Shown piece by piece: positions 1-64,000 of a stretch of DNA of 64,000 bases (positions within the stretch are counted from its first letter, which is position 1; every line of letters begins with the position of its first letter). Position numbers and translations under genes: made by a program. Source of the DNA: an uncultured Candidatus Saccharibacteria bacterium (GTDB lineage: Bacteria > Patescibacteriota > Minisyncoccia > UBA6257 > Colwellbacteraceae); the NCBI GenBank assembly GCA_964643135.1, contig CAZXPC010000003.1, positions 6,152 through 70,151 on the forward strand. Reading direction: 5' to 3'. The notes under the pieces were generated by a model. The model searched no databases. It saw nothing but the letters and a program-made list of their open reading frames with translations, and was not told the DNA's origin.

Positions 1-369
1 GGTTGAGCCGCCCTGGAGAGCCTTGCCTCGGGTGATGTCGACGTAAATAGCACGGAGAATTCCCCTCCAGTCAAAAGCCGGCTCAGTGTAGAAAGAAGCA
101 TCTTCTACGCTAATAGTCGCATTTTTAATCGACTGGGGTATTTCGGCATCGGAAACGGTAGTTCTCTTTTCTTCACCGTGGATCTCATAAAGGAGGGTTG
201 CGCCGGTTCGGTCGTATATTTTGGTCGACTCGATGACTTGCCGGTTGTTGATCTCTTCAACCGAAGGGAGACTGGACGAAATATAAAGAAACAAAGAAAG
301 GCCGGCGACCGCCGAAATGATTAATGCTATACCGCACCAGAAAAAGATTCTTTTTAATTTTTGAGGCAT
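1..369 (-). CDS. mrcA: Penicillin-binding protein 1A, N-terminal transglycosylase part (partial; gene continues beyond the window 5' edge)
   Basis: Reverse-strand ATG at 369-367. The translation reads MPQKLKRIFFWCGIALIISAVAGLSLF..EDASFY..RGKALQGGST. It has a TM anchor followed by the GT51 transglycosylase motifs (ED..FY, QGGST). There is no stop codon in the window. Confidence 0.7.
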   Translation of the reverse strand, partial: MPQKLKRIFFWCGIALIISAVAGLSLFLYISSSLPSVEEINNRQVIESTKIYDRTGATLLYEIHGEEKRTTVSDAEIPQSIKNATISVEDASFYTEPAFDWRGILRAIYVDITRGKALQGGST

Positions 370-434
370 AAAGTACCAAAGAAGGCGGGTCAACCGCCTT
401 TTAAGTATATAACATATATATTGCCTACTGCCTA

Positions 435-653
435 TTATTCATCCTCATCCCCCTCCAATGCCCACCCCGAGCGCTCATCGTCATCTTCTTCATCGAATAA
501 AGACTCATCGTCATCTTCTTCATCTTCGTCAGTCGAGCCGTCAGCATCTTCCTCCTCGAGTGATTCGCCCTCGCCGAATTCATCGTCTTCTTCCAGTTCG
601 TCTTGATCGGTTTTCAGCGACTTGGTTTTCTTCACCTCCTTTTTTATGGCCAT
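435..653 (-). CDS. Small, highly acidic hypothetical protein (Lys-rich N-terminus, poly-Asp/Glu tail)
   Basis: 72-aa ORF lying between the amidase and the PBP on the same strand. Composition is extreme (D/E runs). The opposite-strand poly-Ser ORF at 361-606 is its mirror and is less plausible. Confidence 0.35.
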   Translation of the reverse strand: MAIKKEVKKTKSLKTDQDELEEDDEFGEGESLEEEDADGSTDEDEEDDDESLFDEEDDDERSGWALEGDEDE

Positions 654-704
654 TTTTTAAAAGTGGTTATTTTTACGCAAATTATATTCAAGAACACTTC
701 TCTG

Positions 705-1967
705 TCAAGGACTGCTGACTAGTTGGGGCAGGGTGCGGCCGCAGAGATCGTTTATCTTTTTTAGCGTCAGCGGGCCGACGTAGCCCGTTGCGGGCAGGCT
801 GTTTAGAATTTGGAAACCGACCACAGCTGATCTGGTGCAGGTGCCGAAAGAGCCGCTCACCGGACAGTCATGAAGATCGGAACCGGCTGGGGGATAAGAA
901 CCAGCCTGGGCCAGAGCCAACTGCAAAGCCAGGACGCTTGGGTTGTGTCTAACTCCCGCTCCGAATTCGTCCCGCCAGACATAATTGCCGGGCGAGGGCT
1001 GTTTGTCCGGCCAGAATTTATCTGCTTCGTTCCCAAAATATTTTTTAAGGCCCACATAAGTTTGATAGGCCAGTTCTTTTATCATCATCGGGCGCGTGGC
1101 TGGATTAGCCCAAGCGGCTTCATAGATATAGCCATATTCGATCAAGGTGCTGGCCACGGTTTCTTTAAGAGTTTTATCTTCTCCCATGGCGATGAGCCAG
1201 GGGTCTTCAATAATGCCTTTGGCTTCGAGGGGTTCGTTGTTAACGGCTAAAAATTGTTTTAAGGTGTTGAAAAAGCTTTTTGAAAGTTCAGAACTAGCCA
1301 CGTAGTTGGGCATCTCTTTGGCGGCGGTATAAATAGTAAATCCGGAATATTTGCCGGTTTGATTTAAGCGTCTTCCGCCGTAATCGTTAAAGTGAATATG
1401 CAAAACTAAATTGATATTATTCTCATCCACCCATTTATTAATGCCGTAGAGTTTGATCGAGTTTTCGTCGCTCGCATAATTGTGGTCGATCGGGTCGCTG
1501 AAATTAACGCCGCTCGCGATTTCGGCGTTGGTGCGCTGAATCGCTTGGTCGCGGAAAGTCCGGATGGATCCGTCCTGGTCTTTCAGGTAGGAGGCAAAAG
1601 GTTCGAGGTAGCCTGAAACGTTTCGGGTAATAAATGTTTCAAAGTGGCTGTCGGCGCTTAAAATCTTAAAAAGAGCTTGGCCGACCTGCAGGTTCAAATC
1701 AGCCTCCTTCAGCCCTTGGAACTGCGTGCCTCCAGAAGCCGGGTTGTCATCGTGGCCCGGGACGATCAGCACTCTAAACTTGTGTTGGTTATAGATATCG
1801 AGAGCGGCCGAGTTGATGTCGGCAGCCAGCTGCGCATAATCTGGTTTAGTCAGGCTGGGGAAAAACCGAGGAATGAAAATAAAGGCTAAAAATAAAAAAA
1901 TAGCAAAAGACATGAAACCGAGAAGCAAGAATCTTTGAAGAGTTATTTTCTTGGCTTTGATAAGCAT
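705..1967 (-). CDS. N-acetylmuramoyl-L-alanine amidase (Amidase_3 family) with a C-terminal peptidoglycan-binding domain
   Basis: Contains VLIVPGHDDNPASGG..EADLNLQVGQAL...TRN and LVLHIHFND, matching the Amidase_3 zinc-site pattern. There is an N-terminal TM segment. The C-terminus (GFQILNSLPATGYVGPLTLKKI) resembles PG_binding_1. Confidence 0.65.
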   Translation of the reverse strand: MLIKAKKITLQRFLLLGFMSFAIFLFLAFIFIPRFFPSLTKPDYAQLAADINSAALDIYNQHKFRVLIVPGHDDNPASGGTQFQGLKEADLNLQVGQALFKILSADSHFETFITRNVSGYLEPFASYLKDQDGSIRTFRDQAIQRTNAEIASGVNFSDPIDHNYASDENSIKLYGINKWVDENNINLVLHIHFNDYGGRRLNQTGKYSGFTIYTAAKEMPNYVASSELSKSFFNTLKQFLAVNNEPLEAKGIIEDPWLIAMGEDKTLKETVASTLIEYGYIYEAAWANPATRPMMIKELAYQTYVGLKKYFGNEADKFWPDKQPSPGNYVWRDEFGAGVRHNPSVLALQLALAQAGSYPPAGSDLHDCPVSGSFGTCTRSAVVGFQILNSLPATGYVGPLTLKKINDLCGRTLPQLVSSP

Positions 1968-1972
1968 GATTT

Positions 1973-2437
1973 TTAAATATCAAAGGAAGCTCTGAGCGCT
2001 ATGGCTAATGCATCAAAGGCGTCGTCCGGCAGCGAACTGGCTTTTATGCCCAAATTGAGCGAGACGACTCTTTCCATAGATTTTTTGTCGCTTTGGCCGT
2101 AGCCGGAGACAGTCATTTTAATGTTATTCGGCGAGAACTCTTTGATGACGACGTTTGACTTGGCTAAGGCCAACATGATGGCGCCGCGGGCTTCAGCGAC
2201 TTGAAGCGCAGTTTTCTTGTTGGTCGAGAAAAATAATGTTTCCAAACCGGCCGCGTCGGGCCTATACTTCTTGATTAATTTTCCCAGATCTTTATCAATC
2301 GCCAGCAGTTTTTCGCTTTGGCTAACTTTCCCGGTTCTGATTACGCCATAGTCAATTAAGCGAGTTTTGCCTTTGTTTTTTTCGATTACACCAAAGCCGA
2401 CAATAGTTGTGCCTGGGTCAATGCCGAGAATGATCAT
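1973..2437 (-). CDS. ruvC: Crossover junction endodeoxyribonuclease RuvC
   Basis: N-terminus is MIILGIDPGTTIVGFGVIE. The length (154 aa) and acidic catalytic residues are typical of RuvC. Confidence 0.9.
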   Translation of the reverse strand: MIILGIDPGTTIVGFGVIEKNKGKTRLIDYGVIRTGKVSQSEKLLAIDKDLGKLIKKYRPDAAGLETLFFSTNKKTALQVAEARGAIMLALAKSNVVIKEFSPNNIKMTVSGYGQSDKKSMERVVSLNLGIKASSLPDDAFDALAIALRASFDI

Positions 2438-2455
2438 TCTTTAATTATACGCGAA

Positions 2456-2977
2456 TTATATATTTGAGTAGATTTCTTTAATGTCGCCTCTCTCTTCTAA
2501 GTCCTCGATTAGGTCAGCGATCTTGGCGCGAGCGCCTTCCGAAACTTCTTGTTTGTATTTGGGGATGTAGCCAGCTTCAGTCTTGTCGAAACTCCAAAGC
2601 AGGCTGCCTGGCGTGGCGAGTTTTATTGCGTGGTCGTTGAGGGTGATTTTAATTTCGTTTAGGGTTCTGGGCTTGTTGTCAGTGAGGCTTTCAATAATGA
2701 TGCCGGCGCCTTCGGGGCCGTAGGCTTCGATTAAGACTTCTTCCAAATCGCCGCTTTCCTTAGCACGCTTAAGCGCCCGTTCTATATTTTCAGCGGGCAT
2801 GTTTTCTTTTTTGGCCCGTTCGATGTGGCTGCGGAGAGTGGGGTTAAAGTCGGGATTAGGCTCTTTTTTCGCGGCCGCTGAAATTAAATTCGAAAGCTTC
2901 GAAAAAGTTCGCGCTTTAATTGCGTCGACCCTCCCCTTGCCTGTCTTTATCTGCGACCATTTATTGTGACCTGACAT
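2456..2977 (-). CDS. yebC: YebC/PmpR family DNA-binding transcriptional regulator
   Basis: N-terminus is MSGHNKWSQIKTGKG followed by the conserved YebC core. Confidence 0.85.
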   Translation of the reverse strand: MSGHNKWSQIKTGKGRVDAIKARTFSKLSNLISAAAKKEPNPDFNPTLRSHIERAKKENMPAENIERALKRAKESGDLEEVLIEAYGPEGAGIIIESLTDNKPRTLNEIKITLNDHAIKLATPGSLLWSFDKTEAGYIPKYKQEVSEGARAKIADLIEDLEERGDIKEIYSNI

Positions 2978-3053
2978 GTCTTGAACTATATCAATTTATT
3001 AAAAACTTACCAATCCAAGTTTCGACAGCCTTATTTGTGTTAAAATGATTTAA

Positions 3054-4712
3054 ATGCCCATTGATGATTCTGATGTTACGCTAAAACTTAAACGCATTCA
3101 GCTTGAGGCGGAAGAACGCGAAGCCGAAAGGATAGCGGCTTCATACAACCTGCCCTATCTTTCAAGCGGTTCTTTGTCGCCTCAGCTAGAGGCTTTGCGG
3201 ATGGTTTCCGAAACAGAGGCGCGGAACGCCAAAGCGGCGGCTATAAAGTTACAAAAAAAGGAATTGGTTTTGGTTGTAGAAAATCCCAAACTAGCGGCCA
3301 CGGCTCAATTGATTGAACGGCTCCGCAATTCCGGCTATTTGATTAATTTATATGCAGTTTCTTTTTCAACTCTCAAGAGGCTTTGGGAGCATTACAGCGA
3401 GATTATTGAAACGCCGCACGAAATCACTTCGGAGATCGAAATAAGCAGTTCTGATTTTGCGAAAATCAACGGAGATATCAAAAACCTTGATAGTATCAGG
3501 GGGTACTGCGCGAAATTCGCTGGACTTTCCACGACCGATCTTCTTTCATTTATTTTCGGCGCCGCTATTGTTATCGGCGCGTCTGATGTTCACTTCGAGG
3601 CTGAGGAATCTTTGGTCAGGCTGAGGCTGCGAGTCGACGGAATTCTAAACGATATCTGCGAATTTCCGCTTGAGAATTATAAACAAGTTTTAAATCGAAT
3701 AAAATTATTGGCCGGTCTAAAGATCAACATTACCGACAGTCCGCAAGACGGCCGATTTACGATTAAGGTTGGCAAAACAGAAGTCGAAATACGCGCGGCT
3801 ATAAGCCCGTCTGAATTCGGTGAAGTTATTGTCATGAGAATTTTGAACCCGAATGAGATTGTTTTGAGTTTGGGAGAATTAGGACTCCGAAAAGACGACG
3901 AAGACGTTGCTCTCCGCGAAATTAAAAAACCAAATGGCATGATATTGGTTACCGGACCAACCGGCAGCGGTAAAACGACTACGCTCTACGCCTTTTTGAA
4001 GAAAGTTTCTAATCCGGAAATAAAAGTGATTACAATCGAAGATCCGATTGAGTATCGATTGGTTGGCATTGAGCAAACTCAAGTTGAGGCTAAGAGTGGC
4101 TACACTTTTGCGTCCGGCCTGCGATCTATTCTAAGGCAAGATCCGGACGTTATCTTAGTCGGTGAAATCAGGGATTTCGAAACGGCTGAAATTGCTATGA
4201 ATGCGTCGCTAACCGGGCACCTCGTTTTCTCAACTTTACACACCAATAATTCAGTAGGTGCTATTCCGAGGCTGATTGATCTGGGGATCAAGCCTTCGAT
4301 TATCGGCCCGGCGCTGACACTCATAATCGCGCAAAGGTTGGTGCGGAAAATTTGCCCATTTTGCCGCAAGCAATCCGAGACGACTCGGGATTTGAGCGCT
4401 AAAATAGCGAAGCTTAAAAAGACTTTGCCGACCAAGGTTCAGAATTATAACCCCACTGATGTGGTTTACGACGCGGTTGGCTGTGACAAGTGCCACGGCG
4501 GGTATAAGGGGCGAATTGGCATTTACGAGCTTTTGGAATTAACCGGAGAATACGAATCATTAATAAATAAAGATGCCACTGAATATTCAATTCGTGAATT
4601 TGCCTTGAAAAAAGGATTGGTTGAAATGCAAAAAGATGGAATTTTGAAAGTTTTGGCGGGGATGACAACGTTTGAAGAGGTGGAGAAGGCCACCGGTCCT
4701 CTCGAGTGGTAG
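3054..4712 (+). CDS. pilB: Type IV pilus assembly / type II secretion ATPase (PilB/GspE family)
   Basis: Walker A is VTGPTGSGKTTTLYAF. Asp-box and His-box regions are present. The C-terminus has a tetracysteine zinc motif (CPFC...CDKC). Length is 552 aa. Confidence 0.9.
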   Translation: MPIDDSDVTLKLKRIQLEAEEREAERIAASYNLPYLSSGSLSPQLEALRMVSETEARNAKAAAIKLQKKELVLVVENPKLAATAQLIERLRNSGYLINLYAVSFSTLKRLWEHYSEIIETPHEITSEIEISSSDFAKINGDIKNLDSIRGYCAKFAGLSTTDLLSFIFGAAIVIGASDVHFEAEESLVRLRLRVDGILNDICEFPLENYKQVLNRIKLLAGLKINITDSPQDGRFTIKVGKTEVEIRAAISPSEFGEVIVMRILNPNEIVLSLGELGLRKDDEDVALREIKKPNGMILVTGPTGSGKTTTLYAFLKKVSNPEIKVITIEDPIEYRLVGIEQTQVEAKSGYTFASGLRSILRQDPDVILVGEIRDFETAEIAMNASLTGHLVFSTLHTNNSVGAIPRLIDLGIKPSIIGPALTLIIAQRLVRKICPFCRKQSETTRDLSAKIAKLKKTLPTKVQNYNPTDVVYDAVGCDKCHGGYKGRIGIYELLELTGEYESLINKDATEYSIREFALKKGLVEMQKDGILKVLAGMTTFEEVEKATGPLEW

Positions 4713-5333
4713 TTAGCCCAGATGGGCGTGGTCGTTCCAGGTAACCAGTTTCCACTTATCGTCTTTCCATTCACAAAGAGTTATGCCGGTGTTGCTGGCT
4801 ACAAAGAAGGCTGCAGATCTTTTTAGATGGTCGGGTTCCAGATTGTCTCCGAATTCCATGACACAAACTAAGGCCCGCAGGAATAATCCATGAGTTACAA
4901 GTAGAACATTTTCGCGGTCCGTCCCTTTTATGTATTCCAATGCTTTAATAGCCCGGGCGCGGAATTCAAAAAAAGTTTCTTCGTTGGAATGCCGGTAATT
5001 CGGGTTGTGCCAGTTGTCTCTAATGGTTTTTCTAATGGCGGTGATGGCGGGGTCAGCTTCTAATTTGCCAAGGATTTCGCTTGGACGCTTAATTTCCTGG
5101 AAAAGAGGAGAGGTTTCAACGGGTTTTTTAATTGCCAGACCGATTGTTTCGGCTGTTTGCTTTGCTCTTTGAAACGGGCTCGCTAAAATAGCGTCGATCG
5201 GAATTTTTGTGAAACGAGTCGCTATAAATTGGGCTTGTTTAAGACCGGTCGGCGAAAGGTTAGTTTCTGGATGCTGGTGCGTGCCGGCTTCGTTACCTTC
5301 ACTTTCGCCGTGGCGGACTAAATAAAGTTTCAT
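4713..5333 (-). CDS. Histidine phosphatase family protein (phosphoglycerate mutase-like)
   Basis: The N-terminal motif LYLVRHGESEGN is the RHG catalytic signature. Length is 206 aa. Confidence 0.85.
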   Translation of the reverse strand: MKLYLVRHGESEGNEAGTHQHPETNLSPTGLKQAQFIATRFTKIPIDAILASPFQRAKQTAETIGLAIKKPVETSPLFQEIKRPSEILGKLEADPAITAIRKTIRDNWHNPNYRHSNEETFFEFRARAIKALEYIKGTDRENVLLVTHGLFLRALVCVMEFGDNLEPDHLKRSAAFFVASNTGITLCEWKDDKWKLVTWNDHAHLG

Positions 5334-5822
5334 ATGTCAAAATTATAACAGTATAGAAAGATATTCACAGTTGATCGCTGGTATTGTTATCAAAAAGGTA
5401 TAGGATGGGGTTAAGAACTCAACCAATTTATTTTTGCAAAGCAACTAGCTTGATCTGATCTGCGAATGAAAAACGTAGGTCTGCGGGCAATTTCCTTTCG
5501 AGGGGAAGCATGCTCAACGCATTAATAAAAACGGTTGAGTTTAGAATTTTTCCGAGGAGTAACCCAGCCGGAGCCAAATTATCCGTTTACTAAGAAAGAA
5601 TTCGCTGCCCGCAGGCCTACACTTTCTATTCCTTTATATCGGCTATATCCTAACATAGCGCCATACCCTTGTCAAGGGCTAGGCGGCCATTACCGATCTT
5701 CCTTCGAAACCCAATTTCCCCTTCGTCACCACAGATAATTTCTACTGAAATTTCTTCTTCTCGACGCCTTCGCGTCTCCGAGAGGCTCCTCAGAGCAAAT
5801 TGGGTTTCTTCGTATGTCATGA

Positions 5823-5941
5823 ATAAGCCCGACCTTGTTCCATGAAGGGAATCTGCGCAAGCCCGTGAAGACGGGTGAGCAAAAACAAAAATCTCAGCAG
5901 AGATTTATTGTGTTTCCCGGAATGGGATGAGGGAGGGCGAG
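5823..5941 (-). repeat. Copy A of a dispersed intergenic repeat core (119 bp), about 95% identical to 33124-33243; lies in a 620-bp ORF-free spacer
   Basis: The reverse complement of 5823-5941 aligns to 33124-33243 with only a handful of substitutions. Those substitutions are concentrated in a hairpin (AAATCTC-TGCT-GAGATTT here, AATTTCT-TGCT-AGAAATT in copy B). Confidence 0.8.
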
Positions 5942-5960
5942 TTTACCTCGAGTTTTACCG

Positions 5961-7406
5961 CTATTTAATCCCATGCGCCTGCGATTCCCGGTAACCCCCT
6001 TCGGTGATTCTTATAAATTCTGCATTTTTTTGGAAAGTATCGATATCCTTAGCGCCTAAGTAACTCATGCTCGATCGAAAGCCGGCGAGCGTGTCTTTTA
6101 AAATAACGGCAACGTCGCCTTTGAATGGCACTTTACCCGACTTTCCTTCCGGGGCGCGGTAAAGACCATCAGAAGTTTTGTGTTCTTTGCGGAGTTTGTC
6201 TTCGAAGCTCTCGCGTGAGGCTCCACCGCGATAAATTTTATAAGCTTGGCCGGAATCCATTATATACTCGCCTGGTGATTCTTTGGTGCCGGAGATAATA
6301 CTGCCAACCATAACTGTGTTAGCGCCGGCAGCGATAGCTTTGGCTAAGTCTCCTGAGTTCCTTATGCCGCCGTCTCCTATGATTGGTACACCATATTTTT
6401 TAGCGGCGGCGGCGCAGAGTTGAATGGCGGTTAGCTGCGGCACGCCGACGCCGGTTACGACCCTAGTGATGCAAGTTGCCCCCGGGCCGATGCCAATCTT
6501 AACGCAATCAGCACCGGCTTTGATCAAATCAACTGTGCCCTGTGGCGTAGCGACATTGCCGGCCACCAGTTCAACGTGCTTAAGGTTTTTTCTAATAGTT
6601 TTCAGAGCATTAATGGCTCGTTCATTGTGCCCGTGCGCCACGTCCATGACTAGAACGTCGCAGCCGGCGTCAACAAGCAGTCCGGCGCGTTCTAAATAGT
6701 CTTCGTTGACGCCCACTGCCGCGCCAACTAGCAAGTGCCCGCTTTTGTCCTTGGCCGCATCGGGATAGAGCGTCTTTTTAACAATGTCGGTGGCGGTAAT
6801 TAGGCCTTTTAAGATACCCTTTTTGTCGACTAAGGGCAGTTTCTCAATCTTATTTCTGCGGAGCACTAGTTTGGCCTCATCTATCTTGATGCCCATTGGT
6901 GCAGTCACAACTTTCTTAGTCATGACGTCACCTATCTTTTTATTCAGATCAGTTTCAAAGCTCACATCGCGGTGAGTTATAATACCGATTACTCGTTTTT
7001 TATCATCGACAACGATTAGGCCCGAGACATTATTCTTGTCAGTAAATTTTTTAACGTCGAGGAGAGTTTTGTCGCTCGTAATTGTGTGCGGATTTTCGAT
7101 GATTACTCCTTCAGACCGCTTAACTTTCTCAACTTCGCGAGCCTGATCAATCTTATCCATAAAACGATGGATCACGCCCAGCCCTCCCATGTGTGCAAAA
7201 GCTTTAGCCATTTCGGACTCAGTCACTGTATCCATGTTCGCACTAACGAGCGGAATATTCAGATCAATATTGCGGCTAAATTTAGTTTTGGTTGAGGCAT
7301 CGCGGCGGGAATAGACATCAGATCGGCGCGGAACCAAAAGAACGTCATCAAATGTTAAGAATTCTTTTGATGAGTTTATGTTGCGATCTGAGAAGTAGTT
7401 CGACAT
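5961..7406 (-). CDS. guaB: Inosine-5'-monophosphate dehydrogenase
   Basis: [34 protein letters not shown] marks the catalytic Cys loop. There is a CBS-pair insertion. Length is 481 aa. Confidence 0.95.
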
Positions 7407-7457
7407 CTATAAGTATAACAAAAACCTCTTTCCATGTCAGTGTGCTAAAATAAATGA

Positions 7458-8729
7458 ATGGCTAACCAACAATTGGTAGATTACATCCAGGGGCAGCTAC
7501 AAAGGGGTGTAACCGAGATACAAATAAGGGAAATTTTGGCAGCGAACAATTGGCAGGCCAGAGACGTGGATGAGGCGTTCGTGTCCATTAACATGGGTGC
7601 GTCCATTAAGCCGGCTCAGGGCTATCGTAAAAGGAATAGGCTTTTGAGCGTTTGGCTCGGCTTCATGATAATTAGCTATAGCTTAATTATAGTTCTAATT
7701 TTTTTGGCGAAACTAGTATCGCCATTACTTAATCTTTTGACCGTTCTAGCTACCCTTGGTACATCGAGTTTTGATTTCGGCGCGTATGCAATAATTCTCC
7801 AATATTCAATCATCGCCTCTGTTTTTGGCATTTTGTGCGTCGTCTTCTTGTTTAGATGGCAGAAGTGGCCGTTTTGGTTTATTTGCTTTATGGCCGCAGC
7901 CGGATTGATTTTCAGCCTAATTTTTTCGCCTAACCATTCTTGGCTCAGCATTTCGGCCGTAATCATTTCAAGCATATTAAGCACCCTCCTCTTGTACCTG
8001 ATCCTAAAACCTCAGTGGCAATACTTTGAGAATAATATTCCCAAACCGAAAGACGCCGCTATTTTTGCGATAATAGGCGTTTTAGTGTCCGGCGGATTAA
8101 TATTATTATTTAATAATATCGGTTTTTCCGGTGGATCAGCCCTTTGTCCAGCTGATAGTTACAAAATTGTCGAAAGAAACAATGAGTTCACTGATGAAAA
8201 CATAGGAACTGCCCAAGCCGCCGACCATGAATATTGCGGAGTTTATAAAAGTTCCTACCCATATGTTTATGAGCACGCTGATTATGAGCGTGTTGATCAG
8301 CTCGATCAATTCAAGTTCCAGATATATCCGCCGGCGGGTTGGATTGTTAAGGATTCCCGGTCAGTTCTAAATAGCGCCGCTTCTACTATAAGTGATGATT
8401 CAGGCTCGGCTGGCTTGGAAATTGAAACCAATCACCCTTCGCCGAGAGGCTTGGATTTGGACGGATATATCAAAGATGACTATGTACGGCTGATGGAGAT
8501 GGTGGGAGAAACTTTGGATTCAAAATATATCACTATTTCGGGCGAGAGGGCTTATTGGCGCGCTTTTAGGAACGACGGCTCTGGCGCCTATGGCAAAGGA
8601 GAGCAACTATTTGTTATCCATAATCAATATGCGTATATCGTGACCGCCGGAGTGGCGGCAGAAGAGGATTGGGATAAATATAAAGATGTTTTGGAAAAAT
8701 CGTTGTTGAGTTTCGAAATACTTAAGTAA
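7458..8729 (+). CDS. Hypothetical membrane protein (soluble N-terminal domain, about 5 TM helices, C-terminal extracytoplasmic domain)
   Basis: ORF only. It has a hydrophobic core. No recognisable family. Confidence 0.5.
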   Translation: MANQQLVDYIQGQLQRGVTEIQIREILAANNWQARDVDEAFVSINMGASIKPAQGYRKRNRLLSVWLGFMIISYSLIIVLIFLAKLVSPLLNLLTVLATLGTSSFDFGAYAIILQYSIIASVFGILCVVFLFRWQKWPFWFICFMAAAGLIFSLIFSPNHSWLSISAVIISSILSTLLLYLILKPQWQYFENNIPKPKDAAIFAIIGVLVSGGLILLFNNIGFSGGSALCPADSYKIVERNNEFTDENIGTAQAADHEYCGVYKSSYPYVYEHADYERVDQLDQFKFQIYPPAGWIVKDSRSVLNSAASTISDDSGSAGLEIETNHPSPRGLDLDGYIKDDYVRLMEMVGETLDSKYITISGERAYWRAFRNDGSGAYGKGEQLFVIHNQYAYIVTAGVAAEEDWDKYKDVLEKSLLSFEILK

Positions 8730-8773
8730 AAAAAGATGGGCCGCGCGTTTGATTTGCGCTAAGCCCAAGATCG

Positions 8774-8953
8774 TTACACCGAGACTGCCACGAATCCGGC
8801 TGATAAGAATGAAAGGGTCAAGCCCACGAAGAATGAGAGCTTGTTATCGTTGGTCATTCCAACCGACATCATCGCGGTGCCCACAGTAAGACCCAGCAGA
8901 CCGATTCCAATCAGGATGTTCATAATTGAATCGCCAAAATTATTGTGACCCAT
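8774..8953 (-). CDS. Small (59 aa) two-helix membrane protein, hypothetical
   Basis: Hand-translated: MGHNNFGDSIMNILIGIGLLGLTVGTAMMSVGMTNDNKLSFFVGLTLSFLSAGFVAVSV. It falls below the ORF-track length cutoff. Confidence 0.3.
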   Translation of the reverse strand: MGHNNFGDSIMNILIGIGLLGLTVGTAMMSVGMTNDNKLSFFVGLTLSFLSAGFVAVSV

Positions 8954-9075
8954 TGGAGATGGGGTGTCAAGTGGTATTCGCCTCTTTATTAGTGGCTAGC
9001 CCCCACACCTAAAATGTGTGTTAAAAATGATGGCTGGGCTGGAGGTTTCTTAGGTGTGGGGGTACAATTTCACTA

Positions 9076-10101
9076 ATGGCTAAGGAGAAAATTAAGAAAA
9101 TTGAGGCTAAGCCCAAAGGGACTCAGGCTGACGAGCAAACTATCGATTCAATTCTACGGCCTTCGGAGTGGGATGAATATATTGGCCAGGAGAATGTTAA
9201 AAAGAATCTCCGCATAATTTTGTCGGCAGCTAAAAAGCGCAAGGAGCCGGTCGACCACCTTTTGTTTTATGGACAAGCTGGGCTTGGTAAAACTACCTTA
9301 GCTAACCTGGTCGCTAAAGACATGGGTGTGCCGATTAAGATCACGACCGGCCCGGCAATTGAGAAGATGGGCGACCTGGCCGCGATTCTTTCCAACCTCG
9401 AACCAAATGATATTTTGTTTGTTGATGAGATACACCGCTTAAATAGACTTGTCGAAGAGGTTCTCTATCCCGCGATGGAAAGCCGCAAGCTTCACATTGT
9501 GATCGGCAAAGGCGCGGGGGCACGAACTATTTCATTAGATTTGCCGGCCTTTACGCTAGTCGGTGCCACAACCCGTGTTAATTTGCTTTCAGAACCGCTT
9601 CGATCGCGTTTCGGCGCTATTTTACGCCTCGACTACTACAACGAAGCGGACATCGAAAAGATTATTGAACGCTCGGCCAAGATCTTGAAGATGAGGATTG
9701 AACCAGAAGCCTTAAAAATTTTAGCCAAGGCCTGCCGCTTTACGCCGAGAATTGCCAACCGCTTGCTGAAACGCGTACGCGACTATGCGGAAGTAGGCGG
9801 GCATAAATCCATAACTGCAGATGTGGCGCGTAAAACAATGGAAGTTTTGGAAATTGATTCACTCGGCCTTGAGCTCTATGACCGAATTTTATTACAAACT
9901 ATTATTGACAAATATAACGGCGGGCCGGTCGGCGTAAACACTATGGCGGCGACCCTAAACGAAGACCGAGATACAATTGAGAATGTTTACGAGCCGTATT
10001 TAATTAAGCTAGGGCTTTTGAAACGGACGCCATCTGGCCGGGTTGTTGAGCCCTTGGCCTACGAACACTTATCTAAAAAGAAAAAAGAAAGTTTGTTTTA
10101 A
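9076..10101 (+). CDS. ruvB: Holliday junction branch migration helicase RuvB
   Basis: Walker A is LLFYGQAGLGKTTLANLVA. AAA+ domain followed by a winged helix. Length is 341 aa. Confidence 0.95.
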   Translation: MAKEKIKKIEAKPKGTQADEQTIDSILRPSEWDEYIGQENVKKNLRIILSAAKKRKEPVDHLLFYGQAGLGKTTLANLVAKDMGVPIKITTGPAIEKMGDLAAILSNLEPNDILFVDEIHRLNRLVEEVLYPAMESRKLHIVIGKGAGARTISLDLPAFTLVGATTRVNLLSEPLRSRFGAILRLDYYNEADIEKIIERSAKILKMRIEPEALKILAKACRFTPRIANRLLKRVRDYAEVGGHKSITADVARKTMEVLEIDSLGLELYDRILLQTIIDKYNGGPVGVNTMAATLNEDRDTIENVYEPYLIKLGLLKRTPSGRVVEPLAYEHLSKKKKESLF

Positions 10102-10550
10102 TGGTCATCCATTCTAAAAGCGCGACTGACACCGAGAAACTGGCTGGCTATTTGGCTAAGAAAATTTTAGATGCCGGCGCGCGTAAGAGCGCGGTGGTTG
10201 TTTCGCTAATTGGTCCGCTCGGCGCCGGCAAAACTCATTTTACGAAGGCTTTTATGAAAACACTAGGCGTAAAAGACACGATTACTAGCCCGACTTTTAA
10301 TATCATGAAGATTTATGAGATTCCGCAGAAAACATCTAAGGAGTTTAGGAGCGCTTATCATATCGATGCCTATAGAATAAAATCTCATGATTTATTAAAA
10401 CTAGGCTTTAAAGACATAATAACTGACCCGGCTAACATTGTTTTAATCGAGTGGGCTGATATTGTGAAAGACATTCTGCCCGAAGGAGCAATCAATATAG
10501 AAATCGAGCATGCAAAAGCAGAGAATGAGCGTAAGATTAAGTTAGGATAA
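10101..10550 (+). CDS. tsaE: tRNA threonylcarbamoyladenosine biosynthesis ATPase TsaE
   Basis: P-loop GPLGAGKTHFTKAF. Length of about 150 aa is typical of YjeE. Confidence 0.85.
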   Translation: MVIHSKSATDTEKLAGYLAKKILDAGARKSAVVVSLIGPLGAGKTHFTKAFMKTLGVKDTITSPTFNIMKIYEIPQKTSKEFRSAYHIDAYRIKSHDLLKLGFKDIITDPANIVLIEWADIVKDILPEGAINIEIEHAKAENERKIKLG

Positions 10551-11425
10551 TGAAAACATTATTTATAATCGATGCCAACTCTTTGATCCACCGGGCTTAT
10601 CATGCCCTTCCCCAATTTACTTCTCCGGCCGGTAAGCCGAGCGGCGCTATTTACGGCATCTCGAGCATCCTGCTTAAAATATTAAAAGAAAAAAAGCCGG
10701 ACTATATCGCGGCGGCTTTTGACGGACCGGAAGATACTTTTCGCCATGGCGAATATGCCGACTATAAAGGCCACCGGGCTAAAACCGACGACGAACTGGT
10801 TTCACAATTAATCGAAGCGCCCAATACTTTTAAAACTTTTGGCATCAAAACTTTTTTTGCCCACGGGTATGAGGCTGACGACATAATTATGACCTTGGCT
10901 AAAAAATTTGCTTCGGGTGAAGTCCAGGCGCATATGTATTCGGGTGATTTTGATTTGTCGCAGGGAGTTGAAGACAACAAAATTATTTTAGAAACTCCTA
11001 AGAAGAGTATTAGCGAGAGCGCGATTTATGATGAAGCAGCGGTGCGTGAAAGGTTCGGAGTCGAGGCGAGACAAGTGCCAGACTATAAGGGATTGGTTGG
11101 CGACGCATCTGACAACATTCCCGGCGTAGCAGGGATTGGGCCTAAAACTGCAGTCGAGCTTATTACCAAATATGGATCGATTGAGGCGATGTACGAAGAA
11201 ATCGAAAGCCTGGGCATGTCGAACACAAAATTAATGAAGAAGCTTCAGGATGGCAAGGCTGCGGCGCTGATGTCTAAGCGCTTGGCGATTCTGAGAACAG
11301 ATGTGCCGATGGAAGTTAAACTGGAAGACTTAAAAGCGACCCAACCAAATTTTCATGAGCTGAAGAATTACTTTACGGAAATGGGTTTCGGCAGCCTCAC
11401 GGCCAGATTGGAGCGTGAAATTTAA
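10550..11425 (+). CDS. Stand-alone 5'-3' exonuclease / flap endonuclease (PolI N-terminal-domain homolog)
   Basis: N-terminus MKTLFIIDANSLIHRAYHALP. Acidic metal-binding clusters. C-terminal H3TH region. No polymerase domain follows. Confidence 0.85.
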   Translation: MKTLFIIDANSLIHRAYHALPQFTSPAGKPSGAIYGISSILLKILKEKKPDYIAAAFDGPEDTFRHGEYADYKGHRAKTDDELVSQLIEAPNTFKTFGIKTFFAHGYEADDIIMTLAKKFASGEVQAHMYSGDFDLSQGVEDNKIILETPKKSISESAIYDEAAVRERFGVEARQVPDYKGLVGDASDNIPGVAGIGPKTAVELITKYGSIEAMYEEIESLGMSNTKLMKKLQDGKAAALMSKRLAILRTDVPMEVKLEDLKATQPNFHELKNYFTEMGFGSLTARLEREI

Positions 11426-11445
11426 ATATCTTAACTGCCTGGCTT

Positions 11446-12615
11446 TTGCTAGAATATAACCAGATGCCATTTTTTAAATCTGAAAAACCTAACGACCGAG
11501 AAGTTCAAATTATCTCGGCTAGATACGCGGCCATAATGAACATCTTGAGGGATGCGGTTATTGTTTATGATAATACTTTCAAGGTTTTGCTCTTCAACCC
11601 GTCGGCGGCTAAAATTTTCGGCCTCACGCCGGAAGAAGTTATTGGGCAATCTTTTACGCCCAGCAGGGCCGCTGAATTGAAATACCGAGCTTTAGTTCAA
11701 ACTCTTTTTCCGTCGCTTGCCCCCGCGGTTGTTAATAAATCTGATCCCGGCATCTATCCGCAAGTGGCCGAGATCAGCTTTACCGAGCCGGAATTGTATT
11801 TGAGGGTGGCGACTTCCCCTATCGGCGAAGCTGGCCGGAATCTTTTTGTAAAAGTTGTGACCGATATAACCAAGGAGGTCGAATTGAAGAAAGCTAAATC
11901 AGAATTTATATACGCGGCGGCTCACCAGCTTCGCGCACCTCTTACCACTATTGGGCGGGCACTGGAAACATTGAATGGCGACCCGGCAATCAAAGGTGGG
12001 AGCAGGGAAACTCTGGATCAGGGCTCTGAAGCCGATAAAAGATTAACTAAAATCTTGGATGATCTCTTAAATGTATCAAGGATTGATGAAGGGCAGTTGG
12101 GATACACCATGGAGATGCTTGACCTGATCCCGTTCCTTAACAGTCTTTTGGAGGGTGCTCGAGATTATGTATCTAAATCAAACCTCAAACTCAAAATAAA
12201 CTTTGAAAACGAGATTGGTAAATTAATGTTATATTTTGACCCCGATCGATTAGGCATGGCGATTTCCAACATTCTTGATAACGCCATCAAATACAATGTG
12301 GAAAATGGAGAAGTTACTTTTAGGACAGAGCTTCTTAAGGGTAAGCCGTACCTTCAGATCAGCATTTCTGATACCGGCATCGGCATTCCTAAAGAAAAAA
12401 TACCCGACGTTTCCACTAAATTCTTCAGGGCCGAGAATGCTAAGAAAGCGCTGGCTGAAGGCATGGGTTTAGGAATGTATATCTCACAAAGCATAATTAA
12501 GAGGCACGGCGGCTCGATGTGGATCGATTCGGAAATTGGCCGGGGCACAACTGTATATTTTACTTTGCCGACAGATCCCAAGCTGGTGCCGACAAGGGAA
12601 TTTGTCTATGCCTGA
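11446..12615 (+). CDS. PAS-domain sensor histidine kinase
   Basis: H-box AAAHQLRAPLTTI. G-boxes GMGLGMYISQSII. HATPase_c C-terminus. Confidence 0.85.
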   Translation: MLEYNQMPFFKSEKPNDREVQIISARYAAIMNILRDAVIVYDNTFKVLLFNPSAAKIFGLTPEEVIGQSFTPSRAAELKYRALVQTLFPSLAPAVVNKSDPGIYPQVAEISFTEPELYLRVATSPIGEAGRNLFVKVVTDITKEVELKKAKSEFIYAAAHQLRAPLTTIGRALETLNGDPAIKGGSRETLDQGSEADKRLTKILDDLLNVSRIDEGQLGYTMEMLDLIPFLNSLLEGARDYVSKSNLKLKINFENEIGKLMLYFDPDRLGMAISNILDNAIKYNVENGEVTFRTELLKGKPYLQISISDTGIGIPKEKIPDVSTKFFRAENAKKALAEGMGLGMYISQSIIKRHGGSMWIDSEIGRGTTVYFTLPTDPKLVPTREFVYA

Positions 12616-13546
12616 GTTGCCCGAAGTACAAACGATGGCGAGCGACCTGGATAAGCTTATTAGCAGTAAAAAAATTACCGGTGTTTGGTTTGATAGTCCG
12701 AGTCAAATATCGGTTATGACTTCGGCTAAAGTGATGTACCGAGGCAAAGTTAAAGACAGGCTGAATCTGAGCGCCGGTGAAGAAAACCAGAAACTTTTTA
12801 GGAAGATGCTTATTGGTTCAAAGATCAAAGATGTTTCCCGCCGGGCCAAAAATGTTTTGATTAACCTAAGCGGTAATAAAATCCTCTTGGTGCATCCGAA
12901 GATGACCGGGCATTTACTGGTCGGCAAGTGGTCTCTTAAGGACAATAAGCCCGTTCCCCTTTCTCCGGCCGGGATCAAGGAGAAAATTAATGGCCATATT
13001 CATCTGATTATCTTTTTAAGCAATGGCCGAATGGTCGGCTTGTCTGACGCCAGAAAGTTCGCCAAGGTTTTGCTGGGCGATCACGATGTGATCATGAAGT
13101 CGCGCGATTTAAAGGACTTGGGGCCGGAACCGCTCACTAAAGAGTTTGATTTAAACGCGCTTAGGGAGATCGTTAAAAACTCGAGGGGCAAAGTTAAACA
13201 ATTTTTATTAAATCAGGAAAAGATAGCGGGCATCGGGAATATTTATGCCGACGAAATCTTGTGGCTCACGAAGATCCATCCCCTTACTCGAGTGGAGAAC
13301 CTAAAAGACAAGCAAATCGAAAATATATTTAAAGCGATCAAACATATTTTAAATGAAGCTGTCAGATTTCGCGGGACTTCTAAAACTGATTATCGCGACC
13401 CTTCGGGCAGAAAAGGAACATATATAGAACACCTCTCTGTTTATGGAAGACGCGGCGAGAAGTGCTCTCGGTGCGGTACCAAAATTGAACGCATTGTGAT
13501 CGGCGCCCGTTCGGCCCATTTTTGCGCTAAATGTCAGACGCGATAG
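12608..13546 (+). CDS. mutM: Formamidopyrimidine-DNA glycosylase (Fpg/MutM)
   Basis: The N-terminus MPELPEVQT gives the Fpg catalytic Pro2/Glu3. The C-terminal zinc finger is CSRCGTKIERIVIGARSAHFCAKCQ. The ORF-track start at 12536 is an upstream extension overlapping the kinase. Confidence 0.9.
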   Translation: MPELPEVQTMASDLDKLISSKKITGVWFDSPSQISVMTSAKVMYRGKVKDRLNLSAGEENQKLFRKMLIGSKIKDVSRRAKNVLINLSGNKILLVHPKMTGHLLVGKWSLKDNKPVPLSPAGIKEKINGHIHLIIFLSNGRMVGLSDARKFAKVLLGDHDVIMKSRDLKDLGPEPLTKEFDLNALREIVKNSRGKVKQFLLNQEKIAGIGNIYADEILWLTKIHPLTRVENLKDKQIENIFKAIKHILNEAVRFRGTSKTDYRDPSGRKGTYIEHLSVYGRRGEKCSRCGTKIERIVIGARSAHFCAKCQTR

Positions 13547-13600
13547 CTGAAGCTATCGCTATGTTGCCAAAAGCTGCGAGTTCCCTATTATTAGAGGGAC

Positions 13601-14380
13601 ATGATTATTTTTCTTTACGGTCCGAATTCATATTTGCGCTCCAAGAAGCTAAAAGAGATCTTGGCTGAGTACGGCAGCAGGTTAGGCAATCTTCTTTTGG
13701 AGCGATATGACTTTGAAAGCGATGATGAGGCGTTTAACAAATTTAAATCTTTTATTTCGGGTCGTTCGATGTTCGACTCTAAGAAGTTTGCTGTCGTTGA
13801 TAACGTTTTTGAATTGAAGGAAAAGAAGGAACTGAAGAAAATATTTGAAGACATTTTAAGTGATAAGGAAACCATCGTGATCGCTGTCTCAGATACTAAG
13901 GCGCCGGCATCTTTTTCTTTTTTGCTTGAGAAGCCGGTTGTGTCGCAAGAATTCCCGGCCATTAAAAAAGGCGCAGAACTAAACTCGTTTATTACGAAAG
14001 AAGTGGCGGTGAGAGGCATGAAATTAACCACCGATCAGGTAAGTGACCTCTCTGATGTTTTTGGAGGCGATCTTTGGGCCATCGCGACCGAGTTGGATAA
14101 GATGCGGCTTTCTTCCAAGATCGCGATCCCGCGAGCCCCGAATGAAGATTACTTTAAATTAATTAATACGATTAAAAGCGGTTATGATGTTAAGTCTCGG
14201 CTTTCGGCTCTAGAAATCATTTTAAGCGATCGGGGCGACGAACCGGCCAAAGTTTTTAATATGCTTTGCTACGGTTTTAATTCGCCGGAACTAATTAAAA
14301 AGCTCGCTGATTACGACGTTATGATTAAATCCGGTCGTCTTGAATACGAAGAAGCGCTTTTAGAAATCGCGCTTAGATAA
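13601..14380 (+). CDS. holA: DNA polymerase III delta subunit-like protein
   Basis: N-terminus MIIFLYGPNSYL with a delta-subunit-like fold pattern. It sits upstream of rpsT, as in many bacteria. No strong motif, so the call is tentative. Confidence 0.55.
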   Translation: MIIFLYGPNSYLRSKKLKEILAEYGSRLGNLLLERYDFESDDEAFNKFKSFISGRSMFDSKKFAVVDNVFELKEKKELKKIFEDILSDKETIVIAVSDTKAPASFSFLLEKPVVSQEFPAIKKGAELNSFITKEVAVRGMKLTTDQVSDLSDVFGGDLWAIATELDKMRLSSKIAIPRAPNEDYFKLINTIKSGYDVKSRLSALEIILSDRGDEPAKVFNMLCYGFNSPELIKKLADYDVMIKSGRLEYEEALLEIALR

Positions 14381-14389
14381 AGTAGAAAG

Positions 14390-14415
14390 TAAAACTCCCC
14401 TTTTCGGGGAGTTTT
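14390..14415. terminator. Bidirectional rho-independent terminator hairpin (CTCCCC-TTTT-CGGGGAG flanked by A/T runs), between holA and convergent rpsT
   Basis: Perfect 7-bp GC-rich stem with flanking AAAA / TTTT. Confidence 0.7.
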
Positions 14416-14416
14416 G

Positions 14417-14677
14417 TTATTTAGCGGCTAGTTTGTGCGCGAGTCGAGACTTTAATCTCGAAGCTTTATTCTTTTTGATCAAATTTGTTTTGGCAGATTT
14501 GTCCAAGGCTTTGAAAACAGTTGAAAGATATTTCTTAGCTTCATCGGTTTTCTTTTCAGCGACCAGTTTCTTGAAATTTTTGATTGCGTCTTTCATCTTT
14601 TTCGCGTCGCCAAGATTCTTCTCGCGTCGGCGGACGTTCTGGCGGAAGGCTTTTTTGGCTGATGATGTCTTTGGCAT
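14417..14677 (-). CDS. rpsT: 30S ribosomal protein S20
   Basis: MPKTSSAKKAFRQNVRRREKN is a typical S20 start. Length is 86 aa. Confidence 0.9.
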   Translation of the reverse strand: MPKTSSAKKAFRQNVRRREKNLGDAKKMKDAIKNFKKLVAEKKTDEAKKYLSTVFKALDKSAKTNLIKKNKASRLKSRLAHKLAAK

Positions 14678-14904
14678 GGATTTTATGTATGTGCTACATA
14701 GTACATAACTCCCCTATCCCTGTCAATCTTAAGTAAAAAAAGAGGCCCGTGGTGTTCGACTTTAATTTGTCGAATCCGCTGACGGCTATGCTACTAGGCG
14801 AAAAGGCTTTCCTCACGACCCTGAGAGATCCGGTAGAGGAGTTCTTCCCAGCCTTGGATGTCGAGCTTCCTGGTTCCCCTCGGGTTGCGGTTTCTCATGG
14901 CCTG

Positions 14905-15030
14905 TCACTTCTGTTTGGACCGAGCGAGCTCCCGGTCGAGTTGTTCTTTAGCGGCCTTGGATTCGTTGAGCCAAAGGTACTCACGCCTCAATGTATCCTT
15001 CGCGTTCTCTTCGTCGTCAGAACTGAACAT
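14905..15030 (-). CDS. Candidate 41-aa small ORF (MFSSDDEENAKDTLRREYLWLNESKAAKEQLDRELARSKQK) downstream of a TTGACA promoter module
   Basis: Hand-translated on the minus strand. A TTGACA-17-TTATCC element sits about 45 bp upstream. Competes with the plus-strand GTG-start ORF 14749-15042. Speculative. Confidence 0.25.
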   Translation of the reverse strand: MFSSDDEENAKDTLRREYLWLNESKAAKEQLDRELARSKQK

Positions 15031-15294
15031 GAAATAACCTAAGTCTAGGATAACATGATGGAAGTATTCTTGTCAAGTCCCTGATGGGGATGAAGCTTGG
15101 TCGTGTAAAACATCTGTAAAACAATTTAGCCCCATGTTTTATTGAGTTTATCAGTTTGTTTCACAAAAATGGTTTGTGAGAACGGCAAACATCAGGAATT
15201 CGAGAATTCAAAAAACCTAGTAAAACAGGGGTGTTAAACAAATTTGGGAAACCAGTGTGAGTACGTGAAACAATTGCTTCAGAGGCGGCAAACT

Positions 15295-15654
15295 CTAAAT
15301 ATTCTCGTAGTGTCTTGCCGAATGCGAGTTGCCGTTTAGAGTTATTGTAATAACATCAAGTCTCCAGCCCTTTCCGTCGTCTTTATTTTGGAAGTATATG
15401 TTGGCGTAGACATTACATGCTCGTTTGAACTTCTGAATCTTATGGGAGGTCATTTGGTCCTCTGGCGCTATTTCTCCGCCGGCACTGGTTTTAACCTCGA
15501 CAAAGACCAGGGTGCCATCAGGGTCAATAGTTATTATGTCTATTTCGCCCCACTTTTGGCGATGGTTTCGGGCTATTATTCTGTAACCTTTCTTAGCCAA
15601 ATACCGGCAGGCGAGATCCTCGCCTAATTTACCTGTTTCTGATTTATTATTCAT
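15295..15654 (-). CDS. yraN: YraN family (UPF0102) putative endonuclease
   Basis: GKLGEDLACRYLAKKGYRIIARNHR..GEIDIITID..LVFVEVK, the PD-(D/E)xK-like YraN pattern. Length is 119 aa. Confidence 0.85.
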   Translation of the reverse strand: MNNKSETGKLGEDLACRYLAKKGYRIIARNHRQKWGEIDIITIDPDGTLVFVEVKTSAGGEIAPEDQMTSHKIQKFKRACNVYANIYFQNKDDGKGWRLDVITITLNGNSHSARHYENI

Positions 15655-15743
15655 AATCGATGTTTGCCGTTCTCACAAGTCAAAGGCTATAATTATGTTA
15701 TAGAGTATAACACTAAAACAGTGGGAAACGTGAAACATTACGC

Positions 15744-16208
15744 ATGATCCTTAGTAATGAATATATCAGGGGTTTAATTGATGGAGAAGGCTGCTTTTCC
15801 TTTTGTACTATCCCTAGTTCTAAGAAGTTAGAAGGCAAGTTGATCAGGCAGAAAATCCCGGCTTTCTTACTAAATATGCATGTCAGAGATAAAGATTTGG
15901 TCCAAGGCGTTAGAGATCATTTGGGCTTGCGCAATAGGGTTTACGAATATAGGAGTACCCCATTACACGGGCATAATAAAAGTTATTTGAGAGGGAATAA
16001 GGCAGTGCTAATAGTTAGAGATCTCGGCCAGCTTAAAAATAAAATAGTACCTTTTTTCTACGGTAGGCTGAAAGGACATAAGGGGGAACAATTTAATATT
16101 TGGTTAGACAAGATAGGAAGCGACCCAGAAGTGGTTGATGACTATCGGTTGATATACCGTCTTCACAAGTCGGGTTGGTTTGAAAATAACCCAAAATATT
16201 CAGACTGA
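15744..16208 (+). CDS. Free-standing single-motif LAGLIDADG homing endonuclease
   Basis: YIRGLIDGEGCFSF is the LAGLIDADG motif. The downstream KAVLIVRDLGQLKNKIVPFFYGRLKGHKGEQFNIW matches the LAGLIDADG_3 core. Length is 154 aa. Confidence 0.8.
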   Translation: MILSNEYIRGLIDGEGCFSFCTIPSSKKLEGKLIRQKIPAFLLNMHVRDKDLVQGVRDHLGLRNRVYEYRSTPLHGHNKSYLRGNKAVLIVRDLGQLKNKIVPFFYGRLKGHKGEQFNIWLDKIGSDPEVVDDYRLIYRLHKSGWFENNPKYSD

Positions 16209-16218
16209 AACTTATTTG

Positions 16219-16290
16219 TGCGCGGTGAGGGATTCGAACCCCCGGCCTTGATGGTGTAAACATCCTGCTCTGCCGCTGAGCTAACCGCGC
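16219..16290 (-). tRNA. tRNA-Val (anticodon TAC)
   Basis: Cloverleaf folded by hand. Acceptor GCGCGGT/ACCGCGC. T-arm GGGGG-TTCGAAT-CCCTC. Anticodon loop TTTACAC. Discriminator A. Confidence 0.8.
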
Positions 16291-16390
16291 GTGGTTAATA
16301 CGATATAACAAAATAGATTCGGTTTCAAATTGGTTAGATAAAATCTTTCTGTTTATCTTATTTTGTCTTCGTTGTATCATTTAGTTAACT

Positions 16391-16816
16391 ATGGATCAGA
16401 AACCTGTTTCGTTTGAAAATATTGTTTTGCCCAAAGAACATGAAGAGACCATGCGGTCAATAGGCCAGGAAGTAGTCGAAAGACAAGTTGATTATTCTGC
16501 GGCCGGAATTGAAAAACCGCGCAAAGATATTTTTAAAGAAGTTTTAGGCCAGCGAATGCAAGTTCAAGGCGGATCACCGCAGGCTTCGCCGGCGCCGCAG
16601 ACATCAACCGGCCCATCTGACTCTGATAAGGTGGAAATAAAGAATAAAAGCGAACAGTTGCAGCAGTTGGTTAATATCGCCGCAACCAAGGGCCCAATCG
16701 AGGCGTCGCTCATGGCTCAGAAGATCGGCGACCCTTGGCTCGAAGACCAGCTCCATGATGCCCTGATTTCTTTCCACGATGAATTGGTGAGCAGAAGGAA
16801 GTTGGCTGAAGAATAA
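16391..16816 (+). CDS. Hypothetical protein, translationally coupled to the downstream T4SS-like ATPase
   Basis: 141-aa ORF. Its stop abuts the start of 16817. Confidence 0.45.
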   Translation: MDQKPVSFENIVLPKEHEETMRSIGQEVVERQVDYSAAGIEKPRKDIFKEVLGQRMQVQGGSPQASPAPQTSTGPSDSDKVEIKNKSEQLQQLVNIAATKGPIEASLMAQKIGDPWLEDQLHDALISFHDELVSRRKLAEE

Positions 16817-19264
16817 TTGAAGTTGTATATGGTCATTTTACTAATTTCATTAATTTTAGCGGCGGCCGTTTTGGCGGGAGTCGTGTTTTTCTTGGTCGGC
16901 AAGAAAAGATTGGTGGCCATGGTCACGAGATCGCTGAACTCGAGATTAATTTCGGTTTCGTTGCCCAAGAATTTGGACAAAGAACAGAAGCCAGACAAAG
17001 AAATAATCGCGCCGATGGAACAGTTCTATAGCGCGCTCGGAAGCTTGCACCTCAAAAAAGAGAAATGGTGGGCGCCGAAGCAATACATTGTTTTTGAACT
17101 GGCGGTGCCTCATATCGGGGAACAGATTTCTTTCTATGTTTCAGCCAGAAGCCGGATCATGGCTGATATTCAAAAACAGATCTACGCTTATTTCCCGAAA
17201 GCACAGATTAGCGAGATTGAAGATTATAATATTTTTAACCCGACCGGAGTTTCGGTTGGATCATTTGTGAAATTAGAGCACTCGAGCTCTTTGCCGGTCA
17301 GAACCTACAAGGAGATGGAGACCGATCCGCTCCGCGAAATTACCAATGCCCTTTCAAAATTAAAAGAAGTGGGGGAGGGCGCGGCTTTGCAGCTGGTTCT
17401 CAGACCTGCGAATAAGAGAAATCGGAGCAAGGGAATGGCGATCGAGCATCTTCTACGCCAAGGTAAAACCGTGGAAGGAGCGATGAAAGAAGTCGAAAGA
17501 GGCATTGTTTCAGGCGTCTTAAGAGAACTTTTTTACCCGACCAAGAAAGAAGAGCCCAAGACGGTGCAGCCGCCGATAAAAGTTTCGGAAGATCTAATCA
17601 AGCAGGTTGAGAATAAAATCTCTAAGCCCCAATTCGATGTGAATATCCGTTTAGCGGCCTCAGCTAAAGAGTATCGTGAGGCGAATGACATTTTGCGTCA
17701 GCTCCAGAACGCCTTTTCGCAGTTTAATAATCCCGCCCTGAATCAGTTCGATATTATTGAGCCCAACCCGCGCTCTTTAAAGAAACTGTTCTTTAATTTT
17801 TCATATCGGATGTTCGATGAAAAGCAAAAAATGATCTTGTCTTCAGATGAATTGACCGGTATTTATCATTTTCCGAACACCAAACTTGAGACGCCGAGAA
17901 TTAGAGAGACCAAGTCTAAAGTTTCGGAACCGCCGGCAGAATTGCCGCGCGAAGGCCTTTTGATCGGTAAAAATATTTATCGCGGCGAGGATCGGCCCAT
18001 ATACATGGCCAAAGACGACCGGCGTCGGCACCTCTATATAATCGGACAAACTGGAACCGGTAAGAGTAAGGAGATTCAGAGCATGATTATCCAGGACATT
18101 AGGAATGGCGAAGGCGTCGGGCTCATTGATCCGCACGGCGACATCGCTGAAGATGTTTTAGGCTTTATACCGGAGGAAAGGTACAAAGACGTTGTTTTGA
18201 TCGATCCTTCTAACCTGGCTATGCCGGTTGGGCTTAATATGCTCGAGTTCGACCCGAAATTCCCTGAGCAAAAAACTTTTGTGATTAACGAGCTCATGAA
18301 TATTTTTGACAAGCTCTACGATTTGAAAGCGACCGGCGGGCCGATCTTTGAGCAATATACCCGCAATGCTTTGCAACTCTTAATGGAATACCCGGAGCGG
18401 GGATACACAATTCTGGAAATCCCGCGCGTTTTGGCTGACAAGGAATTCCGAAAAGGCTTGCTCGCAACATGTACTAATATTTTGGTTAAAGATTTCTGGG
18501 AAAAAGAGGCTGAAAAAGCTGGCGGGGAAGCTTCGCTCCAGAATTTGGTTCCTTACATTACTTCCAAATTCAACGTCTTCTTGGGCAACGACTATATCCG
18601 GCCGATTATCGCCCAGTCCAAGAGCACGATCCACTTCCGCGAAATCATGGATGAGAAAAAAATCTTGATTGTTAATTTGACGAAAGGACGGTTGGGAGAT
18701 ATCAACGCCTCGCTTTTGGGAATGATCGTAATCGGCAAGATATTAAAGGCGGCCTTTTCACGAGTCGACATTAAAGATGAGAATTTGAGGAAAGATCTTT
18801 ATTTGTATATCGACGAGTTCCAAAATTTTGCCACCGATTCGATTGCCACCATTTTATCCGAAGCCCGCAAGTACAGGTTAGATTTGATTATTGGCCACCA
18901 ATTTATTGAGCAACTAAAGAAAGAGATTAAAGATGCGGTTTTCGGTAACGTCGGCAATATCATGGCCCTCCGGGTTGGCGCAACCGATGCAGAATTTCTG
19001 GCCAAGCAATTTGAGCCGGTCTTCGATCAGAACGATTTGGTTAATATTGATAACTATCACGCTTATGTGAAACTTTTGATAAATGGAAAGACCACGAAGC
19101 CTTTCTCGATTGAATTTTATCCTCCGGAAAAGGGCGTTACAGGGTTGGCGGACAATATTAGGAAGCTCTCATCTCTTAAATACGGCCGCGAAAGGGCGGT
19201 AGTCGAGAAAGAAATTATGCTTCGCCTGAGACCCGAGTATAAACCGGCGGAGCCGGGGGTCTAA
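16817..19264 (+). CDS. Membrane-anchored FtsK/HerA-superfamily ATPase of the type IV secretion type (VirB4/VirD4/TraG-like)
   Basis: N-terminal TM helix. Walker A HLYIIGQTGTGKSK at about aa 410, followed by IDPHGD. Walker B LYLYIDEFQNF. Length is 815 aa. Confidence 0.7.
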   Translation: MKLYMVILLISLILAAAVLAGVVFFLVGKKRLVAMVTRSLNSRLISVSLPKNLDKEQKPDKEIIAPMEQFYSALGSLHLKKEKWWAPKQYIVFELAVPHIGEQISFYVSARSRIMADIQKQIYAYFPKAQISEIEDYNIFNPTGVSVGSFVKLEHSSSLPVRTYKEMETDPLREITNALSKLKEVGEGAALQLVLRPANKRNRSKGMAIEHLLRQGKTVEGAMKEVERGIVSGVLRELFYPTKKEEPKTVQPPIKVSEDLIKQVENKISKPQFDVNIRLAASAKEYREANDILRQLQNAFSQFNNPALNQFDIIEPNPRSLKKLFFNFSYRMFDEKQKMILSSDELTGIYHFPNTKLETPRIRETKSKVSEPPAELPREGLLIGKNIYRGEDRPIYMAKDDRRRHLYIIGQTGTGKSKEIQSMIIQDIRNGEGVGLIDPHGDIAEDVLGFIPEERYKDVVLIDPSNLAMPVGLNMLEFDPKFPEQKTFVINELMNIFDKLYDLKATGGPIFEQYTRNALQLLMEYPERGYTILEIPRVLADKEFRKGLLATCTNILVKDFWEKEAEKAGGEASLQNLVPYITSKFNVFLGNDYIRPIIAQSKSTIHFREIMDEKKILIVNLTKGRLGDINASLLGMIVIGKILKAAFSRVDIKDENLRKDLYLYIDEFQNFATDSIATILSEARKYRLDLIIGHQFIEQLKKEIKDAVFGNVGNIMALRVGATDAEFLAKQFEPVFDQNDLVNIDNYHAYVKLLINGKTTKPFSIEFYPPEKGVTGLADNIRKLSSLKYGRERAVVEKEIMLRLRPEYKPAEPGV

Positions 19265-19618
19265 TTCTGTTCCACAGTTTCTCAACATGTGGATAAGGTG
19301 TTTGTTTTCGGTGGATAAAAAATGGCCAATCAGAGAAAGGTTGATTCAATGATTGGCACGGCGCTTTTTCACAATTCCCCAGATCCAGGCGAGGAAAGGG
19401 AAGAGCAGGATGAAGAGTATGCCGCCTATAGCTATGATCGATGCTGGTGGAAGCTGGAGTACGGACAACGCGACTATTTCGATCCCATCTGCCTAATTTC
19501 AGGCACGGGTCAGATTACTCAATTTTTATGAGGCAGTCAACATTCAGGTTCCCCATCTTAAATTGCTTTAATGACGGACGCATTGTAGATTTATATTCAT
19601 AAACCTTATTGAAAGAAT

Positions 19619-20422
19619 ATGAAAATAAGTTATGTAATTCCAGCACGTAACGAAGAGGCGCGCATCGGTAAATGTCTGGAGTCGATTGTTGCTCATATTA
19701 AGAAATATCCGCATGACGCCGAGATTATTGTGGTCAGTTCAAGCACGGACAAAACCAAGGAGATCGCGCTCAGTTTTCCGGGCGTAAAAGTTATTGACGA
19801 GAGAAGAAAAGGTGTGGCCCGGGCCAGGGACACCGGCTACCGCGCCAGCACCGGAGATCTTATAGCCGGTATCGATGCGGATATCATTATGATGGACGGC
19901 TGGGTGGAAAAAGTTTTGGGTTTTTTTAAAGCCGACCAGAAACTCGTGGCTTTGAGCGGCCCGCACATATTTTATGATATGCCGAAAAGGATCCAGGCGG
20001 TGGCCAACATTTTTTACGGCATGGGCGTGACGGTTGATTTTATCAATCAGGCTCTGTTTCAAGTTGGCTCACTGCTCCAGGGAGGGAATTTCGTGGTTAG
20101 AAGGACGGCGTTGGATAAGATCAACGGCTGGAATACTGAATTTGTTTTTTACGGAGAGGATATCGATCTGGGCCGGCGCTTGAGCGCAGTCGGGAAAGTT
20201 AAATTCACATTTGATCTGCCGATCTACGCTTCCGGCCGGCGGGTTGCGGCGGAAGGGGTTGTAGTGATGGGCATGAAGTACGGAATTAATTTTATTTGGA
20301 CCACTTTTTTCAAGAAACCATTTTCAAAGGAATCGATCGCGATCCGGCCCGAGATGGTCAAAAAATTAGATCTCAAAAAGGCTAAGGAATACGTTAAAAA
20401 AGGCAGGAAGCAGGAGTTTTAA
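19619..20422 (+). CDS. Glycosyltransferase family 2
   Basis: ISYVIPARNEE and a DAD motif (GIDADIIM). GT-A fold signatures. Confidence 0.85.
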   Translation: MKISYVIPARNEEARIGKCLESIVAHIKKYPHDAEIIVVSSSTDKTKEIALSFPGVKVIDERRKGVARARDTGYRASTGDLIAGIDADIIMMDGWVEKVLGFFKADQKLVALSGPHIFYDMPKRIQAVANIFYGMGVTVDFINQALFQVGSLLQGGNFVVRRTALDKINGWNTEFVFYGEDIDLGRRLSAVGKVKFTFDLPIYASGRRVAAEGVVVMGMKYGINFIWTTFFKKPFSKESIAIRPEMVKKLDLKKAKEYVKKGRKQEF

Positions 20423-21132
20423 CGAATAGCTGTCCACTCTTTAGAAATAGAACGGCGGAAGAATTGAACTGATGCTCCTTCGAGCATGCCGGTCAGGAGG
20501 ACTCTGGCCCAACCCAATCTTTTTTGCCGCCGCGGTTCGTGCAAAATCTCTAGAGATAATTCGCTATGGGTGCGTCCGATTTTGGCCAGGCGGATAAACA
20601 TATCTTGATCCTCGCAAACAACAATTTTTTCATTATAGCCGCCGATTTTTTTGAAAGCGCTGGCCCGAATCATTTGAAATTTGCCGAGCGCGCTGCCCCA
20701 ATGCAGAAAATTATTCATAATCGCGTAGTAGCTGTTAGTCAGCCAGAAGGAGAATCTGATCCCGGCTGTTAGATCTTTAGGATAAACCCCTATTTTGACG
20801 GTGGCTCCGACTAGATTAGGATCTTCGGCGAAGAGAGAGGTTAGTTTGGCAAAAAAAGCGGGCGGATTCGGTATTTCAATACCGGCGTCGGCAAAAACGA
20901 GAAGATCTCCGCGCGCCGCTGCCGCGCCCGCGTTTCGGCCGCGCGCTATGGTGCTTCTTGGTTCAATAACCACTTTGTCCGCTAAAGGTTTGGCGAGAAT
21001 CGGCGTTTTGTCCGTGCTTTGATCTGAAACAATGATTTCGTATTCGCCGGTTGGGGGATTGTCGCGCAGCCTCTTTAGCATTGATTCGATAACTTTTTCT
21101 TCGTTGTAGGTGGGTATAATGATTGAGAGCAT
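20419..21132 (-). CDS. Glycosyltransferase family 2
   Basis: N-terminus MLSIIIPTYNEEKVI. Has the DxD region. Confidence 0.85.
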   Translation of the reverse strand: MLSIIIPTYNEEKVIESMLKRLRDNPPTGEYEIIVSDQSTDKTPILAKPLADKVVIEPRSTIARGRNAGAAAARGDLLVFADAGIEIPNPPAFFAKLTSLFAEDPNLVGATVKIGVYPKDLTAGIRFSFWLTNSYYAIMNNFLHWGSALGKFQMIRASAFKKIGGYNEKIVVCEDQDMFIRLAKIGRTHSELSLEILHEPRRQKRLGWARVLLTGMLEGASVQFFRRSISKEWTAIR

Positions 21133-21139
21133 TCTCTAA

Positions 21140-21793
21140 TTATAGCTTAAAATAAGAATTTTGCGGGCTAGGATGAGGCTCGTCTAAGAAAAGCAGGCTC
21201 TCCGGAGATTCTCGTTCGAGGCTGTTTCCTTCAGGCGTTGATTTGGTATAAGCGACAGTTCCGACGTTTGCACCCTCAGGGTTAACGAGATAAATTACGG
21301 CCCCGTCGTTAGGAAGAGGCGCCGATCTTTTAACATCGGCGTTAGGAGAGGCGGAGTAACCGTTAAAACCGATTAAAAAGAAGCCGTGGTTTTTGATGGA
21401 GGTTAGATCTGCTTTGCCGCCGCCGATTTTGGCGAGCGATGTGCCGCTGCCGCCCGTGGCCAGAATTCGCAGGGACCAGCCGGTTAGATCAACCATGATA
21501 TCGTTGGGGTTGTAGAGCTCGATAAACTCTTGGCCCGCATCGCCCCCGGCCGGATTAAAGAGGATTTCATTAATTATGATATTCTTCGGCGGATTTATCT
21601 TTTTGGGTTTTTGAACTGGGAGAATTTTGGTTTTCGACGGTAGTTTGGGCGAAGTTGGCAAAGTTTGAGTCGAAGACTTGTTTTGAGGCTGGTTTTTAGG
21701 TTCGGCCGGACCTAAGAAAATTGCAACCATCAGAAAAATTAACCCGGCTGTTAAAATTAATAGATATTTTCCGAGCTGCTGCATTGAGCGCAA
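21140..21793 (-). CDS. Lamin tail domain (LTD) protein with an N-terminal TM and a Pro-rich linker
   Basis: INEILFNPAGGDAGQEFIELYNPNDIMVDLTGWSL matches the LTD consensus. Confidence 0.7.
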   Translation of the reverse strand: MRSMQQLGKYLLILTAGLIFLMVAIFLGPAEPKNQPQNKSSTQTLPTSPKLPSKTKILPVQKPKKINPPKNIIINEILFNPAGGDAGQEFIELYNPNDIMVDLTGWSLRILATGGSGTSLAKIGGGKADLTSIKNHGFFLIGFNGYSASPNADVKRSAPLPNDGAVIYLVNPEGANVGTVAYTKSTPEGNSLERESPESLLFLDEPHPSPQNSYFKL

Positions 21794-21867
21794 TCTATCA
21801 CTGATTAGTCCTTTAAACTAATTTCTTGGCGAAGAGGCCTTCATTATTTTTTCATCACTTCTGGGAG

Positions 21868-22785
21868 CTAGAGCTTGGCGAGGTAGTCCTGGATATTCAG
21901 AACCGCTTTCACAGCATCACCGGCGGAAATGTTGTTTTGTTTATAGAGTACGTCTGAGGCGTCGCCGGCCGCCCAAATTCCTGCGAGAGAAGACTGCTGA
22001 GTCTTGTGGTCGACGATGATTTCCCCAATAGTGTTGAGCTTGACCAGATCTTTCACAAAGCCGGTATTCGGTATGGCGCCGATCTCAACAAAGACGCCGT
22101 CGAGGCTGATTTCACCAACTTCGCCAGTTTTAAGATTTTTATATTTTAAACCAGTGACAAATTTGTCGCCGACGATTTCTTGCGTATCGATATTGACCAT
22201 GATCGTAACTTTCGGATCTTTTTTAACTTTTTCAAAGGTAATCAGGTCTCCTTTGCAAGCTTCACCGCGTTCGATCAAATAAATTTTGGAGGCATACATC
22301 TGGAGATCAAGAACCGATTCCAGGCCGGCATTGCCGCCGCCAATGACCGCCACCGTTTTATCTTTAAAAAGCGGCGCGTCACACGTGGCGCAATAGGCGA
22401 CGCCCTTGCCGTCGAATTCTTTTTCACCCGGAACTTTAAGTTTTCGGCGGCTCGAGCCGGTTGTAATCAAAATTGTTTTGGTTTCAAAGACTTTGCTGGA
22501 GGTCGTAGTAACTTTGAAGTTATTCTCTATTTTTTCTAATTTTTCGGCGCGGTCGCCGTCGATTATTTCGATGCCTTCTTGGGCGCGCAGGTGCTCTTCC
22601 AAGTTTTTAGCTAGGTCCAAGCCGGAAATAGATTTGGTACCAATCCAATTTTGGACGTCAGCCGACACAATCGATTGGCCGCCGAAGGTTTCAGTGATGA
22701 GCGCTACCTTAAATTTTTTTCGAGCGGCGTAGACGCCGGCCGCAACTCCCGCCGGCCCTCCGCCGATAATAATTAAGTCGTACAT
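21868..22785 (-). CDS. trxB: Thioredoxin-disulfide reductase
   Basis: FAD site IIGGGPAGVAAGVYAARK. Redox-active CATCDAPLF. NAD site GGGNAG. Confidence 0.9.
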   Translation of the reverse strand: MYDLIIIGGGPAGVAAGVYAARKKFKVALITETFGGQSIVSADVQNWIGTKSISGLDLAKNLEEHLRAQEGIEIIDGDRAEKLEKIENNFKVTTTSSKVFETKTILITTGSSRRKLKVPGEKEFDGKGVAYCATCDAPLFKDKTVAVIGGGNAGLESVLDLQMYASKIYLIERGEACKGDLITFEKVKKDPKVTIMVNIDTQEIVGDKFVTGLKYKNLKTGEVGEISLDGVFVEIGAIPNTGFVKDLVKLNTIGEIIVDHKTQQSSLAGIWAAGDASDVLYKQNNISAGDAVKAVLNIQDYLAKL

Positions 22786-22802
22786 AAAACAGTTAAATCG
22801 AG

Positions 22803-23075
22803 CTATTTCTTTCCGAGAGCTTTCTCAACTTGCATTTTATTGAAGCCGATCACGATTGTGCCGTTCACATCAATCACTGGTACGCCCATCTGGCCGGATT
22901 TGCGGATCATTTCTTCGCGCGCGGCATCGTCAAGCACGACGTTGACCTCGCTATACTCAATGTTATTAGCTTTGAAGTATTCTTTAGCCAATTTGCAGTA
23001 GACGCACGAAGGAGTTGTGTAAATTTTTACCATAAATTTATCTTTAAATATTATTCTTAATGTTATGCCTCGCAT
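22803..23075 (-). CDS. Glutaredoxin-like / NrdH-like thioredoxin-fold protein
   Basis: IYTTPSCVYCKLAKEYF contains the CxxC motif. Thioredoxin fold. The true start is probably the internal Met (MVKIYTTPSC). Confidence 0.8.
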   Translation of the reverse strand: MRGITLRIIFKDKFMVKIYTTPSCVYCKLAKEYFKANNIEYSEVNVVLDDAAREEMIRKSGQMGVPVIDVNGTIVIGFNKMQVEKALGKK

Positions 23076-23080
23076 ATTTA

Positions 23081-23128
23081 AAAGTCAAAAAACAATATTT
23101 TGACTTTAGTTGGGAAATTGGTTTAAAT
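23081..23128 (+). promoter_or_regulatory. Candidate operator plus sigma70-like promoter. Perfect 10-bp inverted repeat AAAGTCAAAA / TTTTGACTTT overlapping a TTGACT-17-TTAAAT promoter
   Basis: The inverted repeat lies at 23081-23090 and 23098-23107. TTGACT is at 23100-23105, a 17-nt spacer follows, and TTAAAT is at 23123-23128. All read directly from the sequence. Confidence 0.5.
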
Positions 23129-23147
23129 CCATAATGGAGAAACCGGA

Positions 23148-23369
23148 ATGGCTGAAGAGCTGATCCTAGTCTTGGAAAGGGCGGTTGAGATGCTCGATAT
23201 CGAGGACGAGAACGACCGGAAGCAAATGCCCCCCGGCCGCTACGAAGTCCAGCGGCGCCCCAATCCCCACGGCCGCGACGCCAATTGGGTCGTCATCAAG
23301 GGCACGACAACCGGCGCCGCAGAGAACCACTTCCGGCACATGGCTGGAGTTAGGTTCGAAGAACCTTAA
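23148..23369 (+). CDS. Small (73 aa) hypothetical protein in a locally high-GC segment
   Basis: ORF only. Preceded by the operator/promoter at 23081-23128. GC is well above that of its neighbours. Confidence 0.4.
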   Translation: MAEELILVLERAVEMLDIEDENDRKQMPPGRYEVQRRPNPHGRDANWVVIKGTTTGAAENHFRHMAGVRFEEP

Positions 23370-23456
23370 CCCTTTTCTCTTATGAGGCCTTCCCGGCCTC
23401 TTTCTTTTTGAAGAGCGAATTGTAATAAAGTTCTCTCGAAGGTAGTATGTTTAATA

Positions 23457-24929
23457 ATGGACGAGCTAAACGAAAGCCAGGATATTCAGGCGGAACTTCG
23501 CAGCCACAAAAAAGTTATTCGTAAGAATGCTTTGTGGCTCTTTTTCGGAGAGATGATCGGACGGGTGTTCCGTCTGGCGGTCACGATCTTGCCGGCCAAG
23601 TTGATTTCGAAAGAAAGTTGGGGCGGGTTTAACTATGTGCTCAGCGTAGTGACGCTTCTAACTGCTCTGGCTGATATCGGAATAAGCGTTTTGATCACAC
23701 GCGAGGCCAATAAACATCCCGAGTCTAAAAAGCAGTATCTCTCGACCGCCTTTTTTATCAAGCTGGGGCTGATAACTGCTCTCGGAATTGTTTTCGCTGT
23801 TATCTCTAATGTTTTTGCGGATGATCCGGAGATAAAGGTGCTGGCGCCTTTAATGCTTTTTATATTCGTTTTCGATTCGCTTCGGGATTTTGGCACCGCT
23901 ATCGCTCGGGCCAACGAGAGAATGGAAAAAGAGGGACTAAACGATATCATGACCAATGTCTTTATCGCGAGTTTTGGACTGCTTTTCCTATATCTCAATC
24001 CGAGCGCATTTAGTATCGCCTTAGCCTACGCGATCGGCACAGGCTTAGGGCTTATAAGCATCGCTCTTGCCGTTCGGGAAGATATTAAATATTTATTCCA
24101 TAATTTTAATCGCAGCCTAATGAAGCACATCGCTCTCTCGGCTTGGCCGTTCGGCGCCCTGGGCCTCATGGGGATTCTGATGGTCAACACCGATGTCTTT
24201 ATCATTAAATGGCTGCTTTCATTAAAGGAAGTTGCGCTTTATGCCGCGCCGCAAAAATTAATTCAGGTTTTGTACATCATTCCGGGTTTTGTGAGTTCCG
24301 CTTTTTTCCCGGCCTTAGCCAAATATACCAAAGAACCGGCGAAATTTAGGCACCTCTTCGAAAATGCCCTGTCGGTAGTGATGATGATCGCTGTCCCGTT
24401 AGCTTTTGGGTCGATTGTATTGGCGACTCCCATTATCAATTTTCTTTATAACTCCAGTTTTTATGCATCTGTCTTAACCTTCCGGATATTGGCCCTAACT
24501 ATTATTTCGGTCGCTATGTCGGTGGCGATTAGTAATGTTATTTATGCTCACGGTCGCGAAAAGGGATACATTTTAGTTTCTTTTATAGGTATTTTTGGAA
24601 ATCTTTTTCTGGACTTGCTGCTGATACCCAAATGGGGCATCGCTGGTTCTGCGGTGGCTACATTGATCAGCCAGATTTTTATTAATACCTACGCTTTTTA
24701 TAAAGCCAAACAGCTGGTGACCTTCAGAATCTTGGGCCGCGCCGCCAAAATATTTCTAGCTGCCCTGCTTATGAGCGTTTTGGCCTATATGATGAACCAT
24801 CTCGGAGTTAATTTAATTATTAACGTGATCTTGTCCGCCATGGCTTATATCTGCTGGCTGATTCTTCTCAAAGAGGAGTCTCTGAGGGATTTCTGGGGCC
24901 TCACCGCCCGGGGCGGGGGCAAGAGTTGA
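23457..24929 (+). CDS. Polysaccharide biosynthesis / oligosaccharide flippase (MOP superfamily, Wzx-like)
   Basis: 490 aa, about 12-14 TM helices. The arrangement is typical of PST-family flippases. Lies near the GT2 genes. Confidence 0.75.
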   Translation: MDELNESQDIQAELRSHKKVIRKNALWLFFGEMIGRVFRLAVTILPAKLISKESWGGFNYVLSVVTLLTALADIGISVLITREANKHPESKKQYLSTAFFIKLGLITALGIVFAVISNVFADDPEIKVLAPLMLFIFVFDSLRDFGTAIARANERMEKEGLNDIMTNVFIASFGLLFLYLNPSAFSIALAYAIGTGLGLISIALAVREDIKYLFHNFNRSLMKHIALSAWPFGALGLMGILMVNTDVFIIKWLLSLKEVALYAAPQKLIQVLYIIPGFVSSAFFPALAKYTKEPAKFRHLFENALSVVMMIAVPLAFGSIVLATPIINFLYNSSFYASVLTFRILALTIISVAMSVAISNVIYAHGREKGYILVSFIGIFGNLFLDLLLIPKWGIAGSAVATLISQIFINTYAFYKAKQLVTFRILGRAAKIFLAALLMSVLAYMMNHLGVNLIINVILSAMAYICWLILLKEESLRDFWGLTARGGGKS

Positions 24930-24997
24930 TGAATTTATGTTTTTGCTCTATGATAAATGGATTCTTAGTCGTATAAAAATATAAATATTTTAAAAAT

Positions 24998-25468
24998 ATG
25001 TTGGGAAGAAAATCTGTAGGAATGGTGCTCGCTCTTTTAGCCGCGGCCGGCGTGGTCTCGGTAATTGTAGCTTCGATCATTATGCCTCAATCGTTTGCCA
25101 GGCCGTATTGGGTTATTCAGACCCCGTCGACAGTTTATATAGCTCAAATCCACAGCAGCCCATTTTCGCCTTTTTTGGCGCTGAATAATGTTTATATTTA
25201 TGTTGAACAGCAAGACACCAACAAACAAGTCCACCAGTCCTTAAACCCGATTGATCCGAATGCTCTCTGGGGATCTCACCGGATTTATTTAAACCGCGAT
25301 CAAGTTGTTTTCAAAACCGCGGTTGAAAAGAATAGCCAAATTTACGCGACCCTTTGCGGCCAGGCCGATGCCTCTCTGAGGCCAGCCGGATGTCCCGCAC
25401 CGGTTCCGCAGCCTCAACCAGCCCCAGCTGCTCCAGCTCCAGCTCCAACGCCAGCCCCAGCTAAGTAG
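24998..25468 (+). CDS. Hypothetical secreted/membrane-anchored protein with a Pro/Ala-rich C-terminus
   Basis: N-terminal hydrophobic segment. C-terminal PAPVPQPQPAPAAPAPAPTPAPAK. Confidence 0.5.
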   Translation: MLGRKSVGMVLALLAAAGVVSVIVASIIMPQSFARPYWVIQTPSTVYIAQIHSSPFSPFLALNNVYIYVEQQDTNKQVHQSLNPIDPNALWGSHRIYLNRDQVVFKTAVEKNSQIYATLCGQADASLRPAGCPAPVPQPQPAPAAPAPAPTPAPAK

Positions 25469-25477
25469 TCAAAGAAA

Positions 25478-25510
25478 AATTCCCGAGATCAAACTCGGGA
25501 ATTTTATTTG
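25478..25510 (+). terminator. Rho-independent terminator (AATTCCCGAG-ATCAAA-CTCGGGAATT followed by a T run)
   Basis: 10-bp perfect stem followed by TTTATTTG. Confidence 0.75.
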
Positions 25511-25799
25511 TAAAAAATAAAACTGCGGACGCGTCAGCCCTTCCTAATCCTCACTGGAGAGAAGTCTCTAACCGGCGGGAACCAGTCGGATTTTTTAGTG
25601 AGGTTCGGATGGACGAGATCGCTGTTAATCCTGTCTCGCGGGCTGGGCAACGGGTGATCGCCCTGATAGCCTCGCTGGACGCGGCCGCAGTGGCACTATT
25701 CTCACACAAGATTTATTTTGAGTCAAATTTGAGGCTAGCGCATGCGCCGTAAATCCTTGTAATCTCAGAATAGCGAATGGTAGTATTCATGAATACTCA

Positions 25800-25870
25800 G
25801 GGGGTATAGTTTAGTGGTAAAACTTTCGTCTTATACACGAATAAGCTTGGTTCGATTCCAAGTACCCCCA
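25800..25870 (+). tRNA. tRNA-Ile (anticodon TAT, AUA-decoding)
   Basis: Hand-folded. Acceptor GGGGGTA/TACCCCC. Anticodon stem TTCGT/ACGAA, loop CTTATAC. T-arm CTTGG-TTCGATT-CCAAG. Confidence 0.7.
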
Positions 25871-25892
25871 CTGCTCGCATCAAATCCTAATT

Positions 25893-27767
25893 CTAACTCT
25901 TCAAAAGGGCGTAGAATTCTTCTTGTTCCAAAGTTTCTTTTTGGATCAAAATGTCGGCGATTTTCTTTAGAATCTTTTTCTTCCCGGCGATTATCTTAGC
26001 TGCTGTTTTGTAGGCGTCGTCCAAGAATTTCCTTACTTCTTCATCAATTTTTTGCGCCACTGATTCGGAGTAGCCGCGGTCGCTGCCGATTTCTTTGCCC
26101 AAGAAAATCGTATCGTGGCCATCTTTGAAGGTAATCGGGCCGAGTTTTTCGCTCATACCGTACTGAGTGACGAGCGCGCGGGCAATTTTTGAGGCGACTT
26201 GCAAATCGTTCGAGGCGCCGGTTGTGAGGTCGCTAAAAGTCATTTTCTCGGCCGCATAACCGCCCATGGCCACGGCGAGATCAGCTACAAATTGAGACTT
26301 GGTTTTTAATCTTTGATCCTCTAAGGGAAGTTTCAGCGTATAGCCGCCGGCTTGGCCGCGGGCGATGATTGAAACCTTATGAACCGGGTCGGAGTCTTTG
26401 AGTGTGGCGGCCACCAATGCGTGACCAGCCTCGTGATACGCCGTAATTTCCTTTTCTTTCTGTGAGACGATTCGACTCTTGCGGGCAGGCCCGAGCATTA
26501 CTTTTTCAATCGAGTCATAGATACTGTCCTGCGTAATTAGTTTGCGGTTCTGCTGAGCGGTTACGATCGCGGCTTCATTGAGCAAATTAGCTAGATCAGC
26601 GCCGGAGAAGCCCGGAGTTCGGGTGGCGATTTTTTTAAGATCAACATTGGTGTCGAGCGGCTTACCCTTGGCGTGGAGTTTCAAGATCAATTCCCGTTCG
26701 TTGATGTCCGGCAAGTCTAGGAAAACGCGGCGGTCGAAACGGCCGGGTCGGAGAAGCGCGCTGTCTAACACGTCCGGGCGGTTGGTCGCCGCCATCACGA
26801 TCACTTTGGTGTCGCGGTCGAAGCCATCCATTTCGACTAGGATCTGGTTTAGTGTTTGTTCGCGTTCATCGTGGCCGCCGCCTAATCCGGCGCCTCTTTC
26901 GCGGCCGATCGCGTCAATCTCGTCAATGAATATTATGGCCGGCGCGGCGCGCTTAGCGGTTTCAAAGAGGTCGCGCACGCGGCTCGCTCCCACACCCACA
27001 AACATTTCGACAAATTCCGAGGCTGACATGTGGAAAAATGGCACGTTAGCTTCGCCGGCCACAGCTCGGGCGAGCAAAGTTTTACCGGTACCCGGTGCGC
27101 CCATCATCAATACGCCGCGGGGAATTTTGGCGCCGATATCAAGATATTTTTTAGGGTTTTTCAAGAAATCAACGATTTCAACTAGTTCCTGTTTAGCCTC
27201 TTTCAAACCCGCGACGTCATTAAACGTGACGCGGTCTTTGTAGGGCAGGGTGCGTTTCACGTTAGCTTTGCCGAAGGTGAAAGCTTGGCTCATGCCGCCC
27301 TTGGCGCGGTTCATGGTGAACCAGAAAATCCCGGCGATGATAATGATTGGCAGAAGAGTCGGGATCAAGATGCCGGCCCAAAAATCAAAACCAGATTGGC
27401 CAACGACATCAAGCTCGACAGATGAGAGTTCTTCGGGCGTAACATTATAGTGGGTAAGCGTTTGGGTCAGACTTGATTCCGTTTCTTTAGTCGAGTTTAA
27501 CTGTGAGCCGTCTTTTAGGGTAATGGCCAGATCTTCGCCCGAAACGACAATTTTGGAAACCTGACCTGATTTAATTTTATTGGCGAGGTCAGCCAGGCTG
27601 ACGTTTTTTGATGATGCCCCGTAGCCGCCGAGGGCTGAAGTGAGAAGCGTGAGGCCGAAAAAGATTAAAATAATCCAGAAAATATTTTTATAGAGTTTTT
27701 TCATGTTGGTGAAGAGATTATAGCAACATAAAGACGCTTCAGCAAAAAAGGTTTGCTCTAACCTCAC
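25893..27767 (-). CDS. ftsH: ATP-dependent zinc metalloprotease FtsH
   Basis: Two N-terminal TM segments. AAA module [11 protein letters not shown] region. HEAGHALV zinc site. Length is 624 aa. Confidence 0.95.
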
Positions 27768-28057
27768 CTCCGAACTCGCTTCCGCCCCTCGGAACCAGGA
27801 TATTTTTTCTACTGAAAAAATTCCCTACCGCTCGGCTACCCGCCTCCGCAGTTTCCTCAGAGCGAAACCGAGTTCTCGGCTATGTAGAGGAAGACCCAAG
27901 CAGTAGGAAGAACATCCAAACTACTCTGAGGAGCCTCTCGCAGCCGTTCAATGCGGCGAGAATAAGAAAATCTAGCAAGATTTATCTGTGGTGACGAAGG
28001 GTAGTTTGGGGTTCTGACAAAGAAGGTTCCCGAAGAGGCTGTACTTGGAGAGCGATT
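27768..28057. repeat. Copy C of the modular intergenic repeat family (ORF-free, 290 bp, between ftsH and rpsA)
   Basis: Shares sub-modules with the other copies. CTCTGAGGAGCCTCTCG and ATCTGTGGTGACGAAGGG match copy A in reverse complement. CCCGAAGAGGCTGT matches copies B and D. TTCTCGGCTATG matches copy D. TTCTACTGAAA matches copy A. Confidence 0.7.
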
Positions 28058-29149
28058 CTATTTCTTCGGTGCCAGTTTCAAGACGATTCGCTTATCTTCC
28101 GGCTTAATTGAGTCGATTAGGAAGTCTTTCTGGTCGCCTACGGCTAAAGCTTTCTTCATTTCCTCAACGCCGCCGAATTCGGAGACGTGGATCAAGCCTA
28201 AGATGTCGTTGTCGAGTTTAACCAAAGCGCCGAAGGGGTTAAGTTTGTGAACGGTGCCTTTAACAACATCGGTAGCTTTGTATTTCTTACCGACATTTTC
28301 CCACGGGTCAGCCTGGAGAGCTTTTATTGAGAGCGAGACCTTGCCGTCTTTGATTTCAATGATCTTAGCTTTGATCATATCGCCGACTTTGACGACGTCT
28401 TTCGGGTTTTCGATTAAGCGGTGGTCGAGTTCAGATATGTGAACCAAGCCTTCGATTTCAGGGTTGTCGGCAAACTTGATGAAGGCACCGAAGTTGGCTA
28501 CGCCGCCGATAATGCCATCAACCACATCGCCAACCTTGTATTTAGCGAGCAATTCCTTAGCGTTTTCGTGGGTGATTTCGCGTTCAGAAACGATCAGCTT
28601 GTCGCCGCGAGGGTTGGCGGTGATAATTTTGACTGATAATTCTTGGCCGATGAATTTCTTCAATTCTTCGATCAGCTTGGCGCGATTATTTTCTAAGCCG
28701 CCCGGGTAGTGTTCGCTGGAGAGCTGCGAAGCGGGGAGGAAAGCTTGAATGCCCATGATGTCAGCGATGAGGCCGCCGGCGTTGGCGTTAGTAATTTTGA
28801 TCTTGATCGGCTCATCCTTGTCTTTGAGGTCTTTAATTTCACCCCAAGTCTTTTGCGCGCCGGCCTCGGCGAGCGACAACTCCACCCAGCCGTTTTCATT
28901 TTCCGGCATCACAACTTTGGCGTTCACGGTGTCGCCGATGGACATTTTTTTCAAAATCTCTTTGGCATTACCAACCTCAACTCCGTAGATTATGCCTAAA
29001 CCGATTTTCGGTATTTCGAAAAAGACGCCCTTGGGGGTTTTCTCGACGAGCTTGGCTTCAACCAAGTCGCCTGGTTTGAGGACCAAGACAGTCGACGGGT
29101 CAACTTTTAACATTTGTAACTGCGGCGACTCCTTTTTAACTATTTCCAT
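28058..29149 (-). CDS. rpsA: 30S ribosomal protein S1 (four S1 domains)
   Basis: Repeated S1-domain motifs (GD.V.G.V..I...G.FV). Length is 363 aa. Confidence 0.9.
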   Translation of the reverse strand: MEIVKKESPQLQMLKVDPSTVLVLKPGDLVEAKLVEKTPKGVFFEIPKIGLGIIYGVEVGNAKEILKKMSIGDTVNAKVVMPENENGWVELSLAEAGAQKTWGEIKDLKDKDEPIKIKITNANAGGLIADIMGIQAFLPASQLSSEHYPGGLENNRAKLIEELKKFIGQELSVKIITANPRGDKLIVSEREITHENAKELLAKYKVGDVVDGIIGGVANFGAFIKFADNPEIEGLVHISELDHRLIENPKDVVKVGDMIKAKIIEIKDGKVSLSIKALQADPWENVGKKYKATDVVKGTVHKLNPFGALVKLDNDILGLIHVSEFGGVEEMKKALAVGDQKDFLIDSIKPEDKRIVLKLAPKK

Positions 29150-29337
29150 ATAAAAAATAAAAACGAACAGATTGGTTTATAATTGGCCAGTTTCAGAGTG
29201 TCTGTCTGCACGCTGGGGCCAGGGTTGCACGCCATTAGGCTTGCGAACTTAGCTATAGACTATCTTAAAGATGTTTCAATGGCAATAGACTTGACAGAAG
29301 TAGTCGTATATATTAGTCTCCATCTTGGAGAAATAGC

Positions 29338-29862
29338 ATGCCAAGTCCTAAGCCAACACGGGTACAACTCATCGTTGGAGTTCGCGAGGGTCGAGGCCGA
29401 GACACGGCATTCATCGGGGAACGACCCATTGGGGATCCTTGGCCAGGCGGCAATCGGATCCTGGTCAGCTGCTTACTCAGGGGTGACGACGACAAGAGTC
29501 TGCAGGAAGCCCTCTGGGAGGGGGTTGAGCAACAGCTCGGGAGAAAAGAAGCATACTTTCTCCGCGAGATCGCCGGCCGCGCCATCTTCGAAGTAGGTGG
29601 TTCATCGGGTGAGGAGGAAGTGATGAACTTTGGCCTCTGGCTCGACGAACATGAAAGCGAAGTGTTCGAAGGGGTCTGCGAACGAGACAATCGCTCTCTG
29701 CGTTTGATCGACGAAAGGGACATCGAGCACGCGCTGAACCTCCTCAACTTCGGCAAAGAGAAGGGGGTCTCGAGCGACGAAACTCGAGATGATATCTCCC
29801 TTCTTCCCGATGACAAGGAGGCTCTCTTGAGCTTCTTCGATACCGAGCCGATCGATCCATGA
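29338..29862 (+). CDS. Hypothetical protein (174 aa) in a high-GC islet, preceded by a TTGACA-17-TAGTCT promoter
   Basis: ORF in a segment of about 58% GC. Promoter-like element at 29291-29319. Overlapping antisense ORFs also exist here, which is typical of high GC. Confidence 0.4.
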   Translation: MPSPKPTRVQLIVGVREGRGRDTAFIGERPIGDPWPGGNRILVSCLLRGDDDKSLQEALWEGVEQQLGRKEAYFLREIAGRAIFEVGGSSGEEEVMNFGLWLDEHESEVFEGVCERDNRSLRLIDERDIEHALNLLNFGKEKGVSSDETRDDISLLPDDKEALLSFFDTEPIDP

Positions 29863-29988
29863 AGTCGCAACCCCAATAGTCCCTCGATTCTCGCGAGTGT
29901 TCGTTGCCAAACGGATTGCTTGCGAGATTTTTTATTCAAAAAAGCGATTGATTTTGCTGCTTTTTTAATATAGTATTATCCCTACTAA

Positions 29989-30555
29989 ATGATTATTACT
30001 GTTTCGGGCAATAAGGGTGTTCGATGCCAGGTTTCTGACTCTGTTTTGGCGGTTGATCCTGAGAAGGGCGCTCGCGCGGGCTCCGATATTTTGGTTTTGA
30101 GAACATCGAAGGAAACTCCGATTGAGGCGATGGACACAGCCGAAATTATCGGGGCTGGCGAGTATGAAATCAGCGGCATTAAGGTTAACGGCGTCCAGCT
30201 CGACAAAGAATCTAACGCCAAAAAAATCCGCACGGCTTACTTAGTTGTGATGGACGAAATCAAACTCGCTTTTTTGGGAGATTCTTTGAACGCCGACTTT
30301 AGTGAAGAAGTTCTGGACGCGCTGGGCGACGCCGATATTTTGTTTGTGCCGGAAGCTAACAAAGACTTCGATGTTAAAAAAATTGCACACATGATTAAGC
30401 AGATCGAACCGCATGTGATAATTCCCTTGAACGACAAGGCAGCCCTGGAATTAGCGAAAGAAATCGGCCAAAAACCTGAAAAAATGGAGAAATTGGTGAT
30501 CAAGAAAAAAGAATTGCTCGAAATGAATTCCAAGCTCATTGTCATAAATTCATAA
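29989..30555 (+). CDS. Hypothetical protein (188 aa), possibly a degenerate metallo-hydrolase-like fold
   Basis: ORF immediately upstream of gyrA. No clear catalytic motif. Confidence 0.45.
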   Translation: MIITVSGNKGVRCQVSDSVLAVDPEKGARAGSDILVLRTSKETPIEAMDTAEIIGAGEYEISGIKVNGVQLDKESNAKKIRTAYLVVMDEIKLAFLGDSLNADFSEEVLDALGDADILFVPEANKDFDVKKIAHMIKQIEPHVIIPLNDKAALELAKEIGQKPEKMEKLVIKKKELLEMNSKLIVINS

Positions 30556-30558
30556 AGT

Positions 30559-33072
30559 ATGGCCAAACAAAAAGACGAAAAACCGAACAAGAACGAAGGA
30601 GAGCCCAAAGAACAAAAGCCTGTTGGCCAAGTTCGGAGCCGCGAAATCACGACTGAGCTGCGCGAATCATATTTGGATTATGCGATGTCGGTTATTGTCG
30701 GCCGCGCACTGCCAGACGCGCGCGACGGCCTGAAGCCGGTTCACCGCCGAATTTTGTGGGCGATGTGGGACAGCGGTCTTACTTCGACTGCGAAATTGCG
30801 AAAGTCGGCCAACGTGGTGGGTGACGTTTTGGGCCGCTATCATCCGCACGGCGACCAGTCGGTTTATGACGCGATGGTCCGCATGGCGCAAGACTTTTCG
30901 CTTCGGTACCCGCTTATTGCCGGCCAGGGTAACTGGGGTTCGATTGACGGCGACAACGCGGCGGCAATGCGTTATACCGAATCGAAAATGTCGAAGATTG
31001 CCGAAGAAATGCTTACTGATATTGACAGGGACACGGTGGATTTCATTCCCAACTACGACGCTTCGCGAAACGAGCCGTCAGTTTTGCCCGCTAAAATTCC
31101 GAACCTGCTTTTGAACGGCTCGGACGGCATTGCGGTTGGCATGGCCACCAAAATTCCGCCGCACAACTTGGGTGAATTGGTAGACGCGACAGTTAAGTTG
31201 ATCGATGACCCGGAAGCGACTTCCGAAGATTTAATGGAGCATATCCAGGGCCCCGATTTCCCGACGGGCGGAATTATGTATAACAAAAAAGCGATTACCG
31301 AAGCCTACGTAGCGGGCCGGGGCAGCATTACCGTACGCGCGGCGAGCGAAATTTCGGAAAAACGCATCGTAATCACCGAAATTCCTTACCAGGTTAATAA
31401 ATCGGAATTGATTGTTAAAATTGCCGACTTGGTCCGCGACAAAAAGATCGAGGGCATTAAAGATTTGCGCGACGAATCCGACCGCGAGGGCTTGCGAATC
31501 GTGGTTGATATGAAAAACGACGCCGTGCCGCAGAAAATCTTGAACCAGCTTTTTAACCAGACTGATTTACAGAAAGATTTCCACATGAACATGCTCGCTT
31601 TGCGGGACGGGATTAACCCAGACGTTTTGTCGATCAAAGATTTCTTGTCGGTTTTTATCAGTCACCGGCAGAATATTGTGCGGCGCCGTGCCGAATTTGA
31701 CCTCAAGAAAGCCAAAGAGCGCGAACATATTTTGGAAGGGTTGGTGACCGCTCTGGATGCGATCGACCGAATCATTGCGACGATTAAAAAGTCAGCCGAC
31801 AAGGAGGAGGCTCACAAAAACTTGATGAAAAGTTTCAAGCTGTCTGATTTGCAGGCGACCGCCATTTTAGAAATGAGGCTGCAAGCTTTGGCGGCCTTGG
31901 AGCGGGAGAAAATCGAAGATGAATTGGCCGAGAAGCGAAAGATTATCGCCGAACTAACCGCCCTTCTTAAGAGTGCGGCCAAAATTTTAAAAGTTATTAA
32001 AGACGAGCTCACGGAAGTTAAAACAAAATACGGCGATCCGCGCCGGACTAAGCTCGTGGCGGGCGGGTTGAAGGAATTTAAGGCTGAAGACTTGGTGCCT
32101 CAGGAAGAGACGATTATCACCATGTCGGCTGACGGCTATATCAAACGTTTGCCGCCCAACACTTTTAAAGTCCAGAAGCGCGGCGGGAGCGGCATTATCG
32201 GCACCGATGTCGATGAAGCTGATGCCCTGGCCTATTTCTTGCGCGCCAAAACCCACGACAACATACTATTTTTCACCGACAAAGGAATTGTGTTCCAAAC
32301 CAAAGTTTATGAAATTCCGGTTGGTTCCAGAGTTTCTAAGGGTAAATCTATTCATGGGTTCTTGGAGATCCCGGCTGATTCGAAAGTGAGCGCGATTGTG
32401 ACTTATGAAACTGCCAAAGCCGGGAAAGACAGCAGTGTTCCCAAGGATGCTAATGCGGCGCTGGCAATGGTGACCTCCGAAGGAGTGATCAAGAAAACCA
32501 AGCTGGGAGATTTTACTAATGTTCGCCGCACCGGCATTATCGGCATTAAGTTAAGAGCCGGCGACGCGCTCAAGTGGGTTAAATTGGTTAAACCAAAAGA
32601 TGAGATCATTCTAGCGACTCGGTTCGGCCAGTCGATTCACTTTAAAGAATCAGACGCGCGAGAAATGGGTCGGGCAGCTTCCGGAGTGCGTGCCATCAAC
32701 TTAAAGAAGGGCGACCACGTGAGCTCGTTTGATGTGATCCAAGCTGGTGAAAAAGCGAATCTACTCGTCGTTATGGAAAATGGTTTTGCTAAACAGACTA
32801 AGCTTTCAGAATACAAAGTCCAGAACCGAGGGGGCAGTGGCATTTCGACGGCTAAAATTACCGACAAGACTGGTAAGCTGGTATCATCGCACGTTATTAC
32901 CGATCAAACCGAAATGATTGCGATCTCAGTGAAAGGCCAAATTATCAGAACCGAAATTAAGAGTGTTCGCCAAACCGGCCGATCGGCCCAAGGAGTGCGC
33001 ATCATGCGCCTCAAGCCCGGCGACAAGGTGGCCGCCACGGTTTGCTTAGCTAAGACTGACACGAAGGAATAG
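30559..33072 (+). CDS. gyrA: DNA gyrase subunit A
   Basis: [14 protein letters not shown]. Active-site Tyr region AAMRYTE. C-terminal beta-pinwheel repeats. Length is 837 aa. Confidence 0.95.
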
Positions 33073-33372
33073 CCGCCGCCTCCAACCACAGCCTCTTCGG
33101 GTAACATAATAAATCTGCTGAACCTCGCCCTACCCTCATCCCATTCCGGGAAACACAATAATTTCTTGCTAGAAATTTTGTTTTTGCTCACCCGTCTTCA
33201 CGGGCTTGCGCAGATTCCCTTCATGGAACAAGGTCGGGCTTATCTATATAGCCAGAAGAAATCCAATCTATCCTGATGGGATTCGCGGAGCCGTGTAGGC
33301 GAGCGGATACAAAATCCCTAGCAAGGGATTTATGTTGTTCCCTGAAGGGTAGATTGGATTTCGGAGGCGGGA
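33073..33372. repeat. Copy B of the modular intergenic repeat. A full-length element of about 300 bp, equivalent to 49164-49445 in inverted orientation, with its central core equal to copy A
   Basis: The ends (CCGCCTCCAACCACAGCCTCTTCGGG... and ...GGGATTCGCGGAGCCG.GT.GGCGAGC..CCCTGAAGGGTAGAT.GGATTTCGGAGG) match the reverse complement of 49164-49445. The centre, 33124-33243, matches the reverse complement of 5823-5941. Confidence 0.8.
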
Positions 33373-33411
33373 TTGTTTTCTGTCATCACAAAATACGATA
33401 TACTGAATACT

Positions 33412-34701
33412 ATGCAAATGACCAAACCTCAAATCGCTATCGTTGGCACAGTTGCGGCGATCTTCCTTCTTCTCGGCTTAGCTTTGATTTTCGGACGCAA
33501 AAGCGGTCCGGTTGCGCCTCCGCCTAAAACTCAAATTAATTTCTGGGGTTTTAAAGCCGATGAAAGCGCCTGGAAAAATGTCATTGATGCTTATTCAGCA
33601 GCCAATCCCACTGTTAATGTGACCTTAACCTCGGTTGACCCCGCTAATTACGAAGCGACCTTGATCGACAGCCTGGCCGCCGGAACGGGCCCCGACGTTT
33701 TTATGTTCTACTATGACTGGCTCACCAAGCACAAAAATAAAATTTTGCCGGCCCCAGCCACCATTACGCCGGATATGATCAGCAATCTTTTCCCCAAGGC
33801 GGTGGCTGAAGATTTTGTCTCCGACAGCCAAGTTTATGCCCTGCCGGTTTCTATAAACACACTCGCGCTGGCGTATAACCGCGATTATTTTGATGCTAAG
33901 GGAGTGCCTAATCCGCCCGCGAGTTGGGAAGACATAAAAAGCATGATTCCGAAACTTCGCGAATTAAATAACGGCAAAATTGTGAAGTCGGCCATTTCGA
34001 TTGGCGGAAGCGAGGACGGCCAGGGTCACATAAAAAACGCCGACGATATCCTAACTCTGATGTTGCTGCAAAACGGCGTTAATATCTTGGGCAATCCGCA
34101 GAACGGCGGCGGCATCGAGTCCCAGCCGGGGATCGATACGCTGAATTCATATTTAGATTTCTCGAATCCCTCATCAAAGAATTTCGCTTTCTATAGCGGC
34201 ACGACCGAAAATTCGCTTGACGCTTTTGCGAACGGCGACACGGCTATGGTTTTCGTTTACCCGCAGGATTTGCAGTATATCAAGTCTAAAAATCCGGTAC
34301 TGAACTATAAGGTCGTTCCGATGCTGCAATTGAATCCGAATAAGGCAGTTAATTTGACCGATTATTGGGGGCTAGCTGTTTCAAATCGAACCGCCAGCCA
34401 TGCTTCGGCCTGGAGTTTTATTTCCTTTGCCGCCATGAATGAGGCGATGGCTAAAACTTACGCTTCAACGTCGCAAAATCAGCCGGCTTTGCGGTCGGTT
34501 ATCGCGAGTTTCAACCCGGATCCGATTTTGGGCGTATTTGCGCCGCAGGCCCTGAACGCGGTGAGCTTCCCGAAAAATAACCGCGACGGTTTTCGCGCCA
34601 TTATCGACAATATGATAGAATCATCTTTGAAGGATCGCTCTAACGTTGCCGCCGCAGCCGCTACGGCTGATGCAGGGCTGAAGAGCGCGATTCAAAAATA
34701 G
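33412..34701 (+). CDS. Extracellular solute-binding protein (ABC transporter SBP family 1), orphan
   Basis: N-terminal TM/signal segment. SBP_bac_1-like pattern (INFWGF...LAAGTGPDVF). No permease or ATPase genes adjacent. Confidence 0.75.
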   Translation: MQMTKPQIAIVGTVAAIFLLLGLALIFGRKSGPVAPPPKTQINFWGFKADESAWKNVIDAYSAANPTVNVTLTSVDPANYEATLIDSLAAGTGPDVFMFYYDWLTKHKNKILPAPATITPDMISNLFPKAVAEDFVSDSQVYALPVSINTLALAYNRDYFDAKGVPNPPASWEDIKSMIPKLRELNNGKIVKSAISIGGSEDGQGHIKNADDILTLMLLQNGVNILGNPQNGGGIESQPGIDTLNSYLDFSNPSSKNFAFYSGTTENSLDAFANGDTAMVFVYPQDLQYIKSKNPVLNYKVVPMLQLNPNKAVNLTDYWGLAVSNRTASHASAWSFISFAAMNEAMAKTYASTSQNQPALRSVIASFNPDPILGVFAPQALNAVSFPKNNRDGFRAIIDNMIESSLKDRSNVAAAAATADAGLKSAIQK

Positions 34702-34702
34702 A

Positions 34703-35119
34703 GTGATGTTAAACTTTCTAATCAATATTGCTCACGCTTTTGATCAGCCCACCGGGAGCATAGTTACTTGCGGCCCGGCTGATGCGTCGGGTCATTATCC
34801 CAACGGCAATTACACCGGGCCTTGTGACGCCGGTGCTTTTTGGGGGCTCGTTAATACACTTATAAATTACGCAATTTGGATCGGTATTGTGGCGGTTGGC
34901 TTGTCGGTAGTATTCGCCGGGGTGATGTTTTTGACTTCCGCCGGCTCGGGCGAGAAGACCAGCGCTGGGAAACGCGCCGTAACAGCCGCGGTTGTCGGCC
35001 TAGTTATAACTTTGACCGCTTGGATAATTGTTAATACAATTATATCGTTCCTGTTGCCGAACTGTACTGGGCATTGGAATATATTCAATAATGGGACCAG
35101 CAGCCTAACATGCTCTTAA
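34703..35119 (+). CDS. TrbC/VirB2-type T4SS pilin-like protein, paralog 1
   Basis: Two hydrophobic helices separated by the short polar loop TSAGSGEKTSAGKR. Cys-containing N- and C-terminal tails. Same architecture as the next three ORFs. Confidence 0.6.
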   Translation: MMLNFLINIAHAFDQPTGSIVTCGPADASGHYPNGNYTGPCDAGAFWGLVNTLINYAIWIGIVAVGLSVVFAGVMFLTSAGSGEKTSAGKRAVTAAVVGLVITLTAWIIVNTIISFLLPNCTGHWNIFNNGTSSLTCS

Positions 35120-35541
35120 AATTAATAAATAAAACTAGATATCTTTGGCTGGTCTTAGTCGGCTGGGCAGTCCTGCCGGCAGCCTTGGCCGCGGGGACAA
35201 CTTTTTGCGACCCCATCGCGGGCTGCAACGGAACTTCCACGACTATTCCGGATCTTTTAGTCAAGATGGCCAGCTACCTGACTATTCTGGCTATTCCGGT
35301 TTTGGCGATCATGATTTTGTACGGAGCTTTTACCATCATGACTTCCGAAGGCAACAGCGAGCATTATAAAAAGGGGCAGAGGATTATTGTTTACGCTATC
35401 GTTGGTTTCGTGATCATCGCGATCGGCGGCGGAATAGGATATATCATTAATGATATTTTGACCGGCGGGCCGGCGGCTAACCCTTGCAGCCAATTCGTAG
35501 TCGGATCGCCGCAATATAATAGCTGCATAGTGGCTCATTAA
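35110..35541 (+). CDS. TrbC/VirB2-type T4SS pilin-like protein, paralog 2
   Basis: Signal peptide ending AALAAG. Helix-loop(TSEGNSEHYKKGQR)-helix core. Cys pairs at both ends. Confidence 0.6.
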   Translation: MLLKLINKTRYLWLVLVGWAVLPAALAAGTTFCDPIAGCNGTSTTIPDLLVKMASYLTILAIPVLAIMILYGAFTIMTSEGNSEHYKKGQRIIVYAIVGFVIIAIGGGIGYIINDILTGGPAANPCSQFVVGSPQYNSCIVAH

Positions 35542-35559
35542 GGAATCAAAGCTAAACTT

Positions 35560-35925
35560 ATGAAAAAATATTTAATTATTCTGAGTCTGCTGGCCGCACT
35601 TCTGATTGGTTTCGCCCCCAGCGCCCTAGCGGCTGACTGCGAGTATCCGGCGACCCAGGTTATTAACGGACAAACGGTGCCGTGTCCCATCAGGCATCTT
35701 TCTGGCTTCGTAGATTTTCTGACCACTATTTTCAATATCTTTTTCGCGCTAATGATTATTGCCGCCTCTTTCACTTTTGTTTATGCGGCCTTTCTCTACA
35801 TCACTTCCGAAGGCATGATGGAAGAAATCAGGAAGGTTAAAAGAATGCTGATCTACGCTATGATCGCCCTCGTTATTGCCGTTTTCGCCTGGGGGTTGCC
35901 GAGAGTTATTATAAGCTTTCTCTAG
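35560..35925 (+). CDS. TrbC/VirB2-type T4SS pilin-like protein, paralog 3
   Basis: Signal peptide ...PSALAADC. Helix-loop(TSEGMMEEIRKVKR)-helix. C-terminus WGLPRVIISFL. Confidence 0.65.
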   Translation: MKKYLIILSLLAALLIGFAPSALAADCEYPATQVINGQTVPCPIRHLSGFVDFLTTIFNIFFALMIIAASFTFVYAAFLYITSEGMMEEIRKVKRMLIYAMIALVIAVFAWGLPRVIISFL

Positions 35926-36050
35926 GTTGTCCTATATCTATTTCTTTACGGCCCAAGTGACTTATGCTAATATTTCAAGCAATGGAAAGGTCGAGTTTTA
36001 AAGATTATTTATCCGGACTTTTTAGATTAAAACAGATTAAAAAAGATAAA

Positions 36051-36413
36051 ATGAAGAAATTAATACTTTTGTCAGTTTTAGTGTTGGGACTTTTGGCGGT
36101 TGCGGCTGCACCTAGCGCTTTGGCGGCGGTTGGCTGTCCTTTGCCTCCTTGCGGTTCTGACGTCAGCCCTACGACTGGACCAGCTTTTACCGACTTGATC
36201 CAGACTATTTTTAACGTAGTTTTCGGCATCTTGGTAATAGTGGCAGCATTCTTTTTGCTTTTTGCAGCTTTTGAATACATCACTGCTCAGGGCGAACAGG
36301 AGAAAATCCACAAGGCTAAGAACACAATTGTCTACGCGATTGTCGCTCTAGTTGTGGCTATTCTAGCCTGGGGTCTTCCGAGAGTTGTGCTCAGCTTCTT
36401 CGGCGTTCACTAA
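36051..36413 (+). CDS. TrbC/VirB2-type T4SS pilin-like protein, paralog 4
   Basis: Signal peptide ...PSALAAVGC. Helix-loop(TAQGEQEKIHKAKN)-helix. C-terminus WGLPRVVLSFF, near-identical to paralog 3. The ORF-track start at 35964 is an upstream extension. Confidence 0.65.
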   Translation: MKKLILLSVLVLGLLAVAAAPSALAAVGCPLPPCGSDVSPTTGPAFTDLIQTIFNVVFGILVIVAAFFLLFAAFEYITAQGEQEKIHKAKNTIVYAIVALVVAILAWGLPRVVLSFFGVH

Positions 36414-36435
36414 TATATCAGCGAAAGTTTCAGAA

Positions 36436-36470
36436 AACTCCCCGAGATTCGGGGAGTTTTTGGTTGCTTT
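36436..36470 (+). terminator. Rho-independent terminator (CTCCCCGA-GATT-TCGGGGAG followed by TTTTTGGTT) closing the pilin array
   Basis: 8-bp stem plus a U-tract. The hairpin core is the same as the terminator at 14390-14415. Confidence 0.75.
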
Positions 36471-36523
36471 GTAGGGCCATATGTGTAAAGCAGAGGCGCC
36501 AAAGCTGTATGGCATATTTTATT

Positions 36524-37286
36524 TACGATCGTGAACATAGTGTATCTTCTCGAGTTTCTGGCTAATTTATTTTGAGCGGCTGTTTTTCACTGCAGATTCC
36601 TTGCCTGCCGGTTCTTCATTTTCTATTTACTATATTTATATATTATCTTCACGATCGTGAAGATAATATATGTGTATGAGGGGAGATCTAAAGAATAAAA
36701 TTCTAGAAAATATTTTGGAGACGGCCATTTCGCCCGCAGAACTATTTGAGGCTGTGATCAGGGCCGGCTATGGTGCATCTGTGCGTGGAATTGATTGGCA
36801 GCTGGAGAAGGTTAGAGCTAGAAGGCAAGATGTTTTAAATATCTTGGCCAAGAAGAAAAGTTTCTACAATACTCTCCAGAGGCTAAAGAGGGATGGTTTG
36901 ATTGAAAGATCGGGCAAGGGCTGGATAGCGACTAAATTAGGTCGAGGGATCTTTACGGTCTCTGATAACAGGCCTTCCCGATCGGCATATCCATCGACAG
37001 AAAAGACCAGCTATACAACGATTATCATATTCGATGTGCCAGAAACGCATCGATACAAGCGCGATTGGCTGAGAGATAGCCTTAAAAATATGGGTTTCAA
37101 GATGGTTCAAAAGAGTGTTTGGTCGGCTCAAGTTAAGATTCCACGCGCTTTTATAGATGATTTAGAAAGTTTTGCTCTTATTGACTGCGTCGATATATTT
37201 CAGGCGACCAAGCTTGGCTCGCTGGCTAAATCCTAAAAAAACTTAAATGATTAAGATCAATATATATTATTCACGATCGTGAGAAA
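36524..37286. promoter_or_regulatory. Three copies of the palindromic operator TTCACGATCGTGAA bracketing the gene 36670-37236
   Basis: Sites at about 36526-36539 and about 37272-37285, plus the extended perfect 22-bp palindrome TATCTTCACGATCGTGAAGATA at 36645-36666. The extended copy overlaps a GATAAT -10-like hexamer 4 bp before the ATG. Confidence 0.7.
36670..37236 (+). CDS. Winged-helix (PaaX-N-like) DNA-binding domain fused to a C-terminal Cas2-like domain; putative autoregulator
   Basis: N-terminal half (..SFYNTLQRLKRDGLIERSGKGWIATKLGRG) looks like a wHTH. C-terminal half (TIIIFDVPETHRYKRDWLRDSLKNMGFKMVQKSVWSAQVKIPRAFIDDLESFALIDCVDIF) follows the Cas2 core pattern [YF]D[VI]..R.R..L...G.R.Q.SV[FW]...D.V.I[FY]. 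Palindromic sites flank the gene. Confidence 0.6.
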   Translation: MCMRGDLKNKILENILETAISPAELFEAVIRAGYGASVRGIDWQLEKVRARRQDVLNILAKKKSFYNTLQRLKRDGLIERSGKGWIATKLGRGIFTVSDNRPSRSAYPSTEKTSYTTIIIFDVPETHRYKRDWLRDSLKNMGFKMVQKSVWSAQVKIPRAFIDDLESFALIDCVDIFQATKLGSLAKS

Positions 37287-37374
37287 ATATATCAGAGTGG
37301 CGGGATTAGCTTTCCTTGAAGAGAAAATATTCTGTTGCTAAAGAGTCCCTAGATTAGTATTATGGGTTGGTCAT

Positions 37375-37455
37375 GCTGAGGTGGTGAAATGGCATACACG
37401 CGGAGCTTAGGACTCCGTGCCGTAAGGCGTGCGGGTTCAAGTCCCGCCCTCAGCA
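37375..37455 (+). tRNA. tRNA-Leu (anticodon TAG), class II with a long variable arm
   Basis: Acceptor GCTGAGG/CCTCAGC. 3-bp D stem. Anticodon stem CGGAG/CTCCG, loop CTTAGGA. Variable arm TGCCGTAAGGCGT. T-arm GCGGG-TTCAAGT-CCCGC. Confidence 0.85.
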
Positions 37456-37556
37456 CAAGGACTTGAACGGGAAAGGGGTCGGGAAAACGGGAGTTTTCCC
37501 GTGGCGGAAGTATTGAAACCGCTGGGTTTCAAGGAGCGAATGCTTAATGAGCGACG

Positions 37557-37581
37557 TTCAATTGCCCGCCCTCAGCACATA
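37557..37581 (+). repeat. Direct repeat of the 3' 25 nt of tRNA-Leu (23/25 identical), 100 bp downstream of the intact gene. att-like remnant
   Basis: TTCAATTGCCCGCCCTCAGCACA here versus TTCAAGTCCCGCCCTCAGCACA at 37433-37457. A strong 9-bp hairpin (CGGGAAAAC-GGGA-GTTTTCCCG) lies between them. Confidence 0.7.
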
Positions 37582-38031
37582 GGATTGGTCTGATATTGAA
37601 TTTTTCGGGGTATGTGGTATGTTTTATAAATCCGCCTTGTTGGCTGGAGCCAACTCGCATCACAGGCGGCCGGAGAGAAGAGAATGATCGGTACCGACGA
37701 AATGGGCTTGGGGTTCGCGCAAGAACCCACGACGACGCAGCCGGCGAATGAACAGCTCACGCCAGCGGGGAGTTCCCACTCAAGCATCGTCACGGACCGA
37801 GACAGACTTCGATCGTTTTCCGTCAGCCAAGGACGGCGGGTTCGGGAACGAGCTCGAAGGATCTAGGACCGCAAGGGAACATCGCGGCATTGATTAGGTG
37901 AGTCGACTGGCAAGAGCCGGTCTTCCAACTATCGTGCCGCCCTTTTTTTTCAAAAAAAAGAAGCGAAGAGTTGAGGATGGTAGAATCCCATCATAAATCT
38001 CGTTCGCTTGAGGCTTCGCTTCACGCTGCTT

Positions 38032-39045
38032 CTAGGCCCGCGTCGGGTCGCAGTTCACGACCTTGCCCGCTACGCTCGAGTAGAGGTAGAAGTCCGGGCC
38101 GACGTTGTCGAGGTGCGCGTCCGAAGACACGAACATCCACCCTGACTGGACCCAGGAGTAACCCAGGTCGTTCGGGTGTGCCGCGACTGCGCTGTCGTAG
38201 TCGGCTTTCGACTGGTAGAAGCGCGCGACTCCGGCTCCCTGGGCATTGCACGTGAGTCTGGTGACTCCCGTGTCGTGCCCGGTGAAGCGGAACGGTCCGC
38301 TCAACCCTTGCGCCAGCGTGATGACGTCGGCGCCGTAGTTGAGGTAGGTTCCTTTCACTGGGGTGGCCGGGGCTCCGCTGCCGGATGTCGTCACGTTGTT
38401 GATCTTCTCGATCGTGATGTGCCAGTTGGTCGTCCAGGGGTTGTAGTCCCGGAAGGCCATATGGTCAGCGTTCGGGTAGTTCGAGGCGTTCTTGAAGCCC
38501 GAACAGTCCGAGAAGATCATTCCCGAGAGAGCATTCGCTTCCCCAGGAGCGTTGTCGAGCGCGCAGCTGCCCAGAGGAACTGCCGTGGTCAGGTTGACCG
38601 CGAGTCCGCCGAAGCTGCCGATCGAAGCCACGACGAAGTGTTCTCCGAGCTTGCGAACGCTGACTTGGTTCGGAGCGGTGTAGTTCGTTGCGTTCCACCA
38701 CTGGTCTAGATTTGTCACCTTCGCGTCCTTGAAGTCCGCGATGGTGCCGATGCCGCCATCGAGCGTCCACGATTCCGTTGCCGCAGCTGGAGGGCTGGGC
38801 GCAGAATCCGCGGGGTTGTCGTTCGCGTGGTTCGCCGCGACAGCTGCCGCGATGTCCTCCGCGCTTGCCGGGGGAGTCGTCGGGATCTGGTGGAGGAGCT
38901 CGTTGTTCTCCTTGCCGATATCGATCAGCTTGTTGGCCTGGTCTGCGGTCATGCCGTCGGATTCCTTCTTTGCCGCACATCCCGCGAGGGAAATGGTCAG
39001 GAATAGCGTCGCCACCAGGGCGATCATCTTGGGGTTGGGCTTCAT
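38032..39045 (-). CDS. Lipoprotein (lipobox LAGC), hypothetical, high-GC (about 62%) gene
   Basis: N-terminus MKPNPKMIALVATLFLTISLAGC gives a signal peptide plus lipobox Cys. No recognisable domain. Several long antisense shadow ORFs overlap it. Confidence 0.65.
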   Translation of the reverse strand: MKPNPKMIALVATLFLTISLAGCAAKKESDGMTADQANKLIDIGKENNELLHQIPTTPPASAEDIAAAVAANHANDNPADSAPSPPAAATESWTLDGGIGTIADFKDAKVTNLDQWWNATNYTAPNQVSVRKLGEHFVVASIGSFGGLAVNLTTAVPLGSCALDNAPGEANALSGMIFSDCSGFKNASNYPNADHMAFRDYNPWTTNWHITIEKINNVTTSGSGAPATPVKGTYLNYGADVITLAQGLSGPFRFTGHDTGVTRLTCNAQGAGVARFYQSKADYDSAVAAHPNDLGYSWVQSGWMFVSSDAHLDNVGPDFYLYSSVAGKVVNCDPTRA

Positions 39046-39257
39046 TTCAAGTGTCCTCCCGTTATCAAGGTGCTGGCTTAACAGAGTCTATACTCCCGTT
39101 AGGGAGCTAGACTAGCTAGCACCTCAAACGAGTGTGGGACTATGTAAACATACATACGCTATTCTTGTCAAGTCCCCAGGAAACTTAGTGGCCTTTATAG
39201 GCCTTGACAAGACATTGGAGATCTGTTAATCTAAACCGTCAAAATATAAATAAGACT

Positions 39258-41387
39258 ATGATGATAAACCCAAAAAACAAGCAGACCGCCGGTTTCGGAG
39301 CGATGCAAGTCGTAATTGTAGTCGGCGTGGTGGCCGTTCTGGCCTTGTTATTCTTCGGTTTGCCGGGCGGAGTTAAGGATTTCTTCGCTAAATTAAAGGG
39401 TGGGACCGCTTCGATCTCCAGCTTTGGTGATTTTCAGAAAGACGCCAACAATAATATCAGCATCGACAGCGTGGCGGACACGATGGTTAAGGATTTGATG
39501 TCGGTTCAGACTATGGCTAAGGCGGAAACTGGGGACAAGAAAGACGGCATCTGTTTCAAGAATCCGGCTGCCGAAACCGATTTCTATAATATAGTTTCTA
39601 ACATCTCCGGCACCGACGCTTGCGATAGCGCGGCTTCGATTGTCAATGTCGTTTCTTTGCCGAGCGGGATCAGTATTGTAGATCCAGCCACTGGCAGCAA
39701 TAAATCTATTGTTTTCCAGAAAGACGGCACCTCTGTTGCCTCAACCGATCAAACTATTAAAATTGCGTCTTCAACTGAAACTCGAATTGTGACGGTTACG
39801 CCGTCCGGCAACGCAACTTTCAGCGTCGGCGCTCCTAGCACGGCTTCAGCCGGGGCTTCATCGGGATCGGGCGGGACCACAACTATCATCAGGACAGTAA
39901 CCGCGGATAATACCGGCCAGATTAATGCTCTTAGCAATGTGGCGAACGGCTTGGCCAATGTTTTGGGTTCGATTAGGACCCTGCAGAATCAAAACACTGT
40001 TGTCACTGTCCCGGTTCCTGTTCAGGTCCCTGTGCCGGTCAATGTTACTTCGGGCGCTCCTTCTCAGCCTTCGAATCTTTACGCTCAAGGAAGCTACGGC
40101 TATATTGCATTGAATTGGACGGTTTCAGCCGGCGCTATCTCGACCTATAAAATTTATCGCAGCCAATATCCCGGCCAGGAGTCGTTCTTAGCCTCGGTTG
40201 GAGCGATTAATTATTACGCCGATTACAGCGTGGCCGCCGGTTCGACCTACTACTACAAAGTTACGGCCGTCAATACAGCAGGGCAGGAGAGTCCGCTTTC
40301 AAACGAAGCGTACTCGGCCGCTTATGTTCAGAGTCCTGTTACTTATTACACACCCGTTCCCGTTCCGGCTCCGGTTCCGCAGCAGCCTCAGATTTTTCAA
40401 CCATCGGTGCCGACTATTGTTTCGGCTGCCTATTACCCGGGCAACGGGGTTGTCTTGAACTGGCTCGCTCCACAGTCTAACGGTAATTCTTATATCGTCG
40501 GCTACAGGGTTTATCGCAATATTTCGGTGGTAAATTCCAGCTTGATTTACGATTCAACTTCTCAGAGCACAACCTACACCGATTCAAGCCTGGCGCCGAA
40601 CACTAACTATTGCTACCAGATTAGCGCCAAAAATCAGCAGTACGAAAGCCCACGGTCAGCCGCGCAATGTGTTTATACTTATGTAGCTCAGACCCCATCA
40701 CCTACTCCTAGCCCGAGCCCAGCTCCTCAGACCCCGACTTACTACTCTCCTTATCCGTCATCGACGCCTCCTGCGACTTACTACTACACTCCCGGAACTT
40801 CTACGAACCAGACGCCTACTTACTATTCTCCGACTTCGTACTCGAACCAGCCGGCTACTTATTACACTACTAGCGGCTCTTCAACACCGGCGGCCACTTA
40901 CTACACAACCGCTCCGAACGGAACTCAAGCTGCTACTTACTATACGACTAGCGGTTCGGGTACTCCGTCGGCAACCTACTACACGACTTCTTCGACATCG
41001 GGTACGCCATTAGGAACCTATTACGCAACGTCAGGATCTACTAGCGGCACTCCATCGGCCACTTACTACACAACTAGTGGTTCTTCAACCCAGGCAGGCA
41101 CGTATTACGGTACCCAAACTTCGACCACTCCAGGAGCGACTTATTACACAACCAGCGGCAGCACCAGCTCATCGCCGGCCACTTATTACTCAACTGGCTC
41201 TACCGCTACTCCATCAGCAACTTATTATTCGACAGCTAGCGGTTCGGGTACGCCGAGCGCTACTTATTACACTACTAGCGGCTCTTCAACGCCGGCTGGA
41301 ACTTATTACACAACCGCTCCGAGCGGAACTCAAGCCGCGACTTATTACAGTTCTTCATCAACTCCATCGGCGACTTACTACCCCTAA
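39258..41387 (+). CDS. Large secreted/surface protein with two fibronectin type III-like domains and a C-terminal Tyr/Thr/Ser-rich tandem-repeat region (ATYYTTSGSSTP-like, about 20 units)
   Basis: N-terminus KQTAGFGAMQVVIVVGVVAVLALLFFGL is a signal anchor, possibly pilin-like. FN3-like blocks (..LNWTVSAG..YKIYRS..YYYKVTAVNTAGQES.. and ..LNWLAPQSNG..YRVYRN..YCYQISAKN..). Imperfect tandem repeats at about 40740-41390. The TTGACA-17-TAATCT promoter is at 39204-39232. The ORF-track start at 39204 is an upstream TTG extension. Confidence 0.7.
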   Translation: MMINPKNKQTAGFGAMQVVIVVGVVAVLALLFFGLPGGVKDFFAKLKGGTASISSFGDFQKDANNNISIDSVADTMVKDLMSVQTMAKAETGDKKDGICFKNPAAETDFYNIVSNISGTDACDSAASIVNVVSLPSGISIVDPATGSNKSIVFQKDGTSVASTDQTIKIASSTETRIVTVTPSGNATFSVGAPSTASAGASSGSGGTTTIIRTVTADNTGQINALSNVANGLANVLGSIRTLQNQNTVVTVPVPVQVPVPVNVTSGAPSQPSNLYAQGSYGYIALNWTVSAGAISTYKIYRSQYPGQESFLASVGAINYYADYSVAAGSTYYYKVTAVNTAGQESPLSNEAYSAAYVQSPVTYYTPVPVPAPVPQQPQIFQPSVPTIVSAAYYPGNGVVLNWLAPQSNGNSYIVGYRVYRNISVVNSSLIYDSTSQSTTYTDSSLAPNTNYCYQISAKNQQYESPRSAAQCVYTYVAQTPSPTPSPSPAPQTPTYYSPYPSSTPPATYYYTPGTSTNQTPTYYSPTSYSNQPATYYTTSGSSTPAATYYTTAPNGTQAATYYTTSGSGTPSATYYTTSSTSGTPLGTYYATSGSTSGTPSATYYTTSGSSTQAGTYYGTQTSTTPGATYYTTSGSTSSSPATYYSTGSTATPSATYYSTASGSGTPSATYYTTSGSSTPAGTYYTTAPSGTQAATYYSSSSTPSATYYP

Positions 41388-41389
41388 TT

Positions 41390-42331
41390 TTATTTTGGCT
41401 GACTTCTCCTTTTGGAATGAAAAGCTGAATGAACCTCCTTCAGCTCTTTATTCGTGACATGGGTGTAAATCTGGGTGGTCGAAACATTGCTGTGGCCCAA
41501 GAGTTCTTGAACTGATCTCAAGTCTGCGCCATTCATCAGCAAGTCGGTGCCGAATTGGTGCCGCAAAGTGTGAGGTGTTACTTTCTTAGGGATGCCGGCC
41601 GCTTTGGCGTAGTGGGCGATTAGGCGCTCAATACTGCGCGTGGTGAGCCGGCCGATCGGTTTTGGGTCGGCGGCTTTGGTGAAGCTAATAAACAAGGCTT
41701 CTTCGGCGTCGAAACGTTTGTCGAGGAAGGCTTTAATTGATTTTTTGGCCTCGTCGGAGAGGAATACTACTCGCAATTTGTCGCCCTTGCCTCGGATGGT
41801 CAATTCGCCGCGCTCGAAATTGTTGTGTCGGTCGAGACTGGCCAATTCGGAGACGCGCAAGCCGGTCGCGAAAAGAGTTTCTAGGATAGCGCGGTCACGT
41901 AAAACTCTAATATCTGAGCCTTTGGGCGCGGCCAAGAGGCGTTGCAGATCAGTATTATCCATAATTTGAATCTGGCGGGCCGGGATTTTTGGCAGTTCAA
42001 TTTTGTCGGGGGAGACAACCTTATAATCGCGTTTCATTAGGAACTTAAGAAAATTGCGGAGAATAATGATGTAGTACGATTGGGTGATTTTCTTGATCGG
42101 GGGAGTGGAGCTGGCGAGTTTGATACGAAATTCGCGGATAGCTTCCTCGGTAATATCGGAGATATTTTTAACGCCGGATGTCTCGGCGAACTTCCTTAAA
42201 TAACGCTCATAATTAGCCCTGGTGCGGGGGGATTTGTTTTTTTCAATCTCTAAATAGTCGAGATATTGCTTGATCAACTTCTGAACTTCAGTCATATTAG
42301 CTGGATTATACCATTCCCCGTTATGCGACAC
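41390..42331 (-). CDS. xerC: Tyrosine site-specific recombinase (XerC/XerD-like)
   Basis: N-terminal SAM-like core-binding domain. C-terminal catalytic HTLRHQFGTDLLMNGADLRSVQELLGHSNVSTTQIYTHV (R..H..R..H/Y signature). Length is 313 aa. Confidence 0.85.
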   Translation of the reverse strand: MSHNGEWYNPANMTEVQKLIKQYLDYLEIEKNKSPRTRANYERYLRKFAETSGVKNISDITEEAIREFRIKLASSTPPIKKITQSYYIIILRNFLKFLMKRDYKVVSPDKIELPKIPARQIQIMDNTDLQRLLAAPKGSDIRVLRDRAILETLFATGLRVSELASLDRHNNFERGELTIRGKGDKLRVVFLSDEAKKSIKAFLDKRFDAEEALFISFTKAADPKPIGRLTTRSIERLIAHYAKAAGIPKKVTPHTLRHQFGTDLLMNGADLRSVQELLGHSNVSTTQIYTHVTNKELKEVHSAFHSKRRSQPK

Positions 42332-42378
42332 AATGCGTTTGACTTTCCGGAAATTTTGGGATAAGATTCAGCCTACAT

Positions 42379-42645
42379 ATGTTAACCACCAGACAGAAGA
42401 AATTAGTTATAAAAGAGCACCAAACCCACGAAAAGGACAGCGGTTCGGCCGCCGTCCAGATCGGTTTGATCTCAAAAAAGATAGATGAGCTGGCTAGCCA
42501 CCTTAAGAAGCACGCTAAGGACAACCACTCGCGCCGGGGCCTTATTAACATGGTCTCAAAGCGCCGGAAACTTTTGACTTATTTGCAGGACAGCTCACCG
42601 CGCAGCTATAACTCGATTACGAAGAAGCTCGGCTTAAAGAAATAA
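42379..42645 (+). CDS. rpsO: 30S ribosomal protein S15
   Basis: GSAAVQIGLISKKIDELASHLKKHAKDNHSRRGL is the S15 signature. It sits upstream of pnp, the classic synteny. Confidence 0.9.
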   Translation: MLTTRQKKLVIKEHQTHEKDSGSAAVQIGLISKKIDELASHLKKHAKDNHSRRGLINMVSKRRKLLTYLQDSSPRSYNSITKKLGLKK

Positions 42646-42788
42646 GAGTTCTGGCAAATTTAGATAATTGCTTTGTTGCGGAGCCTCTCAAACTCATCGA
42701 CGTAGTAATTAATACTACGCCTCTTCGTTTGTTTCTCCGCGCCTAGCACTTATCGAAATTTGCTGCGAACTGAGTTATCATATTTACA

Positions 42789-43322
42789 ATGCCCATAATT
42801 CCCAACAAAGAACAGCGAATCGGAATCTTTATTGATATCCAGAATCTCTACCACTCAGCCAAAAATTTATACAGCGGCCGGGTTAACTATGCCGAGCTCA
42901 TGAAATTTTTGATTGCCGATCGCAAGCTGGTGCGCGCCTTGGGATACGTTGTTAAAAGCGATGTCATGGTGGGCGAAGAAAGCTTTTTTGAGGCTTTGGG
43001 CAAAGCCGGAATCGAATTAAGGATTAAAGATATCCAGGTTTTCCCCGGGGGTGCTAAAAAAGCGGACTGGGATGTTGGTATGGCGGTTGACGCAATCCGC
43101 ATGGCGCCGATGCTCGACATAATATTACTCGTGACCGGCGATGGTGACTTCGTGCCGCTTGTTGAGTATTTGAAATGGGGGTTGGGGCGGGGAGTCGAGG
43201 TGGCCGCTTTTTCGAGGACAACTTCGGGCAAACTCCGGGAAGCCGCCGACCGATTTCTCGACATTGAGTCGATACCTAAGGTATTATTTAAATCAATTTC
43301 CAAGCCGAGGCGGGGCAAATAA
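42789..43322 (+). CDS. NYN domain (LabA/DUF88) protein
   Basis: IGIFIDIQNLYHSAK...LLVTGDGDFVPLVEYL matches NYN/LabA-like acidic-residue spacing. Confidence 0.8.
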   Translation: MPIIPNKEQRIGIFIDIQNLYHSAKNLYSGRVNYAELMKFLIADRKLVRALGYVVKSDVMVGEESFFEALGKAGIELRIKDIQVFPGGAKKADWDVGMAVDAIRMAPMLDIILLVTGDGDFVPLVEYLKWGLGRGVEVAAFSRTTSGKLREAADRFLDIESIPKVLFKSISKPRRGK

Positions 43323-43332
43323 TATATAAATC

Positions 43333-45465
43333 ATGGACCTAAATAGAAAAAAATTCACGACTAAAGTCGGGGGAGAAGAGCTGACTATCGAAGTTTCAAA
43401 TATCGCCTCGCAGGCGAACGGTTCGGTCATTGCGACTTACGGCGGCACAACTGTTTTGGCGACTGCGGTGATATCCCGCAAGGACAAAGACGTCGACTAC
43501 ATGCCTCTCGCCGTCGACTACGAAGAAAAGTTTTATGCCGCCGGTAAGATTATCGGCAGCCGCTTTATTCGCCGTGAAGGCCGCCCATCAGAGAGCGCTA
43601 TTTTGTCGGGGCGGCTGATCGACCGGACTATACGGCCCCTTTTTGATTCCCGCATTAGGAAGGAAATGCAGGTAGTCGCGACAGTTTTGTCGTACGACGA
43701 GGAGAACGACCCGGATTTTGTGGCTTTGATGGCGGCTTCGGCAGCGCTTTCAATTTCAGATATTCCTTTTAACGGACCGGTCGCCGGGCTCCGAATCGCT
43801 AAGATGAAGGGGAGTAGCGAGATCATGATCAATCCGAAAAACAGCTTGGTTAAGCCCTTGACGGCCAACATCATATCCGACGAGAACCTTGAGTTTGACG
43901 CCTTTGTTTCTGGCCTAAAGGGCCGGATCAACATGGTGGAATTGGCCGGCTCGGAGGCTAAAAAGGAACACGTTATTGAGGCTTATAAAAAAGCGATCTC
44001 AGAATTCGAAAATTTGATTGACTTCCAAAATAAGATTGTTAAAGAAGTGGGCAAGCCGAAGATGGTCATTGAATTTAAAAAGCCGGATGAGAAACTAGCT
44101 AAGGCTGTTGAAAACTTTTTGGGCGGCAAATTAGAAGGCGCGCTTTTCAATCCGGAAAAGGGCGCCATCTATGCTTTGCACGATGCTTTGAAGGCGGATT
44201 TGGTGAAACAGGAATTTGATTCTAAGGCGATTGCTGAGGCCAATCATATATATGAAGATGCCGTGAACGAACTTTTGCACAAGGAAGTTTTGACGAGCGG
44301 CCGCAGACCGGATGGCAGAAAAACAGATCAGGTGAGAGACCTGCATGCTGAAGTGGGAATATTGCCAAGAACTCACGGTTCGGGGCTTTTTGTTCGCGGC
44401 AACACTCAGGCCTTGGCAGTTACAACTTTAGCTTCACCGGGCTCAGAGCAAATTGTTGAGACCATGGAACTTAACGCCAAGAAGCGTTTTATGCTGCACT
44501 ATAATTTCCCGCCCTACTCAGTTGGAGAAGCTCGGTCATTCCGCGGCCCGGGCCGGCGAGACATCGGGCACGGCGCTTTGGCAGAAAAAGCGATTATGCC
44601 CCTCATTCCGAAATCTGACGTTTTCCCGTATACCGTCAGGGTTGTTTCTGAAATCTTGTCTTCAAACGGATCCAGTTCAATGGCGACGGTTTCCGCGACT
44701 AGCTTGAGTTTGATGGATGCTGGCGTGCCCTTAAAATCTCCGGCGGCAGGTATCGCAATGGGAGTGATCATCGATGAATCGACTTTCCATTCGGACAAAA
44801 TGAAATATAAGGTTTTGACCGACATTCAGGGCGCGGAAGATCACCATGGCGACATGGATTTCAAGGTAGCGGGTACCAAAGACGGCATCAACGCGATTCA
44901 GATGGATGTTAAAGTAGTCGGCGTGAGCGTCGATATCTTAACTGACGCTATGAATGACGCTGAAAAGGCGCGATTGCACATTTTGGAAACGACTAATAAA
45001 GTAATTGGCGCGCCGAGAGCGGAATTATCTAAGTATGCTCCGAGAGTTTTGATCTACAACATTGATCCGTCAAGAATCGGCGAGCTGATCGGCCCGGGCG
45101 GTAAAGTTATCAACGGCATTATTGCTAAAACTGGTGCGACCGCGATCGACATCGAGGAAGACGGCAAAGTCTTTATTACCGCGCAGAAAGTTGAAGTGGC
45201 CGAAGCCGCGCTCGCGGAAGTTAAAGCAATTTTTAAAGAATATAAGATCGGCGAGTTTGTCGAGGGGCCGGTTGTGCGCATTTTGGAATTCGGCGCAATT
45301 GTCGACTTAGGCAACGGTCGCGACGGCATGATCCACGTTTCCGAACTTAAAGACGGTTTTGTTAAGAAAGTTGAAGATGTGGTGAAGGTGGGCGATTTTG
45401 TACGCGCTAAGATTGTTAAAGTTGAAAACGGCAAGATTGGCCTGTCCCTAAAGCAAGCTAAATAA
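43333..45465 (+). CDS. pnp: Polyribonucleotide nucleotidyltransferase (PNPase)
   Basis: Two RNase PH domains, then KH and C-terminal S1 (GMIHVSELKDGFVKKVEDVVKVGDFVRAKIV). Length is 710 aa. Confidence 0.95.
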   Translation: MDLNRKKFTTKVGGEELTIEVSNIASQANGSVIATYGGTTVLATAVISRKDKDVDYMPLAVDYEEKFYAAGKIIGSRFIRREGRPSESAILSGRLIDRTIRPLFDSRIRKEMQVVATVLSYDEENDPDFVALMAASAALSISDIPFNGPVAGLRIAKMKGSSEIMINPKNSLVKPLTANIISDENLEFDAFVSGLKGRINMVELAGSEAKKEHVIEAYKKAISEFENLIDFQNKIVKEVGKPKMVIEFKKPDEKLAKAVENFLGGKLEGALFNPEKGAIYALHDALKADLVKQEFDSKAIAEANHIYEDAVNELLHKEVLTSGRRPDGRKTDQVRDLHAEVGILPRTHGSGLFVRGNTQALAVTTLASPGSEQIVETMELNAKKRFMLHYNFPPYSVGEARSFRGPGRRDIGHGALAEKAIMPLIPKSDVFPYTVRVVSEILSSNGSSSMATVSATSLSLMDAGVPLKSPAAGIAMGVIIDESTFHSDKMKYKVLTDIQGAEDHHGDMDFKVAGTKDGINAIQMDVKVVGVSVDILTDAMNDAEKARLHILETTNKVIGAPRAELSKYAPRVLIYNIDPSRIGELIGPGGKVINGIIAKTGATAIDIEEDGKVFITAQKVEVAEAALAEVKAIFKEYKIGEFVEGPVVRILEFGAIVDLGNGRDGMIHVSELKDGFVKKVEDVVKVGDFVRAKIVKVENGKIGLSLKQAK

Positions 45466-45481
45466 GGTGCCCTTATAACTT

Positions 45482-46018
45482 ATGGAATACATTGACGTGC
45501 TCGATGAAGCGGGAACTCCAACCGGCGTTTCTAAGTCCCACTGGGAGATTCATGAGTCTGGCGATTGGCATAGAGCTGTGCATGTTTGGGTGCTTAATTC
45601 GAAAAAAGAATTTTTGATTCAGAAACGCGCGCACCAAAAGGCCAACTTTCCGGATTTATGGGATGCTTCGGTAGGTGGGCATGTCTCGGCAGGCCAAACT
45701 GCAATTGTGGCGGCGGTTAGAGAAACTCAAGAGGAATTGGGTCTTAAAATCAGCCCGGCGGACTTGGAGTACATTTCTACGGCTCGAGAGGAAGCGACTT
45801 TTGATTACAAAGGCAGAACTTATTTTGAAAATTCTCTTTTGGATCTTTATTTGGTGAGAAAGGATGTTGAGATCGCCGAGCTGAAGATGGAAGAGAGCGA
45901 AGTGGCTGATTTAAAGTGGATTTCTGCGAGGGACTTGGAAAAGGCTATAATCGGGAAAGATAAGGATTTTGTTCCCAAGCCCGATGGCTACGCCGAGAAA
46001 TTAATTTCTGGGATATAG
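45482..46018 (+). CDS. NUDIX hydrolase
   Basis: Nudix box GGHVSAGQTAIVAAVRETQEELGL. Confidence 0.8.
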   Translation: MEYIDVLDEAGTPTGVSKSHWEIHESGDWHRAVHVWVLNSKKEFLIQKRAHQKANFPDLWDASVGGHVSAGQTAIVAAVRETQEELGLKISPADLEYISTAREEATFDYKGRTYFENSLLDLYLVRKDVEIAELKMEESEVADLKWISARDLEKAIIGKDKDFVPKPDGYAEKLISGI

Positions 46019-46085
46019 GGCTATCCACACGGGAAGAGATTTTTAATTGTGCTATAATTATTGGAAATATAAATAGTATTAAAAT

Positions 46086-47150
46086 ATGGCACAAAATCCT
46101 GATTACATTCCTCCGTTTGGAGGAGAAGAAAACACTCAGTTTGTTCCGCCTCCTCCACCGCCGAGTTCATTGGGCGGGGATGTCGGCATTAGATCTATGT
46201 CTGGAGACGTCGGCTCAATTCAGAGTTCGGGCGGGCTTGATAATTCAACGAGCCAGAAGTCGTTCAGGCCGAATGTTTTGGGAGGGGCTGAGCCGGTCTT
46301 CTCCCCTCAGATGCCGCCATCGCCTCAAATGCCTCCTGCTAAGGGGCGTGGTTCGGCTCACAATAAGGCTCTTATAATAAGCATTGCCTCGGTTGTCGGA
46401 ATGGTGATTGTTGGGGCTGTCGTATACTTTTTGTTCTTTGCTAGCAGGCCCGCACCGGTGCCCGTGCCGGTACCGGAACCGACTCCGACTCCGGTTACTC
46501 CGCCGACATCAGAACCAACCCCCGTTCCGACGCCCGAACCTACTCCTCCCCCAACTCCACCAACCCCGCCGGCTCCGACTCACGCCAGCCTTTTTCCGGC
46601 ATCAGCCAATGTCGCTTCTTCGTCGGTAACTTTGACCACGCTTGATTCGCCGACTATAAAAGCGGGCATAACTTCTCTTTTCGCTTCAGAAACCAAGGTG
46701 CCGATTTTGAAAGAGATGACTTTCTCTTTCAACAACTTGCTCGTCGTTGCTCCTGATTTTATCAAAGCCTATTTCGGGACCGATCTTACTAATATGTTAG
46801 TTCAGCCGGACTTTACGGCCTTTGGATATAAAGACAAAGATGGAGTTTGGCCTGGTTTTATCTTCGGCTTAACAAGCGATGGCGCAAATTCATTTACTGC
46901 CGGCACAGTTGCGGCCACGGCGACTTTCCCGTCTGAAGCGTTTCTCAATAGTCCAGGAGCGGCCAAATCAACTACCTTTAAAGATGGAGGGAAACCGTCG
47001 CCAGCCTTTGACTTTGTAAAATATCTCCAGTACTCAGTGCCCGGCGCGTCTTTTAACATCGGAGTTTTCAACCTTAACGGCAACAAGTATGTCTTGATGA
47101 GCACCTCGTTCGCCGGTTTTAAAGAAGCCGTGAAGGATCTCGGGTTGTAG
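46086..47150 (+). CDS. Hypothetical membrane-anchored protein with a Pro/Thr-rich linker
   Basis: TM helix ALIISIASVVGMVIVGAVVYFLFF, followed by a PVPVPVPEPTPTPVTPPTSEPTPVPTPEPTPPPTPP linker and a C-terminal domain of unknown family. Confidence 0.5.
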   Translation: MAQNPDYIPPFGGEENTQFVPPPPPPSSLGGDVGIRSMSGDVGSIQSSGGLDNSTSQKSFRPNVLGGAEPVFSPQMPPSPQMPPAKGRGSAHNKALIISIASVVGMVIVGAVVYFLFFASRPAPVPVPVPEPTPTPVTPPTSEPTPVPTPEPTPPPTPPTPPAPTHASLFPASANVASSSVTLTTLDSPTIKAGITSLFASETKVPILKEMTFSFNNLLVVAPDFIKAYFGTDLTNMLVQPDFTAFGYKDKDGVWPGFIFGLTSDGANSFTAGTVAATATFPSEAFLNSPGAAKSTTFKDGGKPSPAFDFVKYLQYSVPGASFNIGVFNLNGNKYVLMSTSFAGFKEAVKDLGL

Positions 47151-47152
47151 AT

Positions 47153-47180
47153 TTGACACGGCACGGGTTCGTGCTATAAT
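47153..47180 (+). promoter_or_regulatory. Consensus sigma70-type promoter (TTGACA-16-TATAAT) upstream of nusA
   Basis: TTGACA at 47153-47158 and TATAAT at 47175-47180. A small GC hairpin (TCCGCC-CTC-CGGCGGA) lies in the leader. Confidence 0.7.
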
Positions 47181-47243
47181 GAAACTAATGAAAGTCCGCC
47201 CTCCGGCGGATTTTCTCCTAATATCAATAACAATAAATACAAA

Positions 47244-48473
47244 ATGATGGATTTAAAAGCATTAGTTCAAAATATCGGCCAGATCGCTGAGGAAAAAGGC
47301 GTCCCGGCCGACGCGGTGCTTTCAGCGATTGAAGATTCGCTCGCCGCTGCTTATAAAAAAGAATATGGCACGAAGGGTAGTCTGGTTAGAGCTAAACTTG
47401 ATACTAAAACAGGCGAATTAAATTTCGTTCAGGTTAAAACAGTGGTTGATGACACAACTATCCGCATGCCCGTTGAAGGCGAGGAAGAAACTGCGCCGAC
47501 TGGCGAATTAACGGAAGAAAAGTTGCCTCGCTACAGCGCCGAAAGGCACCTCTTTTTAGAAGAGGCCAAGGCGATAGTTCCGAAAAAAAAGCAGGACGCG
47601 CTAAAAGTTGGCGACGAAGTTGAAATCCACTTGCCGCTCCATACTGATTTTGGCCGAATTGCCGCTCAGACGGCCAAGCAGGTAATCATTCAGAAGCTTC
47701 GCGAGATCGAAAGGGATTCGATTATTAAGGAATATAAAGACAAAGAGGGCGGGATTGTGAGCGGTGTCGTCCAGCGTTTTGAACGCGGCAATGTTTTTGT
47801 CGACTTGGGCCGGCTCTCAGCTATTTTGCCCTACAATGAATCGATTCCGGGCGAACACTACCGAGTGGGCGAGAGGTTGAGATTCTATATCGCTTCAGTC
47901 GCGACTGATTTGAAGACTCCGGGTATTATTCTTTCACGCTCACACCCGAAATTTGTGGCTAAACTTTTCGAATTGGAGGTTCCGGAAATCGCGGATGGCA
48001 TCGTCCTGGTTAAAGCGATTGCGCGCGAGCCGGGGAGCCGGACCAAGATTGCGGTGGCTTCAACCGTTGAAGGCATTGATCCGGTTGGGTCTTGCGTCGG
48101 CCAGCGCGGCACCCGTGTTATGGCGGTGACCAACGAACTAGGCCAGGAAAAGCTTGATATCATTGAATGGTCGGACAAAACCGAAAAATTTATTGCTAAT
48201 TCTTTGTCGCCCACGAAGGTGCAGTCGGTAGAAATGACCGGGGACAACAGCGCATTGGTTTTGGTCCAGGACAGCGAGCTTAGCTTAGCGATCGGTAAGG
48301 GCGGCCAGAATGTTCGCTTAGCCGCCAAATTAACCGGTTGCAAGATTGATGTTAGATCACAGGCCAGGCCCGATGAGGTCAAAGAAGGAGCGATTGCTGA
48401 AGCCGGCGAAGGATCTCCAGCGCAGGATGACATGGATAAACCGGTGTATCGCAAGCCCGACGTCGACGACTAA
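47244..48473 (+). CDS. nusA: Transcription termination/antitermination protein NusA
   Basis: N-terminal domain, S1 domain and two KH domains (..GSCVGQRGTRV.. and ..AIGKGGQNVRLAAKLTG..). Length is 409 aa. Confidence 0.9.
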   Translation: MMDLKALVQNIGQIAEEKGVPADAVLSAIEDSLAAAYKKEYGTKGSLVRAKLDTKTGELNFVQVKTVVDDTTIRMPVEGEEETAPTGELTEEKLPRYSAERHLFLEEAKAIVPKKKQDALKVGDEVEIHLPLHTDFGRIAAQTAKQVIIQKLREIERDSIIKEYKDKEGGIVSGVVQRFERGNVFVDLGRLSAILPYNESIPGEHYRVGERLRFYIASVATDLKTPGIILSRSHPKFVAKLFELEVPEIADGIVLVKAIAREPGSRTKIAVASTVEGIDPVGSCVGQRGTRVMAVTNELGQEKLDIIEWSDKTEKFIANSLSPTKVQSVEMTGDNSALVLVQDSELSLAIGKGGQNVRLAAKLTGCKIDVRSQARPDEVKEGAIAEAGEGSPAQDDMDKPVYRKPDVDD

Positions 48474-48533
48474 AATCGCGCCTCAAATTCAAGGAAGCTT
48501 GCCAGCGATTTGATTAAGGTATAACTTGTAAAC

Positions 48534-49163
48534 ATGATGCCAAAAAATATAAACAGAAATTTACAAATGGAAGACCAGTACCTGATCCCGACAGTCATCG
48601 AAAAGACTGCCTATGGCGAGCGCGCATATGATATTTATTCGCGTCTTTTAAAAGACCGGATAATTTTCTTGGGCGGGCCGATTAATGACGCGGTGGCTAA
48701 TGCCGTGATTGCTCAGATGCTTTTCTTGGAAAGCCAAGATCCGAAAGAAGATATTAAGCTTTATATCAATTCTCCGGGCGGATCGGTTTACGCCGGTATG
48801 GCTATTTTCGATACCATGCAGCACATCAAGCCCGATGTTTCGACCATCGCTGTTGGCATTGCCGCTTCTATGGGCGCGTTTTTGCTCGCTATGGGCAAAA
48901 AGGGCAAGCGTTTTGCTCTGCCGAACTCAGAGATTTTAATTCACCAGCCCATGGGCGGTGCGGAAGGACAGGCTACCGAAATTGAAATCGCCGCCAAGCA
49001 AATTGTTAAAACTAAGGCAAAATTAAATCAAATTCTCGCTAAGGCAACTGGACAAACTCTTGCCAAGGTTGAGAAAGATACTGATCGGGACTTTTGGATG
49101 GACGCCGACGAAGCCAAGATTTATGGTATCGTGGACGAAGTGATCACCAAGAAGAGCAAATAG
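48534..49163 (+). CDS. clpP: ATP-dependent Clp protease proteolytic subunit
   Basis: [29 protein letters not shown] carries the Ser/His/Asp triad context. Length is 209 aa. Confidence 0.9.
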
Positions 49164-49445
49164 TTTCGTTTTCCCATCTTCTTTCGCCCCCCCTCCGAAA
49201 TCCGATCTACCCTTCAGGGCACAGGATAAATTTGGGGCTCAAATTTTCCTTTCAGCTCGCCTAACCCGGCTCCGCGAATCCCTTCAGAATAGATTCGGAT
49301 TTCTCGGCTATGCAGACCGAAAGAGCCGTAAACCACAAGCCCCACAGGGAACATCGCGGAAGGAGTGTAGACGACTGAGCGCGAAGAAAAATTTCAGTCA
49401 GAAATTTATTCTGTTTCCCGAGGAGGCTGTGGTTGGAGGCGGACT
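49164..49445. repeat. Copy D of the modular intergenic repeat. A full-length element in inverted orientation relative to copy B
   Basis: The reverse complement of 49164-49445 matches both end modules of 33073-33372 at about 85-90% identity. The centre is different. A compensatory hairpin AAATTTG-AGCCC-CAAATTT here corresponds to AAATCCCT-AGCA-AGGGATTT in copy B. Confidence 0.8.
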
Positions 49446-49482
49446 GATAGTTTTGGGTTCTGGTAGAGTTCGGTATAGAATT

Positions 49483-50694
49483 ATGATTATGAATAAAGAA
49501 GAGTTGATCGACGAATTGCTAACGCGCGGCATTGAGCGGATTTATCCTTCTAAGGAGGCGTTTGAGAAGACTTTAAAGAGCGGCAAAAAATTAAGAATTT
49601 ATTGGGGGACCGATCCGACTTCGACCCAAATGCACATCGGCCATGCAGCGAGTCTTTTTCCGTTAAGACGATTACAAGAGCTTGGCCACGAAGTTATTTT
49701 TTTGATCGGCGACTTTACGGCCAAGATCGGCGACCCGAGCGATAAGAAAGCGACCAGGAGGCAATTAACGGATAAAGAAATTAAAGCGAACCTCAAGAAT
49801 TTTAGGGTCCAGGCCTCAAAGATAATCGATTTTAAGGGTAAGAACGCCGCGAAATTAATGTTTAATTCGAAGTGGCTTTCCAAGATGAACCTGGCTGATA
49901 TTTTAGAATTGACGAGTAAAGTTACTGTTCAGCAGATGATCCAGCGGGATATGTTCCAGGAGAGAATCAAAGAATCAAAGGCAATTGGCGTGCACGAATT
50001 TTTGTATCCGCTAATGCAGGGCTATGATTCGGTGGTTATGGATGTTGATGCCGAAATTGGCGGCAATGACCAGACTTTCAATATGCTCGTCGGCCGAGAC
50101 TTGATGAGAATTTATAAAGATAAAGAGAAGTTCGTGATTTCAGTCAAGCTTTTAACCAATGCCGAGGGCAAGAAGATGAGCAAAACCGAGGGAGATTTAA
50201 TAAATATCAGTGATGAACCGAACGATATGTTTGGCAAAGTGATGGCCCTCTCCGACGGCGTTATGTTCAACTTGGCCGAACTCGCCACAATTATGCCAAT
50301 GGCCGAAATAAATAACCTAAAGGAGTCGTTAAATGTTTTAAACGCCAATCCGCGCGACACTAAGGCCAGAATTGCGCATTGGGTAGTTAAAACCTATCAT
50401 GGCGAAAAGGCGGCGGATAAAGCTGAAGATGAATTTAACCGTGTTTTTAAATCCAAAGAGTTGCCGGAAGATATTGCGATGGTTAAGCTGGGTAAGACAG
50501 AAATTGGGATTGTTGATTTGCTTGTCGAAGTTAAGTTTGCGGCATCAAAAAGCGAGGCGCGGCGACTTATCGAGCAGGGTGGAGTAAAAATCGACGGCAT
50601 GAAAGTCGCTGAAGCTAATTTGGTCGTGCCGATTACTTCAAAACCGATCCTCCTGCAGGCCGGAAAGAGGCATTTTGTAAAGATATCTATCTGA
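49483..50694 (+). CDS. tyrS: Tyrosine--tRNA ligase
   Basis: HIGH motif (QMHIGHAAS). KMSKS motif (KKMSKTEG). C-terminal S4-like domain. The ORF-track start at 49429 runs back into the repeat; the first in-frame ATG is at 49483. Confidence 0.9.
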   Translation: MIMNKEELIDELLTRGIERIYPSKEAFEKTLKSGKKLRIYWGTDPTSTQMHIGHAASLFPLRRLQELGHEVIFLIGDFTAKIGDPSDKKATRRQLTDKEIKANLKNFRVQASKIIDFKGKNAAKLMFNSKWLSKMNLADILELTSKVTVQQMIQRDMFQERIKESKAIGVHEFLYPLMQGYDSVVMDVDAEIGGNDQTFNMLVGRDLMRIYKDKEKFVISVKLLTNAEGKKMSKTEGDLINISDEPNDMFGKVMALSDGVMFNLAELATIMPMAEINNLKESLNVLNANPRDTKARIAHWVVKTYHGEKAADKAEDEFNRVFKSKELPEDIAMVKLGKTEIGIVDLLVEVKFAASKSEARRLIEQGGVKIDGMKVAEANLVVPITSKPILLQAGKRHFVKISI

Positions 50695-51109
50695 TTCTAA
50701 ATTCTTGGAACTGTTCGCGAAGTCTTGGCAGGGCCTCAACCAGATTAGGCGCCAAAACGCCTTCGTTTTTCATTTGTTCTATTTCGTCGAAACTATACCA
50801 TTCAAAGTGGTTGATTTTATTTTCTTCGGCTTTTTGAGCCCTTGGTTCGCCATCGATAATTTCGCAAAAATACATTTTGACCGAAAATTCGCCCTCTGCC
50901 GACACCGTGTCATAAGTTCCGAAGAGGGATACCGGCCTGACTCTAATGCCGAGTTCTTCTTTCAGGTCTCTTGTAACGGCTGACTCTGGGGTCTCGCCTG
51001 GTTCAATCTTGCCACCGGGCGGTTCGACTCTTAGGCCGTGCTTAATGTTGTGCACTAAGAGGATCTTATCGTCTTTTATAATCAATCCCGCGACTAATTC
51101 TTTTCTCAT
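50687..51109 (-). CDS. NUDIX hydrolase (MutT-like)
   Basis: Nudix box GGKIEPGETPESAVTRDLKEELGI. Length is 140 aa. Confidence 0.8.
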   Translation of the reverse strand: MRKELVAGLIIKDDKILLVHNIKHGLRVEPPGGKIEPGETPESAVTRDLKEELGIRVRPVSLFGTYDTVSAEGEFSVKMYFCEIIDGEPRAQKAEENKINHFEWYSFDEIEQMKNEGVLAPNLVEALPRLREQFQEFRIR

Positions 51110-51180
51110 GCGGGCCCACGAGGATTTGAACCTCGATCTTTCCTTTTGGAGAGGAAAATTCTGCCATTGAACTATGGACC
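51110..51180 (-). tRNA. tRNA-Trp (anticodon CCA)
   Basis: Hand-folded. Acceptor GGGTCCA/TGGGCCC. Anticodon stem TTCCT/AGGAA, loop CTCCAAA. T-arm CGAGG-TTCAAAT-CCTCG. Its 3' end abuts the Nudix start codon. Confidence 0.8.
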
Positions 51181-51243
51181 CTGGTTAACAAATACTAATA
51201 CAAAAACGTTGAGTTATACAACTCAAAAGTCTTGATTCAACTG

Positions 51244-51314
51244 AGCGAGTAACGGGAGTCGAACCCGTATCTAGTCCTTGGCAAGGACTCATAATGCCGC
51301 TATACGATACCCGC
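51244..51314 (-). tRNA. tRNA-Gly (anticodon GCC)
   Basis: Acceptor GCGGGTA/TACTCGC (one G-U pair). Anticodon stem AGTCC/GGACT, loop TTGCCAA. T-arm ACGGG-TTCGACT-CCCGT. The D-arm pairing is irregular. Confidence 0.6.
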
Positions 51315-51440
51315 GATGGTTAATACTTTATAATTTTTTCGCTAATAAATCAATGTTTTATTTTTCGATTCTAAACGTCTTTATATTTACACATCTCCCG
51401 GGCTGGATTAGAATCTAGGAGCGCTTAGGATGGTCTATTT

Positions 51441-52055
51441 ATGAAATCAATCACTTTCAAAAGCCACTGGTTTTGGATCCTGATAATTATTCTTAGCACG
51501 CTTTTTGCTGTGTATATCGGTTTGAGGCTATTGGGTCAGACTATCTTTGTTCCCAAGGGTTTTTTGGAGGCGCGGACCAGGGGAGCCGACATAGCGAATA
51601 GCATTGTGGCCCTTTCGACCGATTCCGTTAACAATCTTAAAACCATTCAACTGCAGAACGACCTTAAGAATTATGAGGACGGCTTAAATTCGGTTATCAA
51701 AGAGATTGCCCGTAATGAAGATGCGCGCAAGGACGCGATTAGCCTTTCCTCTCAGCTCGAGACGATGGCCGGCAGCATTGCCGACATCCGGCCTAAGACC
51801 GCTTCAGATATGGCGCTCAGGGCGATCATCATTGAGTCTCAAATTGCGCAAAGGCTGATCAACTACAACGGCTACATCGCCGAACTTCTGAGCGATTTCC
51901 AATCCAGATTTGCCAAAGGCTCGAAGGTGAACGAACAGGCGGTTAAAGACTTGATTTCAAAAATGGACGGCGAGATATCCTCGATCAATGATTTGAACGA
52001 ACAATATCGGGGCTTGATGAGCCAGTTTGATGAACTAACCTCGGTTAAACATTAA
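51441..52055 (+). CDS. Hypothetical protein with an N-terminal TM anchor and a coiled-coil-like body
   Basis: ORF only. TM segment WFWILIIILSTLFAVYIGL. Confidence 0.45.
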   Translation: MKSITFKSHWFWILIIILSTLFAVYIGLRLLGQTIFVPKGFLEARTRGADIANSIVALSTDSVNNLKTIQLQNDLKNYEDGLNSVIKEIARNEDARKDAISLSSQLETMAGSIADIRPKTASDMALRAIIIESQIAQRLINYNGYIAELLSDFQSRFAKGSKVNEQAVKDLISKMDGEISSINDLNEQYRGLMSQFDELTSVKH

Positions 52056-52061
52056 AGTTTG

Positions 52062-52133
52062 TGCCGGATCCCAGAATCGAACTGGGTACGCCAGCCTCTT
52101 CAGGGCTGCGCTCTGCCAATGAGCTAATCCGGC
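52062..52133 (-). tRNA. tRNA-Phe (anticodon GAA)
   Basis: Acceptor GCCGGAT/ATCCGGC. D GCTC/GAGC. Anticodon stem CAGCC/GGCTG, loop CTGAAGA. T-arm CCCAG-TTCGATT-CTGGG. Confidence 0.8.
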
Positions 52134-52204
52134 GATACTAGAGATAGTAACTTCTGGCGATTAAAATTGCAATTGAGTATTATTCGCTATATTCTGAAAG
52201 CCTA

Positions 52205-52276
52205 GCCCTTGTCGTTCAATGGACAGGACAGAGGTTTCCTAAACCTTAAATGGAGGTTCGATTCCTCCCGAGGGCA
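52205..52276 (+). tRNA. tRNA-Arg (anticodon CCT)
   Basis: Acceptor GCCCTTG/CGAGGGC. Anticodon stem GAGGT/ACCTT, loop TTCCTAA. T-arm GGAGG-TTCGATT-CCTCC. Confidence 0.7.
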
Positions 52277-52338
52277 CAAAATTGGCAAATTTGAATAATT
52301 TATTTTACACTGGTAAAACCTCCGGAACGAGGTTAGAC

Positions 52339-52410
52339 CCTCCTGTAGTTCAATGGATAGAATAGGGAACTTCTAATTCCTTGATCGAGGTTCGATTCCT
52401 CGCGGGAGGA
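52339..52410 (+). tRNA. tRNA-Arg (anticodon TCT)
   Basis: Acceptor CCTCCTG/CGGGAGG. Anticodon stem GGGAA/TTCCT, loop CTTCTAA. T-arm CGAGG-TTCGATT-CCTCG. Confidence 0.7.
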
Positions 52411-52420
52411 CAAGCAGCGA

Positions 52421-52491
52421 CGGGCCGTCGTATATTGGTAGTATACCTGTTTTGGGAACAGGCGGGCTGGGTTCGATTCCCAGCGGCCCGA
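52421..52491 (+). tRNA. tRNA-Pro (anticodon TGG)
   Basis: Acceptor CGGGCCG/CGGCCCG. Anticodon stem CCTGT/ACAGG, loop TTTGGGA. T-arm CTGGG-TTCGATT-CCCAG. The D stem has G-U pairs. Confidence 0.65.
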
Positions 52492-52557
52492 CATCTTAAA
52501 AATAAATAGAGATTTGTAGCAAAAAATAATATATTGTTATAGTATTGTTTTCATCAT

Positions 52558-52629
52558 GGTGCCTATAGCTCAATGGTAGAGCGCCTCCCTGTGGAGGAGG
52601 ATACACGGGTTCGATCCCCGTTAGGCACC
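52558..52629 (+). tRNA. tRNA-His (anticodon GTG) with an encoded G-1
   Basis: Extra 5' G before acceptor GTGCCTA/TAGGCAC. Discriminator C. Anticodon stem CCTCC/GGAGG, loop CTGTGGA. T-arm ACGGG-TTCGATC-CCCGT. Confidence 0.85.
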
Positions 52630-52660
52630 CAATTATAAACTGTCGGCCGAATTAAAAAGA

Positions 52661-52689
52661 TTGACAAACATAATCACCCTCTCTAGAGT
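52661..52689 (+). promoter_or_regulatory. TTGACA-17-TAGAGT promoter-like element upstream of the Orc1/Cdc6 gene
   Basis: TTGACA at 52661-52666, a 17-nt spacer, then TAGAGT at 52684-52689. Same architecture as the promoters at 29291 and 39204. Confidence 0.5.
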
Positions 52690-52772
52690 GGGAATGTTGG
52701 GGTGACAACAACTTGACGACCAAATCCAAACCGAAAGAGGGAATCTTCGATTCGCTCTTGAGGAGCGAGCCG

Positions 52773-53966
52773 ATGTTCAGAAACAAGGAAGTCCTGCGGT
52801 CTAGCTACATGCCTGACGAGCTGCCGCACCGGACGACCCAGATCAATCAGCTCGCGGCGATCCTCGTTGGGGCGCTCAAGGGTGAAACGCCCTCGAACGT
52901 CCTTATCTACGGGCAGTCGGGAACTGGGAAAACCGCGGTGGCGCGCTTCGTGGGCAACGAGCTGCAGAAGACGGGGAAGGAGAAGGACCAGACGGTCTTT
53001 TTCGTCTATATCAACTGCCAGCTCGTCGACACGCAGTATCGAGTCCTCACGCACATCGCGAACCATTTCATCGAGAACTGGGACGACCGCATCCCGTTCA
53101 CGGGCTGGCCGACGGACGAGGTCTACAACAAGCTGAAGCAGAAGATCGACGAGAAGGGAGGCGCCTGCGTCATCGTCTTGGACGAAATCGACAAACTCGT
53201 TTCCAAGGCCGGCGACGACATCCTCTACGCACTCTTGTCGATCAACAGCGACCTGAAGAGCGCGAAGGTGTCCGTGATCGGCATCTCGAACGACCTGAAG
53301 TTCACTGAGCTTCTCGACCCGCGCGTGAAGTCGCGCCTGGGCGAGGAGGAGGTGATCTTCCCTTCGTACGACGCCGTGGAGCTCCAGGACATCATGAAAC
53401 AGCGCGCAGAGATGGCGTTTCAGGGAGGTTCGCTGGAAGACAGCGTCATGCCTCTTTGCGCCGTTTTGGCCGCACAGGAGCATGGCGATGCTCGTCGAGC
53501 GCTGGACCTTCTTCGCGTCGCCGGCGAATTGGCGGAGCGGGAGGGCCAGAAGTCAGTGAGTGAGAAGTACGTGCGGAAGGCTCAGAACAAGATCGAGGGC
53601 GACCGCGTGACCGAGGTCGTGCGCACGCTTCCCACGCAGAGCAAGATCGTGCTTCTCAGTGCGATCTTCGGCGAAGAATCGGGAACGAAGAGTCTCACGA
53701 CCGGCGAGGTGTACGACACGTACCGCGAACTTTGTGAGGAAGCCCGCCAGGACATCCTCACGCAGCGCCGCGTTACGGACCTCATCTCGGAACTCGACAT
53801 GCTCGGAATCTTCCGGGCGCGGGTTGTCTCCAAGGGGCGTTACGGACGCACCAAGGAGATCGAGCTGGCCATTCCGGTTGAAGAGACCAAGGCTGTGCTC
53901 TGCGAGGATCCTGTCGTGGGGCCAGTCATGGGGTTCCGCCCAAAGAAGCAATCGAGGCTCTTCTAG
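52773..53966 (+). CDS. Orc1/Cdc6-family AAA+ ATPase (archaeal/eukaryotic-type replication initiator homolog), high-GC islet
   Basis: N-terminal MFRNKEVLRSSYMPDELPHRTTQINQL follows the Orc1/Cdc6 IF.N.E.L...Y.P..LPHR..Q pattern. Walker A LIYGQSGTGKTAVA. Walker B VIVLDEIDKL. Sensor-1 ISN. C-terminal winged helix. About 60% GC against about 40-45% in the flanks. An alternative TTG start at 52713 (ORF-track start) would add 20 aa. Confidence 0.8.
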   Translation: MFRNKEVLRSSYMPDELPHRTTQINQLAAILVGALKGETPSNVLIYGQSGTGKTAVARFVGNELQKTGKEKDQTVFFVYINCQLVDTQYRVLTHIANHFIENWDDRIPFTGWPTDEVYNKLKQKIDEKGGACVIVLDEIDKLVSKAGDDILYALLSINSDLKSAKVSVIGISNDLKFTELLDPRVKSRLGEEEVIFPSYDAVELQDIMKQRAEMAFQGGSLEDSVMPLCAVLAAQEHGDARRALDLLRVAGELAEREGQKSVSEKYVRKAQNKIEGDRVTEVVRTLPTQSKIVLLSAIFGEESGTKSLTTGEVYDTYRELCEEARQDILTQRRVTDLISELDMLGIFRARVVSKGRYGRTKEIELAIPVEETKAVLCEDPVVGPVMGFRPKKQSRLF

Positions 53967-54030
53967 TCAGCGAACGTCGCCCCCCACGGGTTATTCGCGC
54001 CATCTGTGCAAACAGACCGCGCATAACCCG
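53967..54030 (+). terminator. Terminator-like hairpin (ACGGGTTAT ... ATAACCCGT plus a T7 run) after the Orc1/Cdc6 gene
   Basis: 9-bp stem with a long loop, followed by TTTTTTTATTT. Confidence 0.5.
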
Positions 54031-54060
54031 TTTTTTTATTTCTCTGATATACTTAAATGC

Positions 54061-55134
54061 ATGAGTAAAATTGCTAAATATCTCCGGCCGGCCGCTGTAT
54101 TTTTGGGTTTTTTATTTTTAGCTAAATCGGCTTCGGCGCACGAGGCTTATGTCTTGCCGCAGGCTGATTTTTGGGCGGCTATGAATTCTCCTTTTAGTTT
54201 GTATTCTTTGGATGCTTTGAAAGATCCCAATAATATTTTGATTGCCGTTCAAATTTTTGCCGGAGTGTCGCTGATGCTTGTTTTGAGCTTTTTCTTCCGG
54301 CGGTCAAAGCTGGGTAAGAAGTTAAACGATAAGATAGAAACTTTGTCGCCGATCGGTCTGCTTTTTGTGAGAGCCGCGCTCGCCATTTCATTATTTTTTT
54401 CGGCTTATTCATATGATTTTCTGGGTCCGGAACTGAAAATGTCGTTCCTGCCTTTTGCGCCATTGATCCAGGCCGCTCTCTACCTTATCAGTTTCATGAT
54501 TGCGGTCGGGTTTCTGACCGAATTAGCGGCCGGCGCCGCCCTCATCATATTCTTCATCGGGTTCTTTACCTTCGGCGGCTATGTTTTTACCTACCTGAAT
54601 TATCTGGGTTCAATATTAGTACTGCTGCTTTTTGGGATGCGTAAATGGTCGGTGGACGGCTACCTTTTCGGCCCGCTCAAACGATTTAAAGATTTCAGAA
54701 AATATGGAACCACAATCGTCCGGATTTGTTACGGTTTGGCGCTCGTTTACGCGGCGGTCACGGTAAAGTTCCTCCACCCGGAGCTGGTGGTCGATATTGT
54801 TAAGACCTGGAACCTGACTCAATTCGGCTGGCTTTTTCCCTCGGATCCGCTTTTGATCGCGTTTGGCGCCGGTCTCGCTGAAACCGCCATTGGTTTATTT
54901 ATAATTTTCGGTTTTGAGCTGAGGCTGACGGTTTTAGTCAGTTTGTTTTATATCACGCTCTCTTTGTTTTTCTTCAGAGAATTAGTTTGGCCGCATTTGA
55001 TGCTTTACGGCATATCTTTTAACTTGCTGGTCCAGCCGGAAATATTTACACTCGACCATTTCTTTGAGAAAAAGCTCTCCAATTTGTGGCTGCATCCGTT
55101 CCATCCGCACGTTAAAGCCAGCGAGAAAAAGTAG
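54061..55134 (+). CDS. Hypothetical polytopic integral membrane protein
   Basis: About 357 aa from the MSKIAKYL start, with multiple TM helices and low GC. The ORF-track start at 53659 is an artefactual extension overlapping the Orc1 gene in another frame. Confidence 0.55.
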   Translation: MSKIAKYLRPAAVFLGFLFLAKSASAHEAYVLPQADFWAAMNSPFSLYSLDALKDPNNILIAVQIFAGVSLMLVLSFFFRRSKLGKKLNDKIETLSPIGLLFVRAALAISLFFSAYSYDFLGPELKMSFLPFAPLIQAALYLISFMIAVGFLTELAAGAALIIFFIGFFTFGGYVFTYLNYLGSILVLLLFGMRKWSVDGYLFGPLKRFKDFRKYGTTIVRICYGLALVYAAVTVKFLHPELVVDIVKTWNLTQFGWLFPSDPLLIAFGAGLAETAIGLFIIFGFELRLTVLVSLFYITLSLFFFRELVWPHLMLYGISFNLLVQPEIFTLDHFFEKKLSNLWLHPFHPHVKASEKK

Positions 55135-55145
55135 AGCGGACTCAA

Positions 55146-55526
55146 TCAGCTGAGTTTTAAAACGGACATCACCTCTTCGGCGATGTTTTCCAGGCTCCAG
55201 TTGGTTTTAATCATAATAACGGCCGCGTCCTTGGTTGCCGGTTCGAGGATAAGGTTCTGGATATCTGAGTTAGTGATAATAATAACGGGGACGGTCTTGC
55301 CTTCCGGGCTGGCTCGAAGCTTCTCAAGCATTTTAACCCCGTTCATAACAGGCATGACAATATCTAAAATAATTACATCAGGCTTTTCCTTTAAGGCGTC
55401 CGTCAGCCCCTCTTCTCCGTTCTCGGCGCTGATAGTCGTGAAACCCTTTTTCTCGAAAATCAAAGAAAGCGCTTTCCGGGCGGCTGGGTCGTCGTCAACA
55501 ATGAGCATCTTTTTTTCTGTGATCAT
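55146..55526 (-). CDS. Response regulator receiver domain protein (CheY-like, stand-alone REC)
   Basis: MLIVDDDPAARKALSLIF...DIVMPVMNG...K places the phospho-acceptor Asp in context. Length is 126 aa. Confidence 0.85.
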   Translation of the reverse strand: MITEKKMLIVDDDPAARKALSLIFEKKGFTTISAENGEEGLTDALKEKPDVIILDIVMPVMNGVKMLEKLRASPEGKTVPVIIITNSDIQNLILEPATKDAAVIMIKTNWSLENIAEEVMSVLKLS

Positions 55527-55565
55527 GTCTACAGTATAGACGATTAAAGCTGGAATTAGTAACTT

Positions 55566-56042
55566 TTAAGAACTGCCGATTAGGAACCCGGCGAGGAAAA
55601 CCAGCGCCCCGCCGACCACGACCTGGACCGTCGAAAGCCAGAAGCTCATTTTGAAATAGTGGTAACGGATATATGAAATCGCGATCAGTTCCAGACCAAC
55701 GACAAAGTAAGCAATATAAAGGGCTTGGTTGAGGTTAGGCATCAGGAAGGGAAGGGTATGCAGGATGCCGCCCACAAAGGTCATGGCTCCGGTAATGAGT
55801 CCGCGCCTAACCGGGTGCCCGCGGCCGGTGTGTTCGCCGCTATCGGACAGCGCTTCGGCAAAAGCCATGCTGATGCCGGCACCGGTTGCCGCTGAAAGGC
55901 CGATTAAGAAGGCAACGTGGGTGTCGTGGGTTGCGAAAGCGGCCGCGAAAATAGGAGCCAGAGTCGAGACCGACCCGTCCATGAGGCCGGCCAAACCGGG
56001 CTGAATAGTCTTTAATATAAATAGCTTTTCTATTTCGTTCAT
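55566..56042 (-). CDS. VIT1/CCC1-family (DUF125) membrane protein
   Basis: LAGLMDGSVSTLAPIFAAAFA...GAMTFVGGILHTLPFL matches the VIT-family conserved core. Confidence 0.55.
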   Translation of the reverse strand: MNEIEKLFILKTIQPGLAGLMDGSVSTLAPIFAAAFATHDTHVAFLIGLSAATGAGISMAFAEALSDSGEHTGRGHPVRRGLITGAMTFVGGILHTLPFLMPNLNQALYIAYFVVGLELIAISYIRYHYFKMSFWLSTVQVVVGGALVFLAGFLIGSS

Positions 56043-56064
56043 AGCTAAGCTATTATAGCCCGGC

Positions 56065-56229
56065 TTACTTGAAAATTGAACTTCCGATAATGATCGTCAA
56101 AAGGAAAAGGAATAAGAATATAAAGAATAGGATTTTAGCGATTTCCAAGGCTGTTCCGGCCACATTGGTAAATCCTAACAAGCCCGCGATCATAGCAACA
56201 ACTAGAAAGATTAAACTCCACTTAAGCAT
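56065..56229 (-). CDS. UPF0391 (DUF1328) small membrane protein
   Basis: Hand-translated: MLKWSLIFLVVAMIAGLLGFTNVAGTALEIAKILFFIFLFLFLLTIIIGSSIFK (54 aa). Matches the family pattern ..ALIFL..A.IAGLLGF..IAG.A..IAKILFFIFL. Confidence 0.5.
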   Translation of the reverse strand: MLKWSLIFLVVAMIAGLLGFTNVAGTALEIAKILFFIFLFLFLLTIIIGSSIFK

Positions 56230-56308
56230 TTTATAAATATGTTTGATATTTCGACCTTTCCCCGTCGTCTATGAGACGTCGTAGACATGATACAATTTCA
56301 TTATACAG

Positions 56309-57467
56309 CATGGAACCCCTCGCTTCTAAAATAAGACCCCAGAATCTGGACGAATTTATCGGGCAGCAGCACTTGGTCGGGCCGAGCAAGCCGCTTCGCG
56401 TAGCGATCGAGAAAAAGCATCTTTTCTCATTTATACTGTGGGGTCCGCCCGGAGTCGGCAAAACCACGCTGGCTAGGATCTATGCTCAATCTCTAAATGC
56501 TGATTATCACGAACTCTCGGCGGTTTCGGCCGGCAAGGATGATATCCGCAAAATTGTCGAAGCCAAGAATGATCTTTTTGATTCCGCCCGGCCCAAAATA
56601 CTCTTTTTAGACGAGATTCATCGGTTTAATAAAGCCCAACAAGATTTTTTACTGCCTTTTGTCGAGTCGGGCAAGCTGACCTTGATCGGCGCCACTACCG
56701 AGAACCCAAGCTTCGAGGTGATTGTGGCTCTGCTCTCAAGGTGCCGGGTTTTTGTGTTGGAAGAGCTTAAAGAAGCTGACATGAAGAGAATCATCGAACG
56801 CGCCGCCTCGGCGATGGGCTCCGGCATTAGCCCGGAAGCCGCCGAATGGATTATTTCTATGGCCGCCGGCGACGCGCGCCAAGCGATCGCCTTGATTGAA
56901 AACACATCGCGCCTTTACCACGACCTTACTCCGGCGAACCTTAAAAATGCTCTGCAGTCCCGACACTTGCGTTATGACAAAAAAGGGGAGGAGCACTACA
57001 ACACGATCAGCGCTTTCATCAAAAGCATACGCGCCTCACAGCCTGATGCCGCGCTTTACTACCTGGCCCGCATGATTGAGTCGGGCGAGGACCCTAAATT
57101 TATTGCGCGGCGGATGGTGATCTTTGCGAGTGAAGATATCGGCCTGGAAGATTCCGGCGCTTTGGCGCTCGCCAACGCTGTTTTCCAGGCGGTTGATACA
57201 ATCGGCCTGCCCGAATGCGGCATAAATCTGGCGCACGGAGTGGTTTATCTGTCTCTCGCGCCTAAAAGTAAAGCCTCGTATGAGGCTTACATGATGGCCA
57301 TGGAAGACGCTAAAAAATTAGGCAATCTGCCGATTCCTCTAAAGATCCGCAACGCGCCGACCAAGCTCATGAAAGATCTGGGTTATGGCCGCGGCTATGA
57401 ACGCTATTCGAAAGAAGACCTGATGCCGGAAACCTTGAAAGGCAGGAGGTATTTTAAAAAATCTTGA
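56309..57467 (+). CDS. rarA: Replication-associated recombination protein A (RarA/MgsA)
   Basis: Walker A FILWGPPGVGKTTLARIYA. Walker B ILFLDEIHRFNKAQQD. MgsA C-terminal domains. Start at MEPLASKIRPQNLDEF. Confidence 0.9.
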
Positions 57468-57575
57468 GGTTGTGTTAGACTTATCGAAGTTTGCGGCTGA
57501 GGTAAAACTGAATATATTTTTAAAATCAAGAAAACTCTTAGCAAAGAATAATTTGTGCTATAATATAACGATAAT

Positions 57576-58520
57576 ATGAATAAACAAGGACGCCAATCAG
57601 TTGTCGAAATTGTATACTACCTTGTTAGCTTTCTATTGTGGGGAGCTTACATGTACATAACTTTTACTGCGCCGATAAATAGAACCAGCACTCTTCTCCA
57701 GGGAGTGAGCGACATTCAGGTACGCCTCATCCAGATTAGCGTGGCCCTGCCTATTTTTATGACTTGGGCTCTGGGACTTTACGGCGGAGTCAGGCTTAAC
57801 CGCTATGCTAATTCGATCCAGGGAAGCAGCGAGGCGAAAGGCTTGCGAATGGTGTCTTATGGCATCATGGCTCTGGTCTTGGGAATTGCGGCCAACCAGG
57901 CGATGGGTTCTTTAAAATCTCTCTATTTAAACAATCCTGCCGCTTTGGAGACTATTATTATAGCCGCCAACTACTTAAAAATGATTGTGACGCTCTTGCC
58001 TTTTGCGATTATGCTTTGGGGTTCGCGCGCTCTTTTGAAATCTATGAATATCAAACCGAAAGAACGGTTCAATTTGTTTTTTCCGGCTTTTTCGCTCGTC
58101 GTAACGGCCAGTCTCTACTTGCTCCTGTATGTTCTCGACCCGGCCAGGCAAACATCAAGCGTCCCTTCGGTTACGCCGACCTATTATTTGTCTGACGGGA
58201 TCGTCATCCTCACCATCGTCGTGCCTTATTTCATAGCCTGGTGGATGGGATTTCTCGCTATCCTGAACATGGAAACTTATATGGAGCAGATCAACGGCGT
58301 TTTGTACAAGAAATCATTCGAACGGTTTTTGATAGGCTTCATCACGATTGTCATGGCTTCCATAGTATTCCAGATAGTTTCAACTATGGCCTCAAAGCTG
58401 ATTCAAATCGGCCTGGGTCCTATATTAATTCTAATTTATATTCTTCTTGCTATTTTAGCCGCGGGCTATATCATCATAGCCCTGGGAGCCAGACGATTAG
58501 ATAAAATAGAAACTGTTTAA
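57576..58520 (+). CDS. Hypothetical polytopic membrane protein
   Basis: 314-aa ORF, about 8 hydrophobic helices. No known family recognised. Confidence 0.5.
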   Translation: MNKQGRQSVVEIVYYLVSFLLWGAYMYITFTAPINRTSTLLQGVSDIQVRLIQISVALPIFMTWALGLYGGVRLNRYANSIQGSSEAKGLRMVSYGIMALVLGIAANQAMGSLKSLYLNNPAALETIIIAANYLKMIVTLLPFAIMLWGSRALLKSMNIKPKERFNLFFPAFSLVVTASLYLLLYVLDPARQTSSVPSVTPTYYLSDGIVILTIVVPYFIAWWMGFLAILNMETYMEQINGVLYKKSFERFLIGFITIVMASIVFQIVSTMASKLIQIGLGPILILIYILLAILAAGYIIIALGARRLDKIETV

Positions 58521-58536
58521 TTTATAAATAATATCC

Positions 58537-58797
58537 ATGGCAATGTATGATGAAGCGATAAAAATAACTACTGACTACCTCGGCCCCGCGGCCAAGCGTT
58601 TTGTCGACCGGCAAATAGTCGCTCATTTGAATAAGCAAAAACCGGAAGAACTGTCTAAGGAAGATATGCCCAAGTTCATTGAATGGGTCAGAATTTCTCT
58701 GTCGCTTTTGACCGAGGAGCAGAAAACTATTGACGACTGTGTGAACAGGCTGAAAACTCTGGAGGGGGGGGGATTAGTGCCTAACTCTGCGCTGTAA
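58537..58797 (+). CDS. Hypothetical small protein
   Basis: 86-aa ORF only. Confidence 0.35.
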   Translation: MAMYDEAIKITTDYLGPAAKRFVDRQIVAHLNKQKPEELSKEDMPKFIEWVRISLSLLTEEQKTIDDCVNRLKTLEGGGLVPNSAL

Positions 58798-58801
58798 GTC
58801 G

Positions 58802-59356
58802 TTAGCTCTGGGCCTTAAGTCTCGATTCGAGTTGGCTAATTTTTTCTTTCAGCTCGATCATTTTGAGTTCCCGGTCGACCATCAGCTTGTTTAAGCGGTT
58901 GACTTCTTCAAACTTACTCAATTTCTCCTGGGCATTTTTTTCTTCAGTAATGTCCCGGCTGATCATGGATAGTCCGTAGACTTCGTCTCGGTCGTCTTTC
59001 ACGGGAGACAAAGTCAGAGAAACTTCAATTTCCGAGCCGTTCTTTTTAACGTGTCCGCTTTCGTGGTTTTTCACCGGCTCTTTAGCCAGAACCTTCTTGG
59101 TTAATTCATCAATCTCGTCTGAGTGTTCCGCCGGCCAAAGCAAGCTGATGTTCCGGCCGATTACTTCGCTGGTTTTGTAGCCATAAATATTCTCAGCGGC
59201 TTTGTTCCAGCTCTGTATTCGGTTGGTTAAATCCATACTGATAATGGCGTCCTCAGAGGAATCGATGATAGCCGCCAGCTGCGCGTAAGTCTTAAAAAGC
59301 TTTGATTCGATCCGGACGATCGCTTCCTCCGGCAAGTCTGACAATGTGTTTGGCAT
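58802..59356 (-). CDS. PAS-domain protein with a C-terminal coiled coil
   Basis: AIISMDLTNRIQSWNKAAENIYGYKTSEVIGRNISLL is a PAS S-box. C-terminal heptad-like region. Confidence 0.7.
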   Translation of the reverse strand: MPNTLSDLPEEAIVRIESKLFKTYAQLAAIIDSSEDAIISMDLTNRIQSWNKAAENIYGYKTSEVIGRNISLLWPAEHSDEIDELTKKVLAKEPVKNHESGHVKKNGSEIEVSLTLSPVKDDRDEVYGLSMISRDITEEKNAQEKLSKFEEVNRLNKLMVDRELKMIELKEKISQLESRLKAQS

Positions 59357-59424
59357 GGGCGTCTATATTGGCATATTATAGCATTAAATTTGAAAAGCCG
59401 AATGCGCATGTTAATCTGGTTTAT

Positions 59425-59991
59425 ATGAAAGAACTTGAAGCGGTTACACAGATCTTAAAAGACGGCGGAGTTGGGGTGATGCCCACCGACACTATTTACG
59501 GCTTAGTTGGGTCGGCTTTGGCGAAAGATGTGGTAGAGAGGATTTATGCGATCAGGCTCAGGAATACCAAGAAGCCGATGATAATTCTAATCTCCAAACT
59601 TTCCGACCTCCATAAATTTGGCGTCAAACTGACTCCTCTGGACAAGCAAATCTTGAATGGAGTTTGGCCGGGCAAGGTCAGTGTAATTTTAAAAACCAGC
59701 TCCCGGAAGTTCGGATATTTGCGCCGCGGCCAGGGCTCTTTGGCTTTCAGATTGCCCCGGCATCAGAAATTGATGAAGATTTTGCGGAGAACCGGCCCGC
59801 TCACGGCGCCCAGCGCGAATTTAGAAGGCCGACCGCCGGCCAGAAATATCAAGGAAGCGATGAAGTATTTCGGCGACGGAGTTGATTTCTATTTCGACGC
59901 CGGAACGATCAGCGGCGGCCCCTCAACTTTGATATCTCTCTTTGCCGGCAAAGTGAAAGTTTTGCGCGGGCAACTTAAGCGTCTAAGTTGA
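59425..59991 (+). CDS. tsaC: L-threonylcarbamoyladenylate synthase (TsaC/YrdC family)
   Basis: GGVGVMPTDTIYGLVGSAL...KKPMIILI is the YrdC signature. The ORF-track start at 59302 is an upstream extension. Confidence 0.85.
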   Translation: MKELEAVTQILKDGGVGVMPTDTIYGLVGSALAKDVVERIYAIRLRNTKKPMIILISKLSDLHKFGVKLTPLDKQILNGVWPGKVSVILKTSSRKFGYLRRGQGSLAFRLPRHQKLMKILRRTGPLTAPSANLEGRPPARNIKEAMKYFGDGVDFYFDAGTISGGPSTLISLFAGKVKVLRGQLKRLS

Positions 59992-60032
59992 TATTTCGAG
60001 GCTTTCCGATAGAATTAGCTTCAGCCCGACAC

Positions 60033-61289
60033 ATGAACCAAAATAACGCTAAAAAAAGGCTTTTGCCGGTCATTTTATTCACGATCTTTATCGATATGAT
60101 CGGTTTCGGCATTATTATTCCGATAATGCCCCAGCTCTTCGCCAACCCGGCCTCGCCACTCTATCTTTTGCCTCGGGATTTCTCGTTAAAAACGGCCTAT
60201 ATTATTCTCGGTTTCATCATCGCGAGCTACCCGATCGCCCAGTTTATTTTTGCGCCGATCTTGGGACAGCTCTCCGATAAATTCGGGCGGAAGATTATTC
60301 TGGCGGTTTCGATCGGGGGCGCTTGCCTCGGCTATCTCTTTTTCGGTTTTGGAATTGCCGGTAAGAACTTGATCATGCTCTTTGTTTCCAGGCTGGTGGC
60401 CGGAGCGACCGGCGGCAATATCTCGATCGCGCAGGCTTCGATCGCGGACGTAACTTCTCCCGCCGACCGCGCCAAAAATTTCGGGCTGATGGGAGCGGCT
60501 TTCGGCCTCGGGTTTATTCTTGGCCCTTATATCGGCGGGAAATTGTCTGATCCCGGCTTGGTAAGCTGGTTCGATGCGACTACGCCGTTTTTCTTCGCTT
60601 CACTCCTGAGCTTTCTCAATCTGATTTCGGTGGCTCTTTTCTTTAAAGACACCAATCAGACCATGCTCCACATCAAAATCAACTTCTGGAGTTCCATTAA
60701 GAATATCGTTAAGGCTTTTACCCACGGGGACTTGAAGATGATCTTCATGACGGTTTTTATCTTCAACGCCGGATTCACCTTCTTTACGACCTTCTTTAAT
60801 GTTTTCTTGACCAACCGGTTTCATTTTAACCAGGGGAATATCGGCGACTTTTTTGCCTTTGTCGGCCTTTGCGTCGCTTTAGCCCAGGCCTTTGTTACCC
60901 GCGCGGTCGCTAAAAAATTCAAAGAGCACCAAATTTTGCGTGTCTCGATAATAATAAACGGCATTATTATTTTGCTTTTTCTTTTTGCCGGGTCGCCGTG
61001 GCAGTTATTTCTGATTGTGCCGGTTTTTGCGATCTTTAACGGTCTTTCTCAGGCTAATTCGGCCGCGCTTGTGAGCGCCTCGGCCCCTCAGAGCATTCAG
61101 GGAGAAGTTTTGGGTTTGAACACCAGCGTTACGGCTTTGGCGCAGTCCATTCCGCCTATTCTTTCCGGATTTATCGCGGCCAGCCTGACCCCAGAGTCGC
61201 CGATAATAGTCGCGGCTATTGTGGTCGCGGCAGCCGGAATATTTTTTAACGTTTTCTATAAACATCCTCCGGCCAGCCTGAATCATTAA
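60033..61289 (+). CDS. MFS transporter
   Basis: 12 predicted TM helices. MFS motif A-like (SDKFGRKIIL). Start at MNQNNAKKRLL. Confidence 0.85.
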   Translation: MNQNNAKKRLLPVILFTIFIDMIGFGIIIPIMPQLFANPASPLYLLPRDFSLKTAYIILGFIIASYPIAQFIFAPILGQLSDKFGRKIILAVSIGGACLGYLFFGFGIAGKNLIMLFVSRLVAGATGGNISIAQASIADVTSPADRAKNFGLMGAAFGLGFILGPYIGGKLSDPGLVSWFDATTPFFFASLLSFLNLISVALFFKDTNQTMLHIKINFWSSIKNIVKAFTHGDLKMIFMTVFIFNAGFTFFTTFFNVFLTNRFHFNQGNIGDFFAFVGLCVALAQAFVTRAVAKKFKEHQILRVSIIINGIIILLFLFAGSPWQLFLIVPVFAIFNGLSQANSAALVSASAPQSIQGEVLGLNTSVTALAQSIPPILSGFIAASLTPESPIIVAAIVVAAAGIFFNVFYKHPPASLNH

Positions 61290-61295
61290 ACGCCG

Positions 61296-63734
61296 ATGAT
61301 TAAAACTAAAAAGTTAATTCTCTGGTTTCGAGAAATAGGGCTCGGCGACGTCTCGCTGGTGGGAGGCAAGAACGCTTCATTAGGTGAGCTGGCTGCAAGT
61401 CTTCGATCGCCCGGCGTTAAAACTTCGGATGGATTTGCGATCACCACGGCCGGCTATCGTTTATTTATCGAGGAATCGGGTATTAAAAACAAAATTGAGC
61501 GGATCCTCGCGAAAATCAAAAAAGGGAACTTAAAGAGCCTAAAATCGGGGGCCCGGGAAATTCGGAATTTAATTCTGGAAGCTAAGATGCCGCAAGAATT
61601 GGAGGCTGAGATTTTGGCGGCCTACCAAAAGCTAGGGCGAATGTATTTTAAAAATCCTGACGTGGCGGTTAGATCGTCGGCGATCTTGGAAGACGCGCCG
61701 GATGCATCTTTTGCCGGACAGCAAGAGACGTATCTTAACGTAAGCGGCGAGCCAGCGCTAATCGCGGCGGTCAAAAAATGCATGGCGTCTCTTTTTACTG
61801 ATCGCGCTGTCTCTTACCGCGAGCATAAGGGCCTCGGCGGCTTAACTCGTTCGCTCGCAATGGCGGTCGGCGTGCAGAAAATGGTGAGGTCCGACCTCGC
61901 TTCGAGCGGAGTTATGTTTACGCTCGACACCGAAAGCGGATTTGACCAGGTTATCGCCATTGAGTCGGCCTATGGCTTGGGTGAGATGGTGGTGCAGGGC
62001 AAGATTAATCCGGATAGGTTCGTGGTATTTAAACCGGGACTGCTCACGGGCTACGAGTCGATTATTTCGAAAAGTCTCGGCAGCAAAAAGAAAAAATTTG
62101 TTTATTCAAAGAACGGAGTTGCCGAGCAGCCGGTTAACGGGCCCGATCAAATCAGGCTATCGCTCAGCGACAAGGAGATTCTTAATTTGGCTAAGGCCGG
62201 AGTAGCAATCGAAAAACATTTTTCAAAAAAAGCAGGCGCTAAGTTGAACGCGGAAGTGCCGATGGACATCGAATGGGCTAAGGACGGCCAAACGGGCGAA
62301 CTGTTTATACTGCAGGCGCGCCGAGAAACTGTTTTCGGGCGGCGAGCCGACATGAATTATCACGAAGAATATGTTTTGGAGAAATCATCTGAGCCGGCTA
62401 ATTTGTTAGTAACTGGTGCAGCGGTGGGCGCGAGAATCGGCGCAGGGCGCGTTTATCTGGCTAAAAGTTCTAAAGATTTGAATGGTTTTAAAAAAGGAGA
62501 TGTCTTGGTAACTGAGATCACCGATCCAGACTGGGAGCCGATCATGAAACTGGCCTCGGCGATTGTGACCGACAAGGGCGGCCGAACCAGCCATGCGGCC
62601 ATAGTTTCGCGGGAACTGGGTGTGCCATGCATTGTGGGTTCGAACGACGCGACTAAGACGTTAAAAAGCGGAATGTCAGTTACGGTTGATTGTTCAACCG
62701 GTGAAATCGGCCGAGTTTTCCAAGGTATTTTGAAATATCGAGTCAATAAGATTGATTTCGGCAAAGTGCCGATGACCAGAACTCGTGTGATGCTCAATAT
62801 CGGTGCGCCCGAAGAGGCCTTTAAATATGCCGCCTGGCCGGTTAAGGGTGTTGGCTTAGGCCGAATGGAATTTATTATTAATTCGACCATAAAAATTCAT
62901 CCGAATGCTCTGATCGATTATCGGAAACTAAAATTATCCAAAAACCCGCTGGAGAGGGCGGTGACTAAAAAGATTGAGAGTTTAACCGGCGCTTACCAGG
63001 ATAAGGAGCAGTTCTATATCGACAATCTAGCTTATGGCATTGGGAAAATCGCAGCAGCTTTTTCGCCTCACGATGTCATCATCAGATTTTCTGATTTCAA
63101 AACTAATGAATATCGCTCGCTCTTGGGCGGCGAGTTATATGAACCGCTAGAAGAAAATCCCATGCTGGGCTGGCGCGGTGCTTCCAGGTATTATCACCCT
63201 AATTTTATGAAAGCTTTTGGTTTGGAGTGCGAGGCGATTAAAAAAGTTCGCAACGAGATGGGTCTTAAAAATGTTGTTCCAATGATACCTTTCTGCCGCA
63301 CGCCCGAAGAGGGGAAGAGAGTTATTGATGCCATGAAGGCGAATGGTTTGGACCGAGGTCGCGACAAGAGCCTCAAGATATATATGATGTGCGAGATCCC
63401 GTCGAATGTTATTTTGGCTGATCAATTCTTAGATATTTTTGACGGCATGTCGATTGGTTCCAACGATTTGACCCAGCTAACTCTCGGTTTGGATCGAGAT
63501 TCGCACAATATAACTGGCATTGGCAACGAAAATAACCCCGCCGTTAAGGAATTGATCGGGCTGGCGATTGATAAATGCCAAGCCCGAGGCAAGTATATCG
63601 GCATTTGCGGCCAGGCGCCGTCGGACTACCCCGAATTTACTAAGTTCTTGATAGAGAAGGGCATAGACAGCGTTTCGCTAAACCCTGATTCGGTTTTGAA
63701 AACTATCGCTTTGATTCATAAAGAAGAGGCTTAG
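61296..63734 (+). CDS. ppsA: Phosphoenolpyruvate synthase / pyruvate, water dikinase
   Basis: N-terminal ATP-grasp-like PPDK_N. Phosphohistidine domain GGRTSHAAIVSRELGVPCIVG. C-terminal PEP-utilizing TIM barrel. Length is 812 aa. Confidence 0.9.
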   Translation: MIKTKKLILWFREIGLGDVSLVGGKNASLGELAASLRSPGVKTSDGFAITTAGYRLFIEESGIKNKIERILAKIKKGNLKSLKSGAREIRNLILEAKMPQELEAEILAAYQKLGRMYFKNPDVAVRSSAILEDAPDASFAGQQETYLNVSGEPALIAAVKKCMASLFTDRAVSYREHKGLGGLTRSLAMAVGVQKMVRSDLASSGVMFTLDTESGFDQVIAIESAYGLGEMVVQGKINPDRFVVFKPGLLTGYESIISKSLGSKKKKFVYSKNGVAEQPVNGPDQIRLSLSDKEILNLAKAGVAIEKHFSKKAGAKLNAEVPMDIEWAKDGQTGELFILQARRETVFGRRADMNYHEEYVLEKSSEPANLLVTGAAVGARIGAGRVYLAKSSKDLNGFKKGDVLVTEITDPDWEPIMKLASAIVTDKGGRTSHAAIVSRELGVPCIVGSNDATKTLKSGMSVTVDCSTGEIGRVFQGILKYRVNKIDFGKVPMTRTRVMLNIGAPEEAFKYAAWPVKGVGLGRMEFIINSTIKIHPNALIDYRKLKLSKNPLERAVTKKIESLTGAYQDKEQFYIDNLAYGIGKIAAAFSPHDVIIRFSDFKTNEYRSLLGGELYEPLEENPMLGWRGASRYYHPNFMKAFGLECEAIKKVRNEMGLKNVVPMIPFCRTPEEGKRVIDAMKANGLDRGRDKSLKIYMMCEIPSNVILADQFLDIFDGMSIGSNDLTQLTLGLDRDSHNITGIGNENNPAVKELIGLAIDKCQARGKYIGICGQAPSDYPEFTKFLIEKGIDSVSLNPDSVLKTIALIHKEEA

Positions 63735-63791
63735 GAGCCGGTTGAAACTTGCTAAGAAGGCGGTTTCCAGATATTCTAGGTTACGTTAAAT

Positions 63792-64000
63792 ATGATCAAT
63801 ATCCCCACAGTTTCGGCTGAGAAAGTTTTCGACATCGCCGGCTTTCCGGTGACCAACACGCTTCTTTTGAGCGTCATCGTGGCTATTTTTCTGATTATTG
63901 TTTCGTTTTTGATCAAATTAAAGTTCGCGGTGGTGCCGAGGGGGCTGCAAAATTTATTTGAATGGATAGTTGAGCAGATGCTGGACCTAACCGAAGGTAT
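63792..64000 (+). CDS. atpB: F0F1 ATP synthase subunit a (partial; continues beyond the 3' edge)
   Basis: MINIPTVSAEKVFDIAGFPVTNTLLLSVIVAIFLII is a typical subunit-a N-terminus. No stop in the window. Confidence 0.7.
   Translation, partial: MINIPTVSAEKVFDIAGFPVTNTLLLSVIVAIFLIIVSFLIKLKFAVVPRGLQNLFEWIVEQMLDLTEG

Follow-up and report, generated by a model that had tools for sequence, protein, structure and literature searches.

A tRNA-Leu gene with a duplicated 3' end, followed by a GC-rich stretch, a surface-protein gene and a tyrosine recombinase gene, raises the question of whether the whole arrangement is one integrated island. We analyzed this locus in a 64,000-nucleotide stretch of DNA (the window) from an uncultured Candidatus Saccharibacteria bacterium, for which a sequence-only reading had proposed a 3.8-kb high-GC islet bounded by the repeat and the recombinase. 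The genome belongs to the Patescibacteria and is Colwellbacteria-like (Paceibacteria). The closest relative found, L095, shares 88% Xer identity with the window and L096 shares 79%, and the comparisons are between species-level relatives. The recombinase gene (41390–42331, minus strand), which is followed by rpsO-NYN-pnp, had been called XerC/XerD-like, and its product indeed gave full-length matches to the XerD, XerC and XerA models, with 230.6 bits for the XerA model NF040815, whose cutoff is 220. It aligned end to end with XerD 1A0P, XerA 4A8E and XerA 5HXY, and the motifs RVSEL, GKGxK, HxLRH, LLGHS and IYTH were present. In a survey of Xer loci, tRNA-Leu(tag) was present at 30 of the 63 loci whose downstream flank extended for 300 nt or more, within 3 kb in 26 and nearly always convergent, and rpsO lay less than 1 kb from xer in 26 of the 65 loci with enough upstream flank. 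The gap between the tRNA and xer ranged from 11 bp to 9.1 kb among relatives. Because the same rpsO-NYN-pnp/tRNA-Leu context is kept in dozens of relatives, the recombinase is a resident and probably housekeeping Xer, the option that had previously been raised beside that of an islet integrase. It would be the single resident recombinase of the lineage, vertically inherited along with rpsO-NYN-pnp, and the tRNA-Leu(UAG)-xer junction, which is conserved across Paceibacteria, probably serves as a variable-gene slot rather than being one integrated island.

The tRNA-Leu(UAG) gene is intact at 37375–37456 on the plus strand, without an encoded CCA (ARAGORN; Rfam tRNA model, 56.3 bits). The duplication of its 3' end was confirmed as an exact 15-mer, CCCGCCCTCAGCACA, which occurs twice on the plus strand as an att-like direct duplication, at 37443–37457 (copy 1) and 37565–37579 (copy 2), and two such matches were never obtained in shuffled sequence. 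Copy 1 spans the 3' strands of the T-stem and the acceptor, the discriminator and 2 further nt, and GTTCAA upstream of the 15-mer is also common to both copies. The earlier figure of 23 identical positions in 25 holds when a 1-nt gap is allowed, whereas in ungapped alignment the 15-mer alone matches. The tRNA 3' end was not found a third time within 37580–42400 even at 11 of 15 matches, a range that includes the segment near xer (41.4–42.4 kb) where the sequence-only reading had advised looking for a second copy. As the sequence-only reading had itself flagged, this geometry is wrong for the cargo, since the repeat brackets only a 107-bp segment at 37458–37564 (plus strand), denoted as element E, in which no genes or integrase were found. 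The architecture of E recurs in three other genera (L004, L005 and L013), where the repeats match each genome's own, differing tRNA-Leu in L004 (16/16) and L013 (18/19) and a tRNA remnant in L005. Two of these three loci are without cargo; in L004 the end of E and the stop codon of xer are 4 nt apart, and in both L004 and L013 E occupies the entire gap separating the convergent tRNA and xer. Most relatives lack E, among them L095 and L096, the closest relatives with the same cargo. Considering that E occurs without cargo elsewhere and is missing beside the same cargo, E is independent of the cargo and is probably the trace of a small site-specific insertion of its own rather than a cargo boundary. 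A Logan contig of the same sample, L003, which carries a variant of E, departs from the window within E at 37490, which may reflect strain variation or a join made at E during assembly.

The gene next to xer (39258–41387, plus strand) encodes a pilin-like surface protein with a prepilin-like leader (AG/FGAMQ), a GspH-like domain, two FN3 domains and 17 TYY repeats, fewer than the 20 or so Tyr repeats that had been estimated. Its description as a large, secreted and divergently transcribed product with two FN3-like domains stands, with 42 bits for one domain and 22.4 bits for the second, under the Pfam cutoff of 25; candidate adhesin is a reasonable label for it. The composition of the gene is native, with a GC3 of 0.51 (z = -0.3) against a genome mean of 0.53 ± 0.06, and its overall GC of 0.505 is due to codon position 2. 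Homologues are found in L095, L096 and L098 (46%, 40% and 37% identity, respectively), all of which show the order T4SS pilins, tRNA-Leu, minus-strand gene, FN3 gene, xer and rpsO, and orthologues occupy the same site in at least four relatives. The stop codons of the FN3 gene and xer are 2 nt apart in the window and 2–4 nt apart across the window, L096 and L098. A single islet of about 3.8 kb, carrying the lipoprotein and the FN3 adhesin, put into tRNA-Leu by the adjacent recombinase and later decayed or rearranged with loss of the distal repeat, would account for the intact tRNA, its duplicated 3' end, the tyrosine recombinase at the far end and the variable tRNA-Leu-xer gap among relatives. 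However, the recombinase is of Xer type with constant neighbours across many genera, the repeat is proximal with no distal copy found, and the FN3 gene has a native composition and orthologues at the same position. Moreover, the 2 nt between the stop codons leave no room for an att site, and E with its repeat is present in cargo-free genomes. As such, the islet reading is largely refuted, and we regard it as highly improbable.

For the origin of E, we infer that the 15-bp direct repeats bracket it as they would if a tyrosine recombinase had inserted it into the 3' end of the tRNA, where copy 1 would be an element-borne end that now completes the tRNA and copy 2 is probably the displaced original end. 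The flank 3' of copy 2, TAGGATTGG, resembles the flank 3' of the tRNA in E-less L096 (about 9 of 12 nt). The L013 locus fits copy 1 being element-borne, since the acceptor stem of its working tRNA contains a G.U pair, whereas with copy 2 the stem would be fully Watson-Crick paired. A circle of 122 bp is implausible as a recombination substrate, no recombinase besides Xer was found near the locus, and any involvement of Xer in the insertion of E or in exchange at the slot is speculation. Internally, E contains an anti-T segment, GGACTTGAAC (37459–37468), which repeats the tRNA T-loop/T-stem (37435–37444) perfectly in inverted orientation, and continues with hairpins P2 (37480–37501) and P3 (37513–37532), the conserved GAGCGAATG..ATGAGCGAC (37536–37555) and a T-loop-like GTTCAA (37556–37561). 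The hairpin stems covary: both partners had changed in 6 pairs, compared with 2.0 ± 1.1 for shuffles, a value reached by 1 of 500 shuffles, although with four genomes and one variant as the basis the statistics are weak.

This anatomy bears on two other explanations of E. The refutation case stated in the sequence-only reading was a second, degenerate tRNA, by which E and copy 2 would be a decayed partial tandem duplicate of tRNA-Leu (variable arm to 3' end) with a T-loop insertion, kept similar by gene conversion with the adjacent tRNA. The segment after P2 does mimic the 5' strand of the T-stem (GTGGCGG against GTGCGGG of the tRNA in the window; TGGGGGT against TGGGGGT in L005) and can form base pairs with the 3' strand of the T-stem in copy 2, and plain 3'-half remnants of tRNA-Leu lie right after the intact gene in L005 and L023. 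However, E is without a 5' acceptor strand, D arm or anticodon arm, neither ARAGORN nor Rfam detected a tRNA in it, its left end is an inverted rather than a direct copy of the T-loop, and GGGGTCGGGAAAAC and the P3 hairpin are more conserved across genera than the tRNA stems, so we consider a tandem duplicate quite unlikely. Alternatively, E could function as a structured RNA or as a terminator module at the convergent tRNA-Leu/xer junction, such as a 3' trailer regulating tRNA-Leu maturation via alternative pairing or bidirectional terminators, in which function rather than mobility would keep the 3' end tRNA-like. The covarying stems and the span of E across the whole convergent-gene gap in L004 and L013 are in keeping with such a role, as is the minimum-energy fold of the tRNA with E, in which the 5' acceptor strand pairs with copy 2 and the T-loop with anti-T (z = -3.3). 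On the other hand, the stability of E folded by itself was not unusual (z = -1.8), no Rfam family matched it, a strong hairpin lies between the tRNA and E in L004, L005 and L013, and most relatives, the closest included, do without it. This functional reading seems to us slightly less probable again than the duplicate, and a small insertion is the preferred origin of E.

The remaining layer is the GC-rich tract, which is much shorter than the 3.8 kb that had been claimed. It covers about 1.4 kb (37640–39045, GC 0.60) with sharp boundaries, and GC does not jump right after the repeat, as the first 60 nt (37580–37639) form an AT-rich spacer with a GC of 0.37. The tract consists of an orphan lipoprotein gene (38032–39045, minus strand; GC 0.62, GC3 0.82, z = +4.4) and its 3' flank (37640–38031, GC 0.56), which lies where L095 and L096 have a small conserved ORF and itself shows no convincing ORF and no codon periodicity. 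The lipobox LAGC was verified in the 337-aa product, for which searches of 5.8 × 10⁹ clusters and 1.84 × 10⁹ representatives returned the self-hit only and no relatives were found in plasmids or phages. Between the two divergent genes lies a control region (39046–39257), and although each gene was said to have its own TTGACA promoter, both boxes, which are present, lie in the arms of a single 13-nt inverted repeat (39163–39175/39200–39212). The genes in the corresponding slot of L095, L096 and L098 are likewise orphans, and their GC3 is 0.84, 0.85 and 0.85, respectively, against 0.36–0.57 for neighbouring genes. Third-position make-up is near-identical in the four slot genes (A.08–.11, C.49–.51, G.32–.36, T.07–.08). 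The slot proteins of the window, L095 and L096/L098 are nevertheless mutually unrecognisable despite Xer identities of 79–88%; the window lipoprotein had no significant similarity to the relatives' slot genes, apart from a weak profile hint towards the L096/L098 protein (E 0.013). As such, the GC anomaly belongs to the slot. The sequence-only reading held that relatives with the same genes, place and GC would speak against it, and this is largely what the relatives show, as a gene of equally anomalous GC occupies their slot, although its protein sequence is different or unrecognisable.

The 1.4-kb segment might instead be a recent horizontal single-gene 'moron' with its own promoter, the outcome of repeated independent acquisitions from one GC-rich pool (phage, plasmid or host organism) at a hotspot beside tRNA-Leu/E. 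The aberrant GC3 with its sharp boundaries, the unrecognisable slot proteins beside well-conserved Xer and the common third-position make-up all favor this, and another GC3-rich gene of foreign (archaeal Orc1/Cdc6) type is located next to tRNA-His in the same window. However, the searches above yielded no donor homologue, orientation and partner gene are constant, and no repeats flanking the segment were found. Furthermore, the slot genes of L096 and L098 are clear orthologues (61% amino-acid identity) that both hold a GC3 of 0.85 while the flanking genes have reached saturation at synonymous sites, which points to maintenance rather than recent arrival. The slot genes may represent independent acquisitions at one hotspot, but a recent moron cassette appears unlikely. 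Taken all together, an inherited hypervariable surface-gene slot with an old mini-insertion scar is the best explanation, in which we have moderate confidence. Three superposed layers of differing age, namely Xer, the gene pair and the tRNA 3' duplication, would make up the locus. The gene pair would form a surface module of a GspH-like pilin/FN3/Tyr-repeat protein and a divergent small secreted or lipid-anchored protein, presumably inherited within the sub-lineage of the window, L095, L096 and L098 with both genes evolving very fast. As for the force that keeps GC3 near 0.82–0.85, we infer either divergent alleles swapped from a shared GC-rich pool via conserved-flank recombination, or locus-specific selection or biased gene conversion.

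Genomic islands and prophages at tRNA 3' ends are inserted by tyrosine integrases and bounded by attL/attR direct repeats (Williams 2002 classification). The present locus resembles them in its direct repeat of 15–19 bp over the T-stem and acceptor 3' strands, in the intact tRNA and in the displaced copy of L013 that looks like an original end, but E has only 107 bp without genes or integrase, recurs in four genera and leaves the cargo outside the repeats. In Methanosarcina mazei, casposons are also inserted at the tRNA-Leu 3' end with a direct duplication of similar length (about 14–15 bp), although that duplication extends over no more than the final 4 bp of the tRNA and the elements carry a Cas1 gene and terminal inverted repeats of 31 bp (PMC6977970). 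E has neither, and the L004 unit is likewise without terminal inverted repeats. Compared with the single-recombinase Xer systems (archaeal XerA, XerS/difSL and XerH/difH), the window recombinase shows the same full-length XerD/XerA similarity, catalytic motifs and one conserved context, whereas its conserved neighbour is a tRNA gene and no dif site was identified here. CIMEs, MITE-like non-autonomous elements and IMEX elements that borrow Xer are further parallels, and E is similar to these as an att-flanked unit without its own recombinase that adjoins the host Xer gene. However, E is far smaller, its target is a tRNA end rather than dif, and no autonomous partner element was found for it. 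In Pseudomonas aeruginosa, a cassette of pilin and accessory genes lies between pilA and tRNA-Thr, and O-antigen clusters have persistently atypical GC. The slot differs from the P. aeruginosa cassette in its GspH-like/FN3 fusion, its episymbiont lineage, its orphan partners with GC3 raised by about 30 points and an exchange between strains that is only putative. By analogy, though, both the cassette and the O-antigen clusters may be comparable with the slot, in which a pilin-like gene and a variable partner lie by a tRNA, relatives have highly divergent alleles, and the atypical composition of the partner persists across species.

The tRNA-Leu(tag) gene lies at 37375-37456 on the plus strand (ARAGORN, Rfam), and an exact 15-mer covering its 3' end, CCCGCCCTCAGCACA, occurs twice, at 37443-37457 and 37565-37579, with two matches in 0 of 100 shuffles. 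The duplicated tRNA 3' end described in the sequence-only reading is present as this exact pair, although the figure of 23 of 25 identical positions requires a 1-nt gap, and a search for the 23-mer with as many as 3 mismatches allowed gave no second site. Copy 2 is the sole second copy and is located 108 nt past the tRNA, ahead of the lipoprotein and FN3 genes. When 37580-42400 was scanned, no third copy with at least 11 of 15 matches was detected, so the distal repeat looked for near 41.4-42.4 kb has no counterpart there, and the edges of the two-gene cargo share no k-mers of 11 nt or longer. An Rfam search of 37250-37750 at E-values up to 10 matched only the tRNA itself, and the whole window at gathering thresholds gave tRNAs only. 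Similar remnants were seen elsewhere. In two related contigs, partial tRNA-Leu(tag) 3' halves lie 8-10 nt past the intact tRNA-Leu (L005, 12700-12790; L023, 4330-4412; both on the minus strand), and they span the anticodon or variable arm to the 3' end with acceptor sequences incompatible with the intact gene, which points to repeated recombination or replacement at tRNA-Leu. In a related metagenome contig, L063, tRNA-Cys (2610-2682) has a perfect second copy of its last 14 nt, 164 nt downstream. The window also carries a tRNA-Ile with the anticodon TAT (UAU) at 25800-25871, found by ARAGORN in contigs L004, L014, L066 and L081 as well; the usual counterpart of this tRNA is the CAU/lysidine tRNA-Ile2.

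The tyrosine recombinase gene at 41390-42331 on the minus strand encodes a SAM-like N-terminal domain (Phage_int_SAM_1) and a catalytic Phage_integrase domain (Pfam). The protein matches the XerD, XerC and XerA models at full length, passing the XerA model NF040815 (230.6 bits against a cutoff of 220) and scoring 235 and 232 bits on the XerD and XerC equivalogs, under their cutoffs of 330 and 335. Its alignment with the solved XerD (1A0P) and XerA structures spans the whole length and has the R-K-H-R-H-Y catalytic motifs in place, and no paralogue was found within the 64-kb window. We sought relatives in one genome per species and in JGI metagenomes and obtained 79, mostly 52-67% identical, which save for a few outliers belong to Patescibacteria (Colwell-, Wolfe-, Jorgensen- and Liptonbacteria and other Paceibacteria). 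Among the 63 xer loci with enough downstream flank, tRNA-Leu(tag) is beside xer in 30 and within 3 kb in 26, almost always convergent with it, at a gap of 11 bp to 9.1 kb. The other side of xer is commonly rpsO, NYN and pnp, as in the window, in many MAGs from several candidate orders, and this conserved context is consistent with vertical inheritance. The earlier suggestion that this might be the housekeeping xer accordingly gains support from the XerA cutoff and from the rpsO-NYN-pnp and tRNA-Leu(tag) neighborhood. The other suggestion, an islet integrase, does not agree with a Xer-type protein that adjoins tRNA-Leu even in relatives where the gap is only 11-230 bp. Judged by its sequence and neighborhood, the recombinase is a resident gene in a conserved context and not the integrase of an islet.

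The genome and metagenome scans returned no relative above 67% Xer identity and no strain-level relative, and the closest relatives (Xer 79-89%) were reached only via FN3 homologues in Logan assemblies. Contigs L095, L096 and L098 encode proteins homologous to the FN3 protein over its full length, at 46, 40 and 37% identity, respectively (L097 has the same sequence as L096), and these three contigs, the closest relatives available, share the order of the window: T4SS pilins, a small gene, tRNA-Leu(tag), a minus-strand gene, the FN3 gene, xer and rpsO. The window's Xer is 88% identical to that of L095 and 79% to that of L096, and in the window, L096 and L098 the ends of FN3 and xer are separated by 2-4 nt. 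The cargo is absent from distant relatives, while the relatives with Xer at 79-88% carry both the FN3 gene and a GC-rich gene in the slot between tRNA-Leu and xer; the more distant L005 has an FN3-like gene in the gap and lacks the partner gene. The locus is preceded in the window by four tandem small T4SS_pilin (PF18895) membrane proteins at 34703-36413, which are syntenic in most relatives. The gene immediately upstream of tRNA-Leu (36670-37236, plus strand) has a PaaX_M/Cas2-like domain with a partial NCBIfam cas2 match of 26.6 bits against a cutoff of 24.5. Homologues of this gene are also located by tRNA-Leu in contigs L016 and L031, and a LAGLIDADG_3 protein takes its place in L095 (6031-6666) and L096 (2746-3378).

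The FN3 gene itself (39258-41387, plus strand) was described as encoding two FN3-like domains and about 20 Tyr-rich repeats. The second domain was recovered at 42 bits, whereas the first, at 22.4 bits, falls under the cutoff of 25; the repeats are present, but we counted 17 TYY. When the N-terminal 266 aa were scanned alone, GspH (PF12019) matched marginally, at 22.2 bits against a cutoff of 21, compared with 20.1 bits for the full-length protein. A prepilin-like leader, AG|F[TGS]A[MV][HQ], followed by a hydrophobic segment is kept in four homologues, where position +5 is Q or H and not E, and no N-methyl model matched the protein. Both TTGACA boxes that had been assigned as separate promoters of the two divergent genes exist, although they are arms of one 13-nt inverted repeat.

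The GC content does not jump directly after the repeat, as had been reported: it is 0.37 over the first 60 nt, about 0.60 over 37640-39045 and at background beyond. The lipoprotein gene (38032-39045, minus strand) has a GC3 of 0.817 against 0.533 ± 0.064 for 54 ORFs (z = +4.4) and is the sole outlier at the locus, while the FN3 gene, at 0.511, is close to the genome mean. Since per-gene composition flags the lipoprotein gene only, the supposed 3.8-kb high-GC islet resolves into a 1.4-kb GC-rich tract, 37640-39045, and a gene of native composition. A second GC3-rich gene of the window encodes an Orc1/Cdc6 protein (52713-53966, plus strand; GC 0.595, GC3 0.816) and starts 83 nt after tRNA-His (52559-52630). 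Its product is of archaeal type, with Cdc6_C, Cdc6_lid and AAA domains, and its best tblastn matches, about 37-39% identical, are orc1/cdc6 genes on haloarchaeal and methanogen plasmids. The gene adjoins a tRNA cluster and appears to have an archaeal origin, although the genome is that of a Patescibacteria member. A long antisense ORF at 52683-53483 overlaps it.

The putative signal peptide of the lipoprotein ends in a lipobox of the form L-[AS]-[GA]-C, MKPNPKMIALVATLFLTISLAGC, confirming the LAGC motif noticed earlier. The only match to this protein in 5.8e9 clusters (word-indexed) and 1.84e9 representatives (phmmer) was itself, AlphaFold2 run on it without an alignment gave a pLDDT of 36, and blastn of the GC-rich segment against plasmids and phages gave no match. 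The partner proteins in the same slot of L095, L096 and L098 have 301, 413 and 410 aa, each with an N-terminal membrane anchor. Those of L096 and L098 are 61% identical and form a family of two members in all, the L098 orthologue being the only homologue of the L096 protein. By BLASTP neither the window nor the L095 slot protein is recognisably related to this family, and hhalign of the window lipoprotein against it gave a weak hint at an E-value of 0.013 over 83 columns. In the related genomes the same slot has a gene of like GC, whose protein BLASTP does not match to the window lipoprotein. The partner genes have GC 0.62-0.65 and GC3 0.84-0.85 in loci of overall GC 0.45-0.50, and their third-position make-up almost equals that of the window gene. 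Considering this shared composition, the GC anomaly is a conserved property of the slot in the sub-lineage. Between L096 and L098, xer and FN3, which flank the slot gene, have reached saturation at their synonymous sites (pS 0.78-0.81), but GC3 is still 0.85 in each of the two slot genes, and the composition is therefore either maintained or repeatedly re-imported. If GC3 were actively held about 30 points over the genome across species, the slot would have a compositional regime of its own, such as strong biased gene conversion acting on a hotspot of recombination, linked to a rapid turnover of surface antigens in an episymbiont. A gene-conversion array of the vls/pilS type was dropped because the window has no silent cassettes or paralogous lipoprotein-gene fragments. 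Between tRNA-Leu and the GC-rich slot gene, L095 (6928-7065) and L096 (3752-3889) have a small ORF with a common motif, AEKFPEGFEVAIGPPxGxFGxMTR (AEKFPEGFEVAIGPP), which is absent from the window; in L096 it lies in a segment flanked by inverted repeats (3526-3612 and 4011-4097) of 34 and 27 nt, 94% and 89% complementary, with about 400 bp between.

Taken together, the features of the locus are real but had been joined into the wrong object. An integrated islet is not supported, given that there is no distal tRNA repeat, the recombinase is a resident of Xer type and only 37640-39045 is atypical in composition. The locus most likely consists of three parts, namely a resident Xer, an inherited, fast-evolving pair of surface genes, of which the orphan has retained an unexplained high GC3, and, independent of these, a 107-bp element flanked by att-like repeats (37458-37564, hereafter element E). 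For annotation, the locus shows how a tRNA, a repeat of its 3' end, a tyrosine recombinase and a rise in GC can pass for an island where the recombinase is in fact the resident Xer and the repeat is part of another feature. Patescibacteria rely on cell-surface contact with their hosts, and the conserved slot, in which a pilin-like FN3/Tyr-repeat protein is paired with an orphan lipoprotein of fast turnover, could plausibly determine host range or phage evasion; the GC3 of the slot gene, persisting across species, calls for explanation.

Three contigs of the SRR8931233 Logan assembly cover the window, L001 (41261-49221), L002 (37503-40883) and L003 (36642-37489). When compared with window 36642-37554, L003 (SRR8931233_1438845) agrees at every position over 848 nt, a stretch that takes in tRNA-Leu and 32 nt at the start of element E, and diverges at 37490 inside the loop of P2, the first of two hairpins in the element, continuing with a variant P2 and P3 and then AT-rich sequence that includes a hairpin. 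Either two haplotypes differ from the element onward or the assembly graph is tangled there. Based on the synteny with L095 and L096 and on the exact match of copy 2 to the tRNA of the same genome, we argue that the order in the window is probably real.

Element E is conserved across genera, with homologues after tRNA-Leu in contigs L004, L005 and L013 (L013 and L064 are one contig), and L003, which comes from the same sample as the window, also has one after its tRNA. A covariance model of the element found no further copy in 787 kb of related loci and the window. Three pattern scans of IMG/VR viral contigs gave 12 matches in one, all due to chance on inspection, and none in the other two. 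From left to right, the element comprises an inverted T copy, P2 (37480-37501), a segment resembling the T-stem 5' strand, P3 (37513-37532), a conserved motif and the tRNA 3' copy, and it holds no gene. The left end is an inverted copy of the T-loop and T-stem 3' strand of the genuine tRNA, matching at 10 of 10 positions in the window, over 11 nt in L004 and at 13 of 14 in L013. The motif GAGCGAATG..ATGAGCGAC is common to the window and L005. A G-quadruplex motif at 37469 was rejected, as it is not conserved in L005 or L013. A reading of P2 and P3 as dif-like sites was set aside as well, the element being missing from most relatives.

The right end is a direct copy of the tRNA-Leu 3' end of the same genome (15/15 in the window, 16/16 in L004 and 18/19 in L013), and in L005 it matches the tRNA-Leu 3' remnant just past the intact gene. 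The acceptor sequences are not the same in these genomes, so every copy follows the tRNA beside it. As for its folding, six stem pairs are changed on both sides, compared with 2.0 ± 1.1 in shuffles, and P3 of L005 still forms a hairpin from a wholly different sequence. This covariation, drawn from five sequences only, is suggestive, and no Rfam covariance model matched the element.

The distribution of the element fits a short insert at the 3' end of the tRNA that has att-like direct repeats on either side and is unrelated to the cargo. In L004 and L013 the element ends 4 and 43 nt from the xer stop codon and thus occurs without the cargo, and L095 and L096 contain the cargo and lack the element. 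This fit also draws on the few bases past copy 2 in the window, which resemble those past the tRNA in L096, and on L013, where copy 2 would make a perfect acceptor helix while the working tRNA has a G.U pair. In such an insertion, copy 2 would be the displaced original tRNA-Leu 3' end. Less probable alternatives are that the element is a pseudo-tRNA 3' half whose similarity is kept by gene conversion, or a functional RNA or terminator module. A more speculative reading is that the element is an undescribed miniature integrative element without a recombinase of its own, or a mimic of the tRNA 3' end, that targets tRNA-Leu(UAG) in Paceibacteria and is moved in trans by the neighboring single Xer. 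As inverted copies of the T-loop form its ends, the intermediate might be a folded single strand. That this reading holds jointly with an actively maintained slot GC3 across species, the two being linked, seems to us improbable.

Among known systems, the casposon (PMC6977970) offers a comparison, as it uses a Cas1 casposase, has terminal inverted repeats and generates a 14-15-bp duplication that overlaps the last 4 bp of a tRNA. Element E differs in that it contains no gene, its repeat is almost wholly inside the tRNA and the L004 copy has no terminal inverted repeats, and a casposon-like insertion was rejected on the anatomy of the duplication and the terminal repeats and on the lack of Cas1. 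If mobile, element E would hint at Xer acting outside dif in these reduced genomes and would rank among the smallest site-specific tRNA-targeting units known.

What the first reader, a model, noticed from the sequence alone, without database searches (positions are those of the whole stretch)
39258..41387. Large surface protein combining a pilin-like signal anchor, two FN3 domains and a long Tyr-rich tandem repeat tail
The N-terminus KQTAG-FGAMQVVIVVGVVAVLALL resembles a class-III (prepilin-type) signal with a cleavage-site Gly, but it lacks the Glu at +5. The C-terminal 230 aa consist of about 20 imperfect 12-13-aa repeats of the type ATYYTTSGSSTP. Tyr-rich repeats of this kind are unusual. 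They could mediate adhesion, cross-linking or phase-variable length changes, because the DNA repeats at 40740-41390 are recombination-prone. In an episymbiotic CPR organism a variable adhesin on an acquired islet would be biologically meaningful.
Basis: partly seen in the sequence, partly recalled or inferred. Interest (0 to 1): 0.5.

Follow-up and report, generated by a model that had tools for sequence, protein, structure and literature searches.

The report
Pilin-headed adhesin with tyrosine-rich tail
This gene of an ultrasmall (Patescibacteria) bacterium encodes a surface protein whose head is a type IV pilus subunit of the GspH/FimU kind that has lost the usual glutamate, followed by two FN3 spacer domains and a tail of 17 tyrosine-pair repeats, so it is probably a pilus-borne or membrane-anchored adhesin, which is a new variant of the known "modular pilins" rather than a new kind of system.

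Summary
ORF 39258/39261-41387 (+) encodes 708-709 aa with four parts: a pilin-like N-terminus (…KQTAG|FGAMQ + 23 hydrophobic residues), two FN3 domains, Pro-rich linkers, and a 219-aa tail with 17 TYY motifs spaced 11-15 aa.

Two interpretations fail. The tail DNA is not a recombination-prone tandem array: TRF finds nothing, units average 58% identical, and the longest exact repeat is 32 nt. The gene is not on an acquired islet: it lies convergent with xer in six related genomes and has native codon composition. Only the neighbouring 62% GC gene is anomalous.

Across the six orthologues the pilin module is conserved and the C-terminus is rebuilt each time. Four of the six carry Tyr-rich tails of different sequence.

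Verdict: a modular GspH-type minor pilin with Glu5 replaced by Gln or His. Cleavage, pilus incorporation and adhesion are inferred, not shown.

The parts
39165..39238 (+). Promoter region. TTGACA (39205-39210), 17 nt, TAATCT. An inverted TTGTCAA lies upstream at about 39167-39173 and is the likely -35 of the divergent upstream gene.
   Evidence: Read from the sequence. The -35 TTGACA is invariant, and the T..TA...T of the -10 is conserved at fixed spacing in all six orthologous loci. CTTGTCAAG is conserved in 5 of 6.
39261..39293 (+). Leader peptide of a degenerate class III (prepilin-type) signal: MINPKNKQTAG, ending in Gly-1. An alternative start is the ATG at 39258.
   Evidence: Gly-1 and Phe+1 are invariant in the six orthologues, and Gly-1 is kept in four more distant modular relatives. 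They align with the G|F of 41 canonical pilins. Cleavage itself is inferred.
39294..39362 (+). Alpha1-N hydrophobic segment FGAMQVVIVVGVVAVLALLFFGL (23 aa), with Gln at +5 where pilins have Glu.
   Evidence: Alignment A2. Position +5 is Q or H in all six orthologues and E in 41 of 55 family representatives. AF2 predicts a helix at 14-32.
39363..39458 (+). Clade-specific insertion within alpha1 (PGGVKDFFAKLKGGTASISSFGDFQKDANNNI). It is the most conserved stretch of the close clade.
   Evidence: It is absent from the canonical small pilins in A2. F31-K44 and A50-F58 are invariant between the window and the L001 orthologue. AF2 gives a short helix at 36-48 and then low confidence.
39459..39830 (+). 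Alpha1-C helix plus the beta-sheet head of a GspH/FimU/FimT-type minor pilin, with the conserved pair Cys98/Cys121 and the motif DGICFKNP…DFYNIVS.
39909..39992 (+). Conserved amphipathic helix (NTGQINALSNVANGLANVLGSIRTLQNQ) after a Ser/Gly linker. It may be a coiled coil or oligomerisation element.
   Evidence: AF2 predicts a helix at 218-244 with pLDDT 79-89. It is conserved in P0002 and P0029-P0032. The heptad reading is my inference.
39993..40058 (+). Pro/Val-rich linker 1 (TVVTVPVPVQVPVPVNVTSGA).
   Evidence: Translation. TRF finds a 12-nt period with 3.2 copies at 40002-40040.
40059..40322 (+). FN3 domain 1.
   Evidence: Pfam fn3, 2 stretches, E 8.4e-11. It aligns with the FN3 domains of P0002.
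40323..40409 (+). Pro/Val-rich linker 2.
   Evidence: Translation. TRF finds a 6-nt period at 40353-40379.
40410..40679 (+). FN3 domain 2.
   Evidence: The best Pfam fn3 stretch covers aa 388-468 of the 709-aa form.
40680..40727 (+). Pro/Thr/Ser linker (YVAQTPSPTPSPSPAP).
   Evidence: Translation.
40728..41387 (+). Tyr-rich repeat tail: 17 TYY motifs at 11-15-aa spacing (consensus about TTSGSxTPSATYY). It ends …SATYYP-stop, with no C-terminal anchor or sorting signal.
   Evidence: The DNA units are degenerate. Comparable Tyr-rich tails of different sequence occur in orthologues P0030, P0031 and P0032. They occur nowhere else in 1.42 Mb of related loci.

Best explanation
The gene encodes a modular type IV minor pilin.

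Shown:
- The first ~190 aa are a pilin module of the GspH/FimU/FimT ('H') type, with a degenerate class III signal: an 11-aa basic leader ending in Gly, Phe at +1, and 23 hydrophobic residues.
- Gln replaces the canonical Glu5. The five orthologues carry His or Gln at that position.
- The module is followed by a conserved helix, two FN3 domains separated by Pro-rich linkers, and a 219-aa tail of 17 evenly spaced Tyr-Tyr motifs in a Ser/Thr/Gly/Pro matrix.
- The gene is a native, promoter-bearing gene at a conserved locus in a small Paceibacteria lineage.
- Its C-terminal display region is remodelled between species, while the pilin module is kept.

Inferred:
- The protein is inserted N-in/C-out.
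- The leader is probably removed by a prepilin peptidase after Gly11.
- The pilin module is taken up by the type IV filament machinery. A PilB/GspE-type assembly ATPase is in the window.
- Because Glu5 is missing and the C-terminal load is bulky, the protein most likely sits at or near the filament tip.
- The FN3 domains act as a stalk.
- The Tyr-rich tail acts as a multivalent, probably disordered and possibly glycosylated, 'sticker-spacer' adhesive that contacts a host cell or surface.
For: Pilin module:
- A profile of the N-terminal 245 aa against 1.84 billion representatives gives 56 hits. Of 55 listed, 41 have canonical G/A|[FLMV]xxxE signals.
- Of 51 aligned members, 38 hit Pfam N_methyl and 17 hit GspH.
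- In alignment A2 the target's G-1, F+1 and Q5 fall in the G, F and E5 columns.
- Pfam GspH scores 22.4 bits against a cut-off of 21 on the N-terminal domain.
- The closest canonical small relative (P0037) lies in a minor-pilin operon of a Parcubacteria MAG.

Machinery and locus:
- A PilB/GspE-type ATPase lies at 3054-4712 (T2SSE 1e-117; PilB/GspE E about 1e-133).
- Six orthologues occupy the same locus with a conserved TTGACA promoter.
- Gly-1 and Phe+1 are invariant and a polar residue is kept at +5. A mere membrane anchor would not be expected to show this.

Tail:
- Tyr-rich tails recur in 4 of 6 orthologues with different unit sequences. They are confined to this family in 1.42 Mb of related DNA.

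Precedents:
- Modular pilins are widespread, FN3 is among their commonest added domains, and many are from CPR (PMC8179133).
- Pilins that lack Glu5 (GspK, S. sanguinis PilA) are placed at the tip (PMC9934059).
- In the Saccharibacterium TM7x the large minor pilins PilX1/PilX2 lack a predicted PilD signal, and PilX2 is needed for host binding (PMC11623550).
Against: - Glu5 is absent, and Pfam N_methyl does not hit the target.
- A ~30-residue clade-specific insertion interrupts alpha1 between the hydrophobic segment and alpha1-C. This could be incompatible with normal packing in a filament.
- The gene is not in a pilus operon. The 64-kb window holds no prepilin peptidase, PilC or other pilin.
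- H-type minor pilins normally keep Glu5. It is the K type that lacks it.
- Nothing here shows cleavage, polymerisation, surface display, adhesion or a ligand.
Confidence: 0.55

Rival explanations
1. The protein is a pilin-derived but no longer pilus-borne surface protein. The former class III signal now serves as an uncleaved N-terminal membrane anchor. The protein would then be a bitopic 'fibrillar adhesin' standing on the cell membrane, with the ex-pilin head, FN3 stalk and Tyr-rich tail projecting outward.
For: - Glu5 is lost in all six orthologues.
- Alpha1 carries a clade-specific, highly conserved insertion.
- The gene is isolated from any pilus operon, with no PilD, PilC or other pilins in the window.
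- The architecture of anchor, stalk and distal sticky region matches the fibrillar-adhesin layout (PMC9210967).
Against: - Gly-1 and Phe+1 are strictly conserved and a polar residue is kept at +5. A plain anchor has no obvious need for these.
- The pilin head is under strong conservation (pLDDT above 90; invariant P142, F152, G156, G183 across 51 sequences).
- Tip pilins without Glu5 and large CPR minor pilins without recognisable PilD signals are documented (PMC9934059, PMC11623550).
Confidence: 0.3
2. The protein is a structural or priming H-type minor pilin. Its main job would be to link a tip complex to the major pilin during filament initiation, as GspH and FimU do. The FN3 domains and tail would be a passive decoration, such as a glycosylated spacer or shield, rather than an adhesin.
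For: - The fold and sequence family are GspH/FimU/FimT.
- Two of six orthologues (P0002, P0029) have no Tyr-rich tail, only more FN3 domains. The tail is therefore dispensable for whatever the conserved module does.
Against: - H subunits keep Glu5 because further pilins stack below them. This clade does not keep it.
- A canonical H-type pilin exists in a minor-pilin operon in a related MAG. That suggests this gene is an extra, specialised paralogue.
- Rapid remodelling of the C-terminus, with Xer 77-89% identical against 44-61% for the pilin module and non-alignable C-termini, is typical of ligand- or environment-facing parts.
Confidence: 0.1
3. One reading: the protein is a phase- or length-variable adhesin carried on a horizontally acquired islet, and it changes repeat number by recombination between DNA repeats.
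For: - One 89-nt pair is 90% identical with a 32-nt exact core, 405 bp apart. It could occasionally mediate an in-frame 135-aa deletion or duplication.
- tRNA-Leu, a 15-bp duplication of its 3' end and a 62% GC gene lie just upstream.
Against: - TRF finds no tandem array.
- The units average 58% DNA identity, and the TYY codons themselves are synonymously mixed (TAT 9 and TAC 8 at the first Tyr). This indicates old repeats kept by selection on the protein.
- The gene is syntenic in six genomes, has a conserved promoter and has native GC3.
- The adjacent recombinase is the Xer of a block conserved across Paceibacteria.
Confidence: 0.04
4. The protein is an ordinary secreted or wall-associated protein with a Sec signal peptide cut by signal peptidase I.
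For: It has a basic N-region followed by a hydrophobic stretch, which is generic to all signal types.
Against: - The hydrophobic stretch is 23 residues, which is transmembrane length.
- There is no AXA-like site. The only small residues after it are in LPGG, with Pro at -3 (sequence).
- The segment aligns with class III signals and is followed by a pilin fold.
Confidence: 0.02

Closest known systems
Modular type IV pilins (S. sanguinis PilB/PilC; survey of more than 1,200 proteins in Raynaud et al. 2021, PMC8179133)
   Same: An N-terminal pilin module carries extra C-terminal domains for display. FN3 (IPR003961) is among the 15 commonest added domains, and many examples are from CPR phyla (Wolfebacteria, Parcubacteria, Falkowbacteria). 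They are expected to sit at the tip and to mediate adhesion.
   Different: Those proteins were collected by the canonical IPR012902/N_methyl motif with Glu5. This protein lacks Glu5 and is not recognised by that motif. It also has an insertion inside alpha1, a conserved post-head helix and a low-complexity Tyr-rich repeat tail in place of a terminal globular binding domain.
GspH/EpsH, FimU and FimT minor (pseudo)pilins (Pfam PF12019; PDB 4dq9, 4ipu, 2knq, 7qyi)
   Different: Those proteins are 130-190 aa, keep Glu5 and are encoded in pilus or T2SS operons. This one is 708 aa, has Gln5, stands alone next to xer, and carries FN3 domains and a 219-aa tail.
Glu5-less tip pilins (GspK/PilX type; S. 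sanguinis PilA) and TM7x PilX1/PilX2
   Same: Glu5 is missing or the class III signal is unrecognisable, the proteins are bulky, and a tip location is proposed. TM7x PilX2 is needed for host binding in a Patescibacterium (PMC9934059, PMC11623550).
   Different: The head fold here is H-type, not K-type. The accessory parts are FN3 plus a Tyr-rich tail rather than an alpha-domain, beta-jelly roll or beta-propeller. There is no functional data.
Tyr-rich repetitive adhesive or cross-linking proteins (mussel foot protein decapeptides, plant extensins, resilin, FUS-like S/Y/G/Q low-complexity domains). This is a resemblance from my own knowledge and was not tested.
   Same: Tyr residues are regularly spaced in a Ser/Thr/Pro/Gly-rich repetitive matrix. 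Multivalent adhesion, dityrosine cross-linking or self-association are plausible chemistries.
   Different: There is no sequence homology. No tyrosinase or peroxidase was seen nearby. This is a bacterial pilin context. The unit (about TTSGSxTPSATYY) is not a known repeat family, and Pfam and NCBIfam give no hit for the tail.

Membership tests
Type IV pilin (class III signal peptide; Pfam PF07963 N_methyl / IPR012902) | Short hydrophilic leader ending in Gly or Ala, followed by about 21 mostly hydrophobic residues. | tested here: met
   MINPKNKQTAG|FGAMQVVIVVGVVAVLALLFFGL. It aligns with the signals of 41 canonical pilins.
Type IV pilin (class III signal peptide; Pfam PF07963 N_methyl / IPR012902) | Glu at position +5 of the mature protein. 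| tested here: not met
   Gln at +5. The five orthologues have His or Gln.
Type IV pilin (class III signal peptide; Pfam PF07963 N_methyl / IPR012902) | Recognition by the N_methyl profile. | tested here: not met
   There is no PF07963 hit for the target at E up to 1, although 38 of 51 aligned relatives hit it.
Type IV pilin (class III signal peptide; Pfam PF07963 N_methyl / IPR012902) | Pilin fold: a long N-terminal helix packed on an antiparallel beta-sheet. | tested here: met
   In the AF2 model (pLDDT 82.7) alpha1-C 68-88 packs on strands 94-189. The top structural matches are all minor pilins. Caveat: alpha1 is interrupted by a ~30-aa insertion.
Type IV pilin (class III signal peptide; Pfam PF07963 N_methyl / IPR012902) | Leader removed, and Phe1 methylated, by a prepilin peptidase (PilD, Peptidase_A24). 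| not testable with these tools
   No A24 peptidase is present in the 64-kb window. The rest of the genome is not available.
Type IV pilin (class III signal peptide; Pfam PF07963 N_methyl / IPR012902) | Type IV filament assembly machinery in the same genome. | tested here: inconclusive
   A PilB/GspE-type ATPase lies at 3054-4712. No PilC, PilM/N/O or other pilin is in the window.
GspH/FimT/FimU minor pilins (Pfam PF12019) | Profile match at or above the Pfam gathering score. | tested here: inconclusive
   The N-terminal 245 aa alone score 22.4 bits against a cut-off of 21. The full protein scores 20.1 bits, just below. The orthologue scores 17.3 bits at the same profile positions. 17 of 51 relatives match, best E 1.2e-7.
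GspH/FimT/FimU minor pilins (Pfam PF12019) | GspH-type two-sheet head structure. | tested here: met
Modular pilins (sense of PMC8179133) | A pilin module followed by one or more domains not specific to pilus biology. | tested here: met
   Pilin module aa 1-190, then two FN3 domains and the repeat tail. Under that paper's operational filter (an IPR012902 hit) the protein would have been missed.
Fibronectin type III domain (PF00041) | Profile match above the gathering score. | tested here: met
   42.4 bits against a cut-off of 25, E 8.4e-11, two stretches.
Repeat-mediated phase- or length-variable surface gene (contingency locus) | Near-identical tandem DNA repeats able to slip or recombine, and copy-number differences among strains. 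| tested here: not met
   TRF finds no array. Mean unit identity is 58% and the longest exact repeat is 32 nt. Strain comparison was not possible.
Cargo of a tRNA-linked genomic islet | Atypical composition, patchy presence among relatives, and an island integrase with att repeats bounding the gene. | tested here: not met
   GC3 is 0.47-0.56, against 0.55 for pnp and 0.59 for gyrA. The gene is at the same locus in six genomes. The recombinase is Xer in the xer-rpsO-NYN-pnp block conserved in many Paceibacteria. The 15-bp tRNA-Leu repeat pair encloses only about 107 bp, upstream of the gene.

The most novel reading that the evidence does not exclude
The Tyr-Tyr repeat tail would be a new kind of pilus adhesive: an intrinsically disordered 'sticker-spacer' or cross-linkable glue, presented at the tip of a type IV filament by a Glu5-less H-type pilin. 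An episymbiotic Paceibacterium would use it to attach to its host. The display part would be re-invented in each species (TYY, VYY or YTS tails, or extra FN3 domains) while the pilin carrier and its locus stay fixed. If the clade-specific alpha1 insertion and the Gln/His5 also define a distinct mode of docking into the filament, this would be a new subclass of tip pilin.
Probability: 0.2. Interest if true: 0.7.

Novelty: new variant of a known kind. Interest (0 to 1): 0.42.

Why it matters
Patescibacteria depend on attachment to host cells, and type IV pili are the best-supported attachment organelles in the few cultivated members (PMC11623550). The pilins involved diverge so fast that standard motif searches miss them.

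What this locus offers:
- It is a clear, checkable example. The pilin module is invisible to the N_methyl motif but is recovered by profile and fold comparison.
- It is fixed at one chromosomal position in six related genomes, and its outward-facing part is rebuilt in each species.
- That pattern makes it a candidate determinant of host or surface specificity in Paceibacteria, for which there are almost no experimental handles.
- It extends the catalogue of modular pilins to Glu5-less, H-type carriers.

The recurring Tyr-rich tails point to a low-complexity, non-globular binding element on a pilin, which has not been described as far as the literature searched here shows.

It does not reveal a new kind of machinery.

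Tried and rejected
Searches that led nowhere:
- The word-indexed protein search with the N-terminal 245 aa alone returned nothing, not even the protein itself. The same search with the tail alone did the same.
- The exhaustive profile search then found the family.
- Pattern scans of GTDB representative genomes and JGI metagenomes with the N-terminal alignment found no relative. Strain-level repeat variation therefore could not be examined.
- The exact-sequence look-up of P0001 found no contig. The cluster look-up gave no name or accession.
- A PDB sequence search with the two-sequence profile gave only noise.

A failed first model:
- AF2 with two sequences gave pLDDT 45 and was not used for fold search.

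Readings rejected:
- I considered that the adjacent recombinase plus tRNA-Leu marks an island containing the gene. This is rejected by synteny across Paceibacteria and by the orthologous loci.
- I considered that the upstream 62% GC gene is a conserved partner. The upstream genes are mostly non-homologous among loci, so no functional link is claimed.
- I looked for further pilins or class III signals in the window by regular expression and by a family HMM. Only the target was found.
- I looked for Tyr-rich polar segments elsewhere in 1.42 Mb of related loci. They occur only in this family.
- A literature search for tyrosine-rich pilin tails found nothing relevant.

Full report
**What is there**

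The + strand carries one long ORF ending at 41387. The first in-frame start listed is TTG 39204. That codon lies inside a promoter-like element: TTGACA at 39205-39210, 17 nt, then TAATCT. The -35 of this element is invariant in all six orthologous loci. The real start is therefore ATG 39258 or 39261, and the database copy of the protein starts at 39261 with 708 aa. In 708-aa numbering the layout is as follows.
- aa 1-11: leader MINPKNKQTAG.
- aa 12-34: hydrophobic FGAMQVVIVVGVVAVLALLFFGL.
- aa 35-66: an insertion.
- aa 67-88: helix.
- aa 89-190: beta-rich head.
- aa 191-216: Ser/Gly linker.
- aa 217-244: conserved helix.
- aa 245-266: Pro/Val linker.
- aa 267-354: FN3-1.
- aa 355-383: Pro/Val linker.
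- aa 384-473: FN3-2.
- aa 474-489: Pro/Thr/Ser linker.
- aa 490-708: Tyr-rich tail.

**The tail**

The tail has 17 TYY motifs, giving 16 units of 11-15 aa, mostly 13, with the consensus TTSGSxTPSATYY. Its composition is T 28%, S 21%, Y 17%, P 10%, A 10% and G 9%. Tyr autocorrelation is 0.63 at lag 13.

- Tandem Repeats Finder reports no array between 40740 and 41390, even at minimum score 30.
- The 39-nt units are on average 58% identical.
- The codons of the conserved TYY are synonymously mixed.
- The only long similar pair is 89 nt at 90% identity, 405 bp apart, with a longest exact match of 32 nt.

These are old repeats maintained at the protein level. They are not a slippage-prone array. 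A rare 405-bp in-frame rearrangement remains possible.

**The N-terminus is a real pilin module**

Pfam gives a borderline GspH hit: 20.1 bits on the whole protein, and 22.4 bits against a cut-off of 21 on the first 245 aa. The one full-length homologue from the first search (P0002, 40% identity) hits the same profile positions.

A profile of these two N-terminal domains was searched against 1.84 billion representative proteins and returned 56 hits.
- The nearest are large proteins with the same N-terminal module (P0029-P0033, P0035, P0039).
- The rest are mostly 140-200-aa proteins with textbook class III signals, such as RG|FTLFEVLMVLVIIG and KG|FTLLEVLLVIAIIG.
- Of 55 listed, 41 have Glu at +5.
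- Of 51 aligned members, 38 hit Pfam N_methyl and 17 hit GspH.

In the alignment the target's Gly11, Phe12 and Gln16 fall in the columns of the cleavage-site Gly, Phe+1 and Glu5. The head shares the motif WG[VI]CF[RK]NP…D.Y.IVS…LP.G..F..P…VVF.K..G…I.I…R.I.[IV]T..G.

With this alignment AlphaFold gives pLDDT 82.7, and above 90 for residues 68-190.
- The top four Foldseek hits are all FimU.
- The closest canonical small relative, P0037, lies in a Parcubacteria MAG within a run of genes whose products start with class III signals. That run is a minor-pilin operon and includes two Glu5-less, K-like members.

The whole first domain is an H-type minor pilin.

**How it departs from canonical pilins**

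- Position +5 is Gln. In the five orthologues it is His (4) or Gln (1), while Gly-1 and Phe+1 are invariant.
- The N_methyl profile does not recognise the target.
- The close clade has an insertion of about 30 residues after the hydrophobic segment (LPGGVKDFFAKLKGG…ISSFGDF). This is the best-conserved stretch between orthologues. In the model it separates alpha1-N from alpha1-C.
- A conserved amphipathic helix (aa 217-244) follows the head in all close relatives.

**Genomic setting**

PNPase relatives place the window in Patescibacteria, class Paceibacteria (Parcubacteria). The best matches are 59-61% identical.

The recombinase at 41390-42331 is XerC/D-like. It belongs to a xer(-)-rpsO-NYN-pnp block that is conserved in dozens of Paceibacteria loci. 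What lies upstream of xer varies among them.

In six genomes the gene upstream of and convergent with xer is an orthologue of the target: the window, L001 (P0002), L086 (P0029), L083 (P0030), L084 (P0031) and L085 (P0032). Where more flank is visible, the gyrA-SBP-T4SS_pilin array-tRNA-Leu context is also shared.
- Xer is 77-89% identical among these genomes. The pilin module is 44-61% identical. The C-terminal parts cannot be aligned.
- GC3 of the target (0.47-0.56) matches pnp (0.55) and gyrA (0.59).

So the gene is native and fast-evolving, not cargo of an islet. The compositionally foreign element is its divergent neighbour (38032-39045, 62% GC). That gene has 62-65% GC counterparts in the other loci, and they are mostly unrelated to one another.

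**The display region is rebuilt in each species**

| Orthologue | C-terminal region |
|---|---|
| Window | 2 FN3 + 17 TYY units |
| P0002 | 4 FN3, no Tyr tail |
| P0029 | 3 FN3, no Tyr tail |
| P0030 | No FN3; about 11 units of PGNVYYAPAS… with a 14-17-aa period |
| P0031 | FN3 domains interleaved with Y-T-S-rich low-complexity segments |
| P0032 | 1 FN3 + a short Tyr-rich end |

Tyr-rich polar tails thus recur in four of six orthologues with different unit sequences. This argues that spaced Tyr pairs in a polar matrix are selected for. It says nothing direct about what they bind.

**Mechanism**

Shown:
- A pilin module, an FN3 stalk, a repeat tail and no C-terminal anchor.
- A conserved promoter and a conserved locus.
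- A PilB/GspE-type assembly ATPase in the window.

Inferred:
- Membrane insertion N-in/C-out.
- Probable cleavage after Gly11 by a prepilin peptidase.
- Uptake into a type IV filament.
- Placement at or near the tip. A Glu5-less subunit cannot neutralise the N-terminus of a subunit above it, which is the argument used for GspK and S. sanguinis PilA (PMC9934059). The load is also bulky, which is the argument used for modular pilins (PMC8179133).
- An adhesive role for the tail.

Precedent in the same phylum: TM7x PilX1 and PilX2 are large minor pilins without a predicted PilD signal, and PilX2 is required for efficient host binding (PMC11623550).

The main rival is that the module has been exapted as a plain membrane anchor. 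Loss of Glu5, the alpha1 insertion and the solitary location favour this. Invariant Gly-1/Phe+1 and a retained polar +5 residue argue against it. I put the pilus-borne reading at about 0.55 and the anchored reading at about 0.3.

**Comparison with what is known, and novelty**

Modular pilins are known, are common in CPR, and frequently carry FN3 (PMC8179133). This places the finding within a known kind. The new points are as follows.
- An H-type carrier without Glu5, which motif-based surveys miss.
- The alpha1 insertion and the post-head helix.
- The Tyr-Tyr repeat tail as the distal element.
- One fixed locus whose display part is replaced between species.

No literature on tyrosine-rich pilin tails was found. 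I rate it a new variant of a known kind, of moderate interest to pilus and CPR specialists.

**Limits**

- Only 64 kb of the genome is available, and it holds no PilD, PilC or other pilin.
- No strain-level relatives exist in the collections searched.
- The tail was not modelled.
- Several early searches failed for technical reasons.

Noticed in passing
window 52713-53966 (+): A 417-aa ORF lies in a 60% GC stretch (window mean about 47%), right after a cluster of tRNA genes (52205-52630). It matches archaeal/eukaryotic-type Orc1/Cdc6: Cdc6_C 1.5e-30, Cdc6_lid 5.8e-28, plus AAA. This is unexpected in a Patescibacterium and looks horizontally acquired.
   Followed up: no
window 38032-39045 (-); also L001:4249-5490, L083:3-863, L084:6802-7707, L086:205-1437: The gene divergent from the pilin-like gene is 62-65% GC in all five loci where it is visible, against 40-51% for its neighbours. 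These genes are mostly not homologous to one another. Only window/L083 share an N-terminal lipoprotein signal region (57% over 60 aa), and L001/L086 are 56% identical. The window copy has a lipobox (LAGC) and no Pfam or NCBIfam hit. It is unexplained why a variable, GC-rich gene always occupies this slot.
   Followed up: partly
window 37443-37457 and 37565-37579: The last 15 nt of tRNA-Leu(tag) (CCCGCCCTCAGCACA) are repeated exactly 122 bp downstream (0.05 expected by chance). The sequence after the second copy resembles what follows the tRNA in L001. This looks like the scar of a small insertion or integration at the tRNA 3' end.
   Followed up: partly
window 39165-39212, and orthologous loci (alignment A3): There are back-to-back conserved -35 elements. 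CTTGTCAAG (TTGACA on the - strand) and CTTGACAAG are separated by a spacer of variable length. The + strand TTGACA is invariant in six loci, and the - strand copy is conserved in five. This suggests divergent promoters shared by the pilin-like gene and the variable GC-rich gene.
   Followed up: partly
window 39363-39458 (aa 35-66 of the target): The clade-specific insertion inside alpha1 (FFGLPxGVKDFFAK…ASISSFGDF) is the most conserved part of the protein among orthologues. It has no counterpart in canonical pilins, and its role is unknown.
   Followed up: partly
window 34703-36413 (+) and 16817-19264 (+): Four tandem genes encode T4SS_pilin (PF18895) proteins. An 815-aa VirD4/TraD-like coupling ATPase is also present. 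This is the Patescibacterial type IV secretion/conjugation-like set. The same pilin array precedes the orthologous loci L001 and L084.
   Followed up: no
window 3054-4712 (+): A solitary PilB/GspE-type assembly ATPase (T2SSE 1e-117; PilB and GspE models about 1e-133) has no PilC, PilD or pilin gene beside it.
   Followed up: partly
window 36670-37236 (+): A 188-aa protein has a Cas2-like / PaaX central domain (PaaX_M 1.6e-12; TIGR01573 cas2 5e-6) just upstream of tRNA-Leu. No CRISPR array or other cas gene was noticed nearby.
   Followed up: no
L039:8367-10733 (+): A 788-aa protein in a related Patescibacterium has a fully canonical prepilin signal (NNKG|FTLVEILIYVG; N_methyl 3e-6) and a dockerin/EF-hand-like segment. 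It is an example of a canonical modular pilin in the same group.
   Followed up: no
L087:710-7641 (+), GCA_001817755.1: A minor-pilin operon in a Parcubacteria MAG contains three products with G|F..E signals (241, 161 and 188 aa). It also has two Glu5-less members (255 aa, and 700 aa with beta-propeller hits) that resemble GspK/PilX-type tip pilins.
   Followed up: partly
window 21140-21793 (-): A 217-aa protein has a lamin tail domain (LTD, 5e-13), next to two GT2 glycosyltransferases.
   Followed up: no
P0033 (1071 aa, relative): A more distant family member carries Cys/Tyr/Pro-rich repeats (…PCPTGY[AT]GTYPNCVPPQQ…) between FN3 domains. This is another unusual low-complexity insert in this pilin family.
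   Followed up: no

Follow-up and report, generated by a model that had tools for sequence, protein, structure and literature searches.

The question raised by this locus is how a gene for an archaeal-type Orc1/Cdc6 protein came to lie in an ultra-small CPR bacterium, and what the protein might do there. Replication initiators are among those genes whose passage between bacteria and archaea is least expected, because their partners (the origin DNA, and the loading of MCM versus DnaB) are domain-specific. We analyzed a 64,000-nucleotide stretch of the bacterial chromosome (the window) in which an original prediction, made from the sequence alone, had placed an Orc1/Cdc6 gene as a horizontally acquired module. 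The reading that we consider probable is that an orc1 gene was transferred from archaea to the CPR lineage and has been kept there for a protein that binds DNA in an ATP-dependent manner and does not initiate replication of the chromosome.

An archaeal Orc1/Cdc6 gene beside a tRNA cluster

The features of the locus are listed below in their order along the window.

52061..52133, minus strand: tRNA-Phe(GAA) (ARAGORN; Rfam tRNA, 60 bits)
52205-52277, plus strand: tRNA-Arg(CCT) (ARAGORN, Rfam)
52339-52411, plus strand: tRNA-Arg(TCT) (ARAGORN, Rfam)
52421-52492, plus strand: tRNA-Pro(TGG) (ARAGORN, Rfam)
52559..52630, plus strand: tRNA-His(GTG), the last host feature before orc1 (ARAGORN; Rfam, 70.8 bits)
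52661-52689, plus strand: sigma-70-like promoter-like site, TTGACA-17-TAGAGT (10/12 matches)
52713..53966, plus strand: orc1/cdc6 coding sequence, 417 aa from TTG (397 aa from the alternative ATG at 52773)
53986..54038, plus strand: intrinsic-terminator hairpin (53986-54031) followed by T7/U7 (-28.8 kcal/mol, z -5.85)
54048..55134, plus strand: host DoxX-like membrane protein gene (ATG at 54061), the right-hand host flank

The open reading frame encodes a true Orc1-1-type protein of the Orc1/Cdc6 family. The protein passed the NCBIfam ORC1 equivalog model NF001625 (609.2 bits; cutoff 501) and TIGR02928 (461.6 bits; cutoff 181.3). It aligned over its full length with Sulfolobus Orc1-1 from a solved Orc1-DNA complex (2qby_A; E 7e-114, residues 21-388), including the ISM region (IPFTG...) and the wing (GRYGRTKEI). 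Elements named in the original prediction were recovered by motif scan and Pfam: Walker A (GQSGTGKT at residue 67), Walker B (VIVLDEID, with DEID at 157), sensor-1 (GISN at 190) and a winged helix (Cdc6_C, PF09079; E 1e-30). We also found the arginine-finger region (DPR at 202), sensor-2 (GDARRA at 258), the wing motif GRYG and the lid (Cdc6_lid, PF22703; E about 1e-28 to 5e-28). The AAA+ motifs, lid and winged helix are every one intact; two variable positions of Walker A differ from the KT found in archaea, and its G-x4-GKT core is unchanged. This order of domains is that of archaeal Orc1-1 proteins, including S. solfataricus Orc1-1 (2QBY chain A), A. pernix ORC1 (2V1U) and the Thermoplasmatota proteins.

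Other ATPase families did not account for the protein. Scores were 15.7-18.9 bits against DnaA models (cutoffs 344-410), 16 bits against IstB (cutoff 200) and 16 bits, far under the cutoff, against the DnaC-like PRK06835. DnaA, DnaC and IstB belong to the same AAA+ initiator clade as Orc1, and their similarity to it is at the level of the P-loop only. Anti-phage defence ATPases (PADLOC) gave matches of at most 21 bits over stretches of 25-45 residues, nearly all at the P-loop.

The predicted 397-aa frame, which has GAGGAG 9 nt 5' of its ATG, extends to a TTG that aligns with the TTG start in three archaeal orthologues. Judged from this alignment, TTG 52713 is probably the native start. The NCBI call begins at ATG 52809 (385 aa) and loses the conserved N-terminus.

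The surroundings were largely as predicted. All five tRNAs of the proposed cluster are there, but the cluster is not co-oriented, since tRNA-Phe lies on the minus strand and the others on the plus strand. The end of tRNA-His is 82 nt from the TTG and 142 nt from the ATG (about 140 bp had been given). The promoter-like site, whose -10 element is overlapped by a small palindrome (52677-52692), and the terminator hairpin, with 14-nt arms that are 93% complementary, were both found where the gene had been said to carry its own. The tRNAs were the only RNA elements detected around orc1. The DoxX-like gene has a -10 box (TATACT, 54048-54053) 7 nt before its ATG, as do most host genes: a -10 box stands 6-11 nt before the ATG in 20 of 33, and a Shine-Dalgarno sequence was found in just two of 33. 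The leader and TTG start of orc1 are unlike the host's mostly leaderless genes.

The host belongs to the Patescibacteria/Paceibacteria. Homologues of the DoxX-like protein are almost confined to Patescibacteria, and the flanks carry genes of bacterial type (TyrRS, NusA, ClpP, PNPase, RuvB, RuvC, GyrA and RarA). The neighbors of orc1 are the tRNAs, DoxX, a response regulator, VIT and RarA. A Logan contig that is continuous at 100% identity with base 1 of the window carries dnaA (476 bits; cutoff 344) with dnaN alongside, about 56 kb away. Because the host owns dnaA-dnaN, Orc1 has been added to the host's own initiator and has not taken its place. Among the long open reading frames of the window, some of which were annotated, we noticed no archaeal gene of MCM size (about 71 kb of the genome was covered).

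Archaeal relatives and apparent constraint on the gene

The best 120 protein matches to Orc1 were all archaeal, and the nearest relatives, going by the named ones among the top matches, were Thermoplasmatota (79-81% amino acid identity). These proteins and Orc1 have in common the TTG start, the ATPase motifs, the wing and the recognition helix. In a distance (neighbor-joining) tree of 70 sequences, built without bootstrap, orc1 was nested among Thermoplasmatota on a long branch, sister to a Thermoplasmatota clade (P0002-P0034). At the DNA level, identity to archaeal loci was 78-80% and was confined to 52746..53966, ending precisely at the stop codon. The low-GC DNA 5' of the gene could not be aligned with archaeal upstream regions, and the terminator region had no homology to archaeal downstream DNA.

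The composition of the gene also differs from that of the host. Its GC content is 0.595 (about 60% had been noted), compared to a window mean of 0.473, and its GC3 is about 0.816, compared to about 0.5 in the host. It is one of just two long stretches in the window more than 2 sd above the mean GC. The other is an ORFan that follows a tRNA-Leu gene, beside 15 nt that exactly repeat the 3' end of that tRNA.

There was no archaeal sequence more than 81% identical to Orc1 among 5.8 billion proteins or in the JGI contigs. The JGI metagenomes contained no copy in a CPR context; seven of seven loci had archaeal-like flanks of 65-76% GC. The 90% protein cluster of Orc1 has as its sole members the NCBI contig and two Logan contigs, and orc1 was seen in one genome only. 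The original prediction had allowed an archaeal, a viral or a plasmid source, and only the first of these stood. No relative was present on IMG/VR contigs, and 457 of 457 plasmid matches were below 60% identity, those listed being archaeal. The comparisons support a chromosomal Orc1-1 of Thermoplasmatota as the likely donor type, rather than a viral or plasmid paralogue. Composition and phylogeny together also lend support to describing the gene as an insertion. With the archaeal matches, the nesting in the tree and the homology ending at the stop codon, we are highly confident that a real transfer from archaea to CPR took place, in keeping with the horizontal acquisition that had been proposed.

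Several properties of the gene bear on whether it has been maintained. All 417 codons are intact with a single in-frame 9-nt difference, and 172 of the 182 alignment columns with at least 95% conservation among archaeal homologues are kept. The 33 amino acid changes specific to the CPR protein are conservative and evenly distributed over the domains. Along the branch of the CPR gene, dN was about 0.10 and dS about 0.60 (dN/dS about 0.17); this branch includes a stretch of archaeal history before the transfer, so the low ratio does not prove that selection acted in the bacterium. GC-to-AT changes unique to the CPR gene were synonymous in 42 cases and nonsynonymous in 26, with a rate of 0.041 at second compared to 0.152 at third codon positions. 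In a neutral simulation that reproduced the drop in GC3, the frame stayed intact in 0.4% of the runs, a figure that may overstate the case, since GC3 in archaeal orthologues ranges from 0.854 to 0.978 and amelioration from such values to about 0.816 may be slight. The orthologues at the low end (0.854 and 0.867) weaken any argument from strong amelioration. We think it fairly likely that orc1 has been retained by selection, and we infer both continued selection inside the bacterium and expression of the gene.

The transfer could also be real and the gene a functionless passenger, with no or scant expression and drifting to loss. The amino acid sequence of Orc1 has evolved at about four times the rate of its archaeal sisters, an acceleration that also fits relaxed constraint. 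A passenger would likewise be in keeping with occurrence in a single genome, a start codon and leader foreign to the host, the lack of an MCM-sized archaeal gene noticed among the partly annotated long frames of the window, and the lack, there and in the dnaA region, of an ORB partner site (see below). With GC3 barely under that of the lowest archaeal orthologue, the transfer could be very recent. Against this stand the intact frame, the retention of all catalytic and DNA-binding motifs, the conservative and even spread of the changes, the low dN/dS with AT-directed changes avoiding second codon positions, and the strong promoter-like site and terminator that bracket the gene. We regard a passenger as unlikely.

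Arrival of the gene and the fate of its origin DNA

The position of orc1 directly 3' of tRNA-His invites a further explanation, that the gene is what is left of the cargo of an integrative element that targeted a tRNA gene and has since lost its integrase and att sites. Its composition is unlike that of the host, and the slot is variable: three relatives (L010, L016 and L036) have unrelated genes in the stretch from tRNA-His to DoxX. The second high-GC gene, after tRNA-Leu and next to its 15-nt repeat of the tRNA end, would fit the same pattern. A clean empty site was not found by DoxX protein search, by a scan of GTDB representative genomes (made without this bacterium's own genome), by a tRNA scan of 34 loci or by tblastn synteny, because the closest host relatives are just 55-64% identical and synteny is not conserved.

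The traces expected of such an element were absent, in line with the original prediction, which had seen neither integrase nor att repeat. There is no integrase within 10 kb of orc1, the nearest tyrosine recombinase being a XerD-like gene (41390..42331) 10.4 kb away. The 3' end of tRNA-His, TCCCCGTTAGGCACC, has no second copy near orc1 with up to three mismatches allowed, and a repeat scan found nothing that brackets the gene. An 8-mer, CACGGGTT, had been offered as weak evidence for an att site. It is indeed shared between the tRNA-His gene (52604) and the terminator region (53985), but it occurs four times in the window compared to 1.2 expected, and three of 100 shuffles reached four; it is within chance and has no value as an att site. 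We consider the integrative element improbable. It concerns how orc1 arrived and not what it does, and is compatible with transfer followed by retention.

In archaea, orc1 usually, but not universally, lies beside an origin with ORB repeats. The archaeal orthologues of this gene have an upstream intergenic region of 750-800 bp with ORB-like cores and a conserved 20-mer; we derived a clade-specific ORB-like 20-mer from nine of these loci. The ORB-like element of the donor clade, TCAGTGGATGCACCAGTACC, is found 160-210 bp upstream in six archaeal loci, and the ORB sequence of that clade is ACGCWTCAGTGGATGCACCAGTACC. Unlike these loci, the CPR gene is preceded by just 82 nt of unrelated low-GC DNA and not by an archaeal origin region. 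The window and the dnaA region of the host contain neither the canonical ORB core nor the clade-specific 20-mer; the ORB-like repeats that might have accompanied the gene were not recovered there, and a co-transferred archaeal origin can be set aside.

These results bear on whether Orc1 could initiate replication in the bacterium at a second origin of archaeal type, or on an element that is integrated or extrachromosomal. In favor are the function of Orc1-1 orthologues, which bind origins as initiators, the undamaged DNA-binding elements of this protein, and the common presence of orc1 genes on archaeal plasmids. On the other side are the missing donor-clade element and ORB core, a setting without element genes, integrase or att, a grouping with chromosomal Orc1-1 (plasmid and viral paralogues all being below 60% identity), and a chromosome that carries dnaA-dnaN. 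An initiator role of this kind is very unlikely.

Both junctions of orc1 were reproduced at 100% identity in two per-run Logan assemblies made with a different assembler. The contigs L001 and L002, from runs SRR8931233 and SRR8931234, are identical to the window over 52252-55261 and 52252-55113, respectively, and both begin at 52252, within tRNA-Arg. The join between orc1 and its flanks is real, not chimeric. Neither of the two outcomes that would have counted against the original prediction, generic bacterial AAA ATPases as the best matches or a chimeric join, was observed. An assembly or binning artefact mixing archaeal and CPR reads, which the abrupt GC shifts at both ends, the metagenomic source of the contig and the possibility that the two runs share one study with the MAG might suggest, is scarcely credible given these junctions, a segment of exactly one coding sequence in continuous CPR DNA, the lack of any closer archaeal sequence in the databases searched, and the lineage-specific AT-biased changes that orc1 carries.

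Possible activity and comparison with known systems

We picture the history of the gene as follows. A Thermoplasmatota archaeon would have been the source of a full-length orc1 of chromosomal type, which entered the chromosome of a CPR bacterium resembling Paceibacteria and landed in a short gap between tRNA-His and the CPR-specific DoxX-like gene. The coding sequence alone would have survived, the upstream archaeal origin DNA with its ORB elements being gone, and it now appears to lie between a promoter and a terminator of bacterial type. Purifying selection has apparently kept the gene despite its faster evolution. The gene differs from archaeal orc1-1 in being encoded in a chromosome with dnaA-dnaN, between bacterial-type signals, and in its rate of amino acid change.

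Because the host replicates with its own DnaA and DnaN, Orc1 would not be the chromosomal initiator. The protein keeps everything that it would need to bind and hydrolyze ATP and to recognize DNA (the ISM region, the recognition helix of the winged-helix domain and the wing), so that its most likely activity would be to bind and bend double-stranded DNA in a sequence-specific, ATP-regulated way, for a purpose other than loading MCM. We found no cognate DNA site in the window or the host dnaA region, and no target promoter, partner gene or damage-response context. A role as a regulator or DNA-recognition factor can be suggested tentatively, by analogy. Non-initiator Orc1/Cdc6 paralogues serve as regulators in Sulfolobales (Orc1-2; PMC6061795, PMC9738581) and in the haloarchaeal virus SNJ2 (Orf8; PMC10123103). 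Like the CPR gene, they are unlinked to an origin, and their AAA+, ISM and winged-helix modules serve to bind DNA and regulate genes. They are divergent archaeal or viral paralogues, whereas the CPR protein is an Orc1-1 orthologue in a bacterium, and the functional analogy would have to extend across that difference.

Orphaned from its origin, this chromosomal-type Orc1 is a clean and verifiable case in a DnaA-using CPR bacterium, and it is apparently still constrained. We found no description of Orc1/Cdc6 in CPR bacteria in the literature searched. If the gene is expressed, the DNA-binding ATPase module of Orc1 would be open to reuse apart from the replication of archaea, in a second domain of life. 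Expression would also suggest that a Paceibacteria lineage and Thermoplasmatota come into close physical contact, in accord with the parasitism of archaea by Paceibacteria (PMC9600506, PMC9763046, PMC10936435, PMC12281837). That documented physical association makes a route of transfer plausible; the archaeal hosts known so far are methanogens and not Thermoplasmatota. Two of the reports (PMC10936435, PMC12281837) make no mention of Orc1/Cdc6 or of horizontal transfer.

A more speculative reading, which we think improbable to a high degree, is that the bacterium is an epibiont or parasite of Thermoplasmatota and that it captured the replication initiator of its host, which it would keep under selection and use to recognize or manipulate host DNA. 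Orc1 might then bind ORB-bearing archaeal DNA that had been taken up, or disturb the licensing of host origins. If true, this would be a cross-domain case of a parasite employing a replication factor derived from its host.

Transfer of a single gene from archaea to Patescibacteria has a precedent in form III RuBisCO (bioRxiv 10.64898/2026.05.13.725050). The documented transfers between these groups involve metabolic genes, whereas orc1 is an informational (replication) gene.

Structure and authenticity of the orc1 locus

The archaeal-type Orc1/Cdc6 gene studied here (orc1) lies between a tRNA cluster and a gene for a DoxX-like membrane protein. We recovered the predicted ORF, tRNAs and GC step (ARAGORN/Rfam, ORF and GC calculations), together with the proposed promoter and terminator. 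The cluster does contain five tRNAs, with tRNA-Phe on the minus strand and the other four on the plus strand.

Features of the orc1 locus (window coordinates)
52061-52133, minus strand: tRNA-Phe (ARAGORN and Rfam)
Between tRNA-Phe and tRNA-His, plus strand: tRNA-Arg(CCT), tRNA-Arg(TCT) and tRNA-Pro (ARAGORN and Rfam)
52559-52630, plus strand: tRNA-His (ARAGORN and Rfam)
52661-52689: promoter-like site, TTGACA-17-TAGAGT
52713 (TTG)-53966, plus strand: orc1 ORF, 417 aa; a start at ATG 52773 gives a 397-aa form
53986-54031: hairpin followed by U7, -28.8 kcal/mol, z = -5.85
54061-55134: DoxX-like membrane protein gene, downstream of orc1

The GC content of orc1 is 0.595 and its GC3 is 0.816, compared to a window mean GC of 0.473 and a host-gene GC3 of ~0.5. 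In 400-nt steps, only two long stretches exceeded the window mean GC by more than 2 sd, and orc1 is one of them. An antisense ORF within orc1 (52683-53483, minus strand, 266 aa) has a GC3 of 0.56 and no coding-like third-position bias; we rejected it as a gene, as spurious ORFs of this type are expected in GC-rich coding DNA.

The original prediction had raised the possibility that the high-GC segment is a chimeric mis-join. The 90% protein cluster of orc1 has no members other than that of the NCBI contig (85,156 bp) and a 397-aa form from two Logan assemblies, which are separate, per-run, and made with a different assembler. Contigs from SRR8931233 and SRR8931234 are 100% identical to window positions 52252-55261 and 52252-55113, respectively, across both junctions, and run from tRNA-Arg, across orc1, to a point within or beyond the DoxX gene. 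A chimera would require both assemblies to have made the same double join around exactly one CDS, and is very unlikely. We know of no archaeal-context copy of this exact sequence; JGI metagenome contigs carry related genes (73-80%), all with flanking GC of 65-76%.

The protein itself belongs to a well-known family and is an unremarkable member of it. Pfam detected an AAA+ core followed by Cdc6_lid (5e-28) and the Cdc6 C-terminal winged helix (1e-30). The NCBIfam ORC1 equivalog NF001625 scored 609 bits (cutoff 501) and TIGR02928 scored 462, compared to 16-19 bits each for models of DnaA and of the IstB and DnaC-like ATPases that had been named as the alternative. Residues 21-388 matched Sulfolobus solfataricus Orc1-1 (2qby_A; E = 7e-114), and Aeropyrum pernix ORC1 (2v1u_A) matched at 1e-105; the aligned part takes in the IPFTG region and the GRYGRTKEI wing. 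All the AAA+ motifs are intact (Walker A, Walker B, sensor 1, the DPR arginine-finger region, sensor 2), and of 182 columns with at least 95% conservation across 69 archaeal homologues, the protein keeps 172. The predicted Orc1/Cdc6 identity and motifs are thus upheld.

Archaeal ancestry and the bacterial host

The best 120 matches among 5.8 billion proteins were all archaeal, the closest of them 79-81% identical and named Thermoplasmatota or Thermoplasmata by their sources. In a neighbour-joining (distance) tree, the orc1 product, on a conspicuously long branch, was sister to a tight clade of archaeal homologues (P0002-P0034) nested among other Thermoplasmatota. DNA identity to two archaeal loci (78-80%) was limited to window 52746-53966, ending at the orc1 stop codon. 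The original prediction had also allowed for a viral or plasmid initiator. There was no close relative among IMG/VR viral contigs, and plasmid matches, archaeal among those listed, were all below 60% identity. On these results, orc1 is an orthologue of chromosomal Orc1-1 genes, and we rejected a mobile-element paralogue.

In the archaeal loci, orc1 is preceded by a 750-800 bp intergenic region with ORB-like cores (ORB being the origin element bound by Orc1) and a conserved element, ACGCWTCAGTGGATGCACCAGTACC, found 160-210 bp upstream of the gene in six loci. Every archaeal locus had at least one match to the origin elements searched. Neither ACGCWTCAGTGGATGCACCAGTACC nor the canonical ORB core was found in the window or the host dnaA region, indicating that the archaeal origin was not transferred with the gene.

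The surroundings are bacterial. Homologues of the DoxX protein are 55-64% identical and almost all are labelled Patescibacteria, Paceibacteria, Nomurabacteria, Kaiserbacteria and similar, and bacterial-type genes in the window include those for TyrRS, NusA, ClpP, PNPase, RuvB, RuvC, PEP synthase, GyrA and RarA. The search for dnaA was successful. A Logan contig (L051) that matches window 1-3588 at 100% identity and runs 6.1 kb past the left end encodes DnaN (251 bits) and DnaA (476 bits, cutoff 344) beside rnpA and yidC. This canonical bacterial origin neighbourhood (L051 5594-9684; dnaN, dnaA, rnpA, yidC) is 2.0-6.1 kb past the window's left end, placing dnaA ~56 kb from orc1 on the same chromosome. 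Because the chromosome has its canonical bacterial initiator, Orc1 is an addition to DnaA and not a replacement. Cumulative GC skew climbs over the profiled part of the window, 48-60 kb.

The sequence data indicate that orc1 is a real, unusual cross-domain transfer, known from one genome. What is new is the host and context, not the protein: an archaeal initiator of chromosomal type, intact but without its origin, in a CPR bacterium that has DnaA. The literature searched does not describe Orc1/Cdc6 in any CPR bacterium.

Expression signals, probable retention and possible role

The TTG start is common to three archaeal orthologues, indicating that the complete native frame of 417 aa came across in the transfer. 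The NCBI protein (P0001, 385 aa) is read from an internal ATG (52809), truncated relative to 52713 and 52773. This start is probably mis-annotated, because P0001 lacks the conserved N-terminal FDSLLRSEPMFRNKEVL segment found in all archaeal orthologues. Host genes look mostly leaderless: throughout the window, an SD-like motif preceded only two of 33 host gene starts, and a -10-like hexamer, TAnn[AC]T, ended 6-11 nt before the ATG at 20 of the 33, with a sharp positional peak (examples at 54048-54063, 57560-57578 and 55527-55545). The DoxX gene fits this rule (TATACT 7 nt before ATG 54061). The foreign orc1 breaks it, with a -10 element ending 23 nt before the TTG; its internal ATG 52773 has GAGGAG 9 nt upstream. 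Expression in the bacterium is plausible, and translation could begin at either the TTG or ATG 52773.

Tajima relative-rate tests counted 44-54 amino-acid changes unique to the window sequence, whereas the archaeal sisters had 9-19 (p between 1e-8 and 6e-4); tests among archaeal controls were not significant. Three-point estimates for the window branch, which includes pre-transfer history, gave dN ~0.10, dS ~0.60 and omega ~0.17, akin to archaeal branches. Window-unique nucleotide changes were AT-biased (68 GC-to-AT, 42 synonymous and 26 nonsynonymous, vs 22 AT-to-GC), with GC-to-AT rates of 0.041 at second codon positions and 0.152 at third. Columns that do not vary among nine archaeal orthologues carried 33 changes, mostly conservative and evenly spread over the domains (9-14% each). 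Overall, orc1 appears to be under constraint, though in a changed regime, and has probably been retained by selection. The main rival, that orc1 is a neutral passenger, seems unlikely. In a neutral AT-biased simulation from an assumed GC3 of 0.92 to 0.82, 0.4% of runs kept an intact ORF. Archaeal orthologues have GC3 values as low as 0.854, so residence in the bacterium may have been short.

Three points together disfavour canonical origin licensing by the orc1 product: the host has DnaA, the window and dnaA region lack a cognate ORB, and we noticed no archaeal gene of MCM size among the window's long ORFs, only some of which were annotated. That the ATPase, ISM region and winged helix are intact speaks for a protein that binds specific DNA sequences under ATP control. 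If retained by selection, the protein could have been repurposed as a DNA-binding or regulatory protein, a tentative role favoured by these modules together with archaeal Orc1/Cdc6 regulators such as Orc1-2 (PMC6061795, PMC9738581) and SNJ2 Orf8 (PMC10123103). A more exotic reading, made conceivable by the known parasitism of archaea by Paceibacteria, is that the bacterium uses the protein to manipulate an archaeal host; this is very unlikely.

Possible route of arrival and apparent tRNA-adjacent slots

Some Paceibacteria are documented parasites of archaea (PMC9600506, PMC9763046, PMC10936435, PMC12281837), making contact-mediated transfer from an archaeon plausible; two of these reports (PMC10936435, PMC12281837) do not mention Orc1/Cdc6. 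As originally noted, no integrase or att repeat was found flanking orc1 (neighbour genes, repeat scan, tRNA-end search), and the tRNA-His 3' end is not repeated downstream. The 8-mer CACGGGTT proposed as weak att evidence exists but has no value as such, with four window copies vs 1.2 expected and four reached in 3 of 100 shuffles.

We found no clean empty site in host relatives, because the nearest are distant and gene order near DoxX differs among them. Three Paceibacteria relatives have tRNA-His 0.5-1.3 kb upstream of the DoxX gene, separated from it by a different, unrelated gene in each, so that this interval looks like a variable slot. The genes, one kind per relative, are a 343-370 aa hypothetical, an opposite-strand HAD-like hydrolase and a 135-174 aa hypothetical.

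tRNA-His/DoxX loci in three Paceibacteria relatives (contig coordinates)
L010: 4750-6001
L016: 4653-5941
L036: 5387-5968

A second high-GC island (37375-39100) contains a 337-aa ORF (38032..39045, minus strand; GC 0.62, GC3 0.82) with a lipoprotein-like N-terminus (LAGC), no Pfam match, and only itself as a match among 5.8 billion proteins. The ORF follows shortly after tRNA-Leu(TAG) (37375-37456), whose last 15 nt (CCCGCCCTCAGCACA) recur exactly at 37565-37579, 122 nt downstream of the original (0.05 expected), an att-like scar. This second case suggests that tRNA-adjacent uptake of foreign genes may be recurrent in this genome.

Three other ORFs were observed in the window. A tyrosine recombinase (41390-42331, minus strand) passed the cutoff of NF040815 (archaeal XerA / integron-integrase; 230.6 bits, cutoff 220) and fell under those of the bacterial XerC/XerD equivalogs (232/235 bits vs 335/330). 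A 73-aa ORF (23148-23369, plus strand) without a Pfam match has GC (0.60) and GC3 (0.74) well over the host level. An 815-aa protein (16817-19264, plus strand) has a weak VirD4/TraD-type coupling-protein likeness (51 bits, far under the cutoff) that is confined to the nucleotide-binding part.
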